This document shows, piece after piece, positions 1 through 32,000 of a stretch of 32,000 nucleotides of DNA (the stretch's first letter is position 1; each line of letters begins with the position of its first letter). The position numbers and the translations under genes were made by a program. The stretch covers positions 5,562,091 to 5,594,090 of the forward strand of contig CP071065.1 of NCBI GenBank assembly GCA_017164015.1, given 5' to 3'. Source of the DNA: Nostoc sp. UHCC 0702 (GTDB lineage Bacteria > Cyanobacteriota > Cyanobacteriia > Cyanobacteriales > Nostocaceae). The notes beneath the pieces are model-generated. The model was not told the origin of the DNA and ran no database searches. It saw nothing but the letters and a program-made list of their open reading frames with translations.

Positions 1-723
1 GTTCGACTGGAGGAGGTAGAACATTATGCCCAGATCACAGTCAGCGATACGGGCAAGGGTATCAATCCCGACTTTTTAGCTTACGTATTTGACCATTTCC
101 GTCAGGAGGATGGTAGTACAACCCGAAAATTTGGTGGATTAGGACTAGGGTTGGCAATTGTCCGCCATCTCACAGAATTACACGGTGGCACTGTGACTGC
201 CCAAAGTCCAGGCGTTGGGCAGGGAGCAACTTTTACCCTCAGGATACCAGTAATTAAGACCGCCGAATTAGAGAACGCAGGCAATGCCAATTCTGCAACC
301 AATGAACTTGGCACTTCACCTCTTGCAGGTCTTTCTATCTTGGTTGTAGATGATCATGCAGATACCCGCGATTATATCAGCTTTTTGTTGGCAGAAGCTG
401 GCGCAACTGTGATTTTAGCTGCATCCGCAGATGAAGCACTGCAACTATTAATGCAATCAATGCCAGACATCTTACTCAGTGATATCGGAATGCCCGATAT
501 GGATGGGTATACCTTGATTCGGCAAGTGCGATCGCTACCATCTGAGCAAGGTGGAGACATTTTGGCCATCGCCCTAAGTGCCTATGCGGGAGAAATGAAC
601 CAGCAACAAGCACTAGCAGCAGGCTTTCAACAGCACATCTCTAAACCTGTCGAGCCAGAACATTTGCTGCGGACAATCACTTCCCTTGGCGGTGCGATCG
701 CTGGACTAGTCAAGCACCCTTGA
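1..723 (+). CDS. Hybrid sensor histidine kinase/response regulator, C-terminal fragment (5' end lies upstream of the window)
   Basis: Frame 1 is open from nt 1 to the TGA at 721-723. The translation shows HATPase_c boxes (VSDTGKGINPDF; RKFGGLGLGLAIVRHL; GATFTLRIP) followed by a CheY-like receiver (ILVVDDHADTR, LLSDIGMPDMDG, ISKPV). Confidence 0.85.
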   Translation, partial: VRLEEVEHYAQITVSDTGKGINPDFLAYVFDHFRQEDGSTTRKFGGLGLGLAIVRHLTELHGGTVTAQSPGVGQGATFTLRIPVIKTAELENAGNANSATNELGTSPLAGLSILVVDDHADTRDYISFLLAEAGATVILAASADEALQLLMQSMPDILLSDIGMPDMDGYTLIRQVRSLPSEQGGDILAIALSAYAGEMNQQQALAAGFQQHISKPVEPEHLLRTITSLGGAIAGLVKHP

Positions 724-871
724 AGCCCATTTTTTTAGGGAGCGATCGCACCGCTGTTTATCTGCGTGATTAAACTCGGAGTACGCAATTGACTTCTGTT
801 TAACCGGATAAACTAAAACACCTGAGAGTTTGCATAAGTAAATTTTATTCAATTCTTGTGGGGTGGGCATC

Positions 872-899
872 TTGCCCGCCCGGTATATGCAACTATAAT
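872..899 (+). promoter_or_regulatory. Candidate sigma70-type promoter for the NRPS operon (TTGCCC-N16-TATAAT)
   Basis: TTGCCC at 872-877 and TATAAT at 894-899, about 65 nt upstream of the NRPS ATG at 964. Sequence pattern only. Confidence 0.3.
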
Positions 900-963
900 G
901 TGGAACAGCTTATGATATAAGTTGTGAGAAAGTTAGCTCAAGCGATCTCTGATATAGGTTTTT

Positions 964-3900
964 ATGAGCGAATATATTTTCAATAGTCTCACAGCTGATG
1001 AAGAACTTAAATTTTCTGAAGAAGCAGAGGTTTTCGTTTTTCCCACTTCTTTCGCCCAGCAGCGATTGTGGTTTCTTCACCAGTTAGCACCGGACAACCC
1101 ATTCTACAACGTGTCAACAGCACTTCGCCTGACAGGTTGCCTCAACTTCACAGCCTTAAAGCAGACATTCAACGAAATTGTACGTCGCCACGAAACCTTA
1201 CGCACTACGTTTGTGATGGTACAGCAACCAGTGCAGGCGATTCCGGCAGAAAGCTGCGCTAACGCACCCAGCTTAAGCATACCTCTTCCCCTAATAGATT
1301 TACGCAATTTCCACAGCCCAGAACGCGATACACAAGTGCAACAAATCGCAACCCAAGAGGCTCAACGTCCTTTCAATCTCACCACTGGGCCATTGCTGCG
1401 AGTCAAGCTGCTACAACTAGATGAAGCAGAATATGTGCTGCTGCTAAATCTACATCACATTGTTGCCGATGGCTGGTCAATTGGAGTGCTAATTAGAGAA
1501 TTAGGGATATTATACAAAGCTTTTACAGAAAATCAGCCATATTTGACCACAAACCAGTCCCTATCTACACCCTTGCCAGAGCTACCCATTCAATATGCAG
1601 ATTTCGCCCAATGGCAACGGGAGTGGCTGCAAACAGCAGGAGCAAACGGCATCTCGCCCTTACAAACCCAGTTAGCTTATTGGCAAAAGCAACTAAACGG
1701 AATTTCGCTGCTGCATCTCCCCACCGACCGACTCAGACCAGCAGTTCCTACCTACAAGGGTGCGAAACAATTTCTGGAACTACCACAAGATTTAACTCAG
1801 GCGTTGGAGGCACTTAGCTATAACGAAGGTGTAACCTTGTTCATGACCATACTTGCAGCGTTTCAGACTTTGCTCTATCGTTACACCCAGCAAGAGGATA
1901 TTACAGTAGGTTCACCTATAGCTAATCGCAACCGTAGCGAGCTAGAAGGGTTAATTGGTTTTTTTGTCAATAGTTTGGTGCTACGTACAGATTTTTCCGG
2001 GAACCCGACGTTTCGAGAATTGTTGAATCGAGTGCGAGAGGTAACTTTAGGGGCCTATGCTCATCAGGATTTGCCTTTTGAAAAGCTGGTAGAGGAACTT
2101 CACCCAGAGCGAGATTTGAGCTATCATCCTTTTTTTCAGGTTGTATTGAGCCTGCAAAATACTCCCATCCAAGCGCTAGAGTTACCTGGCTTAACGCTTT
2201 CTTTATTAGAGTTCGACAGCAAAACTGCAAAGCTTGATTTAGAGTTTCATCTGTGGCGGGACTGGGAAAGTTTGAAAGGACAAATGGTGTATAGTACCGA
2301 TTTATTTGATGATCCAACCATTACCCGGATGCTGGGACATTTCCAAACGCTCTTAGAAAGCATTATCACCAATCCAGAACAGCATCTTTCAGATTTGTCT
2401 TTGCTGACTGTGGGAGAACAACAAGAGTTATTAATTGATTGGAATAACACTAAAAGAGACTACCAAAAAAACAAGTGTTTTCATCAGTTATTTGAGGCGC
2501 AGACAGAAGAAACTCCCGACGCGATCGCACTAGTATTTGATGATGAACAACTCAGCTACAAACAGTTAAATATATATAGCAACCAACTAGCACATTATCT
2601 GCAAAAAATAGGTGTAGAAACCGAATCTTTAATAGGCATTTGTGTAGAGCGATCGCCACAGATGATCATCGCATTATTAGCCATCCTCAAAGCAGGTGGA
2701 GCATACCTGCCTTTAGATCCCAGCCTACCCCAAGAGCGTCTTAACTTCATGCTAGAAGATGCACAAGTTTCAGTATTACTAACACAAGAAAAGTTGCTCA
2801 ACCATTTTGAAAACTTCTCCAATCCAATTATTTGCATAGATAAAGATTGGGCAACTATTACACAACACAGCCAAGAAAACCCAACCAACAGCGTCACATC
2901 TGACAATCTAGCTTATGTGATCTACACCTCTGGCTCAACAGGAAAGCCTAAAGGCGTTTTGCTCCAGCATCGAGGATTATCTAACTTAGCAAAAGCTCAA
3001 ATGGAGGTTTTCAACTTACAACCAAGTAACCGCATTTTGCAATTCGCATCATTAAGTTTTGATGCTTCAATTTTTGAGATTGTCATGGCACTGCAAACAG
3101 GAGCAACTCTTTATTTAGCAACCAAAGAATCCCTTTTACCCGGACAACCTTTGCTGCAATTATTGCGCGAAAAAGCTATTACTCATGTTACCCTTCCGCC
3201 AGCAGTGTTAGCAGTTCTACCGACAAAATCACTTCCGGCATTACAAACTATTATTTGTGCAGGTGAACCCTGCACCGATGATATTTTCAAACGTTGGTGT
3301 AACTCTCAACGTCAGTTTTTTAATGCTTACGGGCTGACTGAAGCAACAGTTTGGTCAACCGTTGCAGAAATTAAATCTCTGAGTGAAAAAACATCCATTG
3401 GTCGCCCTATTACTAACACGCAAATTTATATATTAGATCAGTATTTACAACCTTTACCAATTGGAATTGCTGGCGAATTATATATAGGTGGTGAGGGATT
3501 GGCACAAGGCTATATTAACCAAGCAAAATTAACTGCTGAAAAATTTATTACCAATCCTTTTAGTAATAACAAAGGAGCGCGACTTTACAAGACGGGTGAT
3601 TTAGCTCGGTATCGACCAGACGGTAATATTGAATTTTTAGGACGCATCGATAATCAAGTAAAAATTCGTGGTTTCCGTATTGAATTATTAGAAATTGAAA
3701 CAGTGCTGACTCAGCATCAAACTGTGCAAAAAGCAGTAGTAATTGTTAATGTTGATAAGTACTTGGTGGCTTATATTATTCCCTATGGAGAGACGCAAAA
3801 TTTACCGTCTTTACTCAGGAAATTTTTAAAAGAAAAATTACCAGAATACATGATACCAAAAGCTTTTGTAGTGCTGGATTATCTGCCGCTAACAGTTAGT

Positions 3901-5106
3901 GGCAAAGTAGATCGTTTAGCGCTAACAAAACTCCACAGTCCGACTAGCCGCTCAATAGATAAAACATTTATCGCTCCTCGTACTCCAACCGAATTAATGT
4001 TGGCAAAAATTTGGGCTGAAGTCCTGAATGTTGAGCGTGTGGGTATTCACGATAACTTCTTCGACTTGGGAGGAGATTCACTGTTAACTGTACGCCTGAT
4101 GAAGCAGATACACAAACAATTTGAGCGTGAATTACCGCTATCTACCTTATTTTTAAATCCCACAATTGCAAGTTTAGCAACTTCTCTATCAGACACAGAC
4201 TCTCTACCGTGGTCTCCCTTAGTTCCAATTCAACCTGCTGGTTCAAGTCCAGCTTTTTTCTGCGTCCATCCAATTTTTGGTGTTGTCTTTCCTTATTACG
4301 AATTAGCTGCTGCTTTGGGAAAAAATCAGCCATTTTATGGGCTACAACCTATTGGACTTGACGGAAAAACTCCTCTAACTCGTATTGAAGATATGGCTAG
4401 CCATTACATTCAAGCATTGCGTCAAGTGCAGCCCCAAGGCCCTTATTTTTTAGGAGGCTGGTCTTTTGGAGGTTGGGTTGCTTTTGAAATGGCTCAACAA
4501 CTGCAAAAGTCTGGGGAAGAAGTGGCTCTACTGGCCATGCTTGACACTTTAGCACCAATTCCGGGCAATATACCTTCTTTGGGTAATGGTCTCAAATTTA
4601 TGCTGACTACAGTGGGGAGATATATATGGCCCTTTTTCCTCGATTATTCCTATCTAATTATGGCGATCGCTAAGCATCGAATTAACAGTTTAACTTCTCG
4701 GTTGACTAATTTTAATAAAATTGCGCGATCGCTCGAAACAAATTTGTTCTCTCACTTACTCCTGAAAGAGGATGCCAAAGTTAACGTTATACCTGAACAA
4801 TCCAAGTTAAGACTTTTAAGCGAGTTAGCAATTCGTCCCATGCTTCGTGTTTTCTATGCCAATAACCAAGCAGTTATCAACTACGTTCCGCAACCGTATC
4901 CTCAACGAATTAATCTTTTCAGAACAAAGGTGCAGTCAAGCATTACCAAGGAAGATTTAAGTATGGGTTGGGATCAGCTAGCTGTGGGAGGAACGGAAAT
5001 TCATCATATTCCTGGTAATCACTTAACTATGCTGAGAAAACCCCATATCCAAGTTCTCGCCGCACAGCTAAAAGCCTCTATTGAGAAAGCACAAAATTTC
5101 AGATAA
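964..5106 (+). CDS. Non-ribosomal peptide synthetase, terminal module C-A-T-TE
   Basis: 1380-aa ORF. C domain: SFAQQRLWFL, HHIVADGWS. A domain: LAYVIYTSGSTGKPKGV, NAYGLTEAT, GELYIGGEGLAQGY, YKTGDLARYRPDGNIEFLGRIDNQVKIRGFRIEL, GKVDR. PCP: FFDLGGDSLL. Thioesterase: GGWSFGG, GNHLTM. Hand-extracted Stachelhaus code DAFTIAAVWK (aromatic/Phe-like, uncertain). Confidence 0.95.
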   Translation: MSEYIFNSLTADEELKFSEEAEVFVFPTSFAQQRLWFLHQLAPDNPFYNVSTALRLTGCLNFTALKQTFNEIVRRHETLRTTFVMVQQPVQAIPAESCANAPSLSIPLPLIDLRNFHSPERDTQVQQIATQEAQRPFNLTTGPLLRVKLLQLDEAEYVLLLNLHHIVADGWSIGVLIRELGILYKAFTENQPYLTTNQSLSTPLPELPIQYADFAQWQREWLQTAGANGISPLQTQLAYWQKQLNGISLLHLPTDRLRPAVPTYKGAKQFLELPQDLTQALEALSYNEGVTLFMTILAAFQTLLYRYTQQEDITVGSPIANRNRSELEGLIGFFVNSLVLRTDFSGNPTFRELLNRVREVTLGAYAHQDLPFEKLVEELHPERDLSYHPFFQVVLSLQNTPIQALELPGLTLSLLEFDSKTAKLDLEFHLWRDWESLKGQMVYSTDLFDDPTITRMLGHFQTLLESIITNPEQHLSDLSLLTVGEQQELLIDWNNTKRDYQKNKCFHQLFEAQTEETPDAIALVFDDEQLSYKQLNIYSNQLAHYLQKIGVETESLIGICVERSPQMIIALLAILKAGGAYLPLDPSLPQERLNFMLEDAQVSVLLTQEKLLNHFENFSNPIICIDKDWATITQHSQENPTNSVTSDNLAYVIYTSGSTGKPKGVLLQHRGLSNLAKAQMEVFNLQPSNRILQFASLSFDASIFEIVMALQTGATLYLATKESLLPGQPLLQLLREKAITHVTLPPAVLAVLPTKSLPALQTIICAGEPCTDDIFKRWCNSQRQFFNAYGLTEATVWSTVAEIKSLSEKTSIGRPITNTQIYILDQYLQPLPIGIAGELYIGGEGLAQGYINQAKLTAEKFITNPFSNNKGARLYKTGDLARYRPDGNIEFLGRIDNQVKIRGFRIELLEIETVLTQHQTVQKAVVIVNVDKYLVAYIIPYGETQNLPSLLRKFLKEKLPEYMIPKAFVVLDYLPLTVSGKVDRLALTKLHSPTSRSIDKTFIAPRTPTELMLAKIWAEVLNVERVGIHDNFFDLGGDSLLTVRLMKQIHKQFERELPLSTLFLNPTIASLATSLSDTDSLPWSPLVPIQPAGSSPAFFCVHPIFGVVFPYYELAAALGKNQPFYGLQPIGLDGKTPLTRIEDMASHYIQALRQVQPQGPYFLGGWSFGGWVAFEMAQQLQKSGEEVALLAMLDTLAPIPGNIPSLGNGLKFMLTTVGRYIWPFFLDYSYLIMAIAKHRINSLTSRLTNFNKIARSLETNLFSHLLLKEDAKVNVIPEQSKLRLLSELAIRPMLRVFYANNQAVINYVPQPYPQRINLFRTKVQSSITKEDLSMGWDQLAVGGTEIHHIPGNHLTMLRKPHIQVLAAQLKASIEKAQNFR
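4200..5103 (+). other. Thioesterase (TE) release domain of NRPS 964..5106
   Basis: Follows the PCP serine (GGDS, Ser codon 4078-4080). Nucleophile elbow GWSFG has its Ser codon at 4462-4464. Histidine motif PGNHLTM lies near the C-terminus. Domain boundaries are approximate. Confidence 0.8.
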
Positions 5107-5114
5107 GGATCAAT

Positions 5115-8100
5115 ATGTCTTCTGAAGAAGTCTTCGTTTTTCCAGTATCTTTTGCTCAACAACGGTTATGGTTCCTCGACCAATTAATCCCCAACAATAC
5201 TATCTACAATGTGCCGACAGTAATTCGCTTAACAGGTTCGCTTAACTTAACGGCATTAGAACAGACTTTTAACGAAATTGTGCGTCGTCATGAAACCTTA
5301 CGCACCACGTTTATAGTGTTAGATGGACAACCCCTACAGGCAATTACACCGAGTTTAACAGTACCTATTGCTGTATTAGACCTCCAGGAATTACCCGCTG
5401 AACAACAGGAGATTCAAGCAAAGTGCATTGTGACCGCAGACATAGAAAGTCCTTTTGATTTATCCTCCGGGCCATTGCTGCGAGTAATCCTGCTTGTGCT
5501 TTCCCAGACAGAACATATTCTATTACTGAATATGCACCATATTATCTGCGACGATTGGTCTATTGGGGTGCTAATTCGGGAACTGGGAACGCTGTACGCA
5601 GCTTTTACACAAAACCAGCCTTCCTCTCTAGTAGAACTGCCTCTTCAGTACGCCGATTTTGCTCATTGGCAACGTGAATGGCTGCAAAAAGAAGTACTGC
5701 AAACCCAGTTAACTTACTGGCGGGAGCAATTAAACGGTATTTCTATACTGCATCTGCCTACTGACAAACCAAGACCAGCTATACAAAGCTATCAAGGAGG
5801 AACACAATTTTTAGAGTTACCGAAAAAGCTAATTGATGCACTAGAAAAGCTGTCACAGCAAGCAGGTGTCACCTTATTTATGACGCTACTGGCAGCATTT
5901 CAAACGTTACTTTACCGCTACACAAACCAAGAAGATATCGCCATAGGTTCGCCTATTGCTAACCGTAACCATAGCGAAATTGAAGGAATAATTGGTTTTT
6001 TTGCCAATAGTTTAGTACTACGCAGTAACTTATCTGGAAACCCCACTTTTCGGGAACTACTAGGCAGAGTACGGGAGGTAACATTAGGAGCATATAGCCA
6101 CCAAGATTTGCCGTTTGAAAAGTTAGTAGAACAACTGCAACCAGAGCGAAACTTGAGCCACCATACCCTATTTCAAGTGGTGTTTGGTTTTCAAAATGCG
6201 CCGATGTCAGCCTTAGAACTGCCTGGATTAGTACCTAGCTTGATGAATATTGACTTGAAAAAAACGCGTTTTGATTTGGAACTGCATCTGTGGAAGTGTT
6301 CTGAGGATTTTAGGAGTTTATGGGGTCGAAACTGGCAGTATTCTGAAGGTCTCCGGGGCATAATAGTTTACAATACAGATTTGTTTGAACAAGCCACTAT
6401 TAGCCGGATGGTGGAACATTTTAAAACTCTGTTGTCTGGTATTGTTGCAAATCCAGAACAAAAAATTGCCAATTTACCATTATTAAGTGAAGTGGAGCGA
6501 CATCAGGTATTAGTGGAATGGAATAACACCCAAGCAGATTATCCTCAAAATAAGTGTATCCATCAATTGTTTGAAGAAAAAGTACAACAATATCCTGATG
6601 CTATAGCAGTAGACTTTAATAATCATCAACTCACTTATCAAGAGTTGAATACTTGCAGCAATAAGCTAGCACAATACTTACAAAAAAACGGAGTCTGTTC
6701 AGAAATTTCAGTTGGTATTTGTATTTCGCAGTCTATAGAAATGATCATCGGTTTATTGGCTATTATCAAAGCAGGGGGAGTGTATGTTCCATTAGACTTT
6801 AGTTATCCTCAAGAACGCCTAAGTTTTATACTTGAAGATGCACAAATTGCAGTATTGCTGACACAAGAAAACTTGCTCAAGCATTTTGCAGGTTTCTCAA
6901 AACCAATTATTTGTATAGATAAAGATTGGGAAATTATTAGCCAAGAAAAGGAAGGCAATCCCCAAAGCAATTTAAATAGTGATAATTTAGCCTATATTAT
7001 TTATACCTCTGGTTCTACAGGAAAACCCAAGGGAGTGGCTGTACCTCACAAAGCTGTAAATCGGTTAGTGTGTAATACTAACTATATAAAATTGTCACCA
7101 TCTGACAAAATTGCCCAAGCCTCCAACGCTTCTTTTGATGCAGCGACATTTGAGATTTGGGGAGCGCTACTGAACGGCGCTCAACTTGTGGGAATTAGTA
7201 AAGATGTAACCCTTTCGCCTCACAAATTAGCATTACAACTACGAGAAAAAGGTATCAACGTTCTGTTTTTGACCACTGCTTTATTCCAACAGGTTGTGAG
7301 AGATGTTCCGCAAGCTTTTGCTACCTTGAAATATTTTTTATTTGGTGGCGAAACTGTTGATATTAAATCGATTAAGAAGATTTTTAAGCATGGTGCTAGC
7401 AACCATTTAATTCATGTTTATGGCCCTACAGAGAATACAACATTTTCCTCTTATCATTACGTACAAGAGTTACCAGAATCAGCCACATCTGTTCCTATTG
7501 GTCGTCCTATTAAAAACACGCAGCTTTATATATTAGATACCCATTTACAACCTGTGCCTATTGGTGTGATTGGCGAAATATATATTGGTGGAGAAGGGCT
7601 AGCACGAGAATATCTCAATTGTACTGAATTAACTGCTAAACACTTTATTCCTCATCCTTTTAATAATAATCCCAAAACACGTCTTTATAAAACGGGTGAC
7701 TTAGCTCGGTATCGACCAGATGGTAATATTGAATTTTTCGGTCGCATTGACAATCAAGTAAAAATTCGCGGCTTCCGCATTGAGTTGTCGGAAATTGAAG
7801 CGGTGCTGAGTCAACATCCCGTAGTGAAAGAAACAGTCGTCATTGCTGCTGAGGATGTACCTCATGATAAATACTTGGTGGCTTATATTATTCACAATCA
7901 GGATCAGATATTGACGCGAGAAGCGCAAAGCTTTGCGTCCTTACTTCGGCAATTCCTCAAAGAAAAGTTACCAGAATACATGGTGCCAAGAGCCTATGTG
8001 CTGTTGGAATCTCTACCTCTAACGCCTAATGGCAAAGTGGATCGTCGTGCTTTGCCCATGCCTGATACAATTACTTTCAGTAACCAAGATTATGTGGCAC

Positions 8101-8390
8101 CGCGATCGCAACTCGAAGAGTTACTTGCAGAAATTTGGGCTAAAGTCTTGGGAAAACAGCAAGTAGGCGTCCACGATAATTTCTTTGAATTGGGCGGTCA
8201 TTCTCTACTGGCGACTCAGCTAACTTCCCGCATACGTGACACCTTCCAAATAGATTTGCCTGTAGGCAATTTGTTTGAAGCGCCAACTGTTGAACAACTT
8301 GCTGAGTATATTGACACAATGTCTTGGGTAGCAAAAGGTGTGGATAAGCCTGAAAGTAGGGGAACTCAGCGAGAAGAAGTGGAATTTTGA
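5115..8390 (+). CDS. Non-ribosomal peptide synthetase, module C-A-T (predicted Ile/Val activating)
   Basis: 1091-aa ORF starting 8 nt after the previous stop (TAAGGATCAATATG, AAGGA Shine-Dalgarno). C domain has a variant active site HHIICDDWS. A-domain motifs: LAYIIYTSGSTGKPKGV, VYGPTENT, GEIYIGGEGLAREY, YKTGDLARYRPDGNIEFFGRIDNQVKIRGFRIEL. PCP: FFELGGHSLL. Acidic C-terminal tail ends REEVEF. Stachelhaus code DAFFLGVTFK, recalled as an Ile/Val code. Confidence 0.95.
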   Translation: MSSEEVFVFPVSFAQQRLWFLDQLIPNNTIYNVPTVIRLTGSLNLTALEQTFNEIVRRHETLRTTFIVLDGQPLQAITPSLTVPIAVLDLQELPAEQQEIQAKCIVTADIESPFDLSSGPLLRVILLVLSQTEHILLLNMHHIICDDWSIGVLIRELGTLYAAFTQNQPSSLVELPLQYADFAHWQREWLQKEVLQTQLTYWREQLNGISILHLPTDKPRPAIQSYQGGTQFLELPKKLIDALEKLSQQAGVTLFMTLLAAFQTLLYRYTNQEDIAIGSPIANRNHSEIEGIIGFFANSLVLRSNLSGNPTFRELLGRVREVTLGAYSHQDLPFEKLVEQLQPERNLSHHTLFQVVFGFQNAPMSALELPGLVPSLMNIDLKKTRFDLELHLWKCSEDFRSLWGRNWQYSEGLRGIIVYNTDLFEQATISRMVEHFKTLLSGIVANPEQKIANLPLLSEVERHQVLVEWNNTQADYPQNKCIHQLFEEKVQQYPDAIAVDFNNHQLTYQELNTCSNKLAQYLQKNGVCSEISVGICISQSIEMIIGLLAIIKAGGVYVPLDFSYPQERLSFILEDAQIAVLLTQENLLKHFAGFSKPIICIDKDWEIISQEKEGNPQSNLNSDNLAYIIYTSGSTGKPKGVAVPHKAVNRLVCNTNYIKLSPSDKIAQASNASFDAATFEIWGALLNGAQLVGISKDVTLSPHKLALQLREKGINVLFLTTALFQQVVRDVPQAFATLKYFLFGGETVDIKSIKKIFKHGASNHLIHVYGPTENTTFSSYHYVQELPESATSVPIGRPIKNTQLYILDTHLQPVPIGVIGEIYIGGEGLAREYLNCTELTAKHFIPHPFNNNPKTRLYKTGDLARYRPDGNIEFFGRIDNQVKIRGFRIELSEIEAVLSQHPVVKETVVIAAEDVPHDKYLVAYIIHNQDQILTREAQSFASLLRQFLKEKLPEYMVPRAYVLLESLPLTPNGKVDRRALPMPDTITFSNQDYVAPRSQLEELLAEIWAKVLGKQQVGVHDNFFELGGHSLLATQLTSRIRDTFQIDLPVGNLFEAPTVEQLAEYIDTMSWVAKGVDKPESRGTQREEVEF

Positions 8391-8580
8391 ACTGGGGGCT
8401 GGGAGGACTATAGTTATAACCATCCAACTTTCACTCCCAAGAATGATTTATACAGTTTTGTAAGTGTGATATAAATGCCACGTTAGTTAATAAACAGTGT
8501 AGAGTGGCAAAAACAACTATAAAGTTAATAAGCTTATTAAATAAGCATTATTCCTTCTACCTTCTAATAAGTAACAACAG

Positions 8581-11500
8581 TTGCGAAGGGGTGTAATTTT
8601 GAATACAGTTGAGTTTTTATCTTATCTTCGCAGCTTAGATATTCAAGTTTTTATTGATGGTGAAAAGTTCCGCTGTAACGCCCCTGAAGGAATTCTGACA
8701 GCAGAACTACGTGCAGAAATTCAAAAGCGTAAACCAGAAATTATTCAATTTCTACAACCATCTAATCGTACTAATAACCACAGCTTTAAACCTCTCGTAC
8801 CTATTTCCCGGTCAGAAAATCTTCCCCTCTCCTTTGCTCAACAAAGGCTGTGGTTTCTTAACCAATTAATTCCTAATAATCCTTTCTATAACATTTCACT
8901 AGCACTAAAATTAACAGGTTCCCTCAATCAAGCTGCCCTAGAGCAAACTTTTAACGAAATTGTGCGACGACATGAAGCTTTACGCACCACTTTTGTCATG
9001 CAGTCAGGGCAACCAGTTCAGATAATTAATCCTACGCTGACAATACCATTACCAATAATAGATTTAGGACAACTGCCACAAGCCGAACGAGAAATAGAAG
9101 CACGACGCCTCACTATCCAAGAAGCTCAACGTGCTTTTAATTTATCAACTGATTCGTTACTGCAAGTAAAATTGCTGCGGTTGGATGAAACACAATACAT
9201 CCTGCTGCTGACTATGCACCACATAGTCTCCGATGGTTGGTCTATTGGAGTGCTGATTAAAGAGATAGCAGCACTCTACACAGCCTTTGCCAACAATCAG
9301 CCTTCTCCTCTAGCGAAACTTACAATCCAATATGCAGACTTTGCATACTGGCAACGCCAATGGTTGCAAGGGGAAGTATTAAAAAACCAACTGAGTTATT
9401 GGCAGAAGCAATTAAACGGCATTTCTATGCTAAATCTGCCAACTGACAGACCAAGATTAGCTGTTCAAACTTACCAAGGTGCAAGGCAACCTCTGCAATT
9501 ATCAAAAAGTTTGAGCAAAGCACTTTTAACTCTCGGACAGCAAGCAGGGGTAACTTTGTTTATAACCCTACTAGCAGCATTCCAAGTTTTACTTTACCGC
9601 TATACACAACAAGAAGATATTGCTATTGGTTCACCTATTGCCAATCGCAACCGTAGCGAAATTGAAGGATTAATTGGTTTTTTTGTCAATAGCTTAGTAC
9701 TGCGTACTGACCTCTCAGGAAATCCAACTTTTCGGGAATTATTGAGTCGAGTTAAACAGGTAGCTTTAGGCGCTTATGCTCATCAAGATTTGCCTTTTGA
9801 AAAGCTGGTAGAAGAACTACATCCAGAGCGGAATTTAAATCAAAATCCGCTATTTCAAGTTGTTTTTGCGCTACAAAATGCGCCGATGTCTGCGTTAGAG
9901 TTACCTCGTTTAACTTTAAGTCCGCTACCATTAGATACGGAAACAACACGCTTTGATTTGGAGTTTCACCTGTGGGAGCCAAATACTCAAAATGGTTTAT
10001 GGGTAGATAGCTCAGAAGGAATTAGTGGTTTTGTAATTTACAGTACTGATTTATTTGATCAGGCTACTATCACCAGGATGTTAGGACACTTCCAAACATT
10101 ACTAGAAGGTATAGTTGCAAATCCAGAACAACGAATTGCACATTTACCACTTTTAAGCGAATCTGAGTTAGATCAGTTGTTGGTTCAATGGAATAATACG
10201 CAAATAGATTATCCTCAAGATAAGTGTATCCATCAGTTATTTGAGAGTGTTGCACAGCAAAATACTGATACCATAGCTTTGGTATTTGGTGAACAACAAC
10301 TCAGCTACAAAGAGTTAAATAAACGCAGTAACCAACTTGCACATTATCTCAAAAAATTAGGAGTTAAAGCTGAAGTTTTAGTTGGACTTTGTGTAGAACG
10401 CTCTTTTGAAATGGTAATCGGAATGTTGGGCATCTTGAAAGCAGGCGGAGCTTATGTGCCTCTAGACCCAAGCTATCCATCTGAACGTTTGCACTTGATG
10501 CTGAAAGATGCTCAAGTTTCAGTTTTATTAACTCACGAGCAATGGCTGGAACGTTTAGAAAATAATAATTCACAAGTAATCTGTTTAGATAAAGATTGGG
10601 AAATTATTGCTCAAGAGATTGAAGAAAATCCGACTAACGAAGTTACAGTAGACAACTTAGCTTATATCATTTATACCTCTGGTTCAACAGGAAAGCCTAA
10701 AGGTGTAGAAATTGAACATAGAGGATTGTTAAATTTAGTATTTTGGCATCAAAAAGCCTTTGCAGTTTCACATCTTGACCGAGTAACGCAGATTGCTGGG
10801 GTTGCGTTTGATGCTTGCGGTTGGGAAATTTGGCCTTACCTGAGTGCTGGAGCAAGCATCTATATTGTAGATGAGCAAATCAGGCAAATGCCTGACCATT
10901 TACGAGATTGGTTAATATCAAAAGCGATCACAATTTCCTTTCTACCAACACCTTTAGCAGAAAAAGTTTTATTATTAGATTTTCCGGAGAATGCAGCGTT
11001 ACGAATATTGCTCACAGGTGGTGATAAACTAAATCAATATCCTTTAGCTTCTCACTCTTTCCAAGTATTTAATAATTATGGCCCAACTGAGAACACAGTT
11101 GTGACAACTTCTGGGCATATTTCTGTTAACAATAAAGATAATTTAGCACCTGCAATTGGTCGCGCGATCGCTAACACGCAAGTCTACATATTAGATCAAT
11201 ATTTACAACCTGTGCCTATTGGTGTTTCAGGAGAATTGTACATCAGCGGTGATGGATTAGCACGAGGTTATTTCAACCGTCCTGATTTGACTGCTGAGTC
11301 CTTCATTTCTAATCCTTTTACTAATAAGTCAAAAGCACAACTTTATAAAACAGGTGATTTAGTTCGCTATCGATTAGACGGCGACATGGAATTTTTAGGT
11401 CGCCTCGACGACCAGGTAAAAATTCGTGGCTACCGCATTGAGTTGGGAGAAATTGAAGCAGTACTCAGTCAGCATCCAGCAGTGCAGCAAACTGTAGTCA

Positions 11501-13308
11501 TAAATCGTGAAGATGAACAGGAAAAACGCCTAGTAGCTTATGTAGTACCAAAAACCGAATATAACAGCGAACAGGAAAATATGCAATTAATGCAATTGCA
11601 GAATGAGCAAGTTTTGCAATGGCAGATGCTCTATAACGAAACTTATAATCAACCTGCTAATTCCGATCCAAAATTGAATTTTATCGGCTGGAATAGTAGT
11701 TACAGCAATCAGCCAATTCCAGCAGAACAGATGCGTGAGTGGGTGAATAACCAAGTCGAGCATATTTTGGCTTTACAACCCAAACGAGTGTTAGAAATTG
11801 GTTGTGGAACAGGTTTAATTCTGTTTAGGGTTGCACCTGACTGCACAAAATATTGTGGCACAGACTTTTCCTCAGTTTCACTTAACTATATTCAGCAGCA
11901 GTTACAAAACCAAGAAATGCCGCAGGTAACGCTGTATCAGCAAATGGCTACTGATTTCGAGAAAGTAGAAACAGCAGCTTTTAATGTAGTAATTATCAAC
12001 TCAGTTGTACAATATTTTCCTACTATTGATTATCTGATTCGTGTATTAGAAGGTGCTGTGCAGGCAACTGCACCGGGTGGCTTTATCTTTATAGGAGATG
12101 TGCGTAGTTTGCCACTTTTGCAAGCTTTCCATGCATCAGTGCAACTGTATCAAGCTGAACCTTCCCTTACACGGTTCGAGTTGCAGCAACGGGTAAAAAT
12201 GCAAATATTTCAAGAAACAGAGTTAGTCATTGACCCAGCTTTTTTTACTGCAATCAAGCAACACTTTCCACAAATTAATGATGTACAAATTCAACTGTTG
12301 CGGGGTAAACATCACAATGAGTTAACTCAGTTTCGTTACAATGTAATTCTTACTATTGAGGGCGAAACTGTTAACAATACTGAAGATTATCCAGTTTCAA
12401 ATTGGTCTGAAAATAATTTAACACTGTCAGCAGTGCATCAGTTATTAATTGATAATCAGCCAGAAATATTAAACATTATAAATGTACCTAATGCGCGGGT
12501 AATGTCAGCAGTTAAAATAGCAGAATTGCTATCAGATGTAGAAGGTTTTAAAACTGTAGCTGAAATACGTAAAGCTTTACAAGAACTCGAAAATTTCGGA
12601 GTAGAACCAGAAGATTTTTATGGGCTGAATGTACCTTATAGGGTTGATATTACCTGGTCACATTCAAGTATTGAAGGACATTATGATGTGGTTTTTATAC
12701 GGCAAGATAGAGTAGCTAAGAAAACTATTTTTCCACATAGCACGGCTGACTCTCGGACTTGGCAATCTTACGCCAATAATCCTCTACAAGCCAAAGCAGC
12801 ACGTAAGTTAGTGCCGCAGTTACAGACTTACATCACACAAAAACTGCCTGAGTATATGATGCCATCAGCTTTTGTAATATTGGAGTCTTTACCTCTAACA
12901 GCTAATGGTAAAGTCAATCGCCGCGCCTTAAGAGCATTGCATGATGCAATCAAACCCCAATTGACTGAAAATTACATTGCACCGAGAACTCCTATTGAAC
13001 AAGTGCTGGTGAAAATTTTTGCTGAGCTTTTGGGACTTAAACGTGTAGGAATTTATGACAATTTCTTTGAATTAGGTGGTCATTCATTACTAGCAACTCA
13101 GCTTGTCTCTAGAGTGCGCGACACCTTGCACGTGGAGTTACCTTTGCGTAGCGTATTTGAGGCATCGACAATTGCAGAATTATCTCAGGTGGTAGAAAGT
13201 TTTAAAGGGAGCAATGCTCAAAGTCAAGCCCCGATTTTAGCACCACTATCGCGTGAAAGTCGCCGCATTAAGCTATCTTCTTTAAAGGAACAGAACAAAG
13301 GTTCTTAG
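8581..13308 (+). CDS. Non-ribosomal peptide synthetase, docking-C-A(methyltransferase insert)-T (predicted N-methyl-Leu module)
   Basis: 1575-aa ORF. The start is uncertain: TTG 8581 in the ORF track, with an alternative in-frame TTG at 8599 giving MNTVEFLSYL. N-terminal TubC-type docking domain, then C (HHIVSDGWS). A domain: LAYIIYTSGSTGKPKGV, NNYGPTENT, GELYISGDGLARGY, YKTGDLVRYRLDGDMEFLGRLDDQVKIRGYRIEL. A roughly 450-aa insert with SAM motif VLEIGCGTG lies between A8 and A9 (LPEYMMP). PCP: FFELGGHSLL. Stachelhaus code DAWFLGNVVK is the canonical Leu code. Confidence 0.95.
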   Translation: MRRGVILNTVEFLSYLRSLDIQVFIDGEKFRCNAPEGILTAELRAEIQKRKPEIIQFLQPSNRTNNHSFKPLVPISRSENLPLSFAQQRLWFLNQLIPNNPFYNISLALKLTGSLNQAALEQTFNEIVRRHEALRTTFVMQSGQPVQIINPTLTIPLPIIDLGQLPQAEREIEARRLTIQEAQRAFNLSTDSLLQVKLLRLDETQYILLLTMHHIVSDGWSIGVLIKEIAALYTAFANNQPSPLAKLTIQYADFAYWQRQWLQGEVLKNQLSYWQKQLNGISMLNLPTDRPRLAVQTYQGARQPLQLSKSLSKALLTLGQQAGVTLFITLLAAFQVLLYRYTQQEDIAIGSPIANRNRSEIEGLIGFFVNSLVLRTDLSGNPTFRELLSRVKQVALGAYAHQDLPFEKLVEELHPERNLNQNPLFQVVFALQNAPMSALELPRLTLSPLPLDTETTRFDLEFHLWEPNTQNGLWVDSSEGISGFVIYSTDLFDQATITRMLGHFQTLLEGIVANPEQRIAHLPLLSESELDQLLVQWNNTQIDYPQDKCIHQLFESVAQQNTDTIALVFGEQQLSYKELNKRSNQLAHYLKKLGVKAEVLVGLCVERSFEMVIGMLGILKAGGAYVPLDPSYPSERLHLMLKDAQVSVLLTHEQWLERLENNNSQVICLDKDWEIIAQEIEENPTNEVTVDNLAYIIYTSGSTGKPKGVEIEHRGLLNLVFWHQKAFAVSHLDRVTQIAGVAFDACGWEIWPYLSAGASIYIVDEQIRQMPDHLRDWLISKAITISFLPTPLAEKVLLLDFPENAALRILLTGGDKLNQYPLASHSFQVFNNYGPTENTVVTTSGHISVNNKDNLAPAIGRAIANTQVYILDQYLQPVPIGVSGELYISGDGLARGYFNRPDLTAESFISNPFTNKSKAQLYKTGDLVRYRLDGDMEFLGRLDDQVKIRGYRIELGEIEAVLSQHPAVQQTVVINREDEQEKRLVAYVVPKTEYNSEQENMQLMQLQNEQVLQWQMLYNETYNQPANSDPKLNFIGWNSSYSNQPIPAEQMREWVNNQVEHILALQPKRVLEIGCGTGLILFRVAPDCTKYCGTDFSSVSLNYIQQQLQNQEMPQVTLYQQMATDFEKVETAAFNVVIINSVVQYFPTIDYLIRVLEGAVQATAPGGFIFIGDVRSLPLLQAFHASVQLYQAEPSLTRFELQQRVKMQIFQETELVIDPAFFTAIKQHFPQINDVQIQLLRGKHHNELTQFRYNVILTIEGETVNNTEDYPVSNWSENNLTLSAVHQLLIDNQPEILNIINVPNARVMSAVKIAELLSDVEGFKTVAEIRKALQELENFGVEPEDFYGLNVPYRVDITWSHSSIEGHYDVVFIRQDRVAKKTIFPHSTADSRTWQSYANNPLQAKAARKLVPQLQTYITQKLPEYMMPSAFVILESLPLTANGKVNRRALRALHDAIKPQLTENYIAPRTPIEQVLVKIFAELLGLKRVGIYDNFFELGGHSLLATQLVSRVRDTLHVELPLRSVFEASTIAELSQVVESFKGSNAQSQAPILAPLSRESRRIKLSSLKEQNKGS
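8599..8760 (+). other. TubC_N-type (beta-hairpin) NRPS N-terminal docking domain
   Basis: NTVEFLSYLRSLDIQVFIDGEKFRCNAPEGILTAELRAEIQKRKPEIIQFLQ matches the recalled TubC N-terminal docking pattern (..L..L...G..L...G..L....P.G.L...L...I...K.E.I..L). Confidence 0.7.
11470..12840 (+). other. SAM-dependent methyltransferase domain embedded in the A domain (between core motifs A8 and A9)
   Basis: The insert begins after KIRGYRIELGEIE (ends about 11460) and ends before LPEYMMP (about 12844). It contains FIGWNSSYSNQPIPAEQMREWV and the SAM-binding VLEIGCGTG (11788-11814), typical of NRPS N-methyltransferase domains. Confidence 0.8.
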
Positions 13309-13374
13309 TAGTATATGAAAAAATTTGGCGTTGCTGAATAATAGGCTTCTTGCATAAATCTTTTTTTTGCCTCA

Positions 13375-13400
13375 CGCAAAGGCGCAAAGGCGCAAAGGCG
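13375..13400. repeat. Short tandem octamer repeat (CGCAAAGG x3)
   Basis: cgcaaaggcgcaaaggcgcaaaggcg read directly from the sequence downstream of the NRPS stop. Confidence 0.8.
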
Positions 13401-13407
13401 CTAACTG

Positions 13408-13534
13408 ATATCTTGCATTATTCTCAATTAACCCTGTGGTGGGCACTGCCAACAACGTAAAAATCAAGGTTTGAGTGAACCATTAGCAGTGCCCACCCTA
13501 CAAAAATGTCAATAACGCAACTGGTGCAAGATAT
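13408..13534. mobile_element. MITE-like nested palindromic element
   Basis: Outer inverted repeat ATATCTTGCA (13408-13417) / TGCAAGATAT (13525-13534). Inner 12-bp inverted repeat GGTGGGCACTGC (13438-13449) / GCAGTGCCCACC (13486-13497). No coding potential. Confidence 0.5.
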
Positions 13535-13652
13535 GAACTAAGAAGAACGCGAACAAAACGACTTTTGCTCATTGTCTAATGATAATTTCCTAGACGCTAT
13601 CATGATAAGCATATAAAATGCAGTGCGATCGCACAATTAAATCTAAACTCAG

Positions 13653-14168
13653 ATGAGCATGTATCAATTTCCACAATATTTCTGGCGTTGCGCCCTGGTA
13701 GTTCTTCTAGCATTAACTCTATATGGATGGGGTGCAAAGTCAGCACATGCGCTGCTGAGGCAACATCATGATTCTCCAAGCGTTTTGCGCTATCATTCGC
13801 AAGTCTCTATCAAGGATGAAAAAGGATATGCTTGGCAAGTATTGCTGTTCAAGCAGAATTACAATAATCCAATTAAAGAATTAAGGTTGCGGTTGGTTGG
13901 GTTTCCTGGTGTGGTTGAAGTCACTCACCCCCAACCATTAGAAATTGAAACAGCAGGTGGAAAATTGCTTTTGGCATCGGATGCCTACGCTTTGGCTGCA
14001 CCCGCCCTGAATGTGGGTGAATATGAATTAACTGATGTCTTACCCAAACTACCAACTACGGATGCCCTTAAACTCCATGTACCAACTAAGAACAAACAGC
14101 CATTAATTCTCAGCATCCCCAACTCTGTAGTAACTGAGTGGCAATGGCTAGTGACAGAAATTGATTAA
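13653..14168 (+). CDS. Secreted hypothetical protein (conserved cyanobacterial type, possibly DUF3122)
   Basis: 171-aa ORF with an N-terminal signal peptide (CALVVLLALTLYGWGAKSAHA). The family assignment is from memory only. Confidence 0.6.
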   Translation: MSMYQFPQYFWRCALVVLLALTLYGWGAKSAHALLRQHHDSPSVLRYHSQVSIKDEKGYAWQVLLFKQNYNNPIKELRLRLVGFPGVVEVTHPQPLEIETAGGKLLLASDAYALAAPALNVGEYELTDVLPKLPTTDALKLHVPTKNKQPLILSIPNSVVTEWQWLVTEID

Positions 14169-14293
14169 TATAAAGTACAGGCACTTTCCATACCATCCTT
14201 AATGTTCTAAGCTTGAGCGATTTGGTGGTTAGCGGCCTTCAAAATAGAAAAATCGTATTAATTGCCAATAATTAGAAACTTGTAGCAAGGCTT

Positions 14294-14441
14294 GATATCA
14301 TGTCCGGTTAATTAGTTATGATTCCCGCAATTATTGCACCCCACCCCTAACCCCTCAGAGTCAACGGGGAGGGGAAACAAAGCGTAGCTTTGGTGGGGTG
14401 GGGTTCTTTGGTTTTTATAAGTAATCAAGCGGACATGATAT
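14294..14441. mobile_element. MITE-like element with terminal and internal inverted repeats
   Basis: Terminal inverted repeat GATATCATGTCCG (14294-) / CGGACATGATAT (14430-14441). Internal inverted repeat CACCCCACCCC / GGGGTGGGG. The left end resembles the left end of the element at 26478. Confidence 0.55.
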
Positions 14442-14500
14442 GACTCAATTTCAAGGTTTCAAGGTTTCATCTATCATGCCGATTTTATTTATCTGTTGAT

Positions 14501-15022
14501 CTACTTAATTAACTGTTGCAAATAATCTTCCACAATTTGGAATGCTTCAGGACTGTTACCATAACTAGGGTTACTTCTATAAAATACTTTTTTCTGTTTC
14601 TTGCCTAAACATACTGAAATAGAATAAGGATAGTACCTTTTATTAGGCGGCGCACCATACTCTGTTGCTAAATTCATAAACCCACTTGATTTAATCAATT
14701 TTTTCAGTTTATCCAACTGATTGTTAGTAAGTTTTTTATTTCTTGTCTGAGTAGTGACTTGACTAGGTATTGCAGATATAGGATTATTGTATGATTCTAT
14801 TTTTTCACTCCAAATTATTGACAAATTTTTGACTGCAATCGAAACAGTAGGTGCAGAATATGTCAGCACAAAATTTTCTGTTTGATTCGTACATTCACTT
14901 TGAGCTAAATTATCGACTATCATCAACGAAGTAGGAACAGAACTCAAACTGTGCTGAAGCAAATTTTGCCCTATATTAGAAAATTCAGAAATGATTGCTA
15001 GGGAAAATAAAAAAATTTTCAT
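14501..15022 (-). CDS. Hypothetical protein with N-terminal signal/hydrophobic segment
   Basis: 173-aa ORF, AT-rich, N-terminus MKIFLFSLAIISEF. No motif recognised. Confidence 0.5.
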   Translation of the reverse strand: MKIFLFSLAIISEFSNIGQNLLQHSLSSVPTSLMIVDNLAQSECTNQTENFVLTYSAPTVSIAVKNLSIIWSEKIESYNNPISAIPSQVTTQTRNKKLTNNQLDKLKKLIKSSGFMNLATEYGAPPNKRYYPYSISVCLGKKQKKVFYRSNPSYGNSPEAFQIVEDYLQQLIK

Positions 15023-15071
15023 ATTAATATGTAAGGTAATTCCAGAAAATAAATTATTCCGTTTGAAGTTG

Positions 15072-15134
15072 TTGACTATTGACTATTGACTATTGACTGT
15101 TGACTACTGACTATTGACTATTGACTATTGACTG
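15072..15134. repeat. Heptanucleotide tandem array (TTGACTA x9, STRR-like)
   Basis: Nine contiguous 7-nt units (variants TTGACTG, CTGACTA) lie in the 125-nt spacer between CDS 14501..15022 and CDS 15148..16089. Confidence 0.9.
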
Positions 15135-15147
15135 TAAACCGTTTTCA

Positions 15148-16089
15148 TCAAAAACGATTAGATGCTAATTTATTCAACCATTTCGATGCTTCGTTGTACG
15201 ATTTGAACTGGCTTTCACTGGCACGAAACTCTTTTGTATGAACCATTCTTCTCCCCTGAACCCACTTCGCGCCGTGGTACTTGTGCAACAATTCGTGATA
15301 CAACACAAACTCAACTACAAATTCCGGTACATTAACATCATCAAGAGTCAAACTGATCACTACCCTATCTCTAGCTGACTCATAGTGTCCGAACTTACGG
15401 TAAGTGTTAATTCGGCTCCATGCTAGGCGTGGTTTGGCAAGACTTGCCGCGAAATATTCATGGTTAACTTTATGAAATAATTCATCTAGGTTATAAAACT
15501 TTCCTTGTGGATTTTCTGCCACTACCTCAGCAATCAAATCAAGCTCTAACACTAGATTAGTGTATTCTTCTGTACTGACAAATGACCTGATCAGTTGTGT
15601 ATTCTGTTGATTTTTGCCAAAAAGTGCAGATTCTACTAATGCTTGCAATACTACTTTTGGTGCATTTATAAATCCCTCATTAATCATGATATTGGCTGTG
15701 CTATTAGACCTTTTCCCCTGATATAGCCCAGCTAAATTAGTTATGCCAATCATTACTTGAAGTGAGTTTTGACCACGTTCATTCAGGATTTGTTTGGCAG
15801 TTGACAACACACAGCCACTAGTTCTCAGGTGGAGTTCTAAATACTGTTCATTTGTTAAAAACTTGATCCATGAGTAGATTCTACGGGATGAAGGAGTCAG
15901 ATTTGCTGGCGTTGCTTGTTGGGTAGAACATATTTTTTCAATTGTTGTTGCTGTTGTAATTAAATTTTGATTTAATTGTTGTATTTGAATTGATTCATAA
16001 TTATGTTTTGCAGCTAAATTAAAAATTTTATGCAATATCTTATTTTGTTGCACTTTGATGTTTTTTAAGCGAATACCCTCAACGTTCAT
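15148..16089 (-). CDS. DUF45/YgjP-like (M48-related) putative zinc metallohydrolase with a long N-terminal extension
   Basis: 313-aa ORF. The C-terminal region RLAWSRINTYRKFGHY...VISLTLDD...FVVEFVLYHELLHKYHG...HTKEF...WLNKL fits the recalled DUF45 pattern, including the HExxH motif (HELLH). Confidence 0.6.
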   Translation of the reverse strand: MNVEGIRLKNIKVQQNKILHKIFNLAAKHNYESIQIQQLNQNLITTATTIEKICSTQQATPANLTPSSRRIYSWIKFLTNEQYLELHLRTSGCVLSTAKQILNERGQNSLQVMIGITNLAGLYQGKRSNSTANIMINEGFINAPKVVLQALVESALFGKNQQNTQLIRSFVSTEEYTNLVLELDLIAEVVAENPQGKFYNLDELFHKVNHEYFAASLAKPRLAWSRINTYRKFGHYESARDRVVISLTLDDVNVPEFVVEFVLYHELLHKYHGAKWVQGRRMVHTKEFRASESQFKSYNEASKWLNKLASNRF

Positions 16090-16142
16090 TTGAGTTTTGT
16101 AACTATAAAGGAATAAACAAGTTCTTACATTTCAATATTACT

Positions 16143-16286
16143 AGGACTTACGCAAGTGTCATATTTTTTTCGTCTGGGCAGTACTGGGTCAAAAGTCAAT
16201 AGTCCAAAAAATCTTGCTTAAAGACTATTGACTATTGACTATTGACTGCCATCACAGTAAATCTGTGTGCCAGTTGCGTAAGTCCT
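16143..16286 (-). mobile_element. MITE copy A (TIR AGGACTTACGC), inverted relative to copies B and C
   Basis: The ends are aggacttacgcaagtgtcat ... gtgtgccagttgcgtaagtcct. The reverse complement aligns by eye with the copies at 23652 and 24553. It contains an internal (GACTATT)n heptamer tract (about 16223-16248). Confidence 0.8.
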
Positions 16287-16360
16287 GATTACTATTTGAT
16301 GTAAGATGGTATTCTTTGTATCAAAAGCCACAGTTAAGACAAAAACTAAATTTCAAGTGT

Positions 16361-16384
16361 AGGAGCAATTCATGAATTGCTCCT
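16361..16384 (-). terminator. Perfect palindromic hairpin just downstream of the 597-aa CDS stop
   Basis: AGGAGCAATTCATGAATTGCTCCT lies 15 nt beyond the stop at 16399. No clean T-run follows on the minus strand, so terminator function is tentative. Confidence 0.4.
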
Positions 16385-16398
16385 GGGTGAATTTGGTA

Positions 16399-18192
16399 TT
16401 AGTGATCTACTTCACTGGGGTGAGGCTCAAAAAATGGAATACCAAATCCTTGAGTTGCTAACTTTTTGGCGATCGCTTGCAAGTTGATCATCTCCTGACG
16501 GGCAGAGACAATATTGTTGGCATCTTCCATATCTCCTTTTTCATAAGCTGCTTGCAAGTAACCGAGAAGTCTGTGGTAGCCATCCAAGGCTTCCTTGGCA
16601 TCTGGATGATCACTAGGTGCTGGCGTAATATTTCTCAGGTATGCTGGTCTAGCCCCATTAGCTGGCGACCCATCTTGATAAACACGTAACACCGTTTCGA
16701 TTTCGCGGAACTTGCTAAAATGCTCCATACCATCGGCAATGATTCGCCCAGCTAGTTGATAGAGAGTGTCTGGATATTGGGGTTGACGAAGTGTCGCCAG
16801 TACCCGTGAATACTGACCATCTATACCACCACTGGGGGCTTCCACGGCGATAAAGTCAGCCAAGGCTTTTCTATTGAGAGGACGCAGTTGTCGGGGACGA
16901 GTATGACCGTTAGCTACAGGGATGCGACTGGCAACTTCTAAAGCCGGGCCATAAGCTTTTTTCGTCAGTCCTGCGTGGTCAAGTTCCCAAAGCAATTGAT
17001 TCACCCAACGCAGGTGACGCATTTCACTCACAGCGACCAACAGCAACTCATGACTGACGAAAATTAGGTCATTGCGGAGTGTTGGCCAGATGTTCACATC
17101 TGCCTCTTCAGGAGCAACTAAGGAGTAAAGGGCGTAAAGGTATTCTAAACAAAGAACATGTTCTAAACCAGCCAAATCGTACAACTTAGTTGCTAATACC
17201 TCTGGATTTTTGTATGGATTAGCATCATCAGGTGCTGGTGGTCGATATATCTGGGAGATTTCTTTGCCCCCAAGCACAACAGCCAACTCTTGCCAGCGTT
17301 GGCTGATTTCGTAGTGATCCATTTGGAAGGGGCGGTTTTGTTGGGGAGTCCCCAAAGCACCAGCACGACCGCCTAGGGAACGATCCGATCGCAGCCAATC
17401 AATGGGTGTATTCGCCCGGTCGGGGTCGGCTGAGGCACCAGAGGGCAGTGTCGCCTCACCGAGAGTATCTTCGCCTAAAACTATATCTGGGTGATTGGAA
17501 GCCCAGTAGAAACAGGCACAGTCACGGAAATCATGCTGCCAAGGAGAACAAAGACTCTGGGTTAACTCTCCGGGCTGATAGACTTGTCCGATAACGCCGC
17601 TTTGAGAATCAACAAAAACCCGACGCCAGCCGTTCAGTTCAAGTTCAGCGGTGGATGGAGGATTGTCTTCACCGCCTGCTTGGCGTTGCCAGAGTTTGAT
17701 TTTCACTAAACCAGGCTCTAAAGAACGCACCAAACGCCAGACTATTAGACCATCCAAAGGAACTTTTTTCCCTTCTGCATCTAGTTGAAATAGGGGTATG
17801 TTCTTGCCCCCTTGTTCCACAGCATCGAGATACCATGTACCTGTAGATAGGCTATTACCTGAGTCTCCTTGAAGTGCTGCCCGTAGTTGTGTCGCCGCCG
17901 TAATTAATTCTGGATTGCCTGCATGGAAAGCCGGGTTTAATTCAGGATCGCTCGATTCTATATTTAGTAGTAATGCACCACCACGTAAAGCATCGGGGTT
18001 AGAACTATCGCTTTCAGAAACAAACTCGAAAACTAAACCAGGAAAAAAGCGACGGTCAAGGTTGCGCTGGTCAAATTCTAACCCAGGATAGCAGTTGCCA
18101 ACGCCGCTTTCTAAGCGTGTGGTGGCTGGATTGCCCACCACTTGTCGGTCAGACTTAGCTGTGAGGTTACGGGGAAAAATTTTCTCGCTCAT
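16399..18192 (-). CDS. Fusion protein: LodA/GoxA C-terminal-like domain (N-terminal half) + ferritin-like domain (C-terminal half)
   Basis: 597-aa ORF whose ATG is 5 nt after the radical SAM stop. Residues 207-235, PGELTQSLCSPWQHDFRDCACFYWASNHP, match the recalled LodA C-terminal signature (PGDLT..M.CPWQADF..C ... YWWPPQSP). Residues about 332-597 contain LEHVLCLEYLYALYSL and VAVSEMRHLRWVNQLL, as in the Pfam Ferritin-like family PF12902. Confidence 0.8.
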   Translation of the reverse strand: MSEKIFPRNLTAKSDRQVVGNPATTRLESGVGNCYPGLEFDQRNLDRRFFPGLVFEFVSESDSSNPDALRGGALLLNIESSDPELNPAFHAGNPELITAATQLRAALQGDSGNSLSTGTWYLDAVEQGGKNIPLFQLDAEGKKVPLDGLIVWRLVRSLEPGLVKIKLWQRQAGGEDNPPSTAELELNGWRRVFVDSQSGVIGQVYQPGELTQSLCSPWQHDFRDCACFYWASNHPDIVLGEDTLGEATLPSGASADPDRANTPIDWLRSDRSLGGRAGALGTPQQNRPFQMDHYEISQRWQELAVVLGGKEISQIYRPPAPDDANPYKNPEVLATKLYDLAGLEHVLCLEYLYALYSLVAPEEADVNIWPTLRNDLIFVSHELLLVAVSEMRHLRWVNQLLWELDHAGLTKKAYGPALEVASRIPVANGHTRPRQLRPLNRKALADFIAVEAPSGGIDGQYSRVLATLRQPQYPDTLYQLAGRIIADGMEHFSKFREIETVLRVYQDGSPANGARPAYLRNITPAPSDHPDAKEALDGYHRLLGYLQAAYEKGDMEDANNIVSARQEMINLQAIAKKLATQGFGIPFFEPHPSEVDH

Positions 18193-18197
18193 AATAA

Positions 18198-19520
18198 TTA
18201 TGTGTGTGGGCGATCAAAAATATCAGGACGTTCAGACAAAGCGCGATCGTAATAACGCAGGCAGTAATCCAGCCAGCCACGGATGTAATCGCAACCATCA
18301 CGCCCGGAGGCGATAACTTCAGCATGACAACCGCCACCGCATAAATAACGTGCCCAACAAGAACGGCAAGGTTCTTGGCGGTCAACTAAACGAGCTTGCA
18401 AAAACTCTTCACGCGCTGTTTGAGAAGGGCCATCAGCAAATGTTCCCAAGGCAAAACTATCTTGGTCGATAGTGCGGTGACAGGTAAAGTAATTACCTTC
18501 GGCACTCACAGATACATAACTAGCTGCGGCACCGCATGGTAAAGGGCGACAGGAACCACGGTGAATTTCCCGCAAAGCGATCGCTAAATTAGAAAAGCGC
18601 AAGTCTTCACCTGTCAGCAGGCATTGCCATTCAGCTTCAGCCACCCGGATCATTTCTTGCAGGAAAATTGCCCAGTCTTCTGAGGTCAAAGCTAGTTTCG
18701 GGTCAGGGGATGTTCGCAGAGGACTCACGCCAATTTCTTTAAACCCGATGGCACTCAGGGCTGCAACTCGTTCCAAAACTCGCAGGTCGGTGCGAGTCAC
18801 TGTACAACGTGCTGCAATCCTCGCTTGTCCCGGATCTGCCAGTAAGGGGCGCAGATGCTCCACAACTGTAGCAAAGCTGCCTGTACCACGGTTATTAGTT
18901 CTGTGTAAATCATGCACAGTCGCGCCACCATCAATGCTCACAGACACAGCAAAAGCATTGTCCCGCAACAGTTGTATATCAGACTCAGTAATTAAAGTCC
19001 CATTGGTGGTGATAGAAAAACCTACCGAGATGCCACGACGAGCCGCCAGTTCATTGGCATATTCCACACTCCGGTAGAGTGTGGCTCGATTCAGAAATGG
19101 CTCACCCCCAATAAAACCGATGGTGACTCGTCGTTTCTGTGCCTGTTCAATCAGTCGCTTGATGGTCGTCAAAGCGACTTCTACAGACATTAAACGTTGC
19201 CGTCCTCCAAATCGGCCTTCATCAGCATAACAATAGCTACATGTCAAGTTGCAGGATTGGGCTAAATTCAGAGAGATGGCAGATGGTTCTTGGTCGGCGT
19301 GCCAAGCACTAACGGCTGGTTCAGCAGAAGATACACTAGCACGTAATTCGGCGATCGCTTCTGGCTGGTTATCTGCTAATGCTGCAAAGAAATCTGGGCT
19401 AACTGCAAACAGTTGGGAGTTGCCCATCAAAAATACCAATGGTGTTTCACCTGGTAGCAAGTGAAACCAAGGCTGGGGAATCTCAACAACCGCCACAGAG
19501 TTGGCAAAACTAGATTGCAT
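18198..19520 (-). CDS. Radical SAM / SPASM-domain maturase (anSME / QhpD-like)
   Basis: 440-aa ORF whose ATG is 3 nt after the upstream TAG, with AGGAG 8 nt upstream. Radical SAM motif CNLTCSYC at 19230-19253. GGEPF motif present. SPASM motifs: CGAAASYVSVSAEGNYFTC and CRSCWARYLCGGGC (CX2CX5CX3C, 18327-18368), plus downstream Cys residues. Confidence 0.9.
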   Translation of the reverse strand: MQSSFANSVAVVEIPQPWFHLLPGETPLVFLMGNSQLFAVSPDFFAALADNQPEAIAELRASVSSAEPAVSAWHADQEPSAISLNLAQSCNLTCSYCYADEGRFGGRQRLMSVEVALTTIKRLIEQAQKRRVTIGFIGGEPFLNRATLYRSVEYANELAARRGISVGFSITTNGTLITESDIQLLRDNAFAVSVSIDGGATVHDLHRTNNRGTGSFATVVEHLRPLLADPGQARIAARCTVTRTDLRVLERVAALSAIGFKEIGVSPLRTSPDPKLALTSEDWAIFLQEMIRVAEAEWQCLLTGEDLRFSNLAIALREIHRGSCRPLPCGAAASYVSVSAEGNYFTCHRTIDQDSFALGTFADGPSQTAREEFLQARLVDRQEPCRSCWARYLCGGGCHAEVIASGRDGCDYIRGWLDYCLRYYDRALSERPDIFDRPHT

Positions 19521-19523
19521 ATA

Positions 19524-21197
19524 CTACTCCTGTGACTCCAAACGACGCGCCACTACTCTGGCTACATGCTGGCGAACTGGTGTGGCCACTGTAGGCGGTG
19601 GGGCAACTTGACCGGGAATCAAAGTTAATTCTGCTGGGGCTTGGGCACGCAGCTTGTCCACAAACCCTAGAATCTGATTATACTGCCGCCTTGTCAGAGA
19701 TAACGCTGTGGCATCCGAGTCACGCATGTAAGGAGGCATCCGCATATCATGGACGCGATCGCGTTGGATACGGGCATCTCGATGACGAGCATCAGATGTT
19801 TCCGGCGGCTGTTCACTGAGTTCTGCCACCACACCGTAGGGAGGACGTAACAAATACTCGACTCGCACGCCGAAGGTACGTAGAAAATCTGTGAGGTTTT
19901 CCACATCTGTGAGTGAAGCATGAACGCTGGCGGCGACGGCGGAGTAAGGTAAGCGATCGCGGGCTACAGATTGACTAATCAAATCTGGTACCTTATCTGC
20001 ATAAGGCTTGTCTTCGGATGTCATACTACCAAAATCAGTGCGGGGTGGCGCTTCTGCAACAGGTTCGGGTATGCCACCACGGGCATTCTCATTCAATGCT
20101 CGCGATCGGTTAGCATCCAAATTGAGTAAACTTAATGTCTCGAACACGCGTTGGAAGAGATCGGCAATTTCTGAGGTGGTCAGCTGTTCATCATCCAACG
20201 CCGGAACGGGTAAGTCACGGTCTGAGAGTTCGTCAGCCAAGGACAAGAAAGGACGGCGGTCGGGAGAAAAGTCTGGCGGCCCGGAGAAAAATCGAGCTAT
20301 TGCCCTAAATCGTTCTCCACCAACTACTACAAAAGCTGTAATGATGCCATCACAAGTATCATCCACAACACCCCAAGAGCGATCGCTTGCTACTGGAATC
20401 TCTGCACTCGCTCCATCGTAGGTATCATAAGGATCAGGATTGTTAAAACGTCTGAAATCGGCATCGTAATTTGACCATGCTGAATTAGGATTTAGGATGC
20501 GATTTTGTTCTAGAACGATTTCATGTATGCGTCTAGTGCCTGGTGCGGGTGCAGCAGTAGCCGTTGGTGGCCCATACACATGTCCGTAAGCAGGTGTATA
20601 CCGCAGACGGAGCGTACCCAAGTTTACCCCCATTTCCTCAGCATCCACTGGGCGAATCACTTGAATGTCCCCTAGAGGTATGGGTTTATCGGGGAAAACT
20701 AGAGGTTCCGAATTCACGCCGCGTGGACTTGTCGCCAGCAGTGGGTAGCGTTGATAATCGTTAGCACGAACTTCTATCCTGGCACTAAAACCACAGGTCG
20801 GGTCGCCAGTGCGTCGTGCTGCTTTTAAATTCGCTGCTTCCACCACATAGGAAACAGCATCAAGGGGTGCTTTTAATTCTTGCAGAAGTTTACTTGTTAA
20901 GGGAACTTCTTCTATTGAGCTATCGGCATGTTGTACTCGCGCCCACAACTCAAAAAATGGCGCCACTGGTCGAAAAAGGTTTTGATCTTTAAAGTGAATA
21001 ATACTAGGTAGATAAGGGCGTATTGAACCATCGGGTTGGATTTCAAAGCTAGTTGCTGGCTCAATAATTGTCTTAGCTGCACCATGTAGGGTTGGGTCTT
21101 CCTGCCAGGTGAAACTCTCTAGGGGGATACTGCTGCCACCTAGGCGGGCAATAGCCATCGGTGGATAGAAAAAGATTTCAAGCAATCGAGGCTGCAC
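19524..21197 (-). CDS. LodA/GoxA N-terminal-like protein (first part of a split LodA-like protein)
   Basis: 557-aa ORF with a GTG start preceded by GGAGG (21203-21207, 5-nt spacing). YPPMAIARLGGS (21132-21164) resembles LodA HPSIGVARLGN. VVDDTCDGIITAFVVVGG...FFSGPPDFSPD (20259-20363) resembles LodA DDISDG...VVGSPDFAPE. MPPYMRDSDATALSLTRRQY resembles LodA LPLMP...L..TQ. The LodA sequence is recalled from memory. Confidence 0.8.
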   Translation of the reverse strand: MQPRLLEIFFYPPMAIARLGGSSIPLESFTWQEDPTLHGAAKTIIEPATSFEIQPDGSIRPYLPSIIHFKDQNLFRPVAPFFELWARVQHADSSIEEVPLTSKLLQELKAPLDAVSYVVEAANLKAARRTGDPTCGFSARIEVRANDYQRYPLLATSPRGVNSEPLVFPDKPIPLGDIQVIRPVDAEEMGVNLGTLRLRYTPAYGHVYGPPTATAAPAPGTRRIHEIVLEQNRILNPNSAWSNYDADFRRFNNPDPYDTYDGASAEIPVASDRSWGVVDDTCDGIITAFVVVGGERFRAIARFFSGPPDFSPDRRPFLSLADELSDRDLPVPALDDEQLTTSEIADLFQRVFETLSLLNLDANRSRALNENARGGIPEPVAEAPPRTDFGSMTSEDKPYADKVPDLISQSVARDRLPYSAVAASVHASLTDVENLTDFLRTFGVRVEYLLRPPYGVVAELSEQPPETSDARHRDARIQRDRVHDMRMPPYMRDSDATALSLTRRQYNQILGFVDKLRAQAPAELTLIPGQVAPPPTVATPVRQHVARVVARRLESQE

Positions 21198-21305
21198 ACA
21201 AACCTCCGATAATAAATACTTGGATACAACCGAGGCTAGCGTACATTTTCTATATTTAATTCAATACTTCATATAAATTGTGTTAAGTATTTTTCCAGTG
21301 TTAAG
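21198..21305. promoter_or_regulatory. Divergent promoter region between the LodA-like operon and the flavoprotein gene
   Basis: 108-nt AT-rich spacer between two divergently oriented start codons. Individual -10/-35 elements were not resolved. Confidence 0.4.
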
Positions 21306-22625
21306 TTGCAACTTGTGAATAGTAGTAATTGGCAAAATAATGTAGCGATCGCTGGGGTAGGATTGGCAGCTGCGGCCGTGGCCATGCGGTTGCTTAGTTG
21401 CGGCTTTCGTCCAGTGCTGCTGAGTCGTGGACTGCCCCACATCAAAGGCGTTGAGGCAATTCCTGAGTCAGCCTTGCGGCTATTTGATGCCCTTGATTTG
21501 ACGCCAGCTTTGCAAATGGCAGGCGGTTTCTGGGTGGAGGGATTTGAAAACGCTTGGCAAGGTAACGAATCTGTAATTAGACCAGGAAGGTATATACATG
21601 TTGAGCGATCGCTCTTAGCCCAAGCTGCGATCGCTATGGTGATGCAGCAAGGTGCAGCTATGGTATCTAGTAATACCATTGCCCCACTGGTTGTAGAAAA
21701 AGCATCAGTGCGTGTGATCATAGATGGTGTAGAACAACGATTTGCCGCAGCGATTGATGCCACTGGACGTTCAGCCCTCTGGTCACGACCTATCGAACGG
21801 CATACTAGGGAGATGGCGCAGATATTTAGTACTTTTGGTGATGAAAGTTTACTCCGTGGACGCATAGCTCAATTTTCGGGCGGTTGGGCTTATCATCTTG
21901 GTTTGCCGGATACCATGACAGTTGGTGTTGTCAGTCCGCACCATACTAGTTATGAGCAAGTTCAAGAGCTAATTAGAGAAAATTTGTGTCTTCCTGCTAA
22001 GCAATTACACGTAGTAGGGCGACGACCAGTTTCTCCACAGTGGGCAGAAGCACCTATTCAAGACCGCAGGCTGGCTGTGGGAGATGCAGCACTAGCATAC
22101 AGCCCGATCGCTGGACAGGGAATCCGTTTTGCTCTATCGAGTGCTTTAGCTGCTGCTGCTGTGGTTCGCACCTGGCGAGATTCACCAGCAGATGCAGATT
22201 ACGCGACGCAGTATTACCACGAACTGGTAAACGCAGAAAAGTTGCGACATCTATCTAATATCAATTCGTTATCTAGCAATCAGGCCCTACCTACCAACCC
22301 AGCACAACCATCTTTTAATAATGCTGCCCTGCCATCTAGAGTTTATTACACTGGACAAACCAAGATGACAGGACTTTACATCAACGGATTGATCAAATGC
22401 ACAGAAGCGATCGCTTTACCTGATGGTAACATAGTGCGCTGGCTGGGTAACTTTGACCTATTGACCATGCGAGACTATTGCACCAACCCACTTGCGACTA
22501 CCAGTTTAATCGAGCAATTGCATCGGCAGCAATTAGCTGAAGCACAAGCCCTATACTTAATTCGCTGGTGTTTAGAACACAACATTATCTCAACCGCAGA
22601 TATAAAAGGGAATTGGGACAACTAA
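21306..22625 (+). CDS. FAD-dependent monooxygenase, LodB/GoxB/QhpG-like, with an extra C-terminal domain
   Basis: 439-aa ORF with a TTG start in the track (alternative GTG at 21315). Dinucleotide-binding VAIAGVGLAAAA (GxGxxA). DATGRSA motif. GD motif LAVGDAALAYSPIAGQGIRFAL. A low-complexity linker (SSNQALPTNPAQPSFNNAALPS) is followed by a domain of about 95 aa. Confidence 0.8.
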   Translation: MQLVNSSNWQNNVAIAGVGLAAAAVAMRLLSCGFRPVLLSRGLPHIKGVEAIPESALRLFDALDLTPALQMAGGFWVEGFENAWQGNESVIRPGRYIHVERSLLAQAAIAMVMQQGAAMVSSNTIAPLVVEKASVRVIIDGVEQRFAAAIDATGRSALWSRPIERHTREMAQIFSTFGDESLLRGRIAQFSGGWAYHLGLPDTMTVGVVSPHHTSYEQVQELIRENLCLPAKQLHVVGRRPVSPQWAEAPIQDRRLAVGDAALAYSPIAGQGIRFALSSALAAAAVVRTWRDSPADADYATQYYHELVNAEKLRHLSNINSLSSNQALPTNPAQPSFNNAALPSRVYYTGQTKMTGLYINGLIKCTEAIALPDGNIVRWLGNFDLLTMRDYCTNPLATTSLIEQLHRQQLAEAQALYLIRWCLEHNIISTADIKGNWDN

Positions 22626-22741
22626 CAACTGACAACTGACAACTAACAACTGACAACTGACAACTAACAACTGACAACTGACAACTGACAACTAACAACT
22701 GACAACTGACAACTGACAACTGACAACTGACAACTGACAAC
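22617..22741. repeat. Heptanucleotide tandem array ((G/A)ACAACT, about 17.5 copies, STRR-like)
   Basis: Units gacaact/aacaact run without interruption from the last codons of CDS 21306..22625 to the nucleotide before the stop of the convergent CDS 22742..23542. Confidence 0.95.
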
Positions 22742-23542
22742 CTACAATTCCATCACACTATCCAGACCCCGTTTCAATCCTACAAAAGAACTCACTTGGC
22801 GAATAGCTAATAAAGTTCCTTTTACATAAGGTTCTGCACTACTTCCCGCTTCATGTCGAATTATCAGCTTTTCCTCCCCTAGACCAAAAATTGCTTCCAC
22901 CGCTAAAGTATAACCAGGTAAACGCAACGAATGGACTTGCGTCCCATTGAGTGTTGCACCTCTACTTTCTTTTGCACCTTGAGTGTTTTCTATGGGATTG
23001 TATGGGATTGGCTGTTTAACTCGCCCTAATCGAGAAGCAAGTTCCCTGGCTGTCCCACTGGGAGCATCCACTTTCTTTTCAGAAGCGTAATCTACAATTT
23101 CCCAAATGCTCGTGTACTTGGCTGCTAATTCGGCAAAACGTTGCAGAAGCACTGCTGTAATTGCAAAGTTGCCAGCTGCTAAAACACCTACTTGGCGCTT
23201 AATTGCCTGTTCATTGATTTCTACAAAGTCTTCATCTGTAAGTCCAGAAGTACCAATGACTACATGGATACCGTTTTCGATAGCTTCTAGGACGTTGCTT
23301 TTAACTACATTTGGTTTAGTGTAGTCAACTAAAACATCACACTTTTTAATTAAAGCTTCTTTGACAGAAGCACTGATGATCACATCTGATGATGTCTCCA
23401 CAATTACATCGCCCAATCTACTGCCAGCATGAGTTCTGGAGATTGCTCCCACAAGATTCAAGTCTTGTTCAGTGTCAATCGCTTTGACTAAGGAACGCCC
23501 TACCCATCCTGTCGCACCAGCTAAACAAACATCTATTGCCAT
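22742..23542 (-). CDS. dapB: 4-hydroxy-tetrahydrodipicolinate reductase (DapB) family protein
   Basis: 266-aa ORF. N-terminal GATGWVGR nucleotide-binding motif. EKKVDAPSGTA and IIRHEAGS match the recalled DapB signatures (H..K.DAPSGTA; ..TH.A). It may be a paralogue rather than the housekeeping copy. Confidence 0.7.
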   Translation of the reverse strand: MAIDVCLAGATGWVGRSLVKAIDTEQDLNLVGAISRTHAGSRLGDVIVETSSDVIISASVKEALIKKCDVLVDYTKPNVVKSNVLEAIENGIHVVIGTSGLTDEDFVEINEQAIKRQVGVLAAGNFAITAVLLQRFAELAAKYTSIWEIVDYASEKKVDAPSGTARELASRLGRVKQPIPYNPIENTQGAKESRGATLNGTQVHSLRLPGYTLAVEAIFGLGEEKLIIRHEAGSSAEPYVKGTLLAIRQVSSFVGLKRGLDSVMEL

Positions 23543-23651
23543 TGTTTTTTAGCACCGCGAAAATTTCTTTAGCTTACTGTAACTCATAATATGCTTGAGT
23601 AAATTGCTTTTCTAAAACAATTAGAGCCTTTTGTGATGAATTATAATATTT

Positions 23652-23796
23652 AGGACTTACGCAACTGGCACACTAAATAAAGGTTAAGGTTGTCAACAGT
23701 CCACAGTCAATGGTCAAAAATCAAGCTTTTTTGGACTATTGACTATTGACTATTGACAGCCTGAACAAAAAATTTATGACAATGCGCGTAAGTCCT
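23652..23796 (+). mobile_element. MITE copy B (TIR AGGACTTACGC)
   Basis: aggacttacgcaactggcacac ... atgacaatgcgcgtaagtcct. The termini are identical to copy C over at least 21 nt. Internal (GACTATT)n tract. Confidence 0.8.
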
Positions 23797-23810
23797 GATA
23801 TTGATGAAAT

Positions 23811-24458
23811 TCAGCTGTTAAGCTTTTCGATTTGCTGCTGGAAGTAGTCTCGCCAACCTGTGGGCAAAGCCTCAACTTGTACGACGCGGTGTAACAGTTC
23901 TAGATCATTTGTTTCGCGTGCATAAAGTCGGGTAATATCAGCAACAGTGACATTGTTTGAGTCTCGACTGATTAACGACAAAGTATCACCATTTCCTACT
24001 TTACCCTCTTGCAGCACTGAAAAGTAGAACCCCGTTAAGCGGCTATCTAAAAACTGTTTAACTATATCAGCACGTCCAAACTTGATTCCGAGTTTATAAC
24101 AAGGCATTCGAGGTTGAGTCACCATTACCTCTGCGCTACCGATCGAGAAGCGATCGCCAATATTAACCTGATCTTCTAACAGCCCAACGGTAGTGAAGTT
24201 CTCACCAAACATTCCCCAGGACAAATCCATGTCAGGTAACTTGCGCCGCCAATAGTCGTAATGCTCGAATGGATAAGCATAAACTGCTTTGTCTTTGCCT
24301 CCGTGGACGCTCAAATCAGCTTGTCTATCCCCATCTAAATTGAGCGATCGCATCATCACCCGTTCCTCAACTGGTTCTTTAAAAATCCCAGTTGTAACTG
24401 TTTTGCCTTTCCAAAGTACTTCACGGGGAAGTCCTACATTGACTGAAATAACTTGCAT
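23811..24458 (-). CDS. MOSC domain-containing protein (YiiM-like)
   Basis: 215-aa ORF. VGLPREV..KGKTVTTGIFKEPV, ADLSVHGGKDKAVYAY and GENFTTVGL...IGDRF.IGSA...VTQPRMPCYKL match the recalled YiiM/MOSC pattern, including the conserved Cys. Confidence 0.8.
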   Translation of the reverse strand: MQVISVNVGLPREVLWKGKTVTTGIFKEPVEERVMMRSLNLDGDRQADLSVHGGKDKAVYAYPFEHYDYWRRKLPDMDLSWGMFGENFTTVGLLEDQVNIGDRFSIGSAEVMVTQPRMPCYKLGIKFGRADIVKQFLDSRLTGFYFSVLQEGKVGNGDTLSLISRDSNNVTVADITRLYARETNDLELLHRVVQVEALPTGWRDYFQQQIEKLNS

Positions 24459-24552
24459 AATTTAATATCTCCTCTAATAAAATTGAGTACCGATATTAAG
24501 CCTGATAGATCACCCACTTGATATTACTTGATTCTCAGAGGAATTTATTAAC

Positions 24553-24696
24553 AGGACTTACGCAACTGGCACACATATTTTCTGCAATGGCAGTCAAGAG
24601 TCAAGAGTCAATGGTCAAAATCAAGCTTTTTTGGACTATTGACTTTTGACCCAGTACTGCCCAAACGAAAAAAATATGACAATGCGCGTAAGTCCT
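24553..24696 (+). mobile_element. MITE copy C (TIR AGGACTTACGC)
   Basis: aggacttacgcaactggcacac ... atgacaatgcgcgtaagtcct. Internal heptamer tracts (AGTCAAG x2, GACTATT). Confidence 0.8.
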
Positions 24697-25073
24697 AAAG
24701 CAATCATAAGGTTTATGTCGATTTTTAATTCTGTTACATAGCTAGGTTTATTTTCACCGACTTACTTAAATCTAAATTGAAAATTTTTAAATATTCTGGC
24801 AAAGTCCTACCATAAAATAGTACTTTTTCTGCTTTATTTATATTGGAAGTAGTATTTTATTTACTCATATATTCAGTTAATAACTATACAAGTATGATAA
24901 TACCATAAGTACATAAAAGACTGACTACTCAACTTTGGCTTCTTGCTCAATTCCTCTCCCTATCGCCCCTAATCCCCACTTCCTCCGGTCGTGGGGGCCC
25001 CGAGTTCCCCATCACCCTGAACATGCAAACTAGATATTTTACAGCTTACTCCTCACCTCTAGGATTTTTTGCA

Positions 25074-25104
25074 ATAAAAAAACCGTAGTTGGACTGCTAC
25101 GGTT
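25074..25104 (-). terminator. Rho-independent terminator (minus strand) with no upstream ORF
   Basis: The minus strand reads AACCGTAG-CAGTCCAA-CTACGGTT followed by TTTTTATTGC (7 consecutive T including the stem end). Confidence 0.55.
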
Positions 25105-25606
25105 GATTTGAGTGAAATACTGGACTCTAGCCTTTTATAAAAAATTAGCGTCTTACAACTTCAGCTCTTTACCTATCGGGAATCTCTTTGGAACTATAGT
25201 CTAGCTACTTACGATAGGTTCGTCATTACTTATTTTAGAGATTTAATTGGGTGAGTTATTCATCTAATGTATCCGTGAGATGTTATTTATTTAGTAAGCT
25301 GAAAAAAGCTGATACAGCGAATTTACCGTAATTGTACTGTAAAACTTAAAACTAACTATACTCAAATAAATAATTTTGGGGTTTTATAAGTTAAAATAAG
25401 CACTTTGCTAACAGAGAATAAATTCCGTGAATAGCGAAAAGAAAATTTTACTTACAGGCAAAAAACACTTCTTGAAAGCTACTCGTGTGGTTACTCCTAG
25501 CTTTTTTAATGGGGTAGATGTAGTTTGTTTTAAAATGTATAACTTTTGTTGCATGTAATAAATTGTAGCAATAGAAAATAGCGATCGCAGGCAGGTGCGA
25601 CACCCC

Positions 25607-25634
25607 AAAAGAAAACCCCGGTGATCAGTCGGGG
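25607..25634 (-). terminator. Candidate rho-independent terminator (minus strand)
   Basis: The minus strand reads CCCCG-ACTGATCAC-CGGGG followed by TTTTCTTTTGG. The stem is short (5 bp). Confidence 0.35.
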
Positions 25635-25888
25635 TCATATTTGCGACAAGTTTGCCATTTTGACACTGTATGAAATCCTCAAAACACAGCAATTATCAGG
25701 ATTCAGGCAAATCTTACCTTGTTTATAAGGAATATGCCGAAAACCCTTGAAGAACAGGCGCATAGCGCCGTCCAAGCGTACTTCAGGCAAGGGATGAAGG
25801 CTAGCTGAGTCCTGAAGGACTCTGTGAAGTTTTGTTTTGCCTTGATTGTTAGTTTATACCAAGATGGTTAGTATAAGTATGTAGTTGG

Positions 25889-26401
25889 TTGGTCGAACCG
25901 ATGATAATTTATGAGTTCAAAGTCAAAGGAAGAGATAGGCAGTATCGCGCAATAGATGATGCTATTCACACTAGTCAATTCATCCAGAATAAATCTTTAA
26001 GATATTGGATGGACAATAAGAATGTCACTAAGTATGATCTCAACAAATACTGTGCGGTACTGGCTGCGGAATTATGGTTAGAATATTTTGGTCATAAATA
26101 TGGGAAGGTAACGGTTGCTGTTCCTCCCCATAACACGAGTCAAAATTGTTCTAACTGTGGCGAGAAAGTGAAAAAATCTCTATCTACAAGAACTCATATT
26201 TGCCCTCATTGCAACTATGTAGCGGATAGGGATGTAAATGCTAGTATCAATATTCTCAAATTAGGATTAACTACCGTAGGGCATACGGGAAGCTACGCTT
26301 GGGGAGATTTGCCCTCTTGGGCAGTTGGCACAGTCCTGCTGTCTAACGGCGAGTCAGGGAACCAAGAATCCCCGTCTCGAAGAAGCGGGGAGTGTCAATG
26401 A
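25889..26401 (+). pseudogene. tnpB: Internally deleted TnpB (IS200/IS605-family, IS1341-type OrfB) relic
   Basis: The N-terminus MIIYEFKVKGRDRQYRAIDDAIHTSQFIQNKSLRYWMDNK..KYDLNKYCAVLAAE (ATG at 25901) is a typical TnpB N-terminus. It joins directly to the C-terminal LEYFGHKYGKVTVAVPPHNTSQNCSNCGEKV...HICPHCNY.ADRDVNASINIL (zinc finger + RuvC-III). The ORF is 170 aa versus about 400 aa expected, so the RuvC-I and RuvC-II segments are missing. Confidence 0.8.
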
Positions 26402-26405
26402 AACT
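26280..26405 (+). ncRNA. Candidate omega-RNA (TnpB guide RNA scaffold) / IS right end
   Basis: In IS605-family elements the omega RNA overlaps the 3' end of tnpB. This stretch ends with the hairpin CCCCGTCTCGAAGAAGCGGGG followed by AGTGTCAATGA, which resembles recalled cyanobacterial IS1341-type right ends. Boundaries are not determined. Confidence 0.3.
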
Positions 26406-26477
26406 ATTCTTTCTCTCTGACTACGTATATAGCTGTCTATCTTTTTAGGTGTGTGATCAATGATAGAAATTAAGCCT

Positions 26478-26655
26478 TATATCATGTCCGTTTAAACACT
26501 TATGATATCTGTGGAGGTCGGTAATTGGTAATAGGTAATTGGTAATTGGTAATTGGTAATTGGTAATTGGTTTTGAGTATTACCTATTACCCATTACCCA
26601 TTACCTATTACCAAGCAAACCGACTAGATCGTAAGTAATTAGCCGAACTTGATAT
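26478..26655. mobile_element. MITE-like element containing a palindromic heptamer array
   Basis: The left end TATATCATGTCCGTTTAAACACTTATGA resembles GATATCATGTCCGGTTAATTAGTTATGA of the element at 14294. The right end TAATTAGCCGAACTTGATAT is an imperfect inverted copy of the left end. Confidence 0.45.
26520..26612. repeat. Heptamer array (GGTAATT)n facing its complement (ATTACC[CT])n; can fold into a long hairpin
   Basis: ggtaattggtaataggtaattggtaattggtaattggtaattggtaattgg - tttgag - tattacctattacccattacccattacctattacc, read directly from the sequence. Confidence 0.85.
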
Positions 26656-26822
26656 TAGAGGCTTACTCTAGAAACCTAGTAGTGCCAGATCCGCGACTTC
26701 TTGAAGAAGTTGCGGATCTCAGCACCCTGACTGATCAAAATTAATGCGATGAACCACTAGCTAGACCAAAAGTAGTGAAGTCTATGTATTGCCGATCGCA
26801 ATTTCCCAACTAATGCCAACAC

Positions 26823-26851
26823 GAAAAAAGCCACAGATGTCAATCTGTGGC
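26823..26851 (-). terminator. Rho-independent terminator of the DUF892 gene
   Basis: The minus strand reads GCCACAGAT-TGAC-ATCTGTGGC followed by TTTTTTCG, about 40 nt downstream of the stop at 26892. Confidence 0.8.
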
Positions 26852-26891
26852 TGACTAATTAATTTGAACTAACATTTTATTCACAGACAGA

Positions 26892-27455
26892 TTAGCGAGA
26901 CTTCTTATTAGATGAACCTGTAGATGAACCTTGAGCCGACTGTACCTCTTGAAGTAGCTGTGGCTTCAGCTGCTCAAGTTTTTGAGCGGTCTGTTCTTCC
27001 TGTTGCAAGTTTTGCTGTAGCAGTTGCACAACCTGGTTCTGCCCCAACACCTCAGCATTCTTAATCAAATCACGATAGATAGCAATTTCTAACTGTTCGA
27101 CCTTTGCCTGTTCTCCTGCTAGTGCCAAATCTACAATTGTGGGACTATCGCTAGCCAGTAGTACTAATTTTTGACCGTCACTAATTAGACCAGCTGCCAC
27201 ATCAGAATTAACCCGTTGTGGTTGCTGCCCCAAGGCGCTAAAAACCTGCTCTAGATTCTTAATTTGCTGCTCGGTTTCTCGAATATGGGTTTCAATCAAG
27301 GACTTCAGCTGGTTATGTTGAGAATACTGCAACAGTAACTGCTGTCCTTCCAAAAAGCGAATTTCAGCATCGTAGATCGCCCCAATTTTGTAGAGGAACT
27401 TATCGTGCAAGTTAGTGATTTTTTTTGTACCTGGACGTTCGCTAAGTTGAACCAT
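26892..27455 (-). CDS. DUF892 (YciE/YciF-like) ferritin-like stress protein
   Basis: 187-aa ORF. LYKIGAIYDAEIRFLEGQQ...LKSLIETHIRETEQQIKNLEQVFSALG matches the recalled DUF892 pattern (L.d.Y.AE......L......L.....H..ET..Q..RLE.VF). Confidence 0.7.
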   Translation of the reverse strand: MVQLSERPGTKKITNLHDKFLYKIGAIYDAEIRFLEGQQLLLQYSQHNQLKSLIETHIRETEQQIKNLEQVFSALGQQPQRVNSDVAAGLISDGQKLVLLASDSPTIVDLALAGEQAKVEQLEIAIYRDLIKNAEVLGQNQVVQLLQQNLQQEEQTAQKLEQLKPQLLQEVQSAQGSSTGSSNKKSR

Positions 27456-27729
27456 TGTTATTCTCCTAAAGGTTTGACGCTTTACTCAAAAGTCACCCCT
27501 TTAACCTAAGTCCGTCATCCAGTCTTCTCTTCATACCAAAGGCACAGCTAACTGTTAATTCTGACTGTCAAATAAAATACACAACTTGGTGAGCAATTAT
27601 CAACTAGTGATTTTTTACACAAAATAATGCTGTTCGGGAATGCCACCAAACTCTTACGCCTTCACGATGACGGCCTGATGAGCGAATCAGGTAAAGTAAA
27701 GATAAGTAAAGAAGGTGCTTAGAACCAAA

Positions 27730-28410
27730 ATGGCTGCTCTACCCTTAGAAGAAATATCTACTCAGTTAGAAAGTCCAAATTTACGCGATCGCATGGTAGC
27801 TCTTGCCAGTTTGCGCGATGTATCCCCCGAAGATGCAGTACCTTTAATTAAAAAGGTATTGGATGATGAATCTCTGCAACTGCGCTCAATGGCAATATTT
27901 GCCTTGGGAATCAAGCCAACGGCAGAAAATTATCCAATTTTGGTGAAAATTCTGGAAAATGACCCAGACTATGGCATTCGCGCTGATGCTGCTGGTGCTT
28001 TAGGATACTTAGGTGATGTCAGAGCCTTCGAGGTGTTGGCACGGGCATTTTATGAAGATACTGATTGGCTAGTACGTTTTAGTGCAGCTGTCTCTTTAGG
28101 TAATCTGAAAGATCCACGCGCCCGTCAAATCCTGATTCAGGCTTTGGATAGCCAGGAAGTAGTATTGCAACAAGCTGCAATTTCCGCACTAGGAGAAATT
28201 GAAGACATTGAGTCTGTGGATAGTATCCTGCGCTTTGCCCAATCAGATGATTGGTTAGTTCGGCAACGTCTTGCAGAAGCTTTAGGTCATCTTCCCACTC
28301 CCAAAAGCGTATCAGCTTTAAAATACTTGGAAAAAGATGTCCATACTAACGTGCAACAAGCAGCGACAATTTCCCTTAAAAGGCTAGAGTCAACAGAAAA
28401 TCAAGCTTAG
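27730..28410 (+). CDS. HEAT-repeat protein (PBS-lyase HEAT-like repeats, CpcE/NblB-like)
   Basis: Repeated VR..AA.ALG motifs: [70 protein letters not shown]. The ATG at 27730 is preferred over the GTG at 27715 given in the track. Confidence 0.8.
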
Positions 28411-28487
28411 TATTAGTATCTCCTGCTATCTTTTTAATCAATAATTTAGTGGGATTTTTAGCATTTGAATGCAGGGTAATTTCATTC

Positions 28488-29045
28488 ATGAATATTGAAG
28501 AGTTTTTTGAGTTGAGTGCTGGTAAATGGTTTTCCCATCGTAGTACTCATCATTTGGCTTTTAATCAATCTGAAGATGGCAAATCAGATATCATCATTGA
28601 GACACTGGCAACAGATCATCCAGAGGTGATCAAACTATGTCAACTATACGAAATTGCTCCTAGTTCCGCTGCTTGTAGTGCCAGAGTGACGTGGAATCAG
28701 ACAAGAGAACGGGATAAACAAAAACACAGCGGATCTACTGTGATAGTTTCAGTACCCGATGTGGATAATCCTGATGAAGGCAAATTACTACGGGAAACAA
28801 GTAAGGAAGCCCCTGTAATTGGACGTTATAAAATCGGCAGTGATGGTGCCTTGACCCTAACTGTCAAGTCAGAAAGCATGTATTCTGAAGAACGCTTATG
28901 GTTTGCAAGCCCCAACTTGCGGATGCGTGCGCGTGTCCTCAAGCGTTTAGACGGCTTTAGTATGGCTGACTTCACTTCTGAGATTCGCATGGGTGGCATC
29001 CCATCAACTACAAAAGTGTCACAGACGGCTAATTCATCTAGTTAA
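28488..29045 (+). CDS. cpcS: Phycobiliprotein bilin lyase, CpcS/CpeS family
   Basis: [47 protein letters not shown] matches the recalled N-terminus of CpcS/CpeS-type (S/U) lyases. It lies next to a HEAT-repeat lyase-like gene. The ATG at 28488 is preferred over the GTG at 28449. Confidence 0.7.
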
Positions 29046-29173
29046 TCAAAGGGGAAGGGGAAGGGGAGTTTGGTAGCATTCTCCACTCGACACAAATCTT
29101 TTAATGAAAGGGGAAAGTAAGAGAGATTCTTTGTTATTTGTTAACTTCTCTCTTCCCCTTCCCCTTCGCTTGT

Positions 29174-30661
29174 TTAAATTTGTAACAAGTTGGCGATCGC
29201 TTGCGGTAATGGCAGCACAATCATCACTAATAAAGCCATTACTATCAACCCTAAAATATCACGTCCGTTATTCAGTTCAGTGATATCATTCAAAGCAGGT
29301 TCATCCTCTGACTTGATAAACAATAAAATAATTGCCCACACCAAAAATTCCGATTGGATTAAAGAAAGTAGTAGCAGCAACAAGCGTGCAATTTGCCCAA
29401 TGAGGATTGCATTTCTTTGTCCAAACATTGCATGGATAATGTGACCACCGTCTAGTTGTCCTACGGGCATCAAATTTAATGCTGTGACGATTAGTCCTAA
29501 AAAACCAGCTACTGCTATAGGATGCAAATCAATAGCTGATTTTGCAGTTAACTCACTGCCTAATGCTAACTTTGAGAGTAATGCTAGTAATATTGAATAT
29601 TTGGGATTGACAGCATCAGGGTTCAACAGTCCCGTTTTTTCAGTCAAAGTCACCACATTAGAATGAGCTAGACCCCATATTAATAAGGGTAATGTAGCTA
29701 CGAAACCAGCAATTGGCCCGGCAATGCTTACGTCAAATAAAGCTTTGCGGTTGGGAATGGGACTACGCATCTGAATAAATGCCCCAAAAGTTCCCAAGAA
29801 AAAAGGCATAGGAATAAAGTAAGGCAGCGTCGAGCGAATTTTGTAGAACCGAGCTGTCAAATAATGACCAAGTTCGTGAATGCCTAAAATAGTCATTAAC
29901 CCTAGAGCATAGGGCAGTCCTTGCCAAAAGACAGTTGGATCAGATTGTACTTGAGTCGGTTCAACACCAGCAATTCTGGCTCCCACCAAGGTAGTAGTTG
30001 CTAAAGTAGCTAATAGCAGTAATAATGCTAATCCTGGGCGCGTTAACTTTTCTGGTTTACGTGAAGAAGTTGCTTCTGTAGCCGCTTGAATGTTAGGAAC
30101 AAGTACAAAAAACGGTTTGCCATTGAGACCTTCTTGAAAAATCACCAAGAAGCGATCGCCAAATTCCGCTTCCACATTTGCCTTAATCTGTTGATAGGCA
30201 ATGGTAGGTGTAGTTCTCAACTGACCCCGGCAAATTACGGCTTGGGGTCTATACTCAATATTTTGAATGTAGTAAACTGACCAGGGAAAACAATTTCGCA
30301 GTTGGCTTTCTTCCCTTAGTTCGATGGGACGCACTGGTACTGGTTCTACGGTAGGATGGATAGTCGATTGTGATTCAATACCTTGGGGTTCAATTTGTGT
30401 ATCTTTTGGTGCCCGACGCCCCAATTGAAATAACGTCCAGTATAACAGAAAGCACAAAGTTGACGGCCAAATGATCAGTGATGGCGGGGGCGGTTGTTTT
30501 ACCCCATGTATGAGCGTCCACCCACTCAATACCAATGCTGGTGTCATCAAAACCAGCCACAACAACCAGACCGGTGTCCGAGTAATGTTAGCGACACTGC
30601 GCTGCACCATTAGATAAGTAGCTAGTCCCAGTAGTACGAGAAGAAACCAAAAAAATATCAT
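29174..30661 (-). CDS. Site-2 protease family (M50) membrane zinc metalloprotease
   Basis: 495-aa multi-pass membrane protein with HELGHYLTARFY (HExxH) and NLMPVGQLDGGH (NxxPxxxLDG) motifs. Confidence 0.85.
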   Translation of the reverse strand: MIFFWFLLVLLGLATYLMVQRSVANITRTPVWLLWLVLMTPALVLSGWTLIHGVKQPPPPSLIIWPSTLCFLLYWTLFQLGRRAPKDTQIEPQGIESQSTIHPTVEPVPVRPIELREESQLRNCFPWSVYYIQNIEYRPQAVICRGQLRTTPTIAYQQIKANVEAEFGDRFLVIFQEGLNGKPFFVLVPNIQAATEATSSRKPEKLTRPGLALLLLLATLATTTLVGARIAGVEPTQVQSDPTVFWQGLPYALGLMTILGIHELGHYLTARFYKIRSTLPYFIPMPFFLGTFGAFIQMRSPIPNRKALFDVSIAGPIAGFVATLPLLIWGLAHSNVVTLTEKTGLLNPDAVNPKYSILLALLSKLALGSELTAKSAIDLHPIAVAGFLGLIVTALNLMPVGQLDGGHIIHAMFGQRNAILIGQIARLLLLLLSLIQSEFLVWAIILLFIKSEDEPALNDITELNNGRDILGLIVMALLVMIVLPLPQAIANLLQI

Positions 30662-30848
30662 GATCTTCAGTGATTTTGCAAAAATGTCCTACCATGAGTG
30701 CCAGCACCACCGCTGAGACTACAAGGCAGACTCTAAACCCACTTTCCCCCAACGGTTAACAGCGCTTGTTAATTCTCAAGTATAAATTCTTAAGAAGTTC
30801 AACACTGTCACCAGATTTTTCCCAACTCCTCAGTTTCGGTTTTTTCTC

Positions 30849-31541
30849 ATGTGCCCCCTACCTCAACAGCCAAGTCAAACAGCGAAGCCACCACATGCTG
30901 TGCTTAACAGCATTTTTGCCTTTCCACCAAATCGGGACACATTAGGGGGAACATCTTACTTCATTGTAAGAAATGAAGGCAATATCCTCATAGATTGCCC
31001 TGCTTTAGTTCAAACAAATCAGGATTTTTTGCGATCGCATGGCGGCGTGCGTTGGTTATTTCTCACTCATCGCGGTGCTATTGGCAAAACAGCAGAATTT
31101 CAGCAAGCTATGGGCTGCGAAGTTCTGATTCAAGAACAAGAAGCTTATTTATTACCAGGATTAACCCTAACCACCTTTGCCCAAGAATTGACGCTCACCA
31201 CAGCACAATTAATTTGGACACCTGGTCATTCTCCCGGTTCATCTTGCCTGTACTACAGTGATTTGGGAGGTGTACTGTTTTCTGGACGACATTTACTTCC
31301 CAACCAGCAGGGCGAACCGATGCCATTACGCACAGCAAAAACCTTTCACTGGCCCAGGCAGATTAAAAGTCTCCAATCTTTGTTAGACCGCTTTACACCA
31401 GAAACTCTCCAGTATATTTGTCCGGGTGCGAATACAGGTTTTCTCAGGGGTAAAGGTGTAATAGATAATGCTTACCAGCGCCTCGCTTCTGTTGGATTTA
31501 CCAGCTTTGCTGCCAATACAGTCGATAATTTAAGGCACTGA
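30849..31541 (+). CDS. MBL-fold (metallo-beta-lactamase-like) protein with a degenerate metal-binding motif
   Basis: 230-aa ORF. NILIDCP...WLFLTHRGAIG...WTPGHSPGSSCLYY...VLFSGRHL has the spacing of MBL motifs 1-4, but HxHxDH is replaced by THRGAIG. Confidence 0.55.
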   Translation: MCPLPQQPSQTAKPPHAVLNSIFAFPPNRDTLGGTSYFIVRNEGNILIDCPALVQTNQDFLRSHGGVRWLFLTHRGAIGKTAEFQQAMGCEVLIQEQEAYLLPGLTLTTFAQELTLTTAQLIWTPGHSPGSSCLYYSDLGGVLFSGRHLLPNQQGEPMPLRTAKTFHWPRQIKSLQSLLDRFTPETLQYICPGANTGFLRGKGVIDNAYQRLASVGFTSFAANTVDNLRH

Positions 31542-32000
31542 CAAATCGCTCTTGAGCAAGGGAGCAGAGTCAGAAGGATTTGACATTCTGACTCTGGAAC
31601 CTACATTCCGCACCCTCAACTGTCACAATCGGTTTTTACTGTTGTTTAGACAAAAACAAAGCTATTAAATATACATAATAACAGTAAAATTGCTGTTCTA
31701 TGAAGATGACAAGGCATAATCCAATACGGTTTAGTTAAGCAGAAAAGTAGAAAAGTCAGGATTTTGTTGGGTTGCGCTTCGCTTCACTCAAGCTATATCA
31801 GTTTTAGTTTTTAGCCTTAACTGAACTGTATTGAAGCATAATCTGCCACTACAAAAATAAAAAAAACTTAGTAATTACACTGTTGGATTCACTTTTGGAT
31901 GCATCCATATAGTTAAAAGCATTATATAAAGCTTCTATGAACTTGATTCTTGCTAGAGTGAATATTTATTTTGCCTTAAATATAAAATTAGCTTATATAT

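Follow-up and report, generated by a model that had tools for sequence, protein, structure and literature searches.

A split LodA/GoxA-like protein encoded with QhpD- and QhpG-type maturases in Nostoc sp. UHCC 0702: a candidate hybrid class of CTQ enzymes

Introduction

Two cysteine tryptophylquinone (CTQ) systems are known. LodA and GoxA are single polypeptides matured by the LodB/GoxB flavoprotein alone. In both Marinomonas mediterranea LodA (3WEU and 2YMW) and Pseudoalteromonas luteoviolacea GoxA (6BYW) the cofactor residues follow the order Asp-x3-Cys ... Trp. The second system is quinohemoprotein amine dehydrogenase, the only one from which, to our knowledge, maturases of the QhpD and QhpG types have been known so far. 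In QhpC, the subunit of this enzyme that carries the cofactor, crosslinks join C7 to E16, C27 to D33 and C41 to D49, while CTQ is made from C37 and W43 (PMC8172795, PMC7876137).

Here we describe a four-gene cluster of Nostoc sp. UHCC 0702 in which a LodA/GoxA-type protein, divided between two genes, is found together with maturases of the QhpD and QhpG kinds. The first-pass annotation of this DNA knew of no described system with such an architecture; we likewise found no characterised family of this kind in NCBIfam, in RefSeq product names or in the searchable literature.

Results

The cluster lies in a window of 32,000 nt (the whole stretch of DNA that was analysed) and has a GC content of ∼49%, against ∼36–40% in its flanks. 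ORF calling placed three genes on the minus strand with gaps of 3 and 5 nt between them: the gene of protein A (557 aa; 19524..21197), which starts with GTG and has a Shine-Dalgarno sequence GGAGG 5 nt upstream of it (21203..21207, minus strand), the gene of a radical SAM (rSAM)/SPASM maturase (440 aa; 18198..19520) and the gene of protein C (597 aa; 16399..18192). A flavoprotein monooxygenase (439 aa; 21306..22625, TTG start) is encoded divergently on the plus strand; the 108-nt spacer between this gene and that of protein A (21198..21305) presumably contains promoters for transcription either way, though no promoter test was made. The ORFs, gaps, ribosome-binding site and divergent spacer reported in the first-pass annotation were all recovered at the same positions, together with the motifs it quoted: YPPMAIARLGGS, VVDDTCDGI...PPDFSPD and MPPYMRDSD...LSLTRRQY in protein A, QPGELTQSLCSPWQHDFRDC...FYWASNHPD in protein C, CNLTCSYC and a complete CX2CX5CX3C (CRSCWARYLCGGGC) in the rSAM protein, and GVGLAA, DATGRS and GDAA...GQGI in the flavoprotein. 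The RefSeq product names for such genes are 'hypothetical', 'radical SAM protein' and 'ferritin-like'; protein C itself is 100% identical to an annotated hypothetical protein of Nostoc sp. UHCC 0702.

Protein A, with the motif run YPPxxIARxG, DDTCDG...PPDFxPD and MPPYMRDSD...LSLTRRQY, corresponds to the N-terminal ∼two-thirds of a LodA/GoxA-type protein. It has no Pfam match, LodA_N included, and the NCBIfam GoxA model gives 12.8 bits, below the equivalog cutoff. Protein C scores 22.8 bits on Pfam LodA_C (cutoff 25) and 11.9 bits, also below cutoff, on NCBIfam LodA. Genuine LodA/GoxA members, in contrast, score 100–240 bits (198–240 with LodA_N and 101–114 with LodA_C). Weak matches to LodA_N were seen in 13 of 30 members of the protein A family, and every one of its more than 1000 homologs is named 'hypothetical'. 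Most of the Pfam matches anticipated for the four proteins were not obtained at threshold: PF12902 and Radical_SAM were found, while LodA_N and LodA_C at threshold, SPASM at threshold and any Pfam model for the flavoprotein were not.

Profile–profile comparison made the relationship clear. Against a profile built from six annotated, genuine LodA/GoxA genes, hhalign reported a probability of 98% for protein A (E 3e-13) and 92% for protein C (E 6.4e-7); protein A concatenated with residues 1–320 of protein C gave one collinear alignment to GoxA residues 41–660 of 668 (97.9%, E 6e-13). With the AlphaFold model of protein A as a query, GoxA was the sole PDB match by Foldseek (34 chains, E ∼1e-9, the exact value being 1.6e-9). 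Moreover, four natural A–C fusions exist, each in a separate 50%-identity cluster, and in 48 of 80 loci the A and C genes are direct neighbours; both observations point to one functional unit. The alignments, the Foldseek match and the fusions uphold two earlier suggestions, that the 557-aa protein is the N-terminal two-thirds of LodA/GoxA and that a LodA/GoxA-type protein is split here. They show by homology that protein A forms one LodA/GoxA-type fold with the opening ∼320 residues of protein C, which correspond to the C-terminal third and contain an insert; the pair is thus a split, two-subunit LodA-like protein.

The LodA homology resumes directly past the end of protein A, at residues 1–55 of protein C (18028..18192, minus strand), with the LodA-family motif L-E-x-G-V-G-N-C34-x-P-G-L-E ... 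R-R-F-F-P-G-L. This motif, which is different from the CTQ signature and reads C34-x-PGLE...FFPGL at residues 27–55, aligns to 'L..C.GG.FHPG.EL' of LodA/GoxA (invariant C456 in Martelella GoxA); none of the 62 protein C sequences varies at C34, P36 or G37. Residues 56–200 (17593..18027, minus strand) place ∼150 aa between the N-terminal motif and the CTQ signature, where the LodA/GoxA counterpart has ∼70 residues. This long segment has a confident fold in the model (pLDDT ∼73–94), for which Foldseek found no structural match in the PDB.

The C-terminal signature of LodA had been placed at the start of the 597-aa protein; it is indeed present, but at residues 206–236 (17485..17577, minus strand), which read QPGELTQSL-C215-SPWQH-D221-FR-D224-C225-A-C227-FY-W230-ASNHP-D236. 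In alignments to LodA (3WEU) and GoxA, residues D221, C225 and W230 match the catalytic Asp, the CTQ Cys and the CTQ Trp, which are D512, C516 and W581 in LodA; the D221 counterpart in GoxA is D678. None of the three residues varies in any of the 62 loci, and the complete spacing pattern of the segment is kept in all 128 of 128 representatives as well as in distant (outgroup) plasmid copies that are only 33–35% identical. A 49-residue profile of the segment, searched against the whole PDB, found LodA and GoxA alone, at their CTQ sites. On the basis of alignment and invariance we predict that Cys225 and Trp230 become CTQ and that Asp221 is the conserved active-site Asp. The spacing between the Cys and the Trp is 5 residues here versus 65 in LodA and 15 in GoxA. 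Since the segment has pLDDT <50 in the monomer model, the Cys–Trp geometry is left without a structural check.

Four further residues of the segment, C215, D224, C227 and D236, are invariant in the split family (62 of 62 loci) and unconserved in the LodA/GoxA proteins that have no rSAM partner. With them the segment, written as C215-x5-D221-x3-C225-x-C227-x2-W230-x5-D236, comes very near in its Cys/Asp/Trp spacing to the core of QhpC, C27-x5-D33-x3-C37-x3-C41-x-W43-x5-D49 (PMC8172795, PMC7876137). QhpC was not detected by sequence in the PDB search with the cofactor-segment profile, so this resemblance is one of pattern only. We predict that these four residues enclose the cofactor in thioether rings like those of QhpC, a chemistry that is inferred.

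Downstream of the LodA-homologous part, protein C has a C-terminal add-on, the ferritin-like four-helix bundle of residues 330–597 (16402..17205, minus strand). Such a domain was already listed in the first-pass annotation; PF12902 recognises it with 45.7 bits (cutoff 22.3) and is matched in 30 of 30 family members, and the fold resembles that of 3HL1 (Caulobacter CC_0557; Foldseek E 8e-5, TM 0.62). E344, Y351, E390-x-x-H393, E451 and H491 are invariant. The site is without the sixth canonical di-iron ligand, G488 being at the position of the fourth-helix ExxH glutamate. The motif of the domain resembles a bacterioferritin-like chain. In fungal lodA-like loci a PF12902 gene is adjacent and stand-alone (PMC4417212); unlike these proteins and 3HL1, the Nostoc domain is part of the same polypeptide chain as the LodA-like half that bears the cofactor. 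In none of six bacterial canonical LodA-like loci that we examined was there a PF12902 neighbour.

The universal fusion of the ferritin-like domain and its invariant carboxylate and histidine residues could also mean that the real catalytic site, that of an oxidase or oxygenase, is its di-metal centre. The LodA-like A/C scaffold would then bind the substrate and carry a cofactor other than CTQ, for example a quinone-free Cys–Trp or Cys–Asp network made by the rSAM enzyme, or a Trp that is hydroxylated and ligates the metal site. A loop whose spacing is unlike that in LodA/GoxA, with its additional Cys and Asp, and the very large distance of the family from the curated LodA/GoxA models fit this possibility too. 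Yet the shared and invariant residues are exactly the Asp, Cys and Trp that define CTQ in LodA/GoxA, and the flavoprotein of the cluster belongs to the QhpG/LodB/GoxB group, for which, in the literature consulted, tryptophylquinone biogenesis is the sole known role (PMC7876137). A cofactor other than CTQ is therefore unlikely in our judgement, albeit not to be dismissed.

The genes that accompany the predicted CTQ enzyme make a maturase pair like that of quinohemoprotein amine dehydrogenase. The best NCBIfam match of the rSAM protein is QhpD TIGR03906 with 263 bits, under the equivalog cutoff of 453, followed by PapB with 253 bits; the rSAM protein of locus L029 reaches 309 bits on the QhpD model, also below cutoff. 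Among solved structures CteB is the nearest (5WGG, E 1.7e-46). With its Radical_SAM match and complete SPASM motif, the protein keeps the radical SAM/SPASM identity assigned to it earlier, and it falls in the thioether-forming QhpD/PapB/CteB clade, which includes the ranthipeptide and SCIFF maturases. The flavoprotein, described earlier as LodB/QhpG-like, scores highest on QhpG NF049967 (130 bits, cutoff 240), ahead of GoxB (45) and LodB (40), and its best PDB match is QhpG 7CTQ (E 6.8e-5); the assignment is thus to the QhpG-like, peptidyl-tryptophan dihydroxylase type. Orthologous flavoproteins from loci with the gene order A-C-R-F (type-2) score 298 bits on QhpG, over the cutoff.

We infer that the target of the rSAM enzyme is the cofactor loop of protein C, although no leader peptide of the kind on which QhpD relies in QhpC was found. 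Scores nearly equal to that of QhpD on the PapB, SCIFF and Nif11-type maturase models allow one to think instead of a separate small precursor (a ranthipeptide or SCIFF-like RiPP), or of protein A, as the substrate, with the LodA-like pair serving that pathway in tailoring or immunity; many loci also include a large protein that is related to the 'TOMM system kinase/cyclase' model, and ORFs <80 aa were not surveyed in loci other than that of the window. However, the gene junctions in the window are only 3 and 5 nt long, no convincing short precursor-peptide ORF was found in its gene gaps, and the 310-nt downstream gap contains only short ORFs (20–36 aa) unlike precursor peptides. Across 80 loci, regulators and oxidases apart, no recurrent extra ORF of ≥80 aa was found. 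In addition, every invariant Cys falls in protein C, and the two Cys whose invariance is confined to this rSAM-associated family flank the Cys and Trp of the cofactor. We consider this alternative improbable. With the cofactor loop as the target, the cluster differs from the PapB and CteB systems in that no precursor peptide gene was found and a large protein is predicted to be modified instead.

The family comprises 262 cluster representatives at E≤1e-30, and four-gene loci occur in many phyla. A survey run as a check on the co-occurrence of the four genes elsewhere found all of them in 58 of 61 well-flanked loci; this system is widespread but unannotated. Two gene orders are conserved, one with the rSAM gene between A and C, as in the window, and the other A-C-R-F (type-2), so that an rSAM gene lying between two LodA halves, while correctly described for the window, is not a general rule. 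Neither among the neighbours in the window nor among recurrent neighbours in 80 loci did we find the di-heme QhpA, the beta-propeller QhpB, QhpC with a leader, the QhpE protease or the QhpF exporter. The idea that the split is a non-functional, degenerate remnant of a LodA-like gene broken by rSAM insertion, which the position of the rSAM gene in the window and a visibly decayed copy in the closely related Amazonocrinis nigriterrae CENA67 (L009) might bring to mind, is effectively refuted by the conservation data: neither half is broken, at least eight phyla conserve both, hundreds of positions are invariant, and the split is found in two gene orders in a family of this size.

Discussion

We hold it moderately probable that the four genes make up a self-contained system, a split LodA-like CTQ enzyme together with QhpD/QhpG-type maturation machinery; there are no biochemical data, and the CTQ, the thioethers, the substrate and the oxidase activity are all inferred. 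A split LodA/GoxA-type enzyme with a ferritin-like fusion and QhpD/QhpG-type maturases would probably represent a third, hybrid class of CTQ enzymes. It shares with LodA/GoxA a homologous fold with collinear motifs over nearly the full length, the order of the cofactor residues and an adjacent flavoprotein of one superfamily with LodB/GoxB. It differs from them in being two polypeptides, split within the Pfam LodA_C region, in the extra invariant Cys and Asp residues, in the longer 56–200 segment and the C-terminal domain of protein C, in its obligatory rSAM/SPASM partner and in a flavoprotein nearer to QhpG than to LodB/GoxB. In comparison with quinohemoprotein amine dehydrogenase, it is without a small leader-bearing gamma subunit, and the segment that carries its cofactor lies within a LodA-homologous protein of 597 aa.

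Maturation would follow the route of quinohemoprotein amine dehydrogenase and not the LodB-only route. In the first inferred step, the QhpD-like rSAM/SPASM enzyme would staple the loop with two thioether rings from Cys sulfur to Asp methylene, the putative partners being C215 with D224 and C227 with D236 (both pairs C-x8-D); C215 might instead pair with D221. Trp230 would lie inside one of the rings, in the way that Trp43 of QhpC lies inside the Cys41–Asp49 ring. In the second, also inferred, the QhpG-like flavoprotein would dihydroxylate Trp230, which would permit Cys225 and Trp230 to be crosslinked and the quinone to be formed by oxidation. Once mature, the A/C complex would oxidise a primary amine or an amino acid at CTQ. 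More speculatively, the ferritin-like domain, which belongs to a family of no known function (PF12902) and has a carboxylate–histidine site (E / ExxH / E / H), could be a built-in redox partner; its task may be to hand electrons of the reduced CTQ on to O2 or H2O2, or to remove peroxide. As in LodA/GoxA, inspection by eye, without a predictor, shows no signal peptide at the N-terminus of either A or C, and the conserved neighbours include no gene for an exporter or a protease; a cytoplasmic location is thus probable.

A fuller proposal can be put forward only tentatively, and we do not expect it to hold with the same assurance as the self-contained CTQ system: a third tryptophylquinone class bridging both known CTQ systems, with a heterodimeric LodA-type protein, a QhpC-like thioether cage built by QhpD/QhpG homologues without leader, protease or exporter, and the di-metal ferritin-like domain as internal electron acceptor. 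If true, it would be a quinone-plus-di-metal amine oxidase or dehydrogenase with both parts within one polypeptide. Heme peroxidase genes adjoin several loci of the split family, which suggests peroxide chemistry, and peroxidase genes are likewise present near some LodA/GoxA loci.

Organization of the gene cluster

Three minus-strand ORFs separated by gaps of 3 and 5 nt encode protein A (19524-21197; 557 aa, GTG start with a GGAGG 5 nt upstream), a radical SAM/SPASM (rSAM) enzyme (18198-19520; 440 aa) and protein C (16399-18192; 597 aa), in which a predicted cofactor segment is joined to a ferritin-like domain. The gene of a flavoprotein (21306-22625, plus strand; 439 aa, TTG start) is divergent across a 108-nt spacer. 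On re-reading of the sequence, the four ORF positions, the gaps and the GGAGG reported in the first-pass annotation proved exact, and every motif quoted there was found in the ORFs.

The GC content of the cluster is ∼49%, that of its flanks ∼36-40%, and Nostoc sp. UHCC 0926 has an 85%-identical copy, beside a recombinase, on a mobilizable plasmid of 76 kb. Given the GC contrast and this plasmid copy, the cluster looks horizontally acquired.

The protein C entry of Nostoc sp. UHCC 0702 (100% identity) is named 'hypothetical protein', and the RefSeq names for the four genes are 'hypothetical', 'hypothetical', 'radical SAM protein' and 'ferritin-like domain-containing protein'. Neither A nor C is covered by a model in NCBIfam release 20, none of the databases that we examined annotates the family and we found no description of the architecture in the full-text literature (subscription-only papers were outside the search).

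Proteins A and C are a split LodA/GoxA-type protein

The first-pass annotation had proposed that A and C are the halves of a LodA/GoxA-like protein, with the rSAM gene between them. This identification is now backed by five independent lines of evidence: structure, profile-profile comparison, collinearity, a cofactor-segment profile and natural fusions.

In the PDB, Foldseek matched the AlphaFold2 model of A (pLDDT 73; its N-terminal beta domain is modelled with confidence) to GoxA only (34 chains, E ∼1e-9, probability 1.0), the next match having an E-value of 2e-3. TM-scores against GoxA are low (0.22-0.27), so that the support from this model comes from local fold and sequence rather than from global superposition. 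For profile comparisons we used a LodA/GoxA reference alignment of six annotated family genes from plasmids, found by tblastn; an 89-residue GoxA fragment used as bait against a database of 5.8 billion proteins had brought back a single 103-aa fragment. The family of A matches the LodA/GoxA profile with 98% probability (E 3e-13), and that of C with 92% (E 6.4e-7), residues 203-312 of C lying over GoxA 520-632.

When A and C from 62 loci were concatenated, a single collinear alignment to GoxA residues 41-660 of 668 was obtained (97.9%, E 5.9e-13). The order of motifs is kept throughout: YPPxxIARxG, xxANxKA, DDxCDG...PPxFxP and, at the end of A, MPPYMRD...LTxxQY, followed by C34-x-PGLE / FFPGL at the start of C, the cofactor segment and DWLR...RWQxL. 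Because the setting was permissive, the stretches between motifs in this alignment are unreliable. Four natural A-C fusions (1110-1201 aa) were found, each in a separate 50%-identity cluster. The split point falls within the Pfam LodA_C region, residues 56-200 of C are ∼100 residues longer than their LodA/GoxA counterpart, and the ferritin-like domain starts where LodA/GoxA ends.

Whole protein C gave nothing useful in phmmer and profile searches of the PDB. Its model, in a Foldseek search of the PDB, did not match GoxA and confirmed the ferritin-like domain only, since residues 210-322 are modelled at pLDDT <50.

The family matches that the first-pass annotation had expected for the four proteins fell mostly below the curated thresholds of Pfam and NCBIfam. 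Protein A has no Pfam match; protein C matches PF12902 (45.7 bits) and scores 22.8 bits on LodA_C, under the cutoff of 25. Genuine LodA/GoxA proteins reach 198-240 bits on LodA_N and 101-114 bits on LodA_C; judged by these sequence scores, the A/C family is a deeply divergent branch, not a LodA/GoxA member by the curated Pfam and NCBIfam definitions.

The predicted cofactor segment

A 49-residue profile of the cofactor segment, searched against the entire PDB, found only LodA and GoxA, at their cysteine tryptophylquinone (CTQ) sites. In protein C numbering, D221 aligns to LodA D512 and GoxA D678, C225 to LodA C516 (the CTQ Cys) and W230 to LodA W581 (the CTQ Trp), a placement on which the alignments to LodA 3WEU, to the LodA/GoxA profile and to Pseudoalteromonas luteoviolacea GoxA agree. 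All three residues are invariant in the 62 paired loci. We take their LodA/GoxA counterparts to be the catalytic Asp and the CTQ pair, an identity that agrees with the D678 mutants deposited in the PDB and with published work (PMC7876137).

All 128 representatives whose sequence covers the site have the spacing C-x5-D-x3-C-x-C-x2-W-x5-D, and so do plasmid copies from Streptomyces and Rhizobium, at no more than 33-35% identity. Residues D221, C225, W230 and C34 are common to the LodA/GoxA alignment, whereas C215, D224, C227 and D236 are invariant only in the rSAM-associated family, the LodA/GoxA residues there being G/A, S/E/F, R/M/S/T and V/D/N, respectively. Compared with the true LodA/GoxA alignment, the A/C family thus carries two additional Cys and two additional Asp, with C-x8-D spacing in each pair.

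QhpC, the small CTQ subunit of quinohemoprotein amine dehydrogenase (QHNDH), is the only known substrate of the rSAM maturase QhpD; it carries thioethers C7-E16, C27-D33 and C41-D49, and its CTQ is formed from C37 and W43 (PMC8172795, PMC7876137). The QhpC core spacing, C27-x5-D33-x3-C37-x3-C41-x-W43-x5-D49, is almost equal to that of the C215-D236 segment. From the two extra C-x8-D pairs and this near-identical spacing we infer, by analogy, that C may acquire a pair of QhpD-type thioether rings, of which one would enclose W230. The search with the cofactor-segment profile did not detect QhpC, and with no sequence link found the likeness rests on residue spacing and on the maturases only.

Maturases, ferritin-like domain and proposed mechanism

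Protein-derived quinone cofactors are rare, and we know of only two CTQ systems, whose maturation logic is very different. LodA/GoxA maturation takes a flavoprotein alone; QHNDH has a 9-kDa peptide that is matured by an rSAM enzyme and a flavoprotein, and it needs a protease and an exporter besides.

The rSAM enzyme in the window matches Pfam Radical_SAM, and among NCBIfam models it scores highest on QhpD (263 bits, cutoff 453), with PapB next at 253 bits. Its nearest solved structure is CteB (E 1.7e-46), which served as the template for a QhpD model (PMC7876137). The flavoprotein has no Pfam match; its top NCBIfam model is the QHNDH maturase QhpG (130 bits, cutoff 240), with GoxB (45) and LodB (40) behind, and its nearest solved structure is also QhpG (7CTQ). 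In a locus of Bradyrhizobium sp. ORS 111 (L029), where the order is A-C-rSAM-flavoprotein, the flavoprotein (13083-14489) scores 298 bits on QhpG, over the equivalog cutoff of 240, and the rSAM enzyme 309 bits on QhpD. Annotation pipelines would therefore probably name such a flavoprotein QhpG. Misleading annotation is likely to arise in this way, as the neighbours are not QHNDH genes; recognition of the family would correct automatic annotation of, for example, 'QhpG' genes in genomes with non-QHNDH partner genes.

PF12902 is matched in 30 of 30 family members, and Foldseek matches the ferritin-like domain to 3HL1. Within it E344, Y351, E390-x-x-H393, E451 and H491 are invariant, and the motifs LEH..EYLY and EMRHLRW resemble those of a bacterioferritin-like chain. 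These motifs would correspond to the di-iron ligands of bacterioferritin; the canonical sixth ligand is missing, its position being taken by G488. In fungi, lodA-like genes had already been connected with PF12902 genes in 2015 (PMC4417212). No PF12902 neighbour was present in six canonical bacterial LodA-like loci.

We rate this as a CTQ-type quinoprotein system of hybrid LodA/QHNDH character, a LodA scaffold with QHNDH maturases; its chemistry is inferred. In the mechanism that is best supported, the first step, assembly of A and C(1-320) into a LodA-like fold, rests on homology. The later steps are inference: the rSAM enzyme would link Cys to Asp in two thioether rings within C 215-236, the QhpG-like flavoprotein would dihydroxylate W230, a C225-W230 crosslink would complete CTQ, the cofactor would oxidize an amine or amino acid, and the metal site of the ferritin-like domain may take electrons or handle peroxide. 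A rival to this CTQ mechanism is a non-CTQ cofactor with catalysis centred on the metal; the invariant carboxylate and histidine residues of the ferritin-like domain speak for it, the invariant D221, C225 and W230 against it. Another is that the rSAM enzyme acts on a separate peptide; no conserved precursor peptide or substrate ORF was found (≥80 aa in 80 loci, plus the gaps of the window). That the genes are decayed is refuted by the conservation data.

The family brings several questions within reach of direct tests: the way in which thioether stapling by an rSAM enzyme and Trp dihydroxylation by a flavoprotein proceed when the target is large and has no leader peptide, common ancestry of QhpC and the LodA cofactor loop, the role of PF12902 ferritin-like domains, and new amine or amino-acid oxidation chemistry of these soil and aquatic bacteria.

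Distribution and gene order

Proteins A and C each have >1000 homologs in the set of 5.8 billion proteins, none with a functional name, and of 1.84 billion cluster representatives 262 match at E ≤1e-30. Protein C occurs in at least 186 GTDB species representatives, its carriers including Cyanobacteria, Acidobacteriota, Myxococcota, Alpha- and Betaproteobacteria, Planctomycetota, Actinomycetota and Nitrospira. Among cultivable carriers are Bradyrhizobium, Paraburkholderia, Sulfitobacter, Streptomyces and Nostoc, the genes being plasmid-borne in some cases.

The four genes co-occur in other genomes, as the first-pass reading would have it: A, the rSAM gene and the flavoprotein gene lie ≤7 kb from C in 58 of the 61 loci that have ≥5 kb of flank on each side. 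The order A-rSAM-C, which is that of the window, is found in 23 loci; the flavoprotein gene is divergent there and stands either upstream, as it does in the window, or downstream. The order A-C-rSAM, with or without the flavoprotein gene following, is found in 48 loci. No recurrent protease, exporter, di-heme or beta-propeller gene was seen among the ORFs of ≥80 aa in 80 loci, and the gaps of the window hold no protease or exporter gene either.

Neighbouring genes

Several neighbours recur. A SAM-domain/cyclase/AAA/TPR protein of ∼1090 aa is encoded in 47 loci, and a BBE-like FAD oxidase (FAD_binding_4 + BBE) in 27, often just upstream of A in the order A-C-rSAM-flavoprotein. In L029 the BBE-like FAD-linked oxidase gene (6778-8304, plus strand) is 5 nt from A, and the ∼1100-aa SAM_1 + Guanylate_cyc + AAA_16 + TPR protein (14497-17880, minus strand) reaches 579 bits against the 'TOMM system kinase/cyclase' model, under the cutoff of 705. 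The oxidase may form a fifth member of the operon, and the larger protein may serve as a dedicated regulator.

Heme peroxidases (animal-heme, DyP) adjoin some A-rSAM-C loci (L003 5999-7546; L019 1355-3232; L094 11699-13237 and 15003-15632), a recurrence that fits peroxide-producing chemistry. A heme peroxidase gene also lies beside a canonical lodA-like gene (L087 1-712). The canonical lodA-like loci on plasmids of Mycetohabitans (L087 985-2901) and Bradyrhizobium barranii (L088 1043-2902) have in common an upstream gene pair (∼400 and ∼220 aa), 'hypothetical' and without a Pfam match, which may have accessory functions, so far uncharacterised, in that LodA subgroup.

A decayed copy of the cluster is present in Amazonocrinis nigriterrae CENA67 (L009; NZ_JAECZC010000002, 8601-11353). 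It is 96% identical to C of the window over residues 145-594; only truncated flavoprotein and rSAM genes are left, C is broken in two and A is missing, which suggests recent loss of the cluster in this lineage.

In the window itself, a response-regulator gene (151-723) is followed by three NRPS genes in a row (964-13308, plus strand), encoding C-A-T-TE (1380 aa, the thioesterase being in this first gene), C-A-T (1091 aa) and a TubC_N docking domain with C-A-MT-T (1575 aa). We rejected the NRPS genes as part of the system, as they are not conserved beside the cluster elsewhere and are outside the GC-rich island. Between the NRPS region and the cluster lie a DUF3122 gene (13653-14168) and two low-GC minus-strand ORFs without Pfam match (15148-16089, 313 aa; 14501-15022, 173 aa).

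Immediately beside the flavoprotein gene is a gene of the dihydrodipicolinate reductase family (DapB-like; 22742-23542, minus strand), and after it a MOSC/YiiM gene (23811-24458, minus strand). A cyclic-imine reductase might be functionally linked to the adjoining amine-oxidase-like system. DapB-like neighbours are also found in three other fetched loci, including the cyanobacterial L009.

Follow-up and report, generated by a model that had tools for sequence, protein, structure and literature searches.

What is the role of a short region in a 597-amino-acid protein of Nostoc sp. UHCC 0702 in which cysteine and tryptophan residues are tightly crowded? The protein is encoded on the minus strand at positions 16399 to 18192 of the window, the 32,000-nucleotide stretch of DNA that was analyzed, and residues 207 to 230 of the translated open reading frame (ORF) are PGELTQSLCSPWQHDFRDCACFYW (17503 to 17574, minus strand). 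A first-pass annotation had counted three cysteines and two tryptophans within 16 residues of this segment and proposed a site of cofactor formation or cross-linking. Its coordinates and codons were exact upon rechecking. The codon of P207 occupies positions 17574 to 17572, followed by those of C215 (TGT, 17550 to 17548), W218 (TGG, 17541 to 17539), C225 (TGT, 17520 to 17518), C227 (TGT, 17514 to 17512), and W230 (TGG, 17505 to 17503). The whole protein contains 5 cysteines and 11 tryptophans, and 3 of the 5 cysteines lie inside residues 207 to 230. When the 597-amino-acid protein was shuffled 200,000 times, at least three cysteines and at least two tryptophans fell into one 16-residue window in 111 cases (5.6e-4). 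All of the computable tests of the proposal, namely, conservation, a match to LodA, and linked partner enzymes, agree with it, and none demonstrates a modification. There is no mass-spectrometric, spectroscopic, or structural evidence that the motif is modified, and its chemistry is inferred.

The protein belongs to a large family, within which the motif is the block with the strongest conservation. The first-pass annotation had suggested aligning homologs to check C215, W218, C225, C227, and W230; all five are identical in 117 of 117 aligned homologs, and P217, D221, F222, Y229, P235, and D236 are likewise identical in all 117. A position tally (n = 271) found D221 and P217 in every case, D236 in 270, and either Asp or Glu at position 224 in 270. 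The Cys/Trp pattern is kept in all of the 50%-identity cluster representatives that cover the region, down to approximately 30% identity, and homologs with the conserved motif span at least seven phyla. The protein's other well-conserved cysteine, C34, is retained by only 226 of 259 homologs. The next conserved tryptophan past C225 is W230, at a distance of five residues, and W266 is the one thereafter. The position tally, the alignment with LodA, and the cross-link map of QhpC (both below) define an extended motif, C215-x5-D221-x2-D224-C225-x-C227-x2-W230-x5-D236 (17485 to 17550, minus strand), for which a pseudo-repeat, [C-x2-W-x5-D]-C-x-[C-x2-W-x5-D], is an alternative reading. The invariant acceptor positions D221, D224 (Asp or Glu), and D236 had been missed in the earlier annotation. 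By inference, C225 and W230 would form cysteine tryptophylquinone (CTQ), C215 and C227 would serve as thioether donors, and D221 or D224, together with D236, would serve as acceptors.

The motif lies in the first of two domains. The M (motif) domain comprises approximately residues 1 to 325 (17218 to 18192, minus strand), with a boundary that is approximate and taken from the secondary structure of an AF2 model. It carries the Pfam LodA_C match at residues 202 to 236, is the counterpart of the C-terminal, CTQ-bearing part of LodA, and has a conserved N-terminal segment, IFPRNLTA..GNP..R.E..V.NC.PGLE.D.RNLDRRF. The F (ferritin-like) domain, approximately residues 326 to 597 plus the stop codon (16399 to 17217, minus strand), was assigned by Pfam PF12902 (45.7 bits; cut-off, 22.3) and by a fold match to 3hl1 (E value of 2e-5; TM score of 0.61 normalized to the target), and it satisfies the criterion for a four-helix bundle. 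Residues E344, E350, E390-x2-H393, E451, and H491 of this domain are invariant in 117 sequences and make up a putative dimetal-carboxylate ligand set, metal binding itself being inferred. Fungal lodA-like genes also have ferritin-like genes of the PF12902 type as neighbors in their clusters (PMC4417212).

Two further minus-strand genes accompany the motif gene, the three being 3 and 5 bases apart. One (18198 to 19520) encodes a radical SAM/SPASM enzyme of 440 amino acids, with Pfam Radical_SAM and Fer4_12 matches, that resembles QhpD and PapB; its best NCBIfam matches are QhpD TIGR03906 (263 bits; cut-off, 453), PapB (253 bits), nif11-type (223 bits), and the SCIFF maturase (222 bits). The other (19524 to 21197) encodes the LodA_N-like (N) protein of 557 amino acids, which was recognized by remote sequence matches to GoxA and LodA and by gene fusions. 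GoxA and LodA were the sole sequence matches of the N protein in the PDB, with E values of 0.0095 to 0.97, and it had no Pfam match at E values up to 0.1. Among its relatives, 16 of 56 are matched by LodA_N (PF17990), with a best E value of 7e-4, and P0410, a protein in which the M domain is fused to a LodA_N-like part, scores 27.8 with LodA_N (cut-off, 26.3). The N family has a single invariant cysteine, which lies in a DDxCDG motif common to LodA and GoxA. Homology to LodA is likely but remote, the Nostoc N protein itself staying under the threshold, and this protein would supply the remaining half of a LodA-type scaffold that is split in two. Divergently transcribed from these genes is a 439-amino-acid ORF (21306 to 22625, plus strand) for a flavin-dependent monooxygenase that scores 130 bits with the NCBIfam QhpG model NF049967 (cut-off, 240), versus 44.8 bits with GoxB and 40.5 bits with LodB. 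By analogy with QhpG, this flavoprotein is proposed to be a tryptophan hydroxylase.

We also considered neighboring genes as members of the cluster. Two downstream ORFs, at 15148 to 16089 (313 amino acids, with a HELLH motif) and at 14501 to 15022, were rejected because 80 related loci contain no counterpart of either one. The NRPS genes upstream were judged unlikely to be linked to the cluster, as no NRPS gene was found in the related loci that were listed or scanned.

The earlier annotation had named the flavoprotein and the radical SAM enzyme as the partners that act on the motif, and their distribution supports this pairing: both enzymes accompany the motif protein from phylum to phylum and are not chance neighbors. 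Of 80 species-representative genomes, 76 had an N-like gene, 77 had a radical SAM gene, and 67 had a QhpG-like monooxygenase gene. Most loci that lack a partner gene are cut by the end of a contig, and in the three without a radical SAM gene, the contig ends where that gene would lie. In Bradyrhizobium sp. ORS 111, the monooxygenase scores 298 bits with QhpG NF049967, above the cut-off of 240, and the best match of the Bradyrhizobium radical SAM enzyme is QhpD, at 309 bits (TIGR03906 cut-off, 453). At least five arrangements of the N, M, and F modules, both fused and split, were seen. P0123, P0133, P0149, P0155, and further proteins are fusions of the N protein with the motif protein, and the M domain stands alone in a 263-amino-acid protein from Rhizobium leguminosarum pRL9b4. 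Two strict peptide patterns alone retrieved 186 relatives among species-representative genomes, and there are more than 1700 matching protein clusters. The members of the family come from bacteria of soil, fresh water, and the sea that belong to at least seven phyla. The members that we saw were annotated only as "hypothetical" or "ferritin-like", and no description of the motif-protein family was found in family libraries or by literature searches.

The first-pass annotation had used LodA, of the LodA/GoxA family of CTQ amino-acid oxidases, as its comparison and had given a distance of about 65 residues between the CTQ cysteine and tryptophan. These residues of LodA, C516 and W581, are indeed 65 apart, and the spacing is aligned in all described LodA-like proteins (PMC4417212). 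With phmmer, residues 207 to 230 of the Nostoc protein align to LodA residues 497 to 520, EPGDLTKRMACPWQADFFNC, at a weak E value of 0.34 against the PDB, in a register that places W218 on W509, D221 on D512, and C225 on C516, the LodA CTQ cysteine. The Pfam LodA_C match falls on the motif as well, at profile positions of approximately 110 to 145 of 149. It scores 22.8 bits with the whole 597-amino-acid protein, below the cut-off of 25, and 25.4 bits with a 73-amino-acid motif fragment. Among full-length family members, 26 of 32 have a LodA_C match on the motif, as does each of the 12 fragments tested, with 4 fragments scoring no lower than the cut-off. An 89-amino-acid fragment of the Nostoc protein finds LodA in the PDB, and a 31-amino-acid motif query finds nothing. 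Neither the whole protein nor a profile of 117 homologs retrieved LodA from the PDB, the only matches being a chance cadherin and a weak bacterioferritin. Judged from these alignments, the motif protein appears to contain the segment of LodA that runs from D512 to C516 within LodA_C, with a match that is marginal.

The likeness to LodA includes the segment C-P-W-x-x-D-F-x-x-C in the motif protein; in addition, as with LodA and GoxA, the 557-amino-acid partner carries a DDxCDG...PPD(F/Y)AP motif and a flavoprotein gene is adjacent. There are also differences. A CTQ tryptophan some 65 residues past the cysteine is absent, the stretch between W230 and W266 does not align to the region of LodA W581, and an equivalence of W230 with W581 has no statistical support (aligned segment, -3.3 bits). 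The candidate cofactor tryptophan of the Nostoc protein is instead 5 residues past the cysteine. We know of no precedent for a Cys-Trp link from i to i+5, the distances being i+6 in QhpC and i+65 in LodA. The motif protein also has two more invariant cysteines and the invariant Asp acceptors, a radical SAM partner is apparently obligatory for its family, and the Nostoc flavoprotein scores higher with QhpG (130 bits) than with the LodB and GoxB models (40 to 45 bits). Furthermore, the scaffold is split over two genes with a ferritin-like domain fused, and the full-length Nostoc proteins are too dissimilar to LodA and GoxA to pass the Pfam cut-offs.

The LodA comparison holds for the segment around the CTQ cysteine, but the closest analog of the compact motif is QhpC, the gamma subunit of quinohemoprotein amine dehydrogenase (QHNDH), since the maturases of the cluster resemble QhpD and QhpG more than LodB. 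QhpC has the arrangement C27-5-D33-3-C37-3-C41-1-W43-5-D49, with thioethers between C27 and D33 and between C41 and D49 and with CTQ formed from C37 and W43 (PMC8172795, PMC7876137). The Nostoc protein, C215-5-D221-3-C225-1-C227-2-W230-5-D236, has its residues in the QhpC order, with a span of 21 versus 22 and three of five spacings identical (C-x5-D, D-x3-C, and W-x5-D). This comparison is of published residue numbers and is not a sequence alignment. Both proteins have an aromatic residue before the cofactor tryptophan (W42-W43 in QhpC and Y229-W230 in Nostoc), and the best NCBIfam matches of the Nostoc partners are QhpD for the radical SAM enzyme and QhpG for the flavoprotein. QhpD makes the Cys-Asp thioethers in QhpC (PMC8172795; PMC7876137), and QhpG hydroxylates the unmodified tryptophan inside the Cys41-Asp49 ring, acting in a ternary complex with QhpD (PMC7876137). 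When the flavoprotein is missing, QhpC is reported to have its thioethers and a single free cysteine (PMC7876137).

There are also departures from the qhp system. QhpC is a protein of about 9 kDa, with about 80 residues when mature plus a 28-residue leader, whereas the Nostoc motif lies inside a 597-amino-acid enzyme (or a fusion of about 1150 amino acids). It contains three cysteines rather than four, with one residue between the latter two cysteines and two before the tryptophan, compared to three and one in QhpC. Both the radical SAM enzyme and the monooxygenase score below the QhpD and QhpG equivalog cut-offs. The diheme protein QhpA, the beta-propeller protein QhpB, the QhpE protease, and the QhpF exporter were not found with Pfam or NCBIfam among the ORFs of the window, nor did they occur among the genes called at four related loci. 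Matches to Pfam QH-AmDH_gamma (PF08992) in 2 of 12 motif fragments (E values of 0.048 and 0.29; 14.1 and 11.6 bits; cut-off, 25) were not counted, because a spurious NUP210 Ig match was equally strong. When plasmids were searched with the QhpG-like protein, 2 of 64 matching records were inspected; neither was a qhp operon, one being a family member and the other an unrelated locus.

In this context, we asked what the radical SAM enzyme makes and on which substrate. The first-pass annotation had offered either a Cys-Trp bond or a thioether. To judge from QhpD, PapB, and the SCIFF maturases, analogs drawn from its four best NCBIfam matches, the enzyme should form thioethers from Cys to Asp or Glu rather than a Cys-Trp bond, and on this ground the enzyme is proposed to install Cys-to-Asp thioethers. 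Enzymes of the PapB/CteB type form thioethers from the cysteine sulfur to the beta- or gamma-carbon of Asp, Glu, or Thr (PMC8172795). The likeness of the Nostoc enzyme to this group is apparent from its scores with PapB (253 bits) and the SCIFF maturase model (222 bits), but those maturases act on short, leader-containing peptides. The 310-bp gap downstream of the 597-amino-acid gene contains no small cysteine-rich, precursor-like ORF that could be an alternative substrate, and the other genes abut. The substrate is likely a full-size protein, as it is for QhpD acting on QhpC.

A quite different partition of labor would be that the flavoprotein alone makes a LodA-style CTQ from C225 and either W230 or W218, with the radical SAM enzyme directed elsewhere (to C34 with E39 or D41, to the 557-amino-acid partner, or to an unlinked peptide or small molecule) and C215 and C227 left free or in a disulfide. 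LodA and GoxA set the precedent, as both need only a flavoprotein (PMC4417212; PMC7876137), and the protein does contain a second conserved segment of a cysteine plus acids, NC34-x-PGLE39-x-D41, which is also modeled with a pLDDT below 50. However, C34 is missing in 13% of the homologs, and yet a radical SAM gene is present at every related locus that is not cut by a contig end. The sole invariant cysteine of the 557-amino-acid family does not offer a better target, being in the DDxCDG motif shared with LodA and GoxA, which are independent of radical SAM enzymes. The flavoprotein is QhpG-like, and the known substrate of QhpG is a tryptophan in a ring made by a radical SAM enzyme. No radical SAM partner is mentioned in the BMC Genomics survey of LodA families of the canonical kind, which have the 65-residue spacing. 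The QhpG-like score and the conserved radical SAM gene do not fit a LodB/GoxB-type flavoprotein as the sole maturase, and we consider this explanation unlikely.

Structure models were of limited help with the motif itself. An AF2 monomer model of the 597-amino-acid protein matched only ferritin-like folds in the PDB. A model of a fused homolog, built from 25 sequences and thus of limited depth, had LodA (E value of 1e-7; probability of 1.0) and ferritin-like 3hl1 as its best PDB matches, with a low TM-score of 0.27 for the fold match to LodA. Cys-Trp and Cys-Asp geometries could not be checked because the pLDDT is below 50 over most of the motif in both models. That AF2 does not fold the motif alone is common for metal sites, and C215, C225, and C227, together with H220, H234, or Asp, might bind Zn, Cu, or Fe-S in a purely metal-binding or structural site while the radical SAM enzyme and the flavoprotein act on something else. 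Three invariant cysteines and several His and Asp residues within 22 residues would suit such a site, and the first hydroxylation of the LodA cofactor tryptophan is reported to be copper-dependent (PMC7876137). The substitution pattern is less compatible: many homologs have Y, W, N, S, or F at position 220 and R or K at position 234 in place of the His residues, whereas both tryptophans and the three Asp positions are kept. A Cys3 site does not explain invariant Trp and Asp residues in a QhpC-like order, it disregards the alignment of the motif with the LodA CTQ segment, and it leaves unexplained why QhpD- and QhpG-type maturases are obligatorily linked to the motif protein. A metal site as the whole explanation is, in our judgment, quite improbable.

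A third explanation starts from the combination of radical SAM enzyme, flavoprotein, and protease, a RiPP-like toolkit, and takes the 597-amino-acid protein to be a scaffold on which a small molecule derived from Cys and Trp is made before being excised, by analogy with PQQ or with the Trp-derived pyrroloquinolines that peptide-scaffold pathways produce. A sedolisin/S8 peptidase gene adjoins the cluster at one locus (L001) and lies near it at another (L088), the only two loci where it was seen, but there is no peptidase gene in the window or at most loci. Moreover, the motif is internal rather than terminal, and conservation of all of the approximately 1150 residues of N, M, and F, homology to the LodA fold, and a full set of dimetal ligands suggest an enzyme and not a disposable scaffold. 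We give this explanation very little credence.

The explanation that we favor, with a probability of roughly 55%, is that the motif forms the loop in which a tryptophylquinone enzyme of an as yet undescribed type builds its cofactor, an enzyme that combines a split LodA scaffold, a QhpC-like thioether-braced loop, and a ferritin-like dimetal domain. The 557-amino-acid LodA_N-like protein and the LodA_C-like first 325 or so residues of the 597-amino-acid protein would pair up as the scaffold, with the dimetal domain at the C terminus. By analogy with QHNDH, the QhpD-like radical SAM enzyme would join the sulfurs of C215 and C227 to methylene carbons of Asp residues. The thioether from C227 to D236 would close a ring around W230, and that from C215 would go to D221, if the spacing of QhpC applies, or to D224, if that of the pseudo-repeat does; both pairings are inferred. 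The QhpG-like flavoprotein would then hydroxylate the ring-enclosed W230, and C225 (the equivalent of LodA C516 and QhpC C37) would bond to the oxidized indole to yield cysteine tryptophylquinone, the presence of which is itself an inference. D221, equivalent to LodA D512 and QhpC D33, would be the conserved active-site Asp. The mature enzyme is presumed to oxidize an amine or an amino acid, an activity and substrate class inferred from the analogy, and the dimetal domain may serve in biogenesis or in the handling of electrons or oxygen. The sequence, its conservation, the homologies, and the linkage of the genes are established by the data, and each chemical step, the residue pairings, the substrate, and the part played by the ferritin-like domain are inferred.

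To our knowledge, only two enzyme systems that carry CTQ are known, and they have different maturation routes. The Nostoc family joins a LodA-type scaffold with QhpD/QhpG-type maturation and adds a ferritin-like dimetal domain. More tentatively, and with rather less confidence than an even chance, it may constitute a third class of tryptophylquinone enzymes, possibly an evolutionary link from the QHNDH gamma subunit of 9 kDa to the LodA oxidases of 80 kDa. A radical SAM enzyme would then place Cys-Asp thioether braces in a full-size catalytic protein and not in a peptide, and the cofactor would be a CTQ with two braces that is coupled to a dimetal-carboxylate domain. The pseudo-repeat would allow both W218 and W230 to be enclosed in rings and modified, which, if true, would be cofactor chemistry not yet seen. 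If confirmed, the family would offer a new context for a protein-derived cofactor, another case, beyond QhpD acting on QhpC, of a radical SAM enzyme whose cross-linking target is a full-size protein and not a peptide, and a residue-level hypothesis that relates the cofactor sites of QHNDH and LodA. It would also point to a new oxidase or dehydrogenase activity to be sought.

The motif lies in an open reading frame of 597 residues on the minus strand (16399 to 18192), whose product is 100% identical to JYQ62_24545, labelled "hypothetical protein." Residues 207 to 230 read PGELTQSLCSPWQHDFRDCACFYW, and the re-read codons on the minus strand (P207, 17574 to 17572; C215, TGT, 17550 to 17548; W218, TGG, 17541 to 17539; W230, TGG, 17505 to 17503) agree exactly with the positions that the first-pass annotation had assigned to this Cys/Trp cluster. 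Three of the only five Cys in the whole protein fall within these residues, and a 16-residue window with at least three Cys and at least two Trp arose in 111 of 200,000 shuffles of the protein. Searches with the 597-aa protein returned more than 1,700 clusters (word-indexed search) and 674 matches (exhaustive search of 50%-identity representatives). The first-pass annotation would have been refuted had the motif Cys and Trp not been conserved among homologues; instead, C-x2-W-x6-C-x-C-x2-W is kept in every representative covering the region, down to about 30% identity, those without it being fragments. An alignment of 117 homologues, 51 to 85% identical, shows the motif block as the most conserved of the protein, with G208, E209, Q212, S213, C215, S216, P217, W218, H220, D221, F222, R223, D224, C225, C227, Y229, W230, A231, N233, H234, P235, and D236 all invariant. 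Over a tally of 271 sequences, D221 and P217 are present in 271 and D236 in 270, and position 224 is Asp in 258 and Glu in 12, whereas H220 varies to Y, W, N, S, or F and H234 to R or K. With Trp and Asp kept but the His residues variable, it is quite unlikely that the motif is a Cys3 metal site, a reading that would also leave the apparently obligatory maturases unexplained.

Those proposed maturases are encoded alongside. The motif gene is preceded on the minus strand, with gaps of 3 and 5 bases between the three genes, by genes for a 440-aa radical SAM/SPASM enzyme (18198 to 19520) and a 557-aa protein (19524 to 21197), and a 439-aa flavin monooxygenase is encoded on the plus strand (21306 to 22625). 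The four best NCBIfam matches of the radical SAM enzyme, all thioether-forming, are QhpD (263 bits), PapB (253), nif11-type (223), and the SCIFF maturase (222). The flavoprotein is matched best by QhpG (130 bits), with GoxB at 44.8 and LodB at 40.5. The 557-aa protein has no Pfam domain, and its sole sequence matches in the PDB are GoxA and LodA, via a DDxCDG...PPD(F/Y)AP motif. In the 597-aa protein, residues 202 to 236 match Pfam LodA_C at 22.8 bits (cut-off, 25), and a ferritin-like PF12902 domain scores 45.7 bits; its C-terminal four-helix bundle is confident in the AF2 model and matches ferritin-like 3hl1. Six residues of this domain invariant in the 117 homologues, E344, E350, E390, H393, E451, and H491, are putative dimetal ligands. 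The flavoprotein reading frame as listed begins at TTG, and the QhpG match starts from residue 13, just ahead of the GxGxxA dinucleotide-binding motif (21306 to 21345, plus strand), so the true start is possibly slightly downstream. Antisense to the 5' part of this gene, a 198-aa frame rich in Ala, Ser, and Cys (21269 to 21865, minus strand) is probably a shadow rather than a gene.

A phmmer alignment, weak at an E value of 0.34, places residues 207 to 230 on LodA 497 to 520, EPGDLTKRMACPWQADFFNC, pairing W218 with W509, D221 with D512, and C225 with C516. All tryptophylquinone enzymes conserve an Asp close to the cofactor, which in LodA is D512 (PMC7876137), and C516 is the Cys of the cysteine tryptophylquinone (CTQ) (PMC4417212). 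Pfam LodA_C recovered the same register in 26 of the 32 full-length members and all 12 diverse fragments, 4 of which reached the cut-off. At the motif itself, the matches that indicate homology are short and score close to threshold. The cofactor Trp of LodA, W581, lies 65 residues past the CTQ Cys, whereas the next Trp after C225 is W230; both follow an aromatic residue, W580 in LodA. That W230 is the equivalent of W581 is our inference (the aligned segment scored -3.3 bits).

The layout can also be set beside QhpC, the gamma subunit of quinohemoprotein amine dehydrogenase (QHNDH), which carries thioethers C7-E16, C27-D33, and C41-D49 and the CTQ C37-W43, with D33 as the conserved active-site Asp and W42 preceding W43 (PMC8172795, PMC7876137). 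From published residue numbers rather than an alignment, and counting residues between, QhpC runs C27 -5- D33 -3- C37 -3- C41 -1- W43 -5- D49 and the 597-aa protein C215 -5- D221 -3- C225 -1- C227 -2- W230 -5- D236. The six functional residues keep their order, three of the five spacings agree exactly, and the motif spans 21 residues here versus 22 in QhpC; the D-x3-C spacing is common to QhpC, LodA, and the 597-aa protein. The Pfam QhpC model matched 2 of 12 motif fragments at noise level (E values of 0.048 and 0.29), and these matches were discounted, as a spurious family scored equally. The motif is also readable as a pseudo-repeat, [C-x2-W-x5-D]-C-x-[C-x2-W-x5-D], which makes C215-D224 another possible pairing and would account for the limitation of position 224 to Asp or Glu.

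Scanning one genome per species with two strict motif patterns gave 186 relatives. Partner genes were sought within 10 kb in the best 80 loci, which come from Cyanobacteria, Acidobacteriota, Myxococcota, Alpha-, Beta-, and Gammaproteobacteria, Actinomycetota, Planctomycetota, and Nitrospira. A gene like that of the 557-aa protein was present at 76 loci, a QhpD-like radical SAM gene at 77, and a QhpG-like flavoprotein gene at 67. At the three loci without a radical SAM gene the contig ends where it is expected, and those without the 557-like gene or flavoprotein are mostly short or cut too. The Bradyrhizobium sp. ORS 111 flavoprotein reaches 298 bits against NCBIfam QhpG, above the cut-off of 240, and its radical SAM enzyme 309 bits against QhpD. 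The whole ensemble is conserved in the manner of an enzyme and peptidases are merely sporadic neighbours, which makes it most improbable that the 597-aa protein is a scaffold for an excised small molecule.

With N for the LodA_N-like module (the 557-aa protein), M for the motif domain, and F for the ferritin-like domain, the main layouts are N - radical SAM - M+F with the flavoprotein alongside, as in the window, and N - M+F - radical SAM - flavoprotein. A single N+M+F chain of about 1,100 to 1,250 aa occurs in P0123, P0133, P0149, P0155, and further fused proteins; Nordella has F as its own gene and then an N+M chain of about 740 aa; on Rhizobium leguminosarum pRL9b4, M stands alone as a 263-aa protein, accompanied by N and a divergent 909-aa F; and an F+N fusion also occurs. 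The Nordella N+M protein exceeds the Pfam LodA_N cut-off (27.8 versus 26.3). An AF2 model of the fused P0123, built from only 25 sequences (pLDDT, 74.3; pTM, 0.72), has LodA as its best fold match in the PDB (E value, 1e-7; probability, 1.0; 448 aligned columns; TM-score only 0.27), with 3hl1 next. From the fused and split modules, the Nordella score, and this fold match, the 557-aa and 597-aa proteins together are thus likely a split, remote LodA homologue with a ferritin-like domain added. Fungal lodA-like genes have been reported beside PF12902 ferritin-like genes (PMC4417212).

Other neighbours vary. A protein of about 1,100 aa with SAM-domain, adenylate/guanylate cyclase, AAA_16, and TPR regions occurs at 41 of the 80 loci and in Nordella (L087), and a BBE-like FAD-linked oxidase (FAD_binding_4 plus BBE) at 31; both accompany many N - M+F - radical SAM - flavoprotein loci (in L030, at 14497 to 17880 and 6778 to 8304) and are absent from the window. 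Upstream of the fused gene at L003 (2355 to 6339), a further ferritin-like protein (732 aa) is encoded along with a di-haem oxidoreductase (PF06537 DHOR), and the oxidoreductase could be a partner in electron transfer. The cluster of the Acidobacteria-type locus L001 has a sedolisin/S8 peptidase after it (13078 to 14850), and near the pRL9b4 cluster (L088, 10907 to 12388 and 13430 to 14803) there are an S8 peptidase and a gene of the tyrosinase family. These peptidases recall the QhpE protease of QHNDH but are not consistent neighbours.

A second very highly conserved segment spans residues 4 to 41 of the 597-aa protein (18069 to 18183, minus strand; IFPRNLTA..GNP..R.E..V.NC.PGLE.D.), and its conserved run extends to about residue 53 (RNLDRRFFPGL). 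The AF2 model gives residues 1 to 14 and 24 to 41 pLDDT values under 50. Here C34 is followed by invariant E39 and D41, with which it could form a further Cys-acid pair, but 13% of homologues have S, T, D, or A in its place.

In QhpC, the Cys-to-Asp/Glu thioethers are installed by QhpD, and QhpG then dihydroxylates unmodified Trp43 inside the Cys41-Asp49 ring, in a ternary complex with QhpD (PMC7876137). By analogy, the radical SAM enzyme would brace the loop by linking C227 to D236 around W230 and would link C215 to D221 or D224, the flavoprotein would then hydroxylate W230, and C225 would close the CTQ. We hold this sequence of events, inferred without any modification having been shown, to be somewhat better than an even bet (about 0.55). 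The radical SAM substrate is probably the 597-aa protein itself, since the minus-strand genes abut, no small ORF resembling a precursor lies in the gap downstream of the 597-aa gene, and no conserved small gene was found at the related loci examined. It is unlikely that a LodA-style CTQ forms while the radical SAM enzyme acts elsewhere: the sole other well-conserved Cys, C34 (226 of 259 sequences), is the only other candidate in this protein and is dispensable in 13% of members, and the single invariant Cys of the N protein is common to LodA and GoxA, which mature without a radical SAM enzyme. AF2 cannot place residues 24 to 41 or, inside the motif, residues 211 to 219 and 226 to 234 despite their extreme conservation, which would fit a conformation dependent on cross-links or partners but is not evidence for the proposed bracing.

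The window also holds three consecutive NRPS genes (964 to 13308, plus strand), in the order C-A-T-TE (1,380 aa), C-A-T (1,091 aa), and TubC_N-docking-C-A-MT-T (1,575 aa), the thioesterase-bearing module being encoded first. None of the related loci with listed or scanned genes showed an NRPS gene, and the quinoprotein cluster therefore seems unlikely to be functionally linked to these genes. Two frames downstream of the cluster have no counterpart at any of the 80 related loci: one of 313 aa that lacks a Pfam match but has an HELLH (HExxH) motif (15148 to 16089, minus strand), and one of 173 aa weakly matching DUF6438 (14501 to 15022, minus strand). Ordinary flanking genes encode DUF3122 (13653 to 14168, plus), a DapB-like reductase (22742 to 23542, minus), a MOSC/YiiM protein (23811 to 24458, minus), DUF892 (26892 to 27455, minus), a HEAT-repeat (PBS lyase-like) protein (27715 to 28410, plus), and an M50 peptidase (29174 to 30661, minus).

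The N protein is without a Pfam model, and no NCBIfam model claims the window's radical SAM enzyme or 597-aa protein. Source names are "hypothetical," "ferritin-like domain-containing," "radical SAM protein," "FAD-dependent monooxygenase," and "tryptophan 7-halogenase." Full-text literature searches on tryptophylquinone enzymes, LodA/GoxA/QhpD/QhpG combinations, and PF12902 yielded no description of such a system. According to the 2015 survey of LodA-like proteins (PMC4417212), every member aligns at C516 and W581, and the survey mentions no radical SAM partner; this puts the compact-motif family outside the described groups. The system does not follow LodA on the 65-residue Trp spacing or on LodB, nor QHNDH on the small subunit or on QhpA/B/E/F. 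It is judged, by inference, to be of the CTQ-quinoprotein kind but is a member of neither known family.

Follow-up and report, generated by a model that had tools for sequence, protein, structure and literature searches.

A PF12902 ferritin-like domain fused behind a LodA-like Cys/Trp motif in a widespread four-gene cassette of Nostoc sp. UHCC 0702

The four-gene cassette and its LodA-like parts

The window analysed here, a stretch of 32,000 nucleotides from Nostoc sp. UHCC 0702, carries a cassette of four genes, A, B, C and F. Gene C (P0001, 597 aa; positions 16399-18192, minus strand) encodes a protein with a LodA-like Cys/Trp motif in its N-terminal region and a ferritin-like module at its C-terminus. 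With rising coordinates it is followed by gene B (P0002, 440 aa; 18198-19520, minus strand) for a radical SAM/SPASM enzyme (TIGR03906, PF04055) closest to QhpD, by gene A (P0003, 557 aa; 19524-21197, minus strand) for a counterpart of the N-terminal part of LodA/GoxA, and by the divergently transcribed gene F (439 aa; 21306-22625, plus strand) for a QhpG-like flavin monooxygenase. The gene B product matched the QhpD model TIGR03906 with E 4e-78 and 263 bits, below the cut-off of 453, and the gene F product matched the QhpG model NF049967 with E 1e-37 and 130 bits, below the cut-off of 240, together with the peptidyl-Trp dihydroxylase 7CTQ and, more weakly, GoxB and LodB. Since both scores fall under the equivalog cut-offs, the two proteins are relatives of QhpD and QhpG and not equivalogs.

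The assignment of gene A comes from the family comparison and from the fold of a fused homologue, the protein itself having no match in Pfam. In hhalign its family aligned with canonical LodA-like proteins at 97.3% (E 2e-11, 266 columns), and residues 18-504 of a fused A+C homologue matched LodA (3WEU) at Z 13.7 over 208 residues and GoxA at Z 12.8, with a Foldseek E of 1e-7 and probability 1.0 for the LodA/GoxA fold. Natural A+C fusions are P0126, P0136 and P0158; apparent split forms among database proteins are P0189 and P0198. The gene C protein gave a match to PF18417 (LodA_C) with E 8e-5 and 22.8 bits against a cut-off of 25, and lies below the curated LodA/GoxA cut-offs (NF038172, 11.9 against 600; NF038173, 12.8 against 750). 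Its Cys/Trp motif (residues 206-242; 17467-17577, minus strand), in which C215, W218, D221, C225, C227, W230 and D236 are invariant, aligned with canonical LodA-like proteins in hhalign at 80.9% (E 1.3e-5) over 37 columns that include a common P-W-Q-x-D. In LodA the cofactor residues are W581 and C516. The loop bearing the motif has a pLDDT below 50 in both models, and lies 110-130 residues upstream of the ferritin-like bundle on the same chain.

Of 80 genomic loci, which span at least six phyla, 76-77 have genes A, B and C together, 77 have gene B and 71 have gene F, and a second clade has the same A-B-C order in 80 metagenomic loci. That a second clade might hold the bundle and lack the radical SAM enzyme, which would have made the bundle a candidate maturase, was rejected, as this order is unchanged there. 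The hosts are cyanobacteria, Acidobacteriota, Alpha- and Betaproteobacteria, Actinomycetota, Myxococcota and Planctomycetota from soil, aquatic and symbiotic settings. The bundle is thus a fixed module of a cassette made up of a LodA-like N-part, a QhpD-like radical SAM enzyme, the gene C protein and a QhpG-like flavoprotein, and this widespread cassette appears to build a tryptophan-quinone enzyme. A literature search found no publication on it.

The other neighbours in the window, namely NRPS genes, DUF3122, an HExxH protein (15148-16089), a dapB-like gene and MOSC, are not kept beside the cassette across loci, and no cytochrome c, protease or exporter gene was seen among the window ORFs scanned, a scan that covered little of 24-32 kb. 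A FAD/BBE-type oxidase adjoins the cassette in 33 loci. By eye, neither of the two large proteins starts with an obvious hydrophobic signal peptide.

Compared with LodA/GoxA, gene A and the A+C fusions match in fold and profile and a flavoprotein maturase lies nearby, as with LodB/GoxB, whereas LodA/GoxA are single chains without a ferritin-like bundle and the cassette splits the scaffold over two genes and adds a radical SAM enzyme. In its maturases the cassette is closest to the quinohemoprotein amine dehydrogenase system (QhpC, QhpD, QhpG), but it has no counterpart of the small gamma subunit of that enzyme.

The ferritin-like bundle of the gene C protein

Positions 16402-17199 correspond to residues ~332-597 of the gene C protein (codons checked), and the three motifs that the initial annotation had quoted from this part are present in the 597-aa minus-strand ORF. 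The resemblance to PF12902 proposed there is borne out by the HMM search against Pfam, which gave a score of 45.7 bits, where the cut-off is 22.3 (E 9.3e-12), for residues 342-455 (16828-17169, minus strand; profile positions 6-105 of 221), and a whole-genome PF12902 scan recovered the same stretch with 47.3 bits. The gene C family aligned with 32 stand-alone PF12902 proteins in hhalign over 225 columns (95.9% probability, E 6e-9), covering residues 328-581. The four-helix bundle predicted from sequence likewise appears in a confident AlphaFold model of the protein (mean pLDDT 84), which places the helical bundle at residues ~330-580 (16453-17205, minus strand). The pLDDT in residues 330-580 is mostly above 90, except for three blocks of 10 residues each, of which two are at 85-86 and the third at 77. 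The modelled helices are 330-356, 372-406, 441-451/457-468, 475-508, 530-551 and 558-580, of which 330-356, 372-406, 441-468 and 475-508 form the four-helix core.

The best solved fold match of the bundle is CC_0557 (3HL1), with VIA Z 19.7-19.9 and an rmsd of 2.8 A over 222-225 residues, and a Foldseek E of 6e-6. Bacterioferritins come next in the structure search with the gene C model (1NF4 at Z 13), and bacterioferritin, Dps, Mn-catalase and rubrerythrin-type structures match at Z 10-13. By sequence, neither the whole protein nor its ferritin part alone found anything useful among the PDB chains; bacterioferritins were reached only by the family profile, and 3HL1 is undetectable by sequence from the gene C side. 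The 1749 homologues of the gene C protein are annotated only as "ferritin-like domain-containing protein", and the closest of them, with 85% identity, is on a plasmid of Nostoc sp. UHCC 0926. The agreement of fold and profile is far beyond chance, and we regard it as virtually certain that residues ~330-590 form a genuine PF12902 ferritin-like domain. Stand-alone PF12902 proteins have a ~90-residue insert with an invariant QGEG which, in comparison with the three paralogues of the same genome, is missing from the gene C bundle; this, together with the Pfam coverage of only 6-105 of 221 profile positions, indicates a trimmed PF12902 variant. A 646-aa neighbour of one own-genome paralogue, considered as a possible relative of A or C, showed no relation to the A/C family.

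The domain had also been taken as foreign to canonical LodA/GoxA proteins. This is correct for the chains themselves in 12 canonical LodA_C loci (11 alphaproteobacterial genomes), where also no PF12902-like ORF was found within ~8 kb by jackhmmer with four PF12902 seeds; PF12902 was absent from 8 of the 10 of those genomes checked, and the remaining 2 carry it on other contigs. It is not correct for every neighbourhood, as CC_0557 and fungal PF12902 genes adjoin LodA-like genes. In Caulobacter vibrioides, CC0555 (LodB-like), CC0556 (LodA-like) and CC_0557 lie side by side, and when iron is limiting the CC0556-57 operon is repressed alongside iron-containing enzymes in an iron-sparing response. 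PF12902 as a general neighbour of canonical lodA is rejected by the LodA_C survey and holds for Caulobacter and, according to the published account, for fungi; with most sampled canonical loci lacking a PF12902 partner, the link between LodA and PF12902 is not general. Canonical LodA-like ORFs of ~1000 aa, considered as possible ferritin fusions, were ruled out as such on inspection. CC_0557 is thus linked to a LodA-like/LodB-like pair, whereas the gene C bundle is fused behind the Cys/Trp cofactor motif itself.

Conserved residues of a candidate metal site

Conservation was assessed in 92 homologues (49 of clade 1 and 43 of clade 2), in which E344, E390, M391, H393, E451, Y461, G488, H491 and M568 are invariant. 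Helix A carries the motif L-E344-H-...-E350-Y351 (17140-17166, minus strand), in which Y351 never varies in clade 1 and reaches at least 90% conservation among the clade-2 sequences, and E350 is kept in 40 of 49 sequences (82%). The helix B motif is E390-M391-R-H393 (17014-17025, minus strand). The candidate helix-C ligand E451 (16840-16842, minus strand) stands at the end of helix 441-451, and M568, the second invariant methionine, lies in the last helix (16489-16491, minus strand). The helix D motif (16720-16734, minus strand) reads D487-G488-M489-E490-H491, with a variable residue 490 and a residue 487 which, in the 49-row set, is always acidic (D in 39, E in 10); in clade 2 a nearly invariant Glu directly precedes the invariant Gly equivalent to G488. 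The metal ligands suggested in the initial annotation are hence right for E344, E390, H393 and H491, but not for E350, with its incomplete conservation, nor for a Glu at 489, which does not exist, and the list had missed E451 and the acidic residue 487.

In the family profile, E344, E390xxH393 and H491 fall on di-iron ligands of Desulfovibrio bacterioferritin. In this alignment E344 and Y351 correspond to Glu23 and Tyr30 of 1NF4, E390-M391-R-H393 to its E-M-R-H, and H491 to His135, while G488 occupies the place of Glu132. By the established ligand roles in bacterioferritin, M391 thereby falls on the haem-ligating Met position of the E-M-x-H motif, and the aligned Glu and His residues fall on ferroxidase ligands. 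Set against the canonical E / ExxH / E / ExxH pattern, E344, E390xxH393, E451 and H491 are invariant and G488, with D/E487 before it, stands at the sixth position, so that the second ExxH becomes G488-x-x-H491 with its carboxylate shifted by one residue. The same E, Y, E-M-x-H, E, Y, H and M columns are found in CC_0557 and the stand-alone PF12902 proteins, where hhalign (n=32) pairs E344/Y351/E390/M391/H393/E451/Y461/H491/M568 with the invariant E33/Y40/E66/M67/H69/E127/Y156/H226/M317.

Aligned in this way, E344, E390, H393, E451, H491 and the acidic residue 487 are candidate ligands at the positions of the two-iron centre of bacterioferritin-type proteins, with Y461, Y351, M391 and M568 placed around them. 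It is likely, judging from this conservation, that the gene C bundle binds metal, and the conserved site is probably a two-iron site. The four-helix bundle is shared, at Z 11-13, with bacterioferritin (1NF4, 1BCF) and with further di-iron proteins of ferritin-like type (Dps-like, rubrerythrin, Mn catalase, RNR R2). Bacterioferritin differs in forming a 24-mer cage, whereas the gene C bundle is part of a 597-aa enzyme and has two extra C-terminal helices, and in its sixth ligand position, which in gene C is Gly with an adjacent Asp/Glu. The bundle is probably not an iron store.

Possible roles of the bundle

Of the roles suggested for the bundle in the initial annotation, an extra redox step and metal-dependent cofactor biogenesis, both are plausible. 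In the overall reading that we put forward, and to which we give equal weight for and against, the bundle would be a redox module that binds iron, reacts with O2 and is coupled to a Cys/Trp-derived quinone cofactor. This cofactor would be formed from the invariant Cys/Trp motif, and electrons would pass between the cofactor and the bundle on the same chain. For such a redox coupling the chances seem to us even, divided about equally between turnover and maturation. In turnover, the bundle could be a built-in electron sink, in the role that the haems have in quinohemoprotein amine dehydrogenase (QHNDH) or that O2 has in LodA. The likeness to quinohemoprotein amine dehydrogenase, an iron-containing electron-accepting module on a CTQ-type cofactor, is one of idea only, as that enzyme has a di-haem alpha subunit (haem c) and the iron module of the cassette would be the ferritin-like bundle. 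In maturation, the bundle could be the oxidant for the last steps, the Cys-Trp cross-link and the oxidation of quinol to quinone, for which the cassette has no dedicated enzyme; presumed dedicated enzymes that form thioethers and dihydroxylate Trp are already in the cassette, so that the bundle would not be needed there. In favour of the redox-module reading are the identity of the domain, the conserved candidate ligands, the constant linkage within the cassette and the separate link of LodA with PF12902 in Caulobacter and fungi. Against it stand the shifted carboxylate of G488-x-x-H491, the missing QGEG insert with the partial Pfam match, the lack of a PF12902 partner at most sampled canonical LodA loci, and the haem chemistry on small molecules of the characterised PF12902-containing enzymes.

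A different role, which we find rather unlikely, is that of a small-molecule catalytic domain like that of VioB/RebD/StaD, whose substrate is the imine from an amino-acid oxidase. It would couple, oxygenate or decarboxylate the imine or aldehyde that the quinoprotein half gives off, and the fusion would then carry out two metabolic steps. Haem enzymes working on small molecules, namely VioB/RebD/StaD, are the only PF12902-containing enzymes characterised so far; their PF12902-type region lies within the chain, the paralogues of this genome showing weak matches at ~597-831 of the 1003 positions of the VioB model TIGR04492 (NCBIfam), and not at the VioB N-terminus as the initial annotation had it. 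The CPA synthases RebD/StaD/RedD contain haem and, like VioB, act directly downstream of an amino-acid oxidase, the FAD/BBE-type oxidase beside the cassette hints at further small-molecule chemistry, and the window adjoins NRPS genes. Against this, the gene C protein has no match to the VioB model at E<=1, and neither the NRPS genes nor the other window neighbours are conserved with the cassette. VioB/RebD/StaD, the iminophenyl-pyruvate dimer and chromopyrrolic acid (CPA) synthases, are moreover proteins of ~1000 aa from bisindole pathways, and no bisindole pathway genes are present at the cassette.

That the bundle is a metal-free scaffold or docking domain, which for instance holds the A protein or offers the Cys/Trp loop to the radical SAM and flavoprotein maturases, its conserved polar residues forming a buried hydrogen-bond network, is unlikely in our estimate. 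The Gly at one canonical ligand position, the absence of the QGEG insert from the gene C family and the many ferritin-like structural-genomics proteins without assigned metal are consistent with it, but packing alone is hard to credit for E/ExxH/E/H and two Met that are strictly invariant across families at ~23% identity, and the Caulobacter homologue is co-regulated with iron proteins. We give somewhat less credence to a rubrerythrin- or Mn-catalase-like remover of the H2O2 from quinol re-oxidation, which would shield an oxidase in the cytoplasm together with its radical SAM maturase, an enzyme sensitive to O2. LodA-type enzymes produce H2O2, the lack, by eye, of an obvious signal peptide on either large protein would suit such a location, and the fold matches include the Mn catalases 1JKU (Z 11.2) and 4R42 (Z 11.0), nigerythrin and symerythrin; yet these folds score no better than generic ferritins, the cassette has no rubredoxin-type domain or electron donor, and many H2O2-producing canonical LodA loci do without a PF12902 partner.

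Within the redox-module reading, the two invariant methionines allow a more specific and improbable variant, in which the bundle would be a bacterioferritin-like two-cofactor module with a di-iron site and a b-type haem between M391 and M568, wired to the tryptophylquinone of the same chain. If true, this would be a cytoplasmic "quino-ferritin" enzyme in which the electrons of the substrate travel internally to O2, giving water and not H2O2, and the haem-binding place of VioB/RebD/StaD-type enzymes would be explained.

To our knowledge, every tryptophylquinone enzyme characterised so far hands its electrons to O2, to a cupredoxin or to haem c, and we know of no characterised cofactor of this kind that is finished by anything other than a flavoprotein or the di-haem MauG. 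If true, a tryptophylquinone enzyme with a built-in iron centre of ferritin type would give a protein-derived quinone a new partner, which would either take up electrons or serve as the oxidant in maturation. PF12902, with more than 6000 database entries, gains a defined conserved site and a context that recurs, that of the LodA-type oxidases.

The ferritin-like domain of P0001

The ferritin-like domain of P0001, the 597-aa product of gene C (16399-18192, minus strand), is real, and several independent lines agree: the PF12902 match, the hhalign comparison, the AlphaFold2 helices and the 3HL1 fold all bear out what the initial annotation had proposed for 16402-17199, which corresponds to residues ~332-597. 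The three motifs it quoted all lie within P0001 when the codons are re-read. The PF12902 "Ferritin-like" HMM matches residues 342-455 (E 9.3e-12, 45.7 bits against a cut-off of 22.3), and alignment of 49 homologues (clade 1) with 32 stand-alone PF12902 proteins by hhalign gave a probability of 95.9% over residues 328-581. The AlphaFold2 model built on the 49-sequence alignment has a mean pLDDT of 84, mostly >90 over 330-580, with helices at 330-356, 372-406, 441-451/457-468, 475-508, 530-551 and 558-580. Its top structural match is 3HL1, the Caulobacter ferritin-like protein CC_0557 (Foldseek E 6e-6; VIA Z 19.7, rmsd 2.8 Å over 222 residues).

Compared with the stand-alone PF12902 proteins, the P0001 bundle lacks a ~90-residue insert carrying an invariant QGEG motif and is thus a trimmed PF12902 variant; the missing insert explains why the Pfam match is restricted to the first half of the PF12902 model. 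Among natural sequences with a solved structure, the nearest to the family profile is PDB 9VIW, a 306-aa "bacterioferritin" (E 3.8e-4), which matches both bundle halves and has the motifs L-E-H...Y-L-Y, E-M-R-H and G-D-E-x-H-H. As an experimental template it may be better than classical bacterioferritin.

A putative metal site

Residues E344, Y351, E390, M391, H393, E451, Y461, G488, H491 and M568 are invariant in clade 1 (n = 49), a set of homologues of 32-57% identity together with two close cyanobacterial rows at 72-74%. The same positions are invariant in clade 2 (n = 43), but Y351 is there only at least 90% conserved. At position 487, 39 of the 49 clade-1 sequences have Asp and the other 10 have Glu, and a Glu immediately preceding the invariant Gly is nearly invariant in clade 2. 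Among the ligands suggested in the initial annotation, E344, E390, H393 and H491 are therefore retained as invariant residues, while E350, present in just 40/49 clade-1 rows, and E489 are dropped; position 490 varies. The corrected list of candidate ligands is E344, E390, H393, E451, D/E487 and H491.

In a profile search of PDB sequences, Glu23, Tyr30 and His135 of Desulfovibrio bacterioferritin align with E344, Y351 and H491, its Glu56-Met57-Arg-His59 aligns with E390-M-R-H393, and the position of its Glu132 is G488 in P0001. The aligned Glu and His residues of bacterioferritin are di-iron ligands, and the Met of its E-M-x-H motif ligates haem. One of two invariant methionines in P0001 occupies this haem-ligating position, and a bacterioferritin-like haem site, which the two methionines would allow, is considered to be of low probability. 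The matching columns of the stand-alone PF12902 proteins are likewise invariant (E33, Y40, E66-M67-x-H69, E127, Y156, H226 and M317), and the candidate site is for this reason a family signature. In the model, 12 residues separate E344 from the end of helix A, and 18 separate the start of helix B from E390; E451 precedes the end of the broken helix C by 17 residues, and H491 comes 16 residues into helix D. These positions are compatible with the four residues being at a common level in the bundle.

The cassette and its LodA-like parts

The P0001 gene is the last in a tight minus-strand operon with gene A (19524-21197, 557 aa, no Pfam match) and gene B (18198-19520), a radical SAM/SPASM protein closest to QhpD at 263 bits, below cut-off. 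The divergent gene F (21306-22625) encodes a flavoprotein nearest the peptidyl-tryptophan dihydroxylase QhpG (NF049967, E 1e-37; PDB 7CTQ). Across 80 genomic loci from cyanobacteria, Acidobacteriota, Alpha- and Betaproteobacteria, Actinomycetota, Myxococcota and Planctomycetota, gene C is accompanied by gene A in 76 and gene B in 77, in the order A-B-C or A-C-B, the exceptions being mostly short or truncated contigs; gene F was found in 71. The A-B-C order recurs for clade 2 in 80 metagenomic loci.

In sequence-profile comparisons the gene A family matches canonical LodA-like proteins at 97.3%, and the invariant Cys/Trp motif of gene C (residues 206-242) matches the canonical "PGD-TRW--LPWQ-D" segment at 80.9%. 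In the models this loop has a pLDDT <50. The initial annotation had called the rest of P0001 a LodA C-terminal-like half, a term that is justified by nothing beyond the Cys/Trp motif and the colinearity with gene A. P0001 scores far under the threshold of the curated LodA and GoxA models. Genes A and C are naturally fused into single chains of 1100-1200 aa in the homologues P0126, P0136 and P0158. The P0126 model (pLDDT 79.8) has LodA and GoxA as first Foldseek matches (E 1e-7, probability 1.0), residues 18-504 matching LodA 3WEU with VIA Z 13.7 and residues 928-1196 matching 3HL1 with VIA Z 19.9. In the database homologues P0189 and P0198 (~345-353 aa) the initial Met lies just past the Cys/Trp motif, leaving only linker and ferritin-like bundle, which suggests that the ferritin module may also exist as a separate gene, in natural split forms of gene C.

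Several features of the neighbourhood were also observed. The cassette (16100-22750) is a G+C-rich island (0.49-0.51 against flanks of 0.36-0.42), and the closest P0001 homologue (85% identity) is on a plasmid in another Nostoc, which together suggest horizontal acquisition. In 46/80 loci (e.g. L017:3-6179 and L015:562-6006, from other genomes) the cassette adjoins a giant signalling protein with Ser/Thr kinase, AAA_16 STAND ATPase, GAF and His-kinase/receiver or SpoIIE phosphatase domains; no counterpart was found among the window ORFs scanned, a set covering little of 24-32 kb. In 33 loci of A-C-B-F type (Bradyrhizobium L023:4738-6291 and 32 others) a FAD_binding_4 and BBE-domain oxidase gene lies directly upstream of gene A; in this clade the cassette may thus have a fifth gene. 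The window also holds three large NRPS genes (964-13308; C-A-T-TE, C-A-T and TubC-dock-C-A(MT)-T), not conserved beside the cassette in other genomes, and a 313-aa protein (15148-16089, minus strand) with H-E-L-L-H near its C-terminus and a sub-threshold match to YgjP-like metallopeptidase, missing from 80/80 related loci.

PF12902 proteins elsewhere and possible roles of the bundle

Canonical LodA has no ferritin-like domain in cis, as the initial annotation had stated. No PF12902-like ORF was found within about 8 kb of 12 canonical LodA_C loci in 11 alphaproteobacterial genomes, and 8 of 10 genomes checked have no PF12902 anywhere. The bundle is foreign to LodA in cis, but not entirely in trans. 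CC0556 is a group-IB LodA-like protein with CC0555 as its LodB-like partner (supplement of PMC4417212), and the next gene after CC0556 is CC_0557, the 3HL1 protein. CC0556-57 has been treated as a unit whose expression falls when iron is limiting and when fur is mutated, as does that of iron-containing enzymes (PMC3751524), and fungal lodA-like genes adjoin PF12902 genes (PMC4417212). LodA-type oxidases have therefore gained a partner from this one ferritin-like family on at least three occasions, by fusion in the P0001 family and as a neighbouring gene in Caulobacter and in fungi.

The genome itself has further PF12902 proteins. A full-length stand-alone one of 350 aa (L087:6121-9119, about 1824100-1827100 of contig C1) has a 646-aa protein upstream and a UbiA prenyltransferase adjoining the pair; their respective alignments to the VioB model, at positions 663-831 and 504-608, are weak but colinear, and the two look like a split VioB-like pair. 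A 696-aa protein with N-terminal PF12902 (L085:5317-9202) adjoins an MbnB/TglH/ChrH-family iron enzyme and its DUF2063 partner, a RiPP-type modification pair, and a 513-aa PF12902 protein (L086:4534-9597) lies between a multicopper oxidase and an uncharacterised 340-aa protein. A multicopper oxidase is also present in a Bradyrhizobium lodA operon (PMC4417212).

Since QhpD-like and QhpG-like enzymes are present, the bundle is not needed for thioether cross-linking or Trp dihydroxylation. In QHNDH, haems take the electrons of the cofactor, and other tryptophylquinone systems use metal-dependent steps, so that we favour the bundle being an O2-reactive iron module which would exchange electrons with the quinone cofactor. 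Examples of metal-dependent steps are the first hydroxylation in LodA, which depends on Cu, and the use of the di-haem MauG for TTQ (PMC7876137). The iron module may act as an electron sink during turnover or, alternatively, as the oxidant for the last maturation steps, to which no enzyme is assigned. The bundle could instead be a small-molecule catalytic domain of the VioB kind, or a peroxide scavenger like rubrerythrin or Mn-catalase, structures of which type match P0001, as do bacterioferritin and Dps, at Z 10-13, well below 3HL1; it could also be a metal-free scaffold.

Overall, our data show that the PF12902 bundle has a conserved site of carboxylate, His, Met and Tyr residues and that its linkage to a LodA-like scaffold, to a Cys/Trp motif and to maturases of the QHNDH type is obligatory. 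Full-text literature searches found no published description of the cassette or of the role of its ferritin-like domain, and the database name of P0001 is merely "ferritin-like domain-containing protein"; what is new here is a conserved enzyme context for a PF12902 domain.
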